A stretch of 32,000 bases of DNA, taken from assembly GCA_024275415.1 (NCBI GenBank), contig JAJRZD010000035.1, positions 30,001 through 62,000 of the forward strand, written 5' to 3'. How positions within the stretch are numbered: position 1 is the first letter of the stretch; the number at the start of each line of letters is the position of its first letter. The notes beneath the pieces were generated by a model that ran no database searches, was not told the origin of the DNA, and saw only the letters and a list, made by a program, of their open reading frames with translations. The DNA is from an archaeon (lineage in GTDB: Archaea; Asgardarchaeota; Thorarchaeia; Thorarchaeales; Thorarchaeaceae). The translations under genes and the position numbers were made by a program. This document shows, one piece after another, positions 1-32,000 of this stretch.

Positions 1-2
1 TG

Positions 3-695
3 CATAAAGAGCTGGGTGTTGACTTCACATCCGATGAGGGAACTGAAACATCCGACATTTCCGAAAGTGCTGAACTTTCTGAGATAGAGGATACCGACTA
101 TGCTGAAGATGTACCGGCACCAACCTTTGAACCAGTTTCTTCTGAAATAGTACTGGAGCCAGCCGGCACAGATGAGACCTATGAGATTCCAATCACGATA
201 GAATCCGATAGTGAAGATATTGAAACTGCTGATGACACTCCAAGTATGGATTCCCTCGGCATCCCTTCTGAGGGGATTGAAGATGATGAGTCTGTCATCT
301 CGGGTAGCCCACGAGACTTCTCTGATGACTTTGAGCTTGTAGAGCCCGACCCACTGGTCATCAAACCTGAAGATGAGGAATCTTCATATGAAGAGCCATC
401 GGAGCCTCCTATCGATGAGATTTCTGTAGAGCGTCCCCGATATGCTTGGGAGATACCAGTCGCAGGATCAAAATCGGATGAGCACGTTCCAGTGGATTCC
501 CCAGAACCCTCTTCCCCTGCAAAGGAATGGAGTCCCCTTGATGAGCCCTCACCCGAAGACATCGAAGAAGAAACTCCCGATGAACGCGAAGACTCAGCCC
601 TAGAATCACCACCTCCCCCACCTCCTCCGCCCGAAACCGAAGAGAGTGAAGATGAACGCAGACGAAGGGCGCGTCGGCTGTTCTTCGGTGGGTAG
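3..695 (+). CDS. 5'-truncated hypothetical protein with an acidic, Pro-rich disordered C-terminal region, a P8 tract and a terminal RRRRARRLFFGG
   Basis: The frame of ORF 246..695 stays open back to the window edge (HKELGVDFTSDEGTETSDISE...). Composition is strongly E/D/S/P-biased. Eight Pro codons lie at 609..632. Confidence 0.8.
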   Translation, partial: HKELGVDFTSDEGTETSDISESAELSEIEDTDYAEDVPAPTFEPVSSEIVLEPAGTDETYEIPITIESDSEDIETADDTPSMDSLGIPSEGIEDDESVISGSPRDFSDDFELVEPDPLVIKPEDEESSYEEPSEPPIDEISVERPRYAWEIPVAGSKSDEHVPVDSPEPSSPAKEWSPLDEPSPEDIEEETPDEREDSALESPPPPPPPPETEESEDERRRRARRLFFGG

Positions 696-703
696 ACTGA
701 TTC

Positions 704-1525
704 ATGTCTTTCACTTCGTTTGTGGCAGTCGCGGTTCGACGGTCGCCAAGAGAGGCATTGATGACGGCATTGGCAAAGATGCCTTAACCGATTCCCATCA
801 CGCCAACCATCCCGCGGGTAGTGATTAAGCCATCAATCTATGACCCCAACTTGCCTAGAAACACGACTTTTGGGATGATAAAGGCCGTAGTTGACTTTCT
901 TAGAGAGGTCGCTCCGCTGAGCATCGTTGAATCTGACACTCACATTCGGACCGCTGAGGATGCGTTTGACAAGTGCGGGTACAACGCCCTGAAATCCGAC
1001 ACTGTCGAGCTGGTGAACCTGTCAAAGGCGACTCTTGAACCCGTGAAGATGGCCGGTCATTACCTTAATGAACAGGCAGTACCAAAAATCCTTCTCGATA
1101 ACAAATTTATTGTGAACGTTGCCACAGCCAAGAAACAAAAGCTAATCTCCTTTGGAGCTGGAATCAAGAACCTCTTTGGATTGCTGCCCCAGTCTGACAA
1201 ACAGACGCTACACCCTCACATATCTGACATCCTGCTAGATCTACTGCTCTTTTTCAAACCCGATCTGACCATCATCGACCTGACCCAACTATTGCTAAGA
1301 AATCGGTCTGATATGAAACCCCGTCAATTTATCGGGGTTGTTGTCGGAACAGATCCTGTTGCTGTGGATGCATATTGCGCTCATATCACTGGACTAGACC
1401 CATTAGGAGTCGAGTATCTTCGTAAGGCATCAGACCTTGGGATTGGCGAAGCACTTCCAGAAAGAATTCAGGTTTTCGGGACTGAGCATCAAAAACAGAT
1501 ACTGGAATCCATTCAAAAGAATTAA
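704..1525 (+). pseudogene. DUF362-family protein interrupted by one in-frame TAA (785..787)
   Basis: ATG at 704 is in frame with ORF 821..1525 and reads MSFTSFVAVAVRRSPREALMTALAKMP*PIPITPTIPRVVIKP. Motifs VVIKP, IVESD, KNLFG, IID and GTDPVAVDA are typical of DUF362. Confidence 0.75.
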
Positions 1526-1608
1526 TGCCTATCCACAAGTGATATATTGGAACCAGTCATGGAATCCTCCTCCTTCACGGGACATGCATCAGGCGAAGGT
1601 GACGATCC

Positions 1609-2772
1609 ATGGATTGGACCTCACATCACATGCAGGTTATCCCTGCATCCGGCACACTAAGGATTCTCGAAATTGCGAAGAAGATGGAGCGAGAGGGGAA
1701 GAAGGTCTATCATTTTGAGGTTGGGCAACCGGACTTTCCTACACCAGAGAATATCGTGAATGCCGCTATTCAGGCTTTGAAAGATGGGAAAACACGATAC
1801 ACTTCTGCTAGAGGAATTCCCGAGCTCTTAGATGCCATCCAAGAACTTTACGCTCGTCGAAATATCTACATCGAAGGTCGTGAGAATGTCATAGTCACCC
1901 CTGGAGCGAAAATGGCTCTGTTCCAAGGCTTTCTCGCTACCATTGACGTGGGTGATGATGTCCTTCTGCTTGCGCCATCATGGCCGACATACAAGGTAAT
2001 GATTCGCAATGCAGGTGCAAAGCCTGTTGATGTTGATACACGGACTGGTTATGTCCTCGATGAGGAAAAACTGAAGAACAAGATTGGGAATGAGGTTTCT
2101 GCCATCGTCATCAATAGCCCCAATAACCCAACTGGAGGAGTTCTGACAAAGGATCATATGAAACTCATCTATGACCTAGCAACAGACCACAATTTTTTGG
2201 TATTCAGTGATGAAATCTATGAGGAATTGGTATACGATGGCTTTAGTCAGACCTCCATGCTCCAAGTCGATACCAATCTGGAGCGAACGGTCGTGATCAG
2301 TGGGTTCTCAAAGTCCTATTCTATGACCGGGTGGCGATTGGGTTATGCTATTTCATCTCCAGAAACCATCAATAACATGGTTCGCATTCAGCAGAACACT
2401 ACATCATGCGCTACCTCATTTGTTCAATATGCAGGTGTAGAGGCTATAATGGGAGACCAGGGCCCCATCCGCAGGATGCAGGAATCATTCCAGAGGCGAC
2501 GCGATCTCCTCCAGCAGATTTTCTGTGATATTGATGGCATCCACTGCATGAATCCAATGGGAGCCTTCTATGTGTTCCCGGATATGAGCCATTTTGACCT
2601 CACAAGCAGCACACTATCTGAACTCTTGTTGAAACGAACAGGAGTTACATCAATTCCTGGGAAAGTCTTCGGTGAAGCCTACGACCACCATCTTAGATTC
2701 TCCTATTCTGTTTCAGAACAGGACATCCAAGAAGGTATGCAGGCAATGAAGGAATTCCTTCAGGATCTCTGA
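1609..2772 (+). CDS. aspC: PLP-dependent class I aminotransferase (aspartate aminotransferase-like)
   Basis: Motifs GQPDF, NSPNNPTG, SDEIYE and SKSYSMTGWRLG (PLP lysine). Confidence 0.9.
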   Translation: MDWTSHHMQVIPASGTLRILEIAKKMEREGKKVYHFEVGQPDFPTPENIVNAAIQALKDGKTRYTSARGIPELLDAIQELYARRNIYIEGRENVIVTPGAKMALFQGFLATIDVGDDVLLLAPSWPTYKVMIRNAGAKPVDVDTRTGYVLDEEKLKNKIGNEVSAIVINSPNNPTGGVLTKDHMKLIYDLATDHNFLVFSDEIYEELVYDGFSQTSMLQVDTNLERTVVISGFSKSYSMTGWRLGYAISSPETINNMVRIQQNTTSCATSFVQYAGVEAIMGDQGPIRRMQESFQRRRDLLQQIFCDIDGIHCMNPMGAFYVFPDMSHFDLTSSTLSELLLKRTGVTSIPGKVFGEAYDHHLRFSYSVSEQDIQEGMQAMKEFLQDL

Positions 2773-2788
2773 CGGGGCCGCCTATGAT

Positions 2789-3376
2789 ATGCCTCACGAA
2801 ACAGAATGCACCCCTCCCCGATTCTCCTGCATCCACTGTGGTGCTTGTTGCTCTAATAAGGACATGATTGTGACCCTAACTGGTCGTGATATCACGCGCA
2901 TCGCTTTCACCCTGAGTCTGGAGCCTAAACACATGTTGCGGGCTGTCGATTTCTATGTCCAGTCGGATAGCATACCTCTTCCCGATGGGCTGAGGGATGT
3001 TGCCCGTCCCCTTACCGAACAAGGACTTACGATAATCGCTCTTAAAAAGGCACCTTCTGGACAATGCATCTTCCTAGACAATAATCTTTGTATGATACAT
3101 CCTGCACGTCCTGGTGTCTGTAGGGCTTTTCCTTTCACATTTAATGAATTAGAGGATGATATTACTTGGGGATTTAATGCGATGATGTCAATATGTCCTG
3201 GGCTCGGACAGGGCGATGAGATGAATCCATCAGACCTTCATATCACAGCGCAGGAGGTCTTAGAGGACATTGCGATTTACCGACAGTTTGTGATGGAATG
3301 GAATAACACGTTCTCCTCTCATACTGCACTATCACTTTTAGAAAGGATTCTATCGGATCCGCGGTTTTCAGTATGA
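2789..3376 (+). CDS. YkgJ / CxxCxxCC family cysteine-cluster protein
   Basis: Motifs CIHCGACC, CIFL..NLCMIHPARPGVCRAFPF and a downstream CPGLG. Confidence 0.88.
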   Translation: MPHETECTPPRFSCIHCGACCSNKDMIVTLTGRDITRIAFTLSLEPKHMLRAVDFYVQSDSIPLPDGLRDVARPLTEQGLTIIALKKAPSGQCIFLDNNLCMIHPARPGVCRAFPFTFNELEDDITWGFNAMMSICPGLGQGDEMNPSDLHITAQEVLEDIAIYRQFVMEWNNTFSSHTALSLLERILSDPRFSV

Positions 3377-3389
3377 AAACTCGCTGTCA

Positions 3390-4376
3390 TCACAGACGAC
3401 TCAGTATTTGGAGGATGTTCCCAAAATTATGTTCGATTGCTCTTGATTTCTCTGCATATGACTTGAGATATCTTAATCTTTCATCGACTTGAGCCTTTTC
3501 AAGAAAATCTTTTGATCTGATCATCTCGTGAATCTTCTCGTTAAGTTTCAAAATCTCTGTCGAGGATTCGAGTACATGCTTCAGCATCCGTATGAGGAGA
3601 TGAAAGTCATTGATGTCCCTCAGCTGTAGGGTCTGGCTGTAAAATTGGAACTCAAGTCTGGCAAGCTTTTCTCTCATTTTCACCAAGTCAATCAACCACT
3701 TATCCTCATCTGAAGCCTCCAACTGGTGATGCAATTTTCTCCATTTCTGTTGCTGATCGAGAAGCTGGACGAGATATTCGCGAAGAAAGGAGAAATGATC
3801 CACGCCCTTGTCAACATCTTCTTCCGTGCCAATTGATGTCATCAACTCGTCCATCTGACTTAGTTTGACTGCTATCATCAATGAGAACTTGTCTACATAC
3901 CTTTTGACTTCGTCTGTCTTTTCCTTCCTTGTCATGAGGTCTGCAAAGGTATCTGCCAGAGTCAGGATGAACTTGTAAAGGCATTCGCTGCATATTTCAG
4001 CACTCTCATCGCTCTTGGTAGATAGAAACTGTAATGCGTCCTCTAGATCGTTGCCTGGCACATCTTTTCCATGTATTTTCAAAGTCCAGCCTTGTGAGAT
4101 ACAATAGACCTTGTTGTCGGGATAATTGATGTAAATTGATGCATAGCAGACATTCTCATCCTGAGCAAGTTCCTGCGCTATGCTCTCCTTATCCTTGTGT
4201 ATGGCAAAAATGGATGGATCTATCTCCATGACTTCGACTTCAAGGATGTCATCGTTGTTCACACAGAGTCTTTCATCTCCAAATACTTTGAAACACGGAC
4301 ATCCCTTTACAACGCGTATCGCACTCTGTTCCAATTCACTGCCGCGTCCGAGAACATCCATTCTGTAGTACACCAT
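3390..4376 (-). CDS. Hypothetical protein with a Cys-rich N-terminal domain and helical C-terminus (paralogue A)
   Basis: 328 aa ORF with full-length similarity by eye to the adjacent ORF (GCPC, GDERxCxNND, CISQG, CSxCLYK). Confidence 0.85.
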   Translation of the reverse strand: MVYYRMDVLGRGSELEQSAIRVVKGCPCFKVFGDERLCVNNDDILEVEVMEIDPSIFAIHKDKESIAQELAQDENVCYASIYINYPDNKVYCISQGWTLKIHGKDVPGNDLEDALQFLSTKSDESAEICSECLYKFILTLADTFADLMTRKEKTDEVKRYVDKFSLMIAVKLSQMDELMTSIGTEEDVDKGVDHFSFLREYLVQLLDQQQKWRKLHHQLEASDEDKWLIDLVKMREKLARLEFQFYSQTLQLRDINDFHLLIRMLKHVLESSTEILKLNEKIHEMIRSKDFLEKAQVDERLRYLKSYAEKSRAIEHNFGNILQILSRL

Positions 4377-4443
4377 CTTTAGAGTTTCAATATCCTCTAT
4401 GATAAATCAGTACTCCATGCCCAACTCTTTGTTATAGGGCTTT

Positions 4444-5397
4444 TCATTCTGCCCTCACTTCGATTTTTGATAGGAGTGGCATCAGTTTTCGAAAGGACTT
4501 CTCCGACTTTTGCCGCTGCTGTTCTGTTTTTACCAGAACAGACTCTTCGGATTGCGTGAGAGAGCATGCATCCGTTACATAGAGTTTGAGGTCTCTCAAC
4601 TCATCATGGAGTGATAGGATTTTCCGTGTTGTCCCTATCATCAATCGGAGGTGGATTAGAGAGGAACCTTCGTTCTCCCTACGATTGAGGGCATGAACCT
4701 GATGCATGAACACAATCTCTAGCTTCTGGAGGTTCTGGTATGTATGCAGAAGGTTATGTATCTCCTCATCTTGTCGGTTCGATAAGATATTGATCTCCTC
4801 GTAACGTCTTGCTGTATTATCACGGGTCGGAAGGCTGAACTCATGGATGCCATTCACTCTTGTTGTTCTCTCCGTTTCAGCACCTTGGTTGAGATCAGAC
4901 GCTATGCGATTGACAAGATTTCGTGCATAGACATCAATCACCATCTCCTTCTCCTCGTCACTGACCAAATCACCAAAGACATCCGTCAGAGTAAGTAGGT
5001 ACTTGTAGAGACACGAAGAACAAACAACGTCGTCACTACCCATCCCGGACAGCACCACATAGTCCAACGCGTTCCTGATGTCCTCTGCCTTGATATCATT
5101 TTGATTCAATGTGATAGATTGTCCCTGACTAATACAGTGTGCATTGCCATCTCGAGGATCCAGATTCAGTAACCCGTAACAAAGGGTTTCTTTTGTACTC
5201 TCGAATTCCCTCAAATCCTCAACAGAAGACAACTGTGCAAAGAACTGAGGGTCTAGTGTGATGGGTTTGATGGGTGTAATCTCATCATTGTTGATGCAGA
5301 TACGTTCATCGCCGTACTCCTTCAAGCAAGGACATCCCCTTACTATCTGGATGCGATTATCATGTCTGCCTCCAATGATTGGTCCATCCGACAGCAT
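4444..5397 (-). CDS. Hypothetical protein with a Cys-rich N-terminal domain and helical C-terminus (paralogue B)
   Basis: The ORF is open to a GTG at 5478. The ATG at 5397 (MLSDG), with AAGGTCA upstream, matches the N-terminal length of paralogue A better. Confidence 0.8.
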   Translation of the reverse strand: MLSDGPIIGGRHDNRIQIVRGCPCLKEYGDERICINNDEITPIKPITLDPQFFAQLSSVEDLREFESTKETLCYGLLNLDPRDGNAHCISQGQSITLNQNDIKAEDIRNALDYVVLSGMGSDDVVCSSCLYKYLLTLTDVFGDLVSDEEKEMVIDVYARNLVNRIASDLNQGAETERTTRVNGIHEFSLPTRDNTARRYEEINILSNRQDEEIHNLLHTYQNLQKLEIVFMHQVHALNRRENEGSSLIHLRLMIGTTRKILSLHDELRDLKLYVTDACSLTQSEESVLVKTEQQRQKSEKSFRKLMPLLSKIEVRAE

Positions 5398-5507
5398 CCC
5401 TATGACCTTGTGTTCTTCATTGTGCCTTCTAACCCTAGATTGCGTGCTGGCACAAAGGGCAATCCGATTGAATTCCACATTAAGGTATCTTGGACGAACA
5501 CTTCAGG

Positions 5508-5531
5508 GGAGCCACCTTTGAGGGTAGCTCC
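5508..5531 (-). terminator. 9-bp hairpin beginning at the cdrS stop codon (possible terminator or processing site)
   Basis: Minus strand reads GGAGCUACC-cucaaa-GGUGGCUCC, with one G-U pair. There is no clear U-tract. Confidence 0.4.
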
Positions 5532-5671
5532 TATCCCCAAAGCTCCCGCTTTAGCAGGTCTCGTATCGCAATCCTGATCGCTTCGGATCGGTTCGGGTAC
5601 AAATTGCTTTCAACAAGCTTCTCAAGACCGTCAATATACGTTTCTGGGACATGAAGAGTCACGAGCTTCAT
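5531..5671 (-). CDS. cdrS: CopG/MetJ-type ribbon-helix-helix protein, CdrS-like (46 aa)
   Basis: MKLVTLHVPETYIDGLEKLVESNLYPNRSEAIRIAIRDLL carries the xPNRSEAIRxAxRD signature of haloarchaeal CdrS. GGAGATGA lies upstream of the ATG at 5671. Confidence 0.8.
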   Translation of the reverse strand: MKLVTLHVPETYIDGLEKLVESNLYPNRSEAIRIAIRDLLKRELWG

Positions 5672-6042
5672 CAAATCATCTCCAACATATCTCTCTCGAC
5701 TGATGAGCAATATCTCATCATCCAACGTGGTATGCACCACACGGGTATGTGCATCTTACTGCGATATGACTGTGTGTATTACTCACTCGGCATTTGGAGT
5801 ATGACGTTGTTTAGAACGAGATGGTGGTGAGAAGGAGCCAATAGCTCCTACTCTTCTGCGAATGGAACCCACGTTCGCCGGGAGAGAAGAAGTGCGCTCC
5901 AACTCCATGCAAGACACATTACCATAAGTCACCTTGTGTATGTAGCCTAATACTCTCCCATTATTCACATACAACCCGGATAACATTCTCGTTTTGACAA
6001 AAGGTTCATATGCTTACAAATTGATTCTCTCTTAGATTTCGT

Positions 6043-6801
6043 ATGAGTGGCGAGACTCAAATGCAAGATAGCACAGATACCGAGCGTACCTTTGCGACCT
6101 GTATTTTTTGCGGGGAACTTCTTGAAAACAGGGATGTTGTCAAGTATCGCAGTTGGTATGCACATAAAGCGTGCACTACTCGAGCTATGGAGAAACAGGT
6201 GGAAGACTTTGACAAGAAGCCCTTTTACGCAGGAAGCACCAGTCTGTTCTTCGGGGTAATCACCGCCGGCTTATTCTTCCAACTATTTCCGTTCCTCGGC
6301 AGCCTTGAAGACCCTTCTGCTCTGATAGCCATCAATGCGCTCATGGCAGTGACGTTGTTCCTACAGAGCTTTGGCTTTTTCGGGTTTACTATGAGCTTCA
6401 AAGATCCTTATGGCATTGGAAGTGGCATCATCGCTTTGTTGGCTGCGGCTTTCTTCGTGCTTGCCGGATCAAATCTGCAGGTACACGGGTATAATCCAGC
6501 GTATTATGACCCTGAAACTGGTTTTCTTATCCTCTCCATGGTGCCGGGATATTCTTTATCCTACGCGCTTGCGATGTCACTTACTGTCCTTGTCATGTTT
6601 GCTGGGGCTGTATTGATGATGCTCTATGGGGACTACATCGGGACACAGTCCATGAATCGTATAGGCGTAGTTTTCCTCTTCGTGGGTGCGGTGATCACGG
6701 TTCTTGTACCTGGCGGTATCCTCATTGAGGCGATTTCTATTACCGCACTGTTCCTGTTAGTCGATATTCCTAAAGACTGGCAATCCATGACGGACGTCTA
6801 A
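6043..6801 (+). CDS. Multi-pass membrane protein with an N-terminal C-x2-C-x17-H-x2-C zinc finger
   Basis: CIFCGELLENRDVVKYRSWYAHKAC is followed by about 6 hydrophobic segments. Confidence 0.8.
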   Translation: MSGETQMQDSTDTERTFATCIFCGELLENRDVVKYRSWYAHKACTTRAMEKQVEDFDKKPFYAGSTSLFFGVITAGLFFQLFPFLGSLEDPSALIAINALMAVTLFLQSFGFFGFTMSFKDPYGIGSGIIALLAAAFFVLAGSNLQVHGYNPAYYDPETGFLILSMVPGYSLSYALAMSLTVLVMFAGAVLMMLYGDYIGTQSMNRIGVVFLFVGAVITVLVPGGILIEAISITALFLLVDIPKDWQSMTDV

Positions 6802-6952
6802 CATACTGATGGTGTTGTTTTCCCTGATTGGTGGAAACAACCTTCTTTTTCTCTTGTGGTTCATATTCTCCATGTTTTTCTTCTTCCAGCAAAGAATTTA
6901 TGTTAGCATCGTCATTAGTCGAGCTATTGGAAAAACATTAGAGGTTTAATAA

Positions 6953-7726
6953 ATGGCATCAGATGTTGAGTCCTCTGGTAAAGCCGAGGATACGCCAAAG
7001 GTAGCTCAGGAGCTACAGACCCTGAAATGGATCAGGGAACGGCGTTCTATCCGAGAATTTACCGGAGAGAAGATACCCGATGAGCATATCGAAACAATAC
7101 TTGAGGCTGCTCGGCATGCTCCAAGCCCTGAGAATATGCTCATGATTAGATTCATCGTTATCCGCGATGATCAGGAAACCAAGGAGTTCCTCGCAGACAT
7201 CGCGCAGGAGATGGCTCAGACCGCTTTTGGAGGTGCTCCTTTCGAACTCACGAGCGGACGGAACTGGTTCATCTCTGACCCATACCGTGCTGCTGTCTAT
7301 GCACGACTACGGGATGGTGAGCTTTTCCGATATCCTGAGAAAAGCGACACGGTCATCATCGTTTGTGCAAGCGACTCTTGGCATGATGCGGGATACATGT
7401 ATCCCAATGAGCTCTTTGGCTCTGTTGTTGCCGGGATGGCTGTACAAAACATGTGGCTCACAGCAACAGAACTTGGCTATGGTTGTGGTTACGAGGCTCT
7501 CGTCTGTTCAGACCCACGACATGCCGAGCTGATACGTGACAGGCTTGGGATACCCCCAATCTGGCTTCCGCTCACAGCCTTCTGCATTGGTCAGAGAGTT
7601 TCACCAAGGGCACTTGGGCCTAGCAGAGCACCACTGGAAGGCCTGATGTATGAGGAGCGCTGGGGCAAGCCATACACGCGATTAGCTTTCAGGGAGGATG
7701 AGTTAAGCGATGGAATTGACATTTGA
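6953..7726 (+). CDS. Nitroreductase-family flavoprotein
   Basis: Motifs IRERRSIREF, ILEAARHAPS and AVQNMWLTATELGYG. GAGGT RBS upstream and a TTTATGTT TATA-like box at about 6897. Confidence 0.9.
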   Translation: MASDVESSGKAEDTPKVAQELQTLKWIRERRSIREFTGEKIPDEHIETILEAARHAPSPENMLMIRFIVIRDDQETKEFLADIAQEMAQTAFGGAPFELTSGRNWFISDPYRAAVYARLRDGELFRYPEKSDTVIIVCASDSWHDAGYMYPNELFGSVVAGMAVQNMWLTATELGYGCGYEALVCSDPRHAELIRDRLGIPPIWLPLTAFCIGQRVSPRALGPSRAPLEGLMYEERWGKPYTRLAFREDELSDGIDI

Positions 7727-7964
7727 CGACAAGACCTTGGAGAATCTCAAAGAGATTGCCACTGAGGCTGGATTGACGGTCGAAGGGCTCATCATGTGCG
7801 TGATGGAGCAGTTCGTCAACAACAAGGGCGGACGTGTCTACACTGGTCGTTGGTCTGGAGGCGAAGAGGATGGAGTCAAGGGATTCCGATACTGTGTGCA
7901 ATGGCCGTTCAGACCGGGCTTCAAAGAAGCACGAGGCGGCGAAGTTAAGAGGTGGAGTAAATAA
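7710..7964 (+). CDS. Small protein with an N-terminal RHH-like domain and a C-terminal WPF-motif segment
   Basis: MELTFDDKTLENLKEIATEAGLTVEGLIMCVMEQFV fits the beta-helix-helix pattern. It overlaps the upstream stop and has GGAGG upstream. Confidence 0.75.
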   Translation: MELTFDDKTLENLKEIATEAGLTVEGLIMCVMEQFVNNKGGRVYTGRWSGGEEDGVKGFRYCVQWPFRPGFKEARGGEVKRWSK

Positions 7965-8245
7965 TGGCAAAATACAGAAAACATCCAACTGGAGAATGGC
8001 CGTTCTATCCATTCCTCAAGGATGGCGACATCGAACACGAGTATTGGAACACCAAGAAGATGATACATCAGTCCTTTATCAACGACAGAAAAGGACGTAT
8101 CGTCGTCTTGATGGACAATGAAAAGTATGAGGAGTTCCTCAAGAAGATCAAGGAACGCAAAGGCAACTTCTGGGCCACAACGGTGGATGCAGTTATGCAC
8201 GAAGCCATTGAGGACTGGATGAACAAAGAGGAGGAGGCTCAATAG
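7964..8245 (+). CDS. Small protein with an N-terminal WPF-motif segment and a C-terminal RHH-like domain
   Basis: TAATG coupling to the upstream ORF. C-terminus RIVVLMDNEKYEEFLKKIKERKGNFWATTVDAVMHEAIEDWM. Confidence 0.75.
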   Translation: MAKYRKHPTGEWPFYPFLKDGDIEHEYWNTKKMIHQSFINDRKGRIVVLMDNEKYEEFLKKIKERKGNFWATTVDAVMHEAIEDWMNKEEEAQ

Positions 8246-8246
8246 T

Positions 8247-8606
8247 ATGTCACAGCTTCAAGAGTTCTTCAAGTTCTTCCTCCATCAGGTCAACACCAAA
8301 GACGACCTGAAGAAGCATCTGGTGGAATGGATTGGTCACTATAACGGCAAGATTCTTCAGGTCATCACCGAAGAGGGGCCGCAGTACATCGTGGTGAAGA
8401 AAACAGGTATGAGCCTGCATGACGGGATGTACCCGAGTCCGGATGTGATTTATAAAGCACGATCCGATGTACTGCTGGGCATCTTCACTGGTGAGGTTCC
8501 GTTCAAGAAGACAATGAAAGATGGGAGTCTTGAGGTGATTGGGAACGCTCACGAGAGTGACCCGCTGGCGAACCTGATCCTCGTAGCCATGACCGGCGCT
8601 CTCTAG
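8247..8606 (+). CDS. SCP2 sterol/lipid-binding domain protein
   Basis: PDVIYKARSDVLLGIFTGEVPFKKTMKDGSLEVIG matches the SCP2 pattern (xDxxxxxxxxxxxxxxxG...GxLxxxG). Confidence 0.8.
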   Translation: MSQLQEFFKFFLHQVNTKDDLKKHLVEWIGHYNGKILQVITEEGPQYIVVKKTGMSLHDGMYPSPDVIYKARSDVLLGIFTGEVPFKKTMKDGSLEVIGNAHESDPLANLILVAMTGAL

Positions 8607-8617
8607 GAGGGTGTTCG

Positions 8618-9742
8618 ATGGATGTACACAAGATTGCGATAATCGGCGCAGGTCTCATGGGTTCAGGGATTGCTTATGTTTCAGCCGGAAACGGGTTTCA
8701 CGTGACATTAGTCGATGTGAACGAGCAGGCCCTTGAGGTGGGGATGGATCGCATCCGCAACGATGTCATGACCGGCGTTGACAAGAACAAGCTGAGCCTA
8801 AGCGAGGCGCAGGCACTTATGGGCAATCTGGCATCGACTACGAACATCGCTAACGCTGTGAAAGAAGCGGATCTTGTCATTTAAGCAATCTTTGAGAACA
8901 TGGAGGTGAAGAAGAAAGTATTCGCGGAATGTGACGCAAACGCGCCTTCCCACGCGATACTTGCAACGAACACATCTTCATTGAGCATCGACGAGCTGGC
9001 AAGTGCCACAAACAGGCCTGACAAGTTCATTGGCATGCACTACTTTTCGCCTGTGGCTGCGATGAAGCTTATTGAGATAGTCATTGGCGAGAAGACCAGT
9101 GAGGAAACGATACAAACCGCGATTGCAGTTGGTGAGAAGCAGGGCAAGGTTCCGGTGAAGGCCAAGAACAGCCCTGGTTTCATCGTGAACAGGATATTGA
9201 TGCCTGTCCTCCGTGAGGCAATTCTTCTCTATGAGCAAGGTGTTGCCACCAAGGAGGAGATTGATACGGCGATGACCGCTCACGCGAAATTCCCAGCTGG
9301 CCCGTTCACACTCGGTGACTTTGTTGGGCTCGATATAGCCTTTAACGCGATGAGTACTCTCTACAGGGAGCTCGGGGACTGTTTCAAGCCTCCAGATTCG
9401 CTAAAGGCATTAGTTGAGTCAGGAGCCATCGGCACCAAGTCGAAGAAAGGCTTCTACAAGTACGGTGGGGAGCAGGATGAGCCTGAGCCTCCGAAGGGTG
9501 TTGACCCACACTGGCTTGTGGACAGAATCACTATACCCGTCATCCGTGAGGCGATGATCCTTGTCGATGAAGGGATCGCTGAGAAGGATGCCATCGATAT
9601 GGCAATGAAGCTTGGTGCAAGTTTCCCAGCAGGTCCCTTCGAGATGGCGGAGAAGTACGGGCTTGACAAAGTGAAGGCAGAGATCCAGAAACTCTACGAG
9701 GAGCATGGGGAATGCTACTCCGTTCCAAAGATGCTTGGCTAA
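8618..9742 (+). pseudogene. 3-hydroxyacyl-CoA dehydrogenase (NAD-binding domain plus duplicated C-terminal domain) with one in-frame TAA (8882..8884)
   Basis: Motifs IIGAGLMGSGIA, DLVI*AIFENMEVKK (the conserved DLVIEA Glu is replaced by TAA), TNTSSL, GMHYFSP, PGFIVNR and two GPF-type C-terminal repeats. Confidence 0.88.
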
Positions 9743-9751
9743 TCTAGTTTA

Positions 9752-9790
9752 AGAGGCAAGGAGATGTCCTTGTCCTCTCCTCTTTTTCTA
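9752..9790 (+). terminator. Hairpin plus T-tract after the dehydrogenase
   Basis: AGAGG-CAAGGA-gatg-TCCTTG-t-CCTCT followed by cctctttttct. Confidence 0.55.
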
Positions 9791-9955
9791 TTCACTATTC
9801 ATGTACTAACGTTTCTCCAACTACAATTTTGACCTATTCTGTGACTAACTCTTACCTTTTTGAAACGGCGAATTTCAATTCGGCAATCGTAAAGGACTGG
9901 TATTTATTAAGGGAATGCTCTCTTTTCTTTGATACAACCATTCTTGGTGGTAACA

Positions 9956-10768
9956 ATGGCCGAATACGAAACGATGCTATACTCGAAGGAAGGTTCGTTC
10001 CTTTCTCCGGTGAAGAATGTGGCTGTAATCAAGTTCAACCGCGTGGATGCACTGAACAGCATCAATGACCAATTCATAAAAGACCTGAGTGATGCACTGG
10101 ACGAAGCAGAGAAGGATCCCGACGTTCGTTCGATTGTCCTTGCTTCTGCCCACGATAAGGTCTACTGTACCGGTGCTGACCTCAAGATGGCACAGGGCTA
10201 TCTTGGAAAAGGGGATGAGGTCAAACCCTTGCTAGAACAAGGACAGGCCGTAATCAATAAGATTGCCAAGCATCCAAAGCCCGTCATCGCAGCAATCAAC
10301 GGACTATGTCTTGGCGGAGGGACTGAGATTACTCTTGCATGTGACATCCGGATATGTGAAACGGAGGCAAAAATTGGCACACCTGAAGTAAGTCTTGGTC
10401 TTATCCCTGCATGGGGAGGATGTGTGCGTCTGCCTCGAATCATCGGTCTTGGAAAAGCAATGGAGCTTATTCTCACCGGCGGACAGGTGACAGCCGAAGA
10501 AGCGCTGCAAATGGGTCTTGTCAGCAAGGTAGTGCCCAAGGATGAACTGTTGAGTCAAGCCATGTGGTACGGTGCAAAACTGGGTGGTAATGCACCTCTC
10601 GCACTAAAACTAGCAAAGGCCGCAACCCATCTCGCATTCGATGACGATTACGATGATAACCACGAATTCCAAGTGAAAGCTGGAGTCGAGCTGTTTGGCT
10701 CAAAGGATTTAGCTGAAGGCATCTCCGCTGTCTTTGAAAAGCGACGTGGCAAGTTCACTGGAGAGTAA
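9956..10768 (+). CDS. Enoyl-CoA hydratase/isomerase (crotonase family)
   Basis: Motifs YCTGADL, IAAINGLCLGGGTEITLACD and PEVSLGLIPAWGG, with both catalytic Glu present. Start chosen at ATG 9956 after GGTGGT. Confidence 0.92.
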   Translation: MAEYETMLYSKEGSFLSPVKNVAVIKFNRVDALNSINDQFIKDLSDALDEAEKDPDVRSIVLASAHDKVYCTGADLKMAQGYLGKGDEVKPLLEQGQAVINKIAKHPKPVIAAINGLCLGGGTEITLACDIRICETEAKIGTPEVSLGLIPAWGGCVRLPRIIGLGKAMELILTGGQVTAEEALQMGLVSKVVPKDELLSQAMWYGAKLGGNAPLALKLAKAATHLAFDDDYDDNHEFQVKAGVELFGSKDLAEGISAVFEKRRGKFTGE

Positions 10769-10779
10769 ACGTCCTGCAT

Positions 10780-10810
10780 AGGGATGGACGAGTCCATCCC
10801 TCCTACTTTT
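10780..10810 (+). terminator. Perfect hairpin plus T-tract
   Basis: AGGGATGGA-cgag-TCCATCCCT followed by cctacttttt. Confidence 0.65.
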
Positions 10811-10987
10811 TATCAACCGTCATAGCCTTCGAGATAGCCGTTGATTAAAACGCACTTTTTGCCGAATTTCTTATCGTCAAGTCGGCATCCGTCAACCTTA
10901 AGTCTTTGTCCACAGATGAAATCAAACCTATACTATGATTAAGGAGCAACTCACTGAGAATGAGATGTTCCTTATGGAGGATAAAAA

Positions 10988-12157
10988 ATGGCGAGAAGAG
11001 TCGCTGTTGTGGCTGGAGGCCACAGCAAATTCGGAAAACGGTATGATGCCACAATGAGAGAATTGTGTGCGGAAGCCTACAAACCAATCTATGATGAAGG
11101 CATTACCCAGGACAAGATTGACGCTACAGTCCTTTCGTATGCAGCATCTCAGTTTACAGGTCAAGGTGCAGGATCTGCATTAATAGCGGACTATCTTGGA
11201 ATGCAAGACATTCCCCACCTTCGTGTGGAGTCTGCCTGCACAACAGGAACTGCGTCACTCAGAGCTGCTTGGGGAATGGTGGCAGCTGGGCTATATGATG
11301 TAATGATGGTGCTTGGTGTCGAGCAGATGAATCGAGTATCCTCGGCCACAGCAACAGAGTACATGTCGCGAGCTGGGGATATGCGATGGGAGTACCCATA
11401 CGGAATCTCGTTTCCTGCATTCTATGCCCTGATGGCATCTCGTTACATGCACGAGTATAATATGTCCCATGACATCCTTGCAAAGATTGCAGTGAAATCG
11501 CATCACTACGGTGCACAGAATCCAAAGGCGCATCTTCCGAAGGAGATTCCTTTTGAGGAGGCAAACAATGCTATTCCTATTTGCCGACCATTGAATCTCT
11601 ATGACTGTAGTCTTATCACCGATGGTGCTGCGGCTGTAGTCATTGCAGCTGAGGATCGAGTCAAAGAATTCACTGACCGTCCAATGTGGATCAAAGGTAT
11701 TGGCGCAGGTGCTTCAGAGATGATGATTCAAGACAGGCCAACCCTGACATCAATACCCGGAGCAAAACGTGCAGCAAAGGCAGCATATGAGATGGCCGGA
11801 GTGAAACCAGACGACATCAACATGGCTCAGGTGCATGACTGTTTCACCATCGCAGAGCTAATTGCATATGAGGATCTTGGATTCGCAGAACCCGGCAAGG
11901 GTCCAGATCTGGTCGAGAACAAGGAGAACTACCATGATGGCAGGATTCCTGTGAACTGTGATGGAGGTCTCAAGAGCAAGGGACACCCGCTGGGAGCAAC
12001 TGGTGTTTCCATGACCTACGAGATCATGAAACAGATGCGAGGAGAGGCTGACAAGCCATCGCGTCAGATCAAAGATGTCAAATATGGATTGGCCCACAAT
12101 GTTGGACAATCTGGGCAGTTCGTCAACGTCTTTATCTTTGAGAGGGGATGGTCCTAA
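10988..12157 (+). CDS. Thiolase (archaeal / SCP-x type acetyl-CoA acetyltransferase)
   Basis: Motifs ESACTTG (catalytic Cys), TDGAAAVV, QVHDCFTIAE and GGLKSKGHPLGATG. GGAGG RBS upstream. Confidence 0.93.
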   Translation: MARRVAVVAGGHSKFGKRYDATMRELCAEAYKPIYDEGITQDKIDATVLSYAASQFTGQGAGSALIADYLGMQDIPHLRVESACTTGTASLRAAWGMVAAGLYDVMMVLGVEQMNRVSSATATEYMSRAGDMRWEYPYGISFPAFYALMASRYMHEYNMSHDILAKIAVKSHHYGAQNPKAHLPKEIPFEEANNAIPICRPLNLYDCSLITDGAAAVVIAAEDRVKEFTDRPMWIKGIGAGASEMMIQDRPTLTSIPGAKRAAKAAYEMAGVKPDDINMAQVHDCFTIAELIAYEDLGFAEPGKGPDLVENKENYHDGRIPVNCDGGLKSKGHPLGATGVSMTYEIMKQMRGEADKPSRQIKDVKYGLAHNVGQSGQFVNVFIFERGWS

Positions 12158-12573
12158 TGAGTGAACAGAAAGAACTCTACCTAGGTTATGCGACTGATAA
12201 GGCTGTCACACCCTTCTTCCAGAAGTTCTTGGAAGCATTGGCTGAAGAGAAGCTCTTGATGAGCAAGTGTACTTCATGTGGAACAGAGTTTCTTCCGCCG
12301 AGAGAACACTGTCAGAAATGTCTGAGCAAAGCAGAATTGGTTCCTTTCACAGAAACTGAGGCGAAGCTCAGGTCATATGTGATTGTTGATTTCGCTCCAG
12401 AAACCCTGACCTCGAAGGCACCATACGTTGTTGCTATTGGGGAGTTCCCATCAGGAAAGCGATTGACGGCCCATATCACCAATCTCATGAGCATGCCTGA
12501 AGTAGGTATGCCCCTGAAACTGGGTTTTGAGAAGATAGATGACAAGAGAATAACATACAAGTGGCTTGTCTAG
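12157..12573 (+). CDS. DUF35 Zn-ribbon/OB-fold thiolase partner
   Basis: Motifs CTSCG..FLPPREHCQKC and PYVVAIGEF. TAATG coupling to the thiolase. Confidence 0.9.
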   Translation: MSEQKELYLGYATDKAVTPFFQKFLEALAEEKLLMSKCTSCGTEFLPPREHCQKCLSKAELVPFTETEAKLRSYVIVDFAPETLTSKAPYVVAIGEFPSGKRLTAHITNLMSMPEVGMPLKLGFEKIDDKRITYKWLV

Positions 12574-12959
12574 GCAAGCTTGGGGGCCATTGTGCCCTCA
12601 TTCCTTTTTTCTTTGAAGTTGCCTTCAATGCATTGACATTCGAGTACATTGGCCATCCTTGTCATTTTCGCAACCGATTTCAGTGCATCAAGATACACTC
12701 TTGTAGCGCTTGGGTACTCAGCGCGATTCAATTCTTCGATTGATTCATCAATAATTTCTATCGCATCGAATATCCTTCTTCGCCCATCATTCCTTCTATA
12801 ATCTGAGAAAACAATATAGTCATACTCGGCCTGAGTGAGTCCTTTTAGGAGCAAACCCTCTTCTTTTACTGTTGTTCGCATCTCGTACGAGTTCAATAGT
12901 GAGTTTCTCATAGCAAGAAGCGAGTCTACCAGTACCTGTTTCTTTTCCTGCCGTTGCAT
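12570..12959 (-). CDS. Hypothetical helical protein (129 aa)
   Basis: The ORF fills the gap between convergent and divergent neighbours and has its own TATA box and GGGAG upstream. Confidence 0.65.
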   Translation of the reverse strand: MQRQEKKQVLVDSLLAMRNSLLNSYEMRTTVKEEGLLLKGLTQAEYDYIVFSDYRRNDGRRRIFDAIEIIDESIEELNRAEYPSATRVYLDALKSVAKMTRMANVLECQCIEGNFKEKRNEGTMAPKLA

Positions 12960-13007
12960 TCTCTTCTTCTCCCGAACGTTAAAGGTACAAACCGAAACAA
13001 CAAACCC

Positions 13008-13054
13008 CTAAATAAGCATTGAGGGAATTCGGGAACCTAAGAACGCTTATTTAG
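13008..13054. promoter_or_regulatory. Back-to-back divergent promoter with two identical GCTTATTTAG TATA-like boxes
   Basis: CTAAATAAGC (13008..13017) and GCTTATTTAG (13045..13054) are perfect reverse complements separated by 27 nt, between divergent genes. Confidence 0.6.
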
Positions 13055-13094
13055 AAATTGACATATTTCGACTTGTCTTCAGGAGGTACAATAA

Positions 13095-13880
13095 ATGTCC
13101 GATGAAATTGTCCTATACGAGATAGACGAGGGAATTGCCAAGATCATAATCAACCGTCCAGACAAATACAATGCGCTGAACACAGCAGTTGTCACTCAAC
13201 TAACTGAATTCATGAAGAAGGCCGAGAATGATAACAGCGTACGTGTCGTCCTCCTTACTGGAGCAGGCGAGAAGGCCTTTGCGGCTGGAGCTGATATATC
13301 CGAGTTCAGTGACAAGGACTCACAATCAGTTCGTCCCCTTGCAGAAAATGGTCAGAATCTGTGCAAGTTCATCGAATCCATGTCAAAGCCAGTGATTGCT
13401 GCTATAAACGGCTTTGCTCTTGGTGGAGGTTGCGAGATTGCGATGGCATGTGACATCCGATATGCATCTGCAAATGCCCGCTTCGGACAGCCAGAGATAA
13501 ACCTAGGCATCATCCCAGGATTTGGCGGGACAGTCCGTTTGCCACGAATTGTTGGTCTTGGGATTGCAAAGGAACTAGTCTACACAGGGGATCAGATAAA
13601 GGCCGATGAAGCATTACGGATAGGACTTGTTAACAAGGTCTTTGATAATACTGAAGCGCTGATGGAGGGTGCCATGGAATTGGCTCGTAACCTTGCTCAA
13701 AAGCCAGGTGTTGCACTCAAGTTGGCGAAGCAATCCCTTCAAAATGCTTGGGAGATGCCATTGGAGAAGAATCTCTCGTTCGAAGTTGACGTATTCTGTC
13801 AGACTTTTGATACCGAGGACAAGAATGAAGGCGTGGATGCTTTCCTCAACAAGAGGAAACCGAGCTTTTCCCACAAATAA
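13095..13880 (+). CDS. Enoyl-CoA hydratase (crotonase)
   Basis: Motifs AFAAGADI, IAAINGFALGGGCEIAMACD and GQPEINLGIIPGFGG. GGAGGT RBS upstream. Confidence 0.94.
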   Translation: MSDEIVLYEIDEGIAKIIINRPDKYNALNTAVVTQLTEFMKKAENDNSVRVVLLTGAGEKAFAAGADISEFSDKDSQSVRPLAENGQNLCKFIESMSKPVIAAINGFALGGGCEIAMACDIRYASANARFGQPEINLGIIPGFGGTVRLPRIVGLGIAKELVYTGDQIKADEALRIGLVNKVFDNTEALMEGAMELARNLAQKPGVALKLAKQSLQNAWEMPLEKNLSFEVDVFCQTFDTEDKNEGVDAFLNKRKPSFSHK

Positions 13881-13903
13881 CCAATAGTTTGGAGTGAAGC
13901 GAA

Positions 13904-16738
13904 TTGGAATCCAAGAAGGTCATCATTGTACCACATACCCATTGGGATCGAGAATGGTATTTACCATTTCAAAGGTTCAGGCATATGCTCGTTGAGCTTG
14001 TAGATGATCTTCTTGGAATTTTGAAGAAACAAGATTACAGGTTCATGCTTGATGGACAGACAATAATCTTGGAAGACTATTTCGAGATTCGCGAAGAGCG
14101 AAGGGATGAATTGCTTGGACATATTCGCGAAGGGAAAATTGCAGTGGGGCCGTGGTATTTGTTACCCGATCAATGGCTCGTTGGCGGGGAGAGTCTTATT
14201 CGTAACATCGAGTATAGTCATGACATTGCAACGCGTCTTCAGATTCCTCAGATGCCCATTGGATACCTCCCTGATATGTTCGGACACTCTAGCGCAATAC
14301 CTCAAATATTGAGTGACCTTACGGATTTCAAAGCTGCTGTACTCTGGCGAGGTGTTCCCCCAGATATACAAACTGTTCTTTTCAATTGGAAATCTCATGT
14401 ATCGTCCACCGCTGTGATTCCTACCGTGTATCTCCCCGGAGGATACGGGAATGTTTCTAGATTGGCGGAGGAGTACAGTGAATTTGTTGATATGGTTATG
14501 GAGGGAATATCGTTCCTAGAGCCATTCTCCCCAGTGCCAGTCTATCTTCTGATGAACGGTTCTGACCACCTCTTTCCACAAGCTTTTGTCAAAGACAATG
14601 CAGACAGGATGAACCGTGAAGGCACTGACATCTCAGTAGGGTCTCTCAGCGACTTTGTCGAGCACTTGCAAAGTGCAATTGCTACATCAGGATATACACC
14701 TCCCCTGAAGAGTGGTGAGTTTAGATCCCCTGCTAGGGCTCCCCTGCTGCAAGACACATATTCTGCCAGAATGTGGATAAAGATCTGGAACCAGAAAGTA
14801 GAAGATATGCTGATTCGGCAGGTTGAACCTATTAGCACCTATCTATGGTTTGCATTGGATCAACAATACCCAAGCAGCTTCTTGAGTATTGCTTGGAAAT
14901 GGCTATTGAGAAATCACCCTCACGATTCTATTTGTGGATGCTCTGTTGATAGTACGCATGAAGAGATGAAGGCACGTTTCTCTTGGGCTGAAACCATTGG
15001 AGAGGGCATTCTTGAGAAAGCAAATAAGATACTAGAAGAGAAATCTTTGAAATCTGATTTGGAATCATCCAATGTTCTGGTCTTCAATTCTGGAGCAAGT
15101 ACGAGTTCTCCTGTCTACATCGAGTTTTCTGCCCCTCGAGAACAAACGATTGCTGGATTGCAGACCCCTGATGGAGTAATTCATGGCCTTCAACGACTTG
15201 AGTCGAGAGATGATGTCTTCTTTGAAACTACTGTGGGCATGAGAATGGCAAAGATGGGGCTGACTCTCATACCTGGAAGGAAGCTCATGAATTTCTACAT
15301 CAACGGTGTTGAATTCTCCGATGGTGAGGATCCAGATGTTCTAGAATTGCGCTTTATCGCTGATGACCATCCAGAAGGGGATCTTGATTGGGAAGCCTTC
15401 AAACGGCAGGCACGTGATATCATTGCTAGCAAGAAGTACAAGAAAATCCATCTTGTCGCAGCACGTCCGACTCAGAGTGTGTATGCTGCAGTTATTCCTC
15501 TGCGGCCTTGGGCGTTCACTCGGCTCCTTCCTGTTTCAGAATCTCCAAGTGAAACTTGTGATGTACTTGAGGTCAGTGCCAATCAGATTAACAATCGTTT
15601 CTATTCTGTGACTTTCAACAGAGATGGGTCATTGAAGTTATTGGACAAGGAGTTAGGACTGACCTATGAACGACTCCATGTCTTCGAAGACTATGGGGAT
15701 CGTGGGGACGAGTACACATTTGGTAGAGTGGAACCAGAGAAGGCATCTGTGAAAAACGTGAAGCGTGACGTTGTACTCTCCGGTTCGATCTTGGCAGAGA
15801 TTCGACAGAAGATGGAGATTGAACTTTTTGAGAGTCTTGATTCATCAAGAGAGAAGCGTATTGGCAAAACGAGAATACCCGTAGAGTCAACGTTCAGATT
15901 CTATCGAGATACCCCACGAATCGAGGTGACCACTCGCCTTACAAACAAGTCGAAGGATCATCGGCTGCGGATTTGCTTTGACCTTCCCTACAAGTCAGCC
16001 ACTTCCAAGACAGAAACCCATTTTGGTATCGTTGAACGAGTTTGTGACCCCGAACGAATCCCCGATGCTGAGGTACTAGAGAAGACCAACTCATCATACC
16101 CCGAACGCCCCTCTGGTATCCAACCCCAAAAGCGATTCATCAGAGTTGATAATGATGATGGAGAAGGTGCGATCACTGTCTTCAACACTGGTCTACCTGA
16201 GGTTGAGTTGGCAAATCGCAGCAGAATCGCAATAACACTTGTTCGTTCAGTTGGGTGGCTCTCTAGGGCTGATATCCCTGAGAGACCTATCCATGCAGGA
16301 CCTGGAATAGAAACTCTTGGTGCTCAAGAACTGGGAACCGAGTATGTGTACCACTATGGTTTTGCAACACACTCTAAGGAAGAGCCTATCCATACCAGTT
16401 CAAATATCGCGGATGCAGGTTGTGATAGACCCATAACGATGTACTTGAATTCATCAGACGAGGTTTCAAGGCTTTATGTTCCGATCATTCAAATAGATAA
16501 TCCTATTGTAAGAATCTCGTCCTTACGAGTCCGAGATGACTCGGTACTTGTAACAATGTATAACCTTGAGAATAGTGAAGTCACTGTCCTCATGAATCTT
16601 GAAGAATCTATCACAAAAGTAACCGAGGTTAAAATCAACAGGAGTATGAAGCAGGAGCATACAGTTAGGAATGGAATCGTGAATCTAACTTTCAGTCCTC
16701 GTGAAATAAAGATGTGTTCCCTACAACGAGGGGCGTGA
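13904..16738 (+). CDS. Glycoside hydrolase family 38 (alpha-mannosidase / MngB-like)
   Basis: Motifs HTHWDREWY, LDGQT, PDMFGH, NGSDH, HDSICGCSVD and DxGDxGDEY. TTG start. Confidence 0.92.
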   Translation: MESKKVIIVPHTHWDREWYLPFQRFRHMLVELVDDLLGILKKQDYRFMLDGQTIILEDYFEIREERRDELLGHIREGKIAVGPWYLLPDQWLVGGESLIRNIEYSHDIATRLQIPQMPIGYLPDMFGHSSAIPQILSDLTDFKAAVLWRGVPPDIQTVLFNWKSHVSSTAVIPTVYLPGGYGNVSRLAEEYSEFVDMVMEGISFLEPFSPVPVYLLMNGSDHLFPQAFVKDNADRMNREGTDISVGSLSDFVEHLQSAIATSGYTPPLKSGEFRSPARAPLLQDTYSARMWIKIWNQKVEDMLIRQVEPISTYLWFALDQQYPSSFLSIAWKWLLRNHPHDSICGCSVDSTHEEMKARFSWAETIGEGILEKANKILEEKSLKSDLESSNVLVFNSGASTSSPVYIEFSAPREQTIAGLQTPDGVIHGLQRLESRDDVFFETTVGMRMAKMGLTLIPGRKLMNFYINGVEFSDGEDPDVLELRFIADDHPEGDLDWEAFKRQARDIIASKKYKKIHLVAARPTQSVYAAVIPLRPWAFTRLLPVSESPSETCDVLEVSANQINNRFYSVTFNRDGSLKLLDKELGLTYERLHVFEDYGDRGDEYTFGRVEPEKASVKNVKRDVVLSGSILAEIRQKMEIELFESLDSSREKRIGKTRIPVESTFRFYRDTPRIEVTTRLTNKSKDHRLRICFDLPYKSATSKTETHFGIVERVCDPERIPDAEVLEKTNSSYPERPSGIQPQKRFIRVDNDDGEGAITVFNTGLPEVELANRSRIAITLVRSVGWLSRADIPERPIHAGPGIETLGAQELGTEYVYHYGFATHSKEEPIHTSSNIADAGCDRPITMYLNSSDEVSRLYVPIIQIDNPIVRISSLRVRDDSVLVTMYNLENSEVTVLMNLEESITKVTEVKINRSMKQEHTVRNGIVNLTFSPREIKMCSLQRGA

Positions 16739-16779
16739 GGTCGGGACTGGTGTATGCCGAGCATAAAATATCAGATTTT

Positions 16780-17715
16780 TCACTTTAAATGAATTTCCTC
16801 ACCATCAACTTCCACAATTCCATGTGAAACCATATCGTCTATGTGTTTCTCAAGCATATATTCCTCAAAGATCAGATACGCATCCATCGGAATCCTCGGG
16901 TATATTGTTGGCACTCTCGCTAGACTTCGGATTGTATTGATTCCCTGCCTGATGTTCTGGATAATCCTTTGTTCTCTCTCGTCGAAAATTGCTAAATACT
17001 GCAATAGACGTTCACGCAGGTTCGTTTCAATAGGATTTAGCAAATGGCTGCTAATTCCCACTTTTGGCTCAAGGGCCAAGATTCGCTGAATTGATTCCCT
17101 GAATTCATGGATATCGCTTACTGCATTTCCATACCACGGGCCAAACCGCGTTAGATCAATATCAACCAAGAATACGATGTCAGTCCCATTGATTCCAAAA
17201 ACAGTATGATCCTTTGTGTGCCCGGGAGCATGTACCGGAATAAGTTCTGTTTCTCCGAAGGAGATGGTTTTTCCACTTTCAAAGAAACCTGTCACTTGAT
17301 AATCCTCCACTACATGGGGGAGTCTTATGTCTATGAGTTCCCTCCAACTCGAATAATACTGGTGTCCCTTGATTCCATAGAACTCGACTGTTCCGTCTAA
17401 TGATTCTATTCCCTGTTTGGCAAGGGGATGACAAAGTAACTCACACTGAGATAGATTCATGATTTCTGCTGCATGCCCCTTGTGGTCTACATGGAAATGT
17501 GTTAGAATGATCTGGTCAATATCCTTCATAGCATGTCCGCAGCTTTGCACTGTCCTCTCGATGTTTCTAAGGGACGATCCTGCATCAACCAGTACGAGTA
17601 TCTCATCATCAATGAGAAGTGAATTCGCTTCGGGGAACCTTGCTCTATTCTCTCCTCTGATCAAGTGTACATTAGGGGCTATCTCAATGTGAGGCTCGTA
17701 TTCTTCTGTCATCAT
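16780..17715 (-). CDS. Metallo-beta-lactamase-fold hydrolase
   Basis: Motifs LVDAG, THFHVDH (HxHxDH), HAPGHT, a Asp after a beta-strand, and SSH. Confidence 0.9.
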   Translation of the reverse strand: MMTEEYEPHIEIAPNVHLIRGENRARFPEANSLLIDDEILVLVDAGSSLRNIERTVQSCGHAMKDIDQIILTHFHVDHKGHAAEIMNLSQCELLCHPLAKQGIESLDGTVEFYGIKGHQYYSSWRELIDIRLPHVVEDYQVTGFFESGKTISFGETELIPVHAPGHTKDHTVFGINGTDIVFLVDIDLTRFGPWYGNAVSDIHEFRESIQRILALEPKVGISSHLLNPIETNLRERLLQYLAIFDEREQRIIQNIRQGINTIRSLARVPTIYPRIPMDAYLIFEEYMLEKHIDDMVSHGIVEVDGEEIHLK

Positions 17716-17809
17716 TTAGAGCAAAATATGCATTGATGATAATCTTGTCGTATACATTGATATTGCACCAAGTCCAATGGCAGTTTGTAAATCGTATAAG
17801 GTGAACCGA

Positions 17810-19267
17810 ATGAGCAGTAGGATCTTTGCTGTATTTGATATTGGCACAACAGGTACTCGGTCAGTTCTTGTCGATGAGGAAGGTCGTGAGTTAGCAAAGG
17901 AGTATGAAGAATATCCTCCGACGCCGCGGGATCTCAAGGTTCACGAGCAAATTGCAGATGTGTATTGGCGAACTGCCTGTAATACCATGCAAAGAGCTTT
18001 AACCTCATTGGATGGGGGTGCTGATGCGATTGTCAGTGTAGTGGTGACAACCACACGAGATTGTGTCACGCCCGTTGATAAAGATGGGAACGCACTTGCA
18101 CCAACGGTGACTTGGGTTGACAATCGTTCGAGTCCCCGAAGCAAAGAGATGGCTGCTGAGATTGGTCCACGGAAGACTGTGAATAAGATAATGTGGTTCA
18201 TTGACGAGAGACCCGACCTCTTTGAAAATGCATACAAATTCGTGCATCTTGATGCTTTCATCAATAACAGGTTATGCGGTTCGCTTGTGAGTGAGCCTGC
18301 GAACGCGAGATACGGTCCTATAGACCATGAAACACTACGCTGGTCTGAGGATCTTTGTGAAACGACAGGAATACCCCTCGATAAGCTTGTAGATATTGTG
18401 AATCCGGGTGAGGTCATTGGGGAAATCACAAGGGATGCATCAAAGGCAACAGGACTGCGCAGTGGCACGACAGTCATTATGGGATGTGGGGATCAACAAT
18501 GTTCTGCATTGGGAACTGGTACGATCAGGACCGGGATCGTCAAGGCGACCACGGGTACAGGAACATTTGTCATCACTCACACAGAGGAATTCATTGAAGA
18601 CCCCTACGTCATGTTCTCAAATCCCTCTGCCATGCCCGGAAAGTGGATTCTCGAAGGTGCGATTCCAGGAACTGGTCTGGCATACAAATGGTATCGTGAC
18701 AACTATTGTGAAATCGAGGTGGCACAAGCGCTTCAAAGCGATAAGGATGTCTACGAGATAATCGAGTCGTCCGCCGCATCCATTCCTGCTGGCAGTGACG
18801 GACTGGTGGTCTTTCCATTCATGGCGTACAACAAAGGAATCTTCTACAATCTCGGATTTGGTCACACCAAATCACATGTTGCCAGGGCCATCATGGAGGC
18901 AAATGGGTACGGGATTCGGATGTATTGTGAGATGATTGAAGGGATGCTTGATATCGAATTCGACGAGCTACGGATTGATGGAGGTGGCTCCAACTCTCCG
19001 TTATGGCGGCAGATCCAAGCTGACTGCACGAACAAGACCGTTCTCCTTCCTCGTTCTAGAGATTCCACTGCGATTGGTGCAGCAATTTTGGGGACAGTCG
19101 GTTCTGGAGTCTATGGGAGTTTCGAAGAAGCCGTTTCAAACATGGTCCATATCGTAGAACGCAGGGCACCGATCCCAGAGAATCATGCAATCTATGAACA
19201 GCAATATACAATCTACAACAAGTTGCTCATTGCAGAGATGCCAGCACTCATCGAACTCACATCTTGA
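17810..19267 (+). CDS. FGGY-family carbohydrate kinase (glycerol kinase / xylulokinase-like)
   Basis: Motifs FDIGTTGTR, WVDNRS, GDQQCSALG, TTGTGTF and DGGGSNSPLWRQIQAD. Start at ATG 17810 after GGTGA. Confidence 0.9.
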   Translation: MSSRIFAVFDIGTTGTRSVLVDEEGRELAKEYEEYPPTPRDLKVHEQIADVYWRTACNTMQRALTSLDGGADAIVSVVVTTTRDCVTPVDKDGNALAPTVTWVDNRSSPRSKEMAAEIGPRKTVNKIMWFIDERPDLFENAYKFVHLDAFINNRLCGSLVSEPANARYGPIDHETLRWSEDLCETTGIPLDKLVDIVNPGEVIGEITRDASKATGLRSGTTVIMGCGDQQCSALGTGTIRTGIVKATTGTGTFVITHTEEFIEDPYVMFSNPSAMPGKWILEGAIPGTGLAYKWYRDNYCEIEVAQALQSDKDVYEIIESSAASIPAGSDGLVVFPFMAYNKGIFYNLGFGHTKSHVARAIMEANGYGIRMYCEMIEGMLDIEFDELRIDGGGSNSPLWRQIQADCTNKTVLLPRSRDSTAIGAAILGTVGSGVYGSFEEAVSNMVHIVERRAPIPENHAIYEQQYTIYNKLLIAEMPALIELTS

Positions 19268-19363
19268 ATCAATCATATCTGCCGAAAGCCTTGTATTGCC
19301 GTGGGGACTGCATATGACAGTCTTCAGTAGCCAACCGAACGTATTGCTGGACAACACGGAGTC

Positions 19364-21025
19364 TTGAGCATATTGACCGAGTTTGATGTGATTGTTATTG
19401 GCGGTGGAAGCACTGGTACTGCTGTTGCACGGGACTGTGCTATGCGTGGTTTGAAGACCCTTCTTTTGGAGCGTGATGATATTGCATCTGCGACTGTTGG
19501 GACTTGTGCTGGCATGATAAGTTCTGGGTTCAAGTACTACCATGAGCCCGATATTATGGACTTGTGCTCTCACGAAGTGGTTCATCTCAAGCACATAGCC
19601 CGACATATCGTAGCTAAACTTCCAATCCTGTTCCCATTGATGGACTTGAGCGAAATCTCATCTGGCGGCAAAGGGATGGAAGAATATGAGAAGCGCGTGC
19701 AGGAACGGGGTGTTCCTCCTGTTCTAATCCTGACTCCTGAGGCATCGCGTGAGATTGAACCGTCTCTCCATCCAGAGCTGATTGCAAGTGGTTATGTCGA
19801 GGAGTTCTTTATTGACCCTTTCCGGCTTTGCGTCCTACAGGCAAAAGATGCTGAACAGCATGGAGCAACAATCCGTACTTATTGTGAAGTCACAGCAATC
19901 GATATTCGAAATGGTGCAGTCCACACTGTGACCTATTTTAACAGGATGACTGGCACTCTTGAAACGGTTGAAGCCAAGGTAGTCATTAGCGCTACTGGTC
20001 CATGGGCGAGTGAGATCGCACGATTAGCAGGTATTTCATTAGAGCTTCGGCTGAACAAGGGCGCTCATGTCATCTTGGATCGGCGAGTCACCAATGTTGG
20101 AATTTCCACGCGAGCAGTTGATGGAAGATGGGTCTATCTGTTCCCGCATGAGAATACCACACTCATAGGGACTACTGCACTTGATACTTGGGATAACCCT
20201 GATGAGCTTGTTACCTCTCAGGACGAGATCGAGTATCTTCTACGTAGTTTTGAATTCGTTGTCCCGTCTGTCCGCGAGGCTCGAATCATCCGGACCATGG
20301 AAGGTGTCCGACCGATGGCCCCCGTCTGGAAAGTTCCAGAAGGTGAAGTTACTCGGGGTTATGAGATTATCGACCATGGACAGGATGGAGTTTCCGGTTT
20401 CTACTCATTCATTGGTGGAAAGCTGGTGATGTGCAGACATATGGCAGAAGCCGTCACTGATATTGTATGTGAGCGACTTGGTGTGACGGGTTCTTGTGAA
20501 ACTCATATCAAACCTCTACCAGGGATGTCTGAGGAGGTCGATGTGTTGATGCTAGCAGAGAAATATGGTGTGCCGTCGCATGCCCTTGAACGCCTCAAGG
20601 CCAGAAGAGGCTCCGAATTGGTTGAGATTCTTGAGATGACCCGTGAACACCCTGAGTGGACGAACATGGTGTGCATATGCGAACCTGTGATGGATGCTGA
20701 GATCCGCTATGCTATCCGAACCGAATATCCCCAAACATTGAACGACCTGCGAAGAAGGGTTCGATTGGGAACTGGCCCCTGCCAAGCAACATTCTGTACA
20801 TTCAAAGCTGCCTCAATCATGGCAGAGGAACTAGGTCTTACTGGAAGTCAGACCCATTCGGAGATTGTTGATTATCTATCTGAACGTTGGAAAGGAAAGC
20901 GACCCCCCCTACGAGGCGCAGCACTGGCTCAAGAGGAGATTGTCAATGGGATATATGCGTGTGTTGGAAATCTTGAGCAAACTGTCATTGATTACGAGCC
21001 AAAGCCATGGGAGGAGATTCGTTAG
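19364..21025 (+). CDS. glpA: Anaerobic glycerol-3-phosphate dehydrogenase subunit A-like
   Basis: Motifs VIGGGSTG, DCAMRG, GVRP and GGKL, plus a C-terminal BFD-like CICE...RVRLGTGPCQATFC. Confidence 0.88.
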   Translation: MSILTEFDVIVIGGGSTGTAVARDCAMRGLKTLLLERDDIASATVGTCAGMISSGFKYYHEPDIMDLCSHEVVHLKHIARHIVAKLPILFPLMDLSEISSGGKGMEEYEKRVQERGVPPVLILTPEASREIEPSLHPELIASGYVEEFFIDPFRLCVLQAKDAEQHGATIRTYCEVTAIDIRNGAVHTVTYFNRMTGTLETVEAKVVISATGPWASEIARLAGISLELRLNKGAHVILDRRVTNVGISTRAVDGRWVYLFPHENTTLIGTTALDTWDNPDELVTSQDEIEYLLRSFEFVVPSVREARIIRTMEGVRPMAPVWKVPEGEVTRGYEIIDHGQDGVSGFYSFIGGKLVMCRHMAEAVTDIVCERLGVTGSCETHIKPLPGMSEEVDVLMLAEKYGVPSHALERLKARRGSELVEILEMTREHPEWTNMVCICEPVMDAEIRYAIRTEYPQTLNDLRRRVRLGTGPCQATFCTFKAASIMAEELGLTGSQTHSEIVDYLSERWKGKRPPLRGAALAQEEIVNGIYACVGNLEQTVIDYEPKPWEEIR

Positions 21026-22363
21026 ATGGATGCAGATTATGATATTGTTGTGATTGGTGGTGGGTTGGCCGGCCTCACAGCAGGGATATCAGCGGCCCAG
21101 ATGAATGCTAATACGCTGGTCGTTCGTAAAGGAGAGGGTGCTACCTCATTATCCTCTGGGGCTTTGGATATTGCCGGATATCTACGCGGCGGTGAAACCC
21201 CTTTTCTTACTCCTGAGGAAGGAGTCGCTGCATTGGCCCATGTTTATCCATTTCATCCCTATTCAGTGCTTGAGAGCATTCCTTCTCTTGGTCTGAAAGA
21301 GATCGTTTCGTGGCTCAAAGACATACTCGCTGGTTCTCCGTCTGCAATGATTGGCAGCCACGACACAACAACCATGGCATTGACAATTCTAGGCACAAAA
21401 AAACCGACTTGTCTTGTTCAGAGAACAATGCATACTACTCGCTTGGATAACACTGATGAAACGCTTCTTTTTGCAGGGATTAAAGGACTGGCGGACTTCA
21501 ATCCGTCCACTGCATCAAAAGCGTTGATGGAATCCGTTATTGCTGGTGAAACTGGTCCTCACAAGATTGTGCATACTCTACTGGAATGTAGTCCCTTTCG
21601 CCAACCCTCCAATATCTCACCAGTCGAACTAGCACGATACATCGAAACCGAGGATGGGTTGGATAGGATCATAAAAGAGCTTCAGCATTGTACTGAGCAG
21701 ACCGGAACAACTCTAATCGCTCTGCCCCCAATTCTTGGTTTGGTCAATCCTATTGAAATAAAGAAGCGAATCGAGGAAGAAACTGGGACAGAGATTTTCG
21801 AGCTGTTATCTTTTCCCCCCTCTGTCCCAGGCTACCGGTTACAAAGGTCTCTTGAAGCATCGTTGAAGAAAGCAGGAGGGACTCTTCTGGTCGGTCATGA
21901 GGCTGTTTCATTCAAGAAGCAGGAAGGCAAGATCATTGATATCACTTTGAAGAGCCCTCGCAGGACATTCAATACACACCCGAAAAGTGTCATTCTGGCT
22001 ACTGGCAAGTTTGTTGGAGGTGGACTTGCAGGGAATCGAACAGGGCTTAGAGAAACCGTCTTCGATCTACCTGTTCTGGATGGGACGCGCCAATCTGTTC
22101 AAGATGTCAGACCATCTCATTTGACACGAGTTGTCCCATTGCACAAGGAAGGTCACCCTCTCTTTGAATGCGGTATTGGGTTCGACACCCGCTTCAGGCC
22201 AATCGATGTCAAAGGCGACATCTTCGCATCGAATCTCTTTGCTGCGGGTTCTGTCCTTTGCGGATACAACTATCCCGTAGAAAAGAGCGGGTTGGGAGTA
22301 GCGCTTGTCACTGGAAGAATATGTGGTGTTCATGCAGCGGAGAATGTCACAGGAGGGAACTAA
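21026..22363 (+). CDS. glpB: Anaerobic glycerol-3-phosphate dehydrogenase subunit B-like
   Basis: Motifs IGGGLAG, SSGALD, ELLSFPPSVPGYRL, LATGKFVGGGL and AAGSVLCGY...SGLGVA. Confidence 0.9.
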   Translation: MDADYDIVVIGGGLAGLTAGISAAQMNANTLVVRKGEGATSLSSGALDIAGYLRGGETPFLTPEEGVAALAHVYPFHPYSVLESIPSLGLKEIVSWLKDILAGSPSAMIGSHDTTTMALTILGTKKPTCLVQRTMHTTRLDNTDETLLFAGIKGLADFNPSTASKALMESVIAGETGPHKIVHTLLECSPFRQPSNISPVELARYIETEDGLDRIIKELQHCTEQTGTTLIALPPILGLVNPIEIKKRIEEETGTEIFELLSFPPSVPGYRLQRSLEASLKKAGGTLLVGHEAVSFKKQEGKIIDITLKSPRRTFNTHPKSVILATGKFVGGGLAGNRTGLRETVFDLPVLDGTRQSVQDVRPSHLTRVVPLHKEGHPLFECGIGFDTRFRPIDVKGDIFASNLFAAGSVLCGYNYPVEKSGLGVALVTGRICGVHAAENVTGGN

Positions 22364-23596
22364 GTGGACGAAGAAGAAGCCTATGCACATGTCAGGAATA
22401 CACTCAAAGAAGAGCGAATGATGCCGTTCTCCACCTCTGAAATGGAAGTGGTTCGATCCGTAGGACAATGTATCAACTGCGGTACTTGCCTCAATCACTG
22501 CCCTGTAACGCGTGCTGTGGGAGTTGAGAGATTCACAGGCCCTCGGGGAATAGCTGTGGAACTTAGTCGTTCCCCTCCCGAGTATTGGTCTAGTACCGAC
22601 AGAATCTACCTTTGTACGGGCTGTGGTACATGCCGGGAAGTATGTCCAAAAAATGTTGACATACCGAATGTCGTGAATCTTATGAGGCGACGCATCTTCT
22701 CCCAGCGTCCTGATCTCGTTCCTCAAAGCCTACATCAGCAGAACGAGATTCTTCGAAAGCATAATCTTGCATTTGTTCCATGGGATGACCCTGACGAGAA
22801 AGCAGAAAGCAGGAATATGCGTCTTGAGCGACTCGACCTACCTTTCATCAAGGACAAGATTCGAAAGGGAGCAGAGGTACTTTTCTATCCTGGCTGTCAG
22901 GCTGAAGAACGTGCTCAGGAGGTTCGAGAGGCAGCAAAAATAATCCTTGAACGGTTCAATGTTGATTATACTCTCGTTGAGAAAATGACCTGCTGTAGCC
23001 TGCCAGCAATACTGGTGGGTGACATGGAAAAGTCCATCGAGCTGTCTACCATTCTCAAGAAGCAGATTGATGACCTTGGAGTTAAGAAGATAGTCACAAC
23101 TTGCGCAGGCTGTACATCGAACCTTAATGAGATTGCAGCACGAAACAATTGGGAAATTCCTGTCTATCATATCCTTGAGTTTCTAGTCGAAGACATAGGT
23201 GTTCATGAGGTATCTAAAGCACTCTCCCCCATGGATGACCATACTGTGAGGGTAACTGTTCATGATCCTTGTCACCTCATCCGCCATACATCCCGTCGGG
23301 TTCTCGAGTATGCCCATCGCCTACTGAATGCAATACCTGATGTGGAGGTGGTCGAGTCAAGTGCACACGACCTGTGTTGTGGAGGTGGCGGATTGGTCGG
23401 AAGGCATTCTCCTGACGTGTCGCGTGTGATAGTGAAAGAAAATATCCGAGCAATCAAAGAAACCTCAGCTGAGCGTATAGTAACTCCCTGCCCTCTTTGC
23501 ACTGCGCAGATTGAGGAATCCCTTTTCAGAGATGGTAGTGACATCGAAGTGGATGATCTAACTGTATTCATCGCTCAGAGTTTTGAAGGAGGCTGA
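22364..23596 (+). CDS. glpC: GlpC-like Fe-S subunit (two 4Fe-4S motifs plus CCG domains)
   Basis: Motifs CINCGTCLNHCP, CTGCGTCREVCP, CCSLP, HDPCH and CCGGGG. Directly follows glpB. Confidence 0.82.
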   Translation: MDEEEAYAHVRNTLKEERMMPFSTSEMEVVRSVGQCINCGTCLNHCPVTRAVGVERFTGPRGIAVELSRSPPEYWSSTDRIYLCTGCGTCREVCPKNVDIPNVVNLMRRRIFSQRPDLVPQSLHQQNEILRKHNLAFVPWDDPDEKAESRNMRLERLDLPFIKDKIRKGAEVLFYPGCQAEERAQEVREAAKIILERFNVDYTLVEKMTCCSLPAILVGDMEKSIELSTILKKQIDDLGVKKIVTTCAGCTSNLNEIAARNNWEIPVYHILEFLVEDIGVHEVSKALSPMDDHTVRVTVHDPCHLIRHTSRRVLEYAHRLLNAIPDVEVVESSAHDLCCGGGGLVGRHSPDVSRVIVKENIRAIKETSAERIVTPCPLCTAQIEESLFRDGSDIEVDDLTVFIAQSFEGG

Positions 23597-23600
23597 TGGG

Positions 23601-25028
23601 TTGATTGGCGCCAAACGAAAGACAATTGCAGCAGAACGAATTGCTGGTGTCATAGGGAACGATTTTGTCACAATTCACGAAACCGATGCGTTGTTGACCT
23701 CTGTCGATGCATGGCCGTTGAGCCTAGCAAAGATCAGGGCTGGAGAGTTAATCCCCTTTGCAGATATCGTGGCATATCCCCATAATGTGGAGGAGGTTTC
23801 CCAGATTCTTGCTATATGCAGTGAGCTTGAGATTCCCGTGACTCCAGTCGGAGGCGGTGCAGGAAGCTGTGGGGGAATCATCCCTGTATACGGAGGCCTT
23901 CATCTAGACCTGAAGCGTATGAATAGGATCATTGGCATAGATCATGACTCGATGGTCGTTCGGGTCGAGGCTGGAGTAGTTGGGATTGATTTGGAGGAAC
24001 ATGTCAACCGTTTCGGTTATACCACTGGTCACACGCCCACTTCGTTGAGAGCATCCAATGTGGGAGGCTTTCTTGCAACACGGTCTGGGGGGTCGATGTC
24101 ATCACTTTACGGGAAGATTGAGGACATGACGTTGGGTCTCCAAGTTGTTATCCCAGATGGCTCTATCATCGAATGCAAGGCTGTTCCGCGCCATTCGGTA
24201 GGTCCTGATCTAAAGCAGGTGTTCATTGGTTCCGAAGGTACGTTGGGTGTTATCACAGAAGCCACGTTGCAACTGTTCCCGATACCAGAAGAACGACGAT
24301 TCAGGAGCATGTGCTTTCCTGACATAACCAGTGGGCTGGACGCAATACGAAGCATCTTCCGAGCTGGGATTCGTCCCTCCGTGGTCAGATTGTATGATGA
24401 AACTGACACCGCAATGTCGATAGCACCACACTTTGAGGTGGATGACGAGTCCTGCATGTTGCTTCTTGCATTCGACGGCTCAAGAGAACGAGTGGCCCTC
24501 GATGAACAGCAATCAGCAAATATCTGTCAGGCGCACGGTGCGCAGGACTATGGTGATGGGCCATCTCGGAGATGGTGGGAGCATCGATATGACATGTACT
24601 ATCCATCGAAATTCCTGACATCAGGCTATTCGATTGCCGATACCATTGATGTGGTTGCAACCTACGACCGGCTGGAGAGAGTCTATTGGTCAATGAAAGA
24701 GGCGATGGAATCGGAAGGTGCCATTGTTCTCTGTCATTTTTCACATATGTATCTACATGGCGGAAGCATGTACATGATATTCTTCTCCTCACAACCTGAT
24801 GCCGAGTCCTTGTGGTCCACATACGAGCGTATCTGGCATGCGGGGATTGAGGCATGTCACAAAGAAGGTGGAGTAATGAGTCATCAGCACGGAGTAGGTC
24901 TTACCCGTAGCACATACACTGAGGATGAACTGGGCAGTAGTTTCCATGTTCTTAAGATGATAAAACAAGCTCTTGACCCGAAAGGTATCATGAACCCCGG
25001 AAAGCTGGGCATGGGGGTACAGAAGTGA
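23601..25028 (+). CDS. FAD-linked oxidoreductase, alkyl-dihydroxyacetone-phosphate synthase (AGPS)-like
   Basis: Motifs PVGGGAG, GGFLATRSGG..S..YGKIED, GSEGTLGVITE, RLYD, CHFSHMY..GGSMY, SHQHGVG and LDPKGIMNPGK. TTG at 23601 lies 8 nt after GGAGG; the ORF is open from 23583. Confidence 0.82.
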   Translation: MIGAKRKTIAAERIAGVIGNDFVTIHETDALLTSVDAWPLSLAKIRAGELIPFADIVAYPHNVEEVSQILAICSELEIPVTPVGGGAGSCGGIIPVYGGLHLDLKRMNRIIGIDHDSMVVRVEAGVVGIDLEEHVNRFGYTTGHTPTSLRASNVGGFLATRSGGSMSSLYGKIEDMTLGLQVVIPDGSIIECKAVPRHSVGPDLKQVFIGSEGTLGVITEATLQLFPIPEERRFRSMCFPDITSGLDAIRSIFRAGIRPSVVRLYDETDTAMSIAPHFEVDDESCMLLLAFDGSRERVALDEQQSANICQAHGAQDYGDGPSRRWWEHRYDMYYPSKFLTSGYSIADTIDVVATYDRLERVYWSMKEAMESEGAIVLCHFSHMYLHGGSMYMIFFSSQPDAESLWSTYERIWHAGIEACHKEGGVMSHQHGVGLTRSTYTEDELGSSFHVLKMIKQALDPKGIMNPGKLGMGVQK

Positions 25029-26149
25029 TGGATTCAGAACAATATGCCGACCAGATACGCCTCTGTGCATCGTGTCCAAAACTATGTCGTCATGTATGCC
25101 CGACTTTTTCTGCTTGGCGATCTAATGCCCCAACGCCACACGGTCGTGCCATCTTGCTCCACTATGAGGCAGTGGGAGCACGAAACCTTGATGATCGAGC
25201 GGTCGAAGTGATTTATCAGTGCCTACAATGCAGTCATTGTTTGACTTGGTGTATCCCCGAGGTCGATATTGCAAGCATCGTTGAGATGACACGTGAACGG
25301 CTGGTTTCAGAGGATAGATATCCGTCAGGTCTGGACAGACTAAAACAATCTGTGGACGCAAACCATAACCCATTTGGTGAGCCCCATGGGACTAGAACCT
25401 CTTGGTATGTGACTGAGGGAGGCGAGGTAACACGGATTGTCTATTTCACTGGGTGCACAGCGTCATACAGAGAACAGTCCATTGCTGTGGCCACAGTCGA
25501 ACTCCTACGTTCCATCGGCTATCAGGTATTAGTCTTGGATGATGAGTGGTGTTGCGGGTCTCCCTTGCTCAGGACCGGCTTTGTTCCCGATGCATTGGTG
25601 CAGGCTGAACATAACGTTGAGGTGCTCAACTCAATTGACGCCGAAGCGATAGTCGCCACTTGTCCGGGGTGCTACAAAACATTGGTGAAAGACTATCCCG
25701 AACACGGACTGTCCATTCGCATTCCTGTAAGACACATCTCCGATCTATTGGATGAAAAGCTATCTGCCCTCGATGAGAGTGACTTCTCCGAGGTCATTAC
25801 ATATCACGACCCGTGCCATCTAGGACGGCATTCTGGAGTGTACGATGCTCCTCGCGAAGTGATCAGGAAGATTTCAGGGGTTGAGGTTTCTGAGATGAAA
25901 CGGAACCGAGAGAACGCAACCTGCTGTGGGAATGGAGCAGGGCTTCGTACGTTGTTTCCAGATGCAGCGAAACGAATCGGAAGCTCTAGGATACAAGACG
26001 CTAAAGATGTAGGCGCGAGGGTCTTGGTGACCTCCTGTCCGTTCTGCAAGAATATGCTCAAGGGCCAGGCTGATGAGTCGCTAGATGTGTTCGACTTGCC
26101 TGAATTCGTACTTGGAATGACCCAACGCCTCAATCAGAAAGATGAATAA
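25028..26149 (+). CDS. Second (Fe-S)-binding CCG-domain oxidoreductase subunit (GlcF/HdrD-like)
   Basis: Motifs CASCPKLCRHVCP, CLQCSHCLTWC, CCGSP, YHDPCHLGR, CCGNGAG and TSCPFC. ATGA overlap with the FAD enzyme. Confidence 0.88.
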   Translation: MDSEQYADQIRLCASCPKLCRHVCPTFSAWRSNAPTPHGRAILLHYEAVGARNLDDRAVEVIYQCLQCSHCLTWCIPEVDIASIVEMTRERLVSEDRYPSGLDRLKQSVDANHNPFGEPHGTRTSWYVTEGGEVTRIVYFTGCTASYREQSIAVATVELLRSIGYQVLVLDDEWCCGSPLLRTGFVPDALVQAEHNVEVLNSIDAEAIVATCPGCYKTLVKDYPEHGLSIRIPVRHISDLLDEKLSALDESDFSEVITYHDPCHLGRHSGVYDAPREVIRKISGVEVSEMKRNRENATCCGNGAGLRTLFPDAAKRIGSSRIQDAKDVGARVLVTSCPFCKNMLKGQADESLDVFDLPEFVLGMTQRLNQKDE

Positions 26150-26170
26150 GCCAAATGAGGTAATCACACA

Positions 26171-27289
26171 ATGACTACAATGGATCACGACGAAGCACTG
26201 TACCTGAAGATTAGATTGTTACTTGAAGGTGCTGTCATCCCAGAAGGATTCTCAAGGGGACGTAAGGGAGGAGCTGGCCCTGTGGGAGGTAGATACTTCA
26301 TGCTCCCTAATGGAAGTCTGTGTGGGATTCCCATCCGCACAAGTGAACAGGCTCGAATCTTCAATTCCTCGAACTTGGAACCACTTGAAGATGATAAGTG
26401 GCGGTACGATTCGAAGTACATCGTAACAGAGATTCCCACTCCAGAAATCTATCAGCATTCAACAAAAGATGGAATCGACTATGGCAAGATTGCTCTTCTT
26501 CATGGAACCGAATGTCTAGCCACAACAGTATTCCAGTCGTGTAAATACTGGTCTACAGGTGACCAATGCAAGTTCTGCACGATACCCACCTCGTTTTTGA
26601 GCGGGAATACAATCAAAGAGAAGACGCCTGAGCAGATTGCAGAGGTCGTCAAGCAAGGGTTGAAGGATGGTATTATCAAACATGTCTTGCTCACGACCGG
26701 AACCTCTGAGGGTGAGGATATGGGAATTGAGCGGCTGGTCAGTATTGCAGAAGCAATCAGGGAGTTCAGCAACATTCCTATCGCAGTACAGTTCGAGCCA
26801 CCGGAGGACACTTCGTATCTGAAGAAATTGGCTGATGTAGGTGTGAATGCAGTCGGCATCCATCTTGAGAGTGCCGATGAAAAGATACGTTCCGAGATGT
26901 GTCCTGGCAAGTACAGGTACGGCTCTTTTGAGCTGTACAATAGGACTTGGGATGCTGCAAGAAAGTACTTCAAGAAAGGTGATGTTTCGACATTTCTTCT
27001 CTTTGGTCTCGGAGAGAATCTAGAACAAACGATAGATCTGTGTGAGTACCTTGCTCAAAAAGGCATTCTTCCAGTTGTTACTCCATTCAGGCCCGCTCCC
27101 GGAAGCCAGCTTGCAGACTTTGTTCCGCATTATGTCGGACGGCTAGACGAGTCCGTTGAGTTTTATAAGAAACTGGGAACAATCCTTTTCAAACATGGCT
27201 TGGATCCTAAGAGCACTTCTGCCGGATGCTCACGATGTGGTGGCTGTACGCCGATGCAGGATGCATATAACTGGGCAAGCCATCAATGA
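26171..27289 (+). CDS. Radical SAM protein resembling the MSMEG_0568 family
   Basis: LHGTECLATTVFQSCKYWSTGDQCKFC gives a long-spaced Cx8Cx2C. C-terminal AGCSRCGGC and N-terminal GRKGGAGP are also present. Confidence 0.78.
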   Translation: MTTMDHDEALYLKIRLLLEGAVIPEGFSRGRKGGAGPVGGRYFMLPNGSLCGIPIRTSEQARIFNSSNLEPLEDDKWRYDSKYIVTEIPTPEIYQHSTKDGIDYGKIALLHGTECLATTVFQSCKYWSTGDQCKFCTIPTSFLSGNTIKEKTPEQIAEVVKQGLKDGIIKHVLLTTGTSEGEDMGIERLVSIAEAIREFSNIPIAVQFEPPEDTSYLKKLADVGVNAVGIHLESADEKIRSEMCPGKYRYGSFELYNRTWDAARKYFKKGDVSTFLLFGLGENLEQTIDLCEYLAQKGILPVVTPFRPAPGSQLADFVPHYVGRLDESVEFYKKLGTILFKHGLDPKSTSAGCSRCGGCTPMQDAYNWASHQ

Positions 27290-27312
27290 CACTAAAGTAG
27301 AGGGTCTGGACA

Positions 27313-27813
27313 GTGAATGACTTTGTTCTTTCCCATGAAGAGATCCGCATCATAGAATTCTCAGAAGAGGATGCCGAGGAGATATCGCAACTATTCCGAG
27401 AGGTCTGGCCACAGGCTACTGAGTACCCCGAGGGATGGAGGAAGAAGCGGATGTACTCGGCTGAACAGATCATCGATGATATGCGGAATGGATACCATTA
27501 CTTTGGATCACGATTACAGGGACGAATCGTTGGTGTCTATAAGGCACTAATTACCGACAAGGGTCTCTTTGGGGAGCATCAAGCCGTAAGTGCGGAATAC
27601 CGGAACTCTGGACTTGCCTCTGCAATGTATGTACAGTTTGCTGAATACGGGAAAGCCCATGGATGCAAAAGGAACTATTGCAATATCCTAGTTGGTCATA
27701 AACCGAGTGAGCGACTGATGAAGCACTTTGGATTCTGCCCGTGGGGTGAGCCCTATGAGCAGTATCCGGGGATGCAGGTTCAGATGTATGAACGTCCTTT
27801 GGACGAGGAATGA
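27313..27813 (+). CDS. GNAT-family N-acetyltransferase
   Basis: AVSAEYRNSGLAS (motif A, R/QxxGxA) and a downstream KHFGF. Confidence 0.82.
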   Translation: MNDFVLSHEEIRIIEFSEEDAEEISQLFREVWPQATEYPEGWRKKRMYSAEQIIDDMRNGYHYFGSRLQGRIVGVYKALITDKGLFGEHQAVSAEYRNSGLASAMYVQFAEYGKAHGCKRNYCNILVGHKPSERLMKHFGFCPWGEPYEQYPGMQVQMYERPLDEE

Positions 27814-27880
27814 CCACAACAATATACCGGAATACTCATAGATGTTACAAGTTACAATACTCGCTTACATCCGTTGAGGT

Positions 27881-29557
27881 ATGCTGCTGATGAATCTATT
27901 CTCTATCTTGGTGGACGGAAAAGAGATTGATACTGGGAACTATGTGACCTTTCCTGATATGAATCGTGTAATAGAAGACCCTGGGTTAGCCATTGCACTA
28001 CAGATGCGGAGCATACCCTTTTTTCAAAGACTGATGATTTCTCGGGCCACACGTTTGATTCCGGAGAAATCTCCTGAACTTCGATATCTGAAAGACTTTG
28101 TGAAGGCGCATGGCGTTCCCAATTACTCGAAAGACGAGATTGATGAGGTTGCCTTTGCTCAGGTCGCTATCGCACGTGAATCGGACATCAATGAGGCGCT
28201 TGACGCAGGGGTTCGTGACCATGGTCATCTTTTCAATCCTTTCATGGTCGAGGGAATGGGAGTCACCCTTGACGAGCGTGTCGAGGCGTTATATCAGGCT
28301 GGGCTTGCAGTGAAGGATCATTTCAAAGAGGTTCGCGACATATCTGTTAAGGAGGGAGTGCCCATTGGCACATTCAACTGGACTTGGGAGATGTTCACTG
28401 AGTACTTGGAGAAAGAAACCTTTGAGCTATGGGGCAAAAGCCTCGATATTGTAGAAGCACCTGGCCGGGACGGAGGTAAGAACTTCAGATTTCGTGAACC
28501 TTATGGAGTGGCCTGTCTGTTCACACCGTATAATTCTCCACTGGCTTTGGGAATTCTCAGCATCACATCATCGATTCTGGCAGGTAATGCTACTATTCTG
28601 AAGCCTCCAGCAAAAGTGCCCCTCAGCACGATTATACTCGGTAAGATATTCATGGAGCGATTCTTGGACATGGGGCTTCCTTCAGCCATGATCCAAGTCA
28701 TCACAGGCAGTGGGAAGAGGCTGATGAACCGATTCATGAGCGATTCTCGAGTTGGAACCATCGTGTGGTATGGAGATAGTGACAGAGGGCTTCAGTTGTG
28801 GTCAGATGCAGTCGCTCGCAGAATACAGATGGCCCCCGAACTTGCTGGAAGTGATGCAAGTCTTGTCTGGGGTAAGGATGTGGACTTGAGTTTTGCAGCA
28901 AAGATGATTGTGAAAGGACGATATTTGGGAAGTGGACAGGCGTGCATGGCTGTGAAACGACTACTTGTCCAAGATACGCTGTATAAGGATCTCCTTCACT
29001 TGGTGATTGAAGAAGCGGAAACTCTTAAGGTAGGTCTCCCTTCAAACCCCGATGTCACACTCCCACCAGTAGGGCTGACTGCATTGTACCTCCTCATAGA
29101 TCAGATGAAAGACGCTCAGGCGAAAGGAGCTATGGTCGAAACAGGTGGTTATCGGATGAATTATCTTGGAGAAGAAGACCCTGCTGGATTGTTCTACAAA
29201 CCTACAATCTTGACGAATGTCACACTTGATATGCGAGTCATGAAGGAAGAGGTCTTCGCACCAGCACTGCCAGTCATGAGCGTGTCCAGTGTCGAGCAAG
29301 CCATATCGATTGCAAATGCCACTCGGTTCGGTCTGCGTTCATCAATCTTTACAGACGACTCCAATGTCAGGATGGCGTGGGTAAAGGGAATACAAGCTGC
29401 TGGAGTAAACGTTGGGCAGGATCATCTCTATTTCGATCCACATATGCCTCATCTTGGAGGCTATAAGGACTCGGGGATAATTGGTGGCAAGTACTTTCCT
29501 GAGATGCTTACTCGGATGAAGTATGTACATACGGGCCCCGGAATTCAACTTGAATGA
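27881..29557 (+). CDS. Aldehyde dehydrogenase family protein (atypical)
   Basis: Motifs REPYGV...TPYNSP, KPPAKVP, ELAGSD (catalytic Glu), SGQACMA (catalytic Cys), EEVFAP and ANATRFGL. Alternative start at ATG 27890. Confidence 0.9.
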   Translation: MLLMNLFSILVDGKEIDTGNYVTFPDMNRVIEDPGLAIALQMRSIPFFQRLMISRATRLIPEKSPELRYLKDFVKAHGVPNYSKDEIDEVAFAQVAIARESDINEALDAGVRDHGHLFNPFMVEGMGVTLDERVEALYQAGLAVKDHFKEVRDISVKEGVPIGTFNWTWEMFTEYLEKETFELWGKSLDIVEAPGRDGGKNFRFREPYGVACLFTPYNSPLALGILSITSSILAGNATILKPPAKVPLSTIILGKIFMERFLDMGLPSAMIQVITGSGKRLMNRFMSDSRVGTIVWYGDSDRGLQLWSDAVARRIQMAPELAGSDASLVWGKDVDLSFAAKMIVKGRYLGSGQACMAVKRLLVQDTLYKDLLHLVIEEAETLKVGLPSNPDVTLPPVGLTALYLLIDQMKDAQAKGAMVETGGYRMNYLGEEDPAGLFYKPTILTNVTLDMRVMKEEVFAPALPVMSVSSVEQAISIANATRFGLRSSIFTDDSNVRMAWVKGIQAAGVNVGQDHLYFDPHMPHLGGYKDSGIIGGKYFPEMLTRMKYVHTGPGIQLE

Positions 29558-30913
29558 ATGGCGAATATGATGAATCCCGATAAAAGTGGTAATAATGGAC
29601 CTTGCGATGCAGTACGAAATACTGCTGTTTCTGTTTTGTCCATTTACGATCAGAAGCGGAGGTCAATCCCATCAATTCTCAGAGATTACAGAGAGGAGTC
29701 CGGACTTTCTCAGACAAATTACGCACAGGTCTATTTTCTTACAGCTTCCATTGTAAAACACCTGAACACAATTGATTATGTGTTACATCGTTCTTTCAAG
29801 GAAATCAATCCACGAAACCTATCACCACGAATACGTAATCTGCTTAGGATTCTCACCTATCAAGCCCATTGGATAAAGGTATCATCTAAGAACCTCATCA
29901 AGACCATTCCGGACGAGTTGAGTGGTTTTCTTCCATCGATACGAAAGATGTTCTCTCTCAACTTGGAGCGGATTTACGAGAAACTGCCAAAGATGACCCG
30001 ATTGAGTCTTCAATATTCACATCCGACTTTCATAGTAGAAACACTGCTCTCCAATATGAGCGAGGCTGAAGCCATCTCACTGATGCGAGCAAACAATGGT
30101 GCTAGCACTTCTTATTTCCGTGTGAACAATCTCGTTTCTACACCTCCGAATGTGTTAGAGGAGTTAGGTATTCTTGGTGTCGAGATGAAAGAAGATGCTG
30201 ACGTACACGGCCTCTATCGGATAGAATCAGGGCTTCACACTCTAGTCCAATCCGCGGCATTCAAGGAGGGGGCTGTACTGATTCAGGACAAGGCAAGTGT
30301 CCTTGCTGTCAAAGCTCTCTCTCCTCAACCTTCTGAGTTCGTTTGGGATGCATGTGCAGCTCCGGGTATGAAGACACATCTCATTTGGGAATCCATGAAA
30401 GGTACCGGAAGACTTGTGGCCACCGACCTGAGTCCCAAGCGTATCTCACTGGCACGCGAAAGAGCTGGCTCCATTGGACTGGATGAAGTGGAATGGATTC
30501 ACGAGGACGCCTGCTTGTGCCCGATACAGGACGCGGACAAAATTCTCATCGACGCACCATGCACATCCACAGGAATTCTGAGAAGTCATCCTTCTTACAA
30601 ATGGAAACTGAACAAGAAGACATTGTTCTCAATAATGGCGATACAGAACAAACTATTGGAGGGCATCATCTCTGGCTATCGTGAGAATCCGGGCACTGAG
30701 ATTGTGTATTCTGTATGCTCGATTCTTCCTCACGAAGGGGAGAGTCAGATAGATACTATTCTAGACACATACAATGTCGAATTGATAGACTTTCCTGGGC
30801 CTGGGACTACTGGATATCCTGGCTTCACATGTTCTGCCGGAGTTCGAAGGCTCTTTCCATCAACCCATGACACTGATGGGTTCTTCATCGCAAAACTCCG
30901 AATTACGCGGTGA
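29558..30913 (+). CDS. rsmB: RsmB/NOP2/Sun-family RNA m5C methyltransferase with a NusB-like N-terminus
   Basis: Motifs IQDKAS, DACAAPGMKT, DAPCTSTG, YSVCSI and TDGFFIA. Confidence 0.88.
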   Translation: MANMMNPDKSGNNGPCDAVRNTAVSVLSIYDQKRRSIPSILRDYREESGLSQTNYAQVYFLTASIVKHLNTIDYVLHRSFKEINPRNLSPRIRNLLRILTYQAHWIKVSSKNLIKTIPDELSGFLPSIRKMFSLNLERIYEKLPKMTRLSLQYSHPTFIVETLLSNMSEAEAISLMRANNGASTSYFRVNNLVSTPPNVLEELGILGVEMKEDADVHGLYRIESGLHTLVQSAAFKEGAVLIQDKASVLAVKALSPQPSEFVWDACAAPGMKTHLIWESMKGTGRLVATDLSPKRISLARERAGSIGLDEVEWIHEDACLCPIQDADKILIDAPCTSTGILRSHPSYKWKLNKKTLFSIMAIQNKLLEGIISGYRENPGTEIVYSVCSILPHEGESQIDTILDTYNVELIDFPGPGTTGYPGFTCSAGVRRLFPSTHDTDGFFIAKLRITR

Positions 30914-31901
30914 TCCTTCTCTCAACGGAATCCATGACACGTCGTGCAAACTCCTCATCGTCCTTGTAACTCCATGGGATACTTAGGAACAGTTTCTGCG
31001 CAGTCACTATCAAATCCTTATCCCTTTTAACAAGCGCCTTGAAGACAAGCCTGGTCCATTTGAAACAAGGATGTCCTTGAAAATCATCTTTGACATCAGG
31101 GTTCTCTGCAGTCCGTGCTAGGTATTCCATCCCGTCCTTGGGCTTTCCAAGCATCAAATCTGATAACGACGCCATACATGCGAAAATGACACCTTGCTTC
31201 GTCATCCCTGATGAGAGGAATTTCTCTGCCCCCTCTCGATACTCTCTCCCTTTCTTCTCGTAAAGCATCTTTCCATGCGAAAAGCTAAGATCCTTAGTAT
31301 CACTCTCTACCTGTGCTTTCTTTAGGCTGATCCCTCCTAGAATTGATGCCTTTAGCTCTGCCTGCACCGCTGACAGGGGTGACACTTCTATAGGTTTCTC
31401 TGCTGCTTCTACTATCCTCTCACCTAACGCGACTAGATGTTTCTTGATATCTGGGTTTCGAAGTGAAGGTTCCTCGTCAGAAATACCCGTTTCATAAATG
31501 GTTCTTCCATAGGTGAAAAATGAATATGCTCTGTCTACAAGATTATGCTTCAATGCGAACTCCACTCCCATCGAAATGCTGTTCAATGCATTATCGAGTT
31601 CGCTCAGATTCTCGAACTGGCTTGCTGCGTCCATTAGCCATGGGAACGCATCAGTACTCCCTTCTGCCATACTCTCTCTACCCCGCGCTAGAGATGTATA
31701 TGCGTCCACGCAGATGACCGCAAGATCTGGTTGAAGACATTTTTGCGTCACTTCTGGGATAGGTGGGTTTTGCCCCCGGAGTCTGCAATGGTAGCCAGTC
31801 CCAGTCTGGTCAAGCCAGTCACATTTCGTTTCTTCCATGCTTTCCAACTCGCACAAACTTGGTAATATCTGTTGGTCTGATAGTGTGTTGTTTTCGAGCA
31901 T
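30903..31901 (-). CDS. Hypothetical protein with an N-terminal Cys cluster and TPR/SNAP-like helical repeats
   Basis: 332 aa ORF with a CTTAAAAC TATA-like box about 25-30 nt upstream. Alternative start at ATG 31838. Confidence 0.75.
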   Translation of the reverse strand: MLENNTLSDQQILPSLCELESMEETKCDWLDQTGTGYHCRLRGQNPPIPEVTQKCLQPDLAVICVDAYTSLARGRESMAEGSTDAFPWLMDAASQFENLSELDNALNSISMGVEFALKHNLVDRAYSFFTYGRTIYETGISDEEPSLRNPDIKKHLVALGERIVEAAEKPIEVSPLSAVQAELKASILGGISLKKAQVESDTKDLSFSHGKMLYEKKGREYREGAEKFLSSGMTKQGVIFACMASLSDLMLGKPKDGMEYLARTAENPDVKDDFQGHPCFKWTRLVFKALVKRDKDLIVTAQKLFLSIPWSYKDDEEFARRVMDSVERRITA

Positions 31902-31955
31902 TAAAAAGGACTTCTTGTCCCATCGTGAGTTTTAAGTAGATAGTATATTGGTCAA

Positions 31956-32000
31956 ATGATGGAGGGATTGCCAATTGAACGACGACGATTCCGAACTCGA
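31956..32000 (+). CDS. Possible start of a downstream gene, truncated by the window edge (MMEGLPIERRRFRTR...)
   Basis: ATG ATG lies about 20-25 nt after a TTTAAGTA TATA-like box, and the frame is open to the end of the window. Confidence 0.45.
   Translation, partial: MMEGLPIERRRFRTR

Follow-up and report, generated by a model that had tools for sequence, protein, structure and literature searches.

An AGPS-like flavoprotein with an iron-sulfur partner beside GlpABC in Thorarchaeota: a candidate second dehydrogenase for a small phosphorylated compound

Alkyldihydroxyacetonephosphate synthase (AGPS, or ADPS; EC 2.5.1.26) catalyzes a redox-neutral reaction, and its enzyme-DHAP intermediate is also able to react with water. 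Arg447 of the Dictyostelium enzyme is reported to be important for catalysis. An N-terminal domain found only in AGPS carries a gate-keeping helix that controls access to the alkyl channel (PMC3509576). The anaerobic GlpK-GlpABC glycerol pathway, represented by Escherichia coli and Haloferax volcanii, has been predicted in Atabeyarchaeia and Freyarchaeia (PMC11291895). E. coli K-12 also encodes YgcU, a homolog of the flavoprotein described here; our literature search found no paper on ygcU function and no biochemical study of the flavoprotein module.

Gene order and family assignments

Within the window (the whole 32,000-nucleotide stretch of Thorarchaeota DNA that was analyzed), the open reading frame list contains nine genes in one co-oriented run on the plus strand, preceded by a divergent gene for a metallo-beta-lactamase (MBL)-fold hydrolase (Table 1). 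The run is present as a sequence-only reading had described it, with minor details corrected, and its earlier gene labels match the Pfam and NCBIfam assignments. The junctions at 21025/21026, 22363/22364 and 29557/29558 are exact. The reported ATGA overlap at 25025-25028 was misread: positions 25025-25030 are GTGATG, and the overlap is GTGA (or TGATG). The kinase reading frame opens at 17777, with the ATG at 17810, just behind GGTGA, as the likely start; that of the flavoprotein opens at 23583 and its start is given as 23601.

Table 1. Features of the operon and its divergent neighbor, with supporting domains and models.
Feature	Coordinates	Strand	Domains and scores
MBL-fold hydrolase, divergent from kinase	16780..17715	-	Pfam Lactamase_B 48 bits
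FGGY-family carbohydrate kinase, not GlpK-type	17810..19267	+	FGGY_N, FGGY_C
GlpA-like FAD subunit of anaerobic glycerol-3-phosphate dehydrogenase, BFD-type [2Fe-2S] domain	19364..21025	+	DAO, DAO_C, Fer2_BFD
GlpB subunit	21026..22363	+	TIGR03378 215 bits (cut-off 174); abuts glpA
GlpC-like Fe-S subunit, 2x[4Fe-4S] ferredoxin and two CCG domains	22364..23596	+	CCG x2 111 bits, Fer4_8
AGPS-like (YgcU-type) FAD flavoprotein, 475 aa	23601..25028	+	FAD_binding_4, FAD-oxidase_C
FeS2, dedicated Fe-S partner, GlcF/GlpC-like	25025..26149	+	CCG x2 128 bits, Fer4_8
Variant radical SAM protein, MSMEG_0568-like family, Cx9CxxC motif	26171..27289	+	NF045502 158.6 bits (cut-off 125)
GNAT acetyltransferase	27313..27813	+	Acetyltransf_1 40 bits
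Aldehyde dehydrogenase (ALDH), 558 aa, ~90 aa N-terminal extension	27881..29557	+	Aldedh 264 bits

Close spacing by itself says little about a common function: the ALDH gene abuts a gene for an RsmB rRNA methyltransferase (29558-30913) just as tightly, and the kinase gene is separated from glpA by 96 nt. The order MBL(-)-kinase-GlpA-GlpB-GlpC-flavoprotein-FeS2-radical SAM-GNAT is kept in about 45 Thorarchaeota loci, all of them kin, at protein identities of 41-85%; the arrangement is therefore conserved and not a product of chance. Beta-oxidation genes lie on either side of the operon in Thorarchaeota.

GlpABC is recognized by a GlpB equivalog match, the BFD domain of GlpA, the ferredoxin and paired CCG domains of GlpC, and the order A-B-C. 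GlpA, a single-copy gene in this genome, scores 417 bits with TIGR03377 (cut-off 553) and GlpC 125 bits with NF008369 (cut-off 278), and both appear to be divergent archaeal forms. The kinase scores 223 bits with the LsrK, 207 with the XylB and 202 with the GntK models of NCBIfam, and 152 bits with the GlpK equivalog TIGR01311, below its cut-off of 590; its best PDB matches are LsrK (153 bits) and Thermococcus GlpK (134 bits). By these scores LsrK, XylB and GntK are all closer to it than GlpK is, and a better GlpK-like gene (390 bits) is located elsewhere in the genome, on contig C106. The kinase shares 26% identity with E. coli YgcE, and at this level orthology between the two is not clear. 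To our knowledge, all characterized FGGY kinases act on small sugars or polyols.

The genes at the edges of the operon are less widely conserved. The MBL gene holds the same position in about 30 Thorarchaeota loci and is missing from the other Asgard loci examined, and is thus a conserved neighbor in the Thorarchaeota family only, outside the wider core. Among the models tried with the radical SAM protein, only the variant-radical-SAM model NF045502 passes, with TIGR04043 reaching 278 bits (cut-off 303.7); the MSMEG_0565-0572 context was not found, and the GNAT protein fails the companion family model. Examination of other Asgard families found no radical SAM gene beside the cluster, and the GNAT gene behind it is conserved in Thorarchaeota loci only. 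The ALDH is best matched in NCBIfam by models for lactaldehyde, succinic-semialdehyde and glyceraldehyde dehydrogenases, none of which comes near its cut-off, and its best PDB matches include GAPN and glyceraldehyde dehydrogenases. In about 17 Thorarchaeota loci an ALDH ortholog comes next on the same strand, in about 13 the opposite strand carries a paralog with 40% identity, and three have no ALDH; the ALDH is a variable neighbor. Radical SAM, GNAT and ALDH, found only in Thorarchaeota loci, are lineage-specific neighbors and not core steps. The radical SAM and ALDH genes had been placed in an ether-lipid pathway by the sequence-only reading. Neither assignment is supported: both genes, like the GNAT gene, fall outside the conserved core, and the ALDH best matches small-aldehyde enzymes.

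The flavoprotein, its iron-sulfur partner and their distribution

Sequence comparison by phmmer gave the flavoprotein 218 and 201 bits with AGPS and 165 with D-lactate dehydrogenase (D-LDH), and the family profile scored 416 and 351 bits with AGPS and 254 with D-LDH. AGPS also ranked top by Foldseek (TMq 0.89, TMt 0.76-0.79), slightly ahead of the D-LDH fold (TMq 0.85, TMt 0.89), and the comparison of the two families proposed earlier thus falls on the side of AGPS. AGPS is, as judged from these matches, the nearest solved enzyme to the flavoprotein family, and JGI pipelines name the Thorarchaeota homologs AGPS. Both motifs noted in the sequence-only reading, HMYLHGGSMY and SHQHGVG, were located in the flavoprotein. 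Tyr391, in GGSMYM, aligns with the AGPS tyrosine (Y578 in guinea pig, Y508 in Dictyostelium), as had been claimed, and Arg263, in VVRLYD, with R419 (R352 in Dictyostelium); both are invariant in our alignment. The His-His-His loop of AGPS (SHHHGVG) is replaced by His428-Gln429-His430, with Gln in place of His616. Every aligned Thorarchaeota relative reads SHQHGVG as well, as does Asgard family f12; the remaining Asgard families and the majority of bacteria have HHH.

Other AGPS features are missing. Profile alignment found no counterpart of the N-terminal gating domain, profile position 6 falling at residue 90 of the Dictyostelium chain and position 13 at residue 167 of the guinea-pig chain, and the flavoprotein has 475 aa against 584-658 aa for AGPS chains. 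The AGPS insert after the Arg is missing as well, and Arg447 is not kept: its column holds Ser, Thr or Gly in Thorarchaeota, followed by Lys, Pro, Thr or Ser, and YLRD in this region is kept in Chloroflexota homologs only. Of the D-LDH metal triad (mouse LDHD H398, H405 and E442), H398 alone is retained, with H405 aligned to Tyr391 and E442 to Gln429. The GlcD model TIGR00387 gave 215 bits, below its cut-off of 568, and a separate paralog on contig C73 carries the canonical H..H and EHGIG motifs.

FeS2 consists of an N-terminal two-cluster ferredoxin domain (C14, C17, C21, C25 and C66, C69, C72, C76) followed by two CCG domains. It is predicted to bind the flavoprotein, its ferredoxin domain (residues 9-78) resting on the FAD domain. 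The predicted complex has an ipSAE of 0.93 against 0.00 for the best control; 58 of 80 solved complexes attain this mark, as do 2 of 110 mismatched pairs. Contacts agree to at least 94% between runs and the partner pLDDT is at least 91. Its gene comes after that of the flavoprotein in each of the 14 other Asgard loci and, among bacteria, in 16 loci of 29. At least five further adjacent flavoprotein-CCG pairs are encoded in the genome, and FeS2 is 33-38% identical to several of these CCG partners, 29% to those on contig C99 and 26% to GlpC. Across the alignment, conservation of the eight ferredoxin-type cysteines is 90% or higher, with several missing from the two PVC partners.

Of 301 Asgard genomes sampled, 172 encode a homolog of the flavoprotein. 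A core of FGGY kinase, AGPS-like flavoprotein and electron-transfer partner recurs in Asgard families and in several bacterial phyla, often accompanied by GlpABC or GlpD, which adjoins the flavoprotein gene in Asgard archaea, Actinomycetota and Chloroflexota. The linkage to kinase and glycerol-3-phosphate dehydrogenase that the sequence-only reading had seen in one locus thus recurs in distant lineages. The kinase partner is FGGY in Asgard families f2, f7, f9, f13 and f19, XylB-type in PVC bacteria and GlpK-like in Actinomycetota. The flavoprotein-FeS2 pair stands without GlpABC in families f9 and f12, and the kinase accompanies the flavoprotein even in loci that lack GlpABC. Bacterial partner kinases sit in sugar-type clusters (DeoR, KduI, MFS sugar transporters), with DeoR, PfkB, KduI and GFO nearby in Kiritimatiellae. 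Electron partners of relatives include ETF and GlcE/GlcF-like proteins; the Myxococcales relatives have GlcE-like and CCG subunits and lie beside a DAGK/YegS lipid kinase, and Loki-type loci have an alpha/beta hydrolase next to the flavoprotein gene. Chloroflexota homologs with YLRD have an AGPS-like N-terminus (NLRWWGWG) and adjoin a GlpD-like gene.

Proposed function and alternatives

We suggest that the operon serves the catabolism of glycerol, or of a small polyol or ketose related to it, and includes two flavin/iron-sulfur dehydrogenases. The kinase would phosphorylate the small substrate. GlpA, GlpB and GlpC, going by family membership, would oxidize sn-glycerol-3-phosphate to DHAP, with the electrons going to GlpC, the Fe-S/CCG subunit. 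The flavoprotein and FeS2 would form a heterodimer in which the AGPS-type Arg/Tyr/His set activates a DHAP-like ketol phosphate at its alpha-carbon, on the flavin; the two electrons, unlike those in AGPS, would be retained and delivered to the [4Fe-4S] clusters of FeS2. DHAP, the other glycerol-phosphate enantiomer and a ketose phosphate are candidate substrates, and the kinase partners and sugar- or glycerol-phosphate-type contexts support a small soluble compound. The probable function, if only just, is that of a YgcU-type flavin/Fe-S dehydrogenase that works beside GlpABC on a small phosphorylated compound of the glycerol or ketol type. Several observations count against it: orthology of the kinase to YgcE is in doubt; PVC partners that have lost cysteines cannot carry electrons; Myxococcales and Loki-type relatives have lipid-type neighbors, and beta-oxidation genes flank the operon; and, as AGPS itself is redox-neutral, conservation of its catalytic set is just as compatible with non-redox chemistry.

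The sequence-only reading had instead proposed anaerobic cleavage of ether lipids, in which the kinase forms an alkyl-glycerol-3-phosphate, GlpABC oxidizes it at C2 to alkyl-DHAP and the AGPS-like enzyme frees the chain, as an alcohol or an aldehyde, for consumption by the ALDH and beta-oxidation. Release of an aldehyde would be an oxidative cleavage, with electrons passing to FeS2. The parts of this proposal that stood are the likeness to AGPS, with its Arg and Tyr, and the linkage of kinase and glycerol-3-phosphate dehydrogenase; the kinase-dehydrogenase-flavoprotein order suits the chemistry, as do the reactivity of the enzyme-DHAP intermediate with water, the flanking beta-oxidation genes and the lipid-type neighbors (DAGK, alpha/beta hydrolase) of some relatives. 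Against it are the missing gating domain and post-Arg insert, the loss of R447 and of His616, a kinase from a family characterized on small sugars and polyols, with related clusters that hold sugar transporters and enzymes, and the ALDH, which is not conserved with the core and resembles small-aldehyde dehydrogenases. Archaeol is etherified at C2, which in the diether is not oxidizable, and the proposed C2 oxidation would therefore be workable on mono-ethers only. An AGPS-type exchange also needs no obligate Fe-S partner, and the dedicated FeS2 therefore implies net redox chemistry rather than redox-neutral exchange. Nothing in the evidence is specific to ether-lipid cleavage, which we consider quite improbable; the flavoprotein, having an Fe-S partner of its own, more likely carries out a second redox reaction, with a small phosphorylated compound as its substrate. 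The reverse role, a biosynthetic AGPS that uses DHAP from GlpABC to make alkyl-DHAP, or an ether or ester related to it, for membrane lipids of an unusual Asgard kind, is the most improbable of all. It would fit the conserved catalytic residues, the JGI name and the GlpD-adjoining Chloroflexota homologs with NLRWWGWG and YLRD, but domain and family annotation found no acyl-DHAP acyltransferase or fatty-acyl reductase gene in the cluster, the gating domain is missing, the motif is HQH and a redox partner is present. In addition, a study of how the plasmalogen pathway evolved reports no evidence that Archaea have it (bioRxiv 10.1101/2025.10.10.681575).

Two further alternatives were considered. 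The flavoprotein and FeS2 could be a GlcD/GlcF-type dehydrogenase for D-lactate, glycolate or another 2-hydroxyacid, either unrelated to GlpABC or linked to it by a methylglyoxal bypass (DHAP to methylglyoxal to D-lactate) with the MBL protein as glyoxalase II. The architecture, a D-LDH fold almost as close as AGPS, the conserved MBL neighbor in Thorarchaeota and the lactaldehyde dehydrogenase model of the ALDH agree with this. The GlcD and D-LDH scores, the single metal ligand kept of three, the separate canonical paralog and the absence of MBL and ALDH from the cluster in other Asgard families make it very improbable. It is also unlikely, though less so, that the operon joins two functionally unrelated modules, one (kinase and GlpABC) handling glycerol and the other (a separate flavin/Fe-S dehydrogenase) a different substrate, kept adjacent by shared ancestry or a common electron acceptor. 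The pair without GlpABC in families f9 and f12 would fit such a union, as would the tight spacing of ALDH and the unrelated RsmB gene, but the flavoprotein recurs independently beside a glycerol-3-phosphate dehydrogenase in Actinomycetota, Chloroflexota and several Asgard families, and the kinase goes with it even where GlpABC is lacking.

The module occurs in several bacterial phyla and has a relative in E. coli K-12, and we found no assigned function for any member. If an AGPS catalytic set serves net oxidation, with electrons passing to Fe-S or ETF partners, this would be a new reaction type for that branch of the VAO superfamily, and would mean that the anaerobic metabolism of glycerol or polyols in the archaea closest to eukaryotes includes an unrecognized step. 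Ether cleavage, if true, would have an alkyl-DHAP-type intermediate, made by the kinase and GlpABC, bound on the flavin before the chain is freed. It would be an oxygen-independent counterpart of alkylglycerol monooxygenase in Asgard archaea and some bacteria, and would recycle sedimentary mono-ether lipids. The pipeline name "alkyldihydroxyacetonephosphate synthase" should not be taken to show that ether lipids of the eukaryotic type are synthesized or broken down by Asgard archaea.

Comparison with described systems

AGPS (PDB 2uuu, 4bby) shares with the flavoprotein the two-domain VAO-type fold and is its best match by sequence, profile and fold; the Arg and Tyr are kept, and most relatives keep the HHH loop. 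The gating helix, the insert and R447 are all on the AGPS side, and the HQH motif is on that of the flavoprotein's lineage. AGPS has no Fe-S/CCG subunit, whereas the flavoprotein is paired with one, and the cluster lacks the AGPS partners FAR and GNPAT. GlcDEF and D-LDHs with GlcF/HdrD-like subunits have the same combination of an FAD_binding_4 flavoprotein with a Fer4 and 2xCCG subunit, and the Myxococcales relatives even carry a GlcE-like third subunit; however, the His-His-Glu metal site is not kept, and GlcD and GlcF models score far under their cut-offs. The GlpK-GlpABC pathway shares the GlpA-GlpB-GlpC order beside an FGGY kinase, but here the kinase is not GlpK-type, and the second flavin/Fe-S enzyme in the operon lies outside the published pathway.

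E. coli YgcU is a full-length homolog (30% identity, 199 bits, E 1e-62) with RLYD, the catalytic Tyr and HHHGIG, and its cluster (ygcNOP-QR-S-U-W, yqcE, ygcE) likewise includes an FGGY kinase and an electron-transfer system. The acceptor there is ETF (ygcQR) with an ETF-QO-like ygcN rather than a CCG Fe-S subunit, GlpABC is absent, and the kinases are only 26% identical. The cluster also encodes a sugar MFS transporter, an SDR and a regulator of the glycerol-3-phosphate antiterminator family, and offers a tractable system for finding the substrate.

Gene run and flanking genes

The sequence-only reading had described a run of co-oriented genes on the forward strand, and this was confirmed by the ORF list, Pfam and NCBIfam. 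Its gene junctions were exact, except for an ATGA overlap between the flavoprotein gene and the gene for FeS2, the iron-sulfur protein that follows; bases 25025-25030 read GTGATG, so that the overlap is GTGA or TGATG. The most likely kinase start is the ATG at 17810 with GGTGA in front, and 96 nt separate the kinase from glpA. Abutment alone is no proof of shared function, since the rRNA methyltransferase gene RsmB abuts the aldehyde dehydrogenase (ALDH) gene equally tightly. A promoter and terminator scan with bacterial models returned counts equal to the shuffled expectation and so carries no information for archaeal DNA. The window belongs to a Thorarchaeota-type Asgard genome, and the closest relatives of the flavoprotein are all Thorarchaeota MAG proteins (65-83% identity). 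The genes are already present in public MAGs, and the Thorarchaeota flavoprotein is named alkyl-DHAP synthase (AGPS) by JGI pipelines and "FAD-binding oxidoreductase" by NCBI.

Features of the gene run, flanking genes and compared loci (L numbers)
Feature	Coordinates	Strand	Remarks
3-Hydroxyacyl-CoA dehydrogenase	8620-9742	+	in-frame TAA at 8882-8884
GH38 alpha-mannosidase	13904-16738	+	between enoyl-CoA hydratase and MBL genes
FGGY kinase	17777/17810-19267	+	ORF opens 17777, likely start 17810
GlpA	19364-21025	+	DAO, DAO_C, BFD [2Fe-2S]
GlpB	21026-22363	+	TIGR03378 215 bits, cut-off 174 exceeded
GlpC-like Fe-S protein	22364-23596	+	ferredoxin domain and two CCG domains
FAD-linked oxidase (AGPS-like flavoprotein)	23601-25028	+	ORF list, Pfam, NCBIfam
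Second ferredoxin + 2xCCG protein (FeS2)	25025-26149	+	ORF list, Pfam, NCBIfam
Variant radical SAM protein	26171-27289	+	ORF list, Pfam, NCBIfam
GNAT	27313-27813	+	ORF list, Pfam, NCBIfam
Aldehyde dehydrogenase	27881-29557	+	ORF list, Pfam, NCBIfam
Protein of ~498 aa, Loki-type	L097:7420-8916	+	likewise in L098, L102, L105
676-aa fusion protein, Thorarchaeota	L009:16040-18070	+	between opposite-strand ALDH and RsmB
Myxococcales-type loci	L053:9887-14506		Myxococcaceae; also L058, L059, L063, L067, L073, L077, L078
PVC partner protein	L055:11387-12385, L056:11398-12537		Verrucomicrobiota, Kiritimatiellae; downstream of NEHHGVG homologs

The 3-hydroxyacyl-CoA dehydrogenase gene carries its Rossmann N-terminus (MDVHKIAIIGAGLMGSG) upstream of the in-frame TAA (..ADLVI*AIFENMEVKK), and the Pfam match lies only downstream. 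Relatives have Glu at the stop position (VIEA), and the TAA reflects a nonsense mutation or else an error in sequencing. The GH38 alpha-mannosidase gene looks like a lineage-specific insertion, as its two neighbors are adjacent in other Thorarchaeota loci.

The flavoprotein and its iron-sulfur partner

The claimed likeness of the flavoprotein to AGPS was borne out by PDB sequence, profile and fold matches. Against all PDB sequences, the flavoprotein scored 218 bits with Dictyostelium AGPS, 201 with guinea-pig AGPS, 165 with D-lactate dehydrogenase (D-LDH) and 148 with LctD. The gap was wider with A1, a profile built from 32 family members (AGPS 416 and 351 bits, D-LDH 254, glycolate oxidase 220). 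For the AlphaFold model (pLDDT 87.8), Foldseek ranked AGPS first (TMq 0.89), with D-LDH close behind (TMq 0.85). PDB profile scores took the place of a full phylogeny, together with a tree of prokaryotic homologs only, rooted on a D-LDH-type paralog, whose deep nodes were unresolved. In HMMER alignments, with AGPS positions anchored by mutant chains 4bca (Y578F) and 4bc7 (R419H), Tyr391 (GGSMYM) aligns with guinea-pig Tyr578, upholding the proposed equivalent of the catalytic Tyr. Arg263 (VVRLYD) aligns with guinea-pig Arg419, and SHQHGVG with the SHHHGVG loop.

The 475-aa flavoprotein also differs from AGPS. Profile A1 begins at chain residue 90 of the Dictyostelium and 167 of the guinea-pig enzyme, which indicates that the AGPS N-terminal domain is absent. 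This domain has been described as exclusive to AGPS, with a gate-keeping helix that controls access to the C16 channel (PMC3509576); our comparison of alkyl channels is one of domain presence or absence only, and no residue list for the tunnel was found in the literature on the AGPS tunnel and HHH loop. The flavoprotein is without the AGPS insert of ~20-40 residues after the Arg. Dictyostelium R447, reported to be important for catalysis, is replaced by Ser, Thr or Gly in Thorarchaeota, and AGPS His616 is Gln in the Thorarchaeota flavoproteins and Asgard family f12. The remaining Asgard families and the majority of bacterial homologs keep HHH, with NEHH in PVC bacteria. Only Chloroflexota homologs resemble full AGPS: they have NLRWWGWG at the N-terminus and also YLRD.

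FeS2 is of the GlcF/GlpC type, with two ferredoxin motifs (CxxCxxxC/CxxCxxC) and two CCG domains, and Asgard and bacterial orthologs conserve its ferredoxin-type cysteines at 90% or more. In every one of 14 loci from non-Thorarchaeota Asgard families, and in 16 of 29 from bacteria, its gene comes after that of the flavoprotein. The predicted complex of the two proteins reached an ipSAE of 0.93 (best control 0.00), a value attained by 58/80 solved complexes and 2/110 mismatched pairs, although this benchmark is only rough here because our own alignments were used. At least 94% of contacts agreed across three runs (partner pLDDT at least 91), docking the FeS2 ferredoxin domain (residues 9-78) against the flavoprotein at its FAD-binding domain and 330-340 loop. 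The prediction supports, short of proof, that the two bind each other.

The same genome (contigs C9, C62, C99, C116) encodes at least five more adjacent flavoprotein and CCG Fe-S pairs. Several of these paralogous CCG partners share 33-38% identity with FeS2, against 29% for those on C99 and only 26% for GlpC. The pair is a recurrent two-subunit dehydrogenase design, and the paralog set in this genome is large. The additional paired flavoproteins are FAD_binding_4 proteins of 580-650 aa with differing active-site motifs (e.g., GGHPHGIG, GGRAYSIG).

Conserved neighborhoods

Synteny across Asgard sustained only part of the proposed pathway membership: the kinase, GlpABC, flavoprotein and FeS2 recur, while the radical SAM, GNAT and ALDH genes were found at the cluster only in Thorarchaeota. 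The Thorarchaeota order, enoyl-CoA hydratase-MBL(-)-kinase-GlpA-B-C-flavoprotein-FeS2-radical SAM-GNAT, is kept in ~45 loci, all kin. Families f7, f19 and f13 have kinase-GlpA-B-C-flavoprotein-FeS2; in the Loki-type f9 the order is flavoprotein-FeS2-kinase with an alpha/beta hydrolase next, f2 has kinase-flavoprotein-FeS2, and f12 the flavoprotein-FeS2 pair alone. No radical SAM, GNAT, ALDH or MBL gene was found at the cluster in these six families, and we therefore rejected the first three as pathway members. Overall, 172 of 301 sampled Asgard genomes have a flavoprotein match at E <= 1e-60.

Within Thorarchaeota, the ALDH is a same-strand ortholog in ~17 loci, an opposite-strand paralog (40% identity) in ~13, and missing from 3. 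In one opposite-strand locus, an acyl-CoA dehydrogenase + SCP2 + MaoC hydratase fusion precedes RsmB, and several others have a comparable gap there. The radical SAM and GNAT pair was found only in Thorarchaeota loci; the cluster motif of the radical SAM protein is Cx9CxxC (CKYWSTGDQCKFC) rather than CxxxCxxC, and a C-terminal CSRCGGC is also present. Four Loki-type loci share a conserved protein that lacks a Pfam match and is encoded immediately upstream of the flavoprotein, on the same strand.

Bacterial relatives have related surroundings. Actinomycetota combine GlpD-like, flavoprotein and GlpK-like kinase genes, Chloroflexota the flavoprotein and GlpD-like genes, and PVC bacteria a XylB-type kinase and flavoprotein within a DeoR/PfkB/KduI/GFO sugar island. 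The Myxococcales-type loci place a CCG Fe-S protein and a DAGK_cat/YegS_C lipid kinase after an HHH AGPS-like flavoprotein; a GlcE-like FAD_binding_4 protein intervenes in four of the eight (L053, L058, L059, L063). From this recurrence in Asgard and bacteria, the conserved core is a kinase, the AGPS-like flavoprotein and an electron acceptor, to which a G3P dehydrogenase is often added. That two unrelated modules merely lie adjacent in the run is unlikely.

The kinase scored 223 bits with the NCBIfam model for LsrK, 207 with XylB, 202 with GntK and 152 with GlpK (cut-off 590); another gene in the genome reached 390 bits with the GlpK model. These scores agree with a comment in the literature that Thorarchaeota genes called "glpK" are mostly homologs of carbohydrate kinases (PMC6737245). 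The genome has one copy each of GlpA and GlpB, and both show the expected architecture. Predictions of glycerol use by GlpK-GlpABC exist for other Asgard lineages, with no mention of an extra flavin enzyme (PMC11291895).

Proposed function and comparison with known systems

We cautiously favor, at somewhat better than even confidence, a soluble catabolic operon comprising a small polyol/ketose kinase, GlpABC and a YgcU-type flavin/Fe-S dehydrogenase. The kinase would phosphorylate a small polyol or ketose, either glycerol or a related compound, and glycerol-3-phosphate would be oxidized by GlpABC. With its AGPS-type Arg/Tyr/His constellation, the flavoprotein may activate a ketol phosphate resembling DHAP on the flavin, with electrons passing to its own Fe-S subunit, FeS2. 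As pure speculation, the flavoprotein might oxidize DHAP to hydroxypyruvaldehyde phosphate, or might oxidize sn-glycerol-1-phosphate.

The sequence-only reading had instead proposed ether-lipid (alkylglycerol) cleavage. The gene order and AGPS-likeness behind it are real, its chemistry is plausible, the Thorarchaeota operon lies between beta-oxidation genes, and lipid-type genes adjoin the cluster in some relatives; however, we found no specific support for this route and consider it improbable, as the AGPS gating domain is absent, the flavoprotein is coupled to a redox partner, the kinases are sugar-type, the ALDH lies outside the conserved core, and C2 oxidation is impossible in diethers such as archaeol. 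A D-lactate-type dehydrogenase is about as improbable despite the close fold match: only one of three mouse D-LDH metal ligands is kept (H398; H405 is Tyr391 and E442 is Gln429), scores favor AGPS, and a separate paralog on contig C73 has the canonical H..H and EHGIG motifs. This 2-hydroxyacid dehydrogenase reading is thus weak, and the methylglyoxal bypass was down-weighted with it on the flavoprotein motifs and mostly lost ligands. A biosynthetic AGPS, the function implied by the JGI name, seems least probable.

Dedicated electron-transfer partners across lineages argue that the YgcU-like branch, unlike AGPS, does net redox chemistry. These partners are CCG Fe-S proteins in Asgard and many bacteria, GlcE/GlcF-like proteins in Myxococcales and ETF in E. 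coli. The exception is the PVC partner, which aligns with FeS2 but no longer has most of the cluster and CCG cysteines and matches no Pfam family.

Literature on archaeal AGPS, Rv2251/agpS and ygcU/ygcE yielded no functional work, biochemical or genetic, on the prokaryotic family. The Myxococcales-type loci are a different cluster from the known MXAN_1676 AGPS/FAR-GNPAT ether-lipid operon. E. coli K-12 YgcU is a homolog of the flavoprotein (30% identity, 199 bits) with RLYD, Tyr and HHHGIG, and is encoded alongside ETF (YgcQR) and the ETF-QO-like YgcN, in a cluster that also has a sugar MFS transporter, an SDR and a regulator of the glycerol-3-phosphate antiterminator family.
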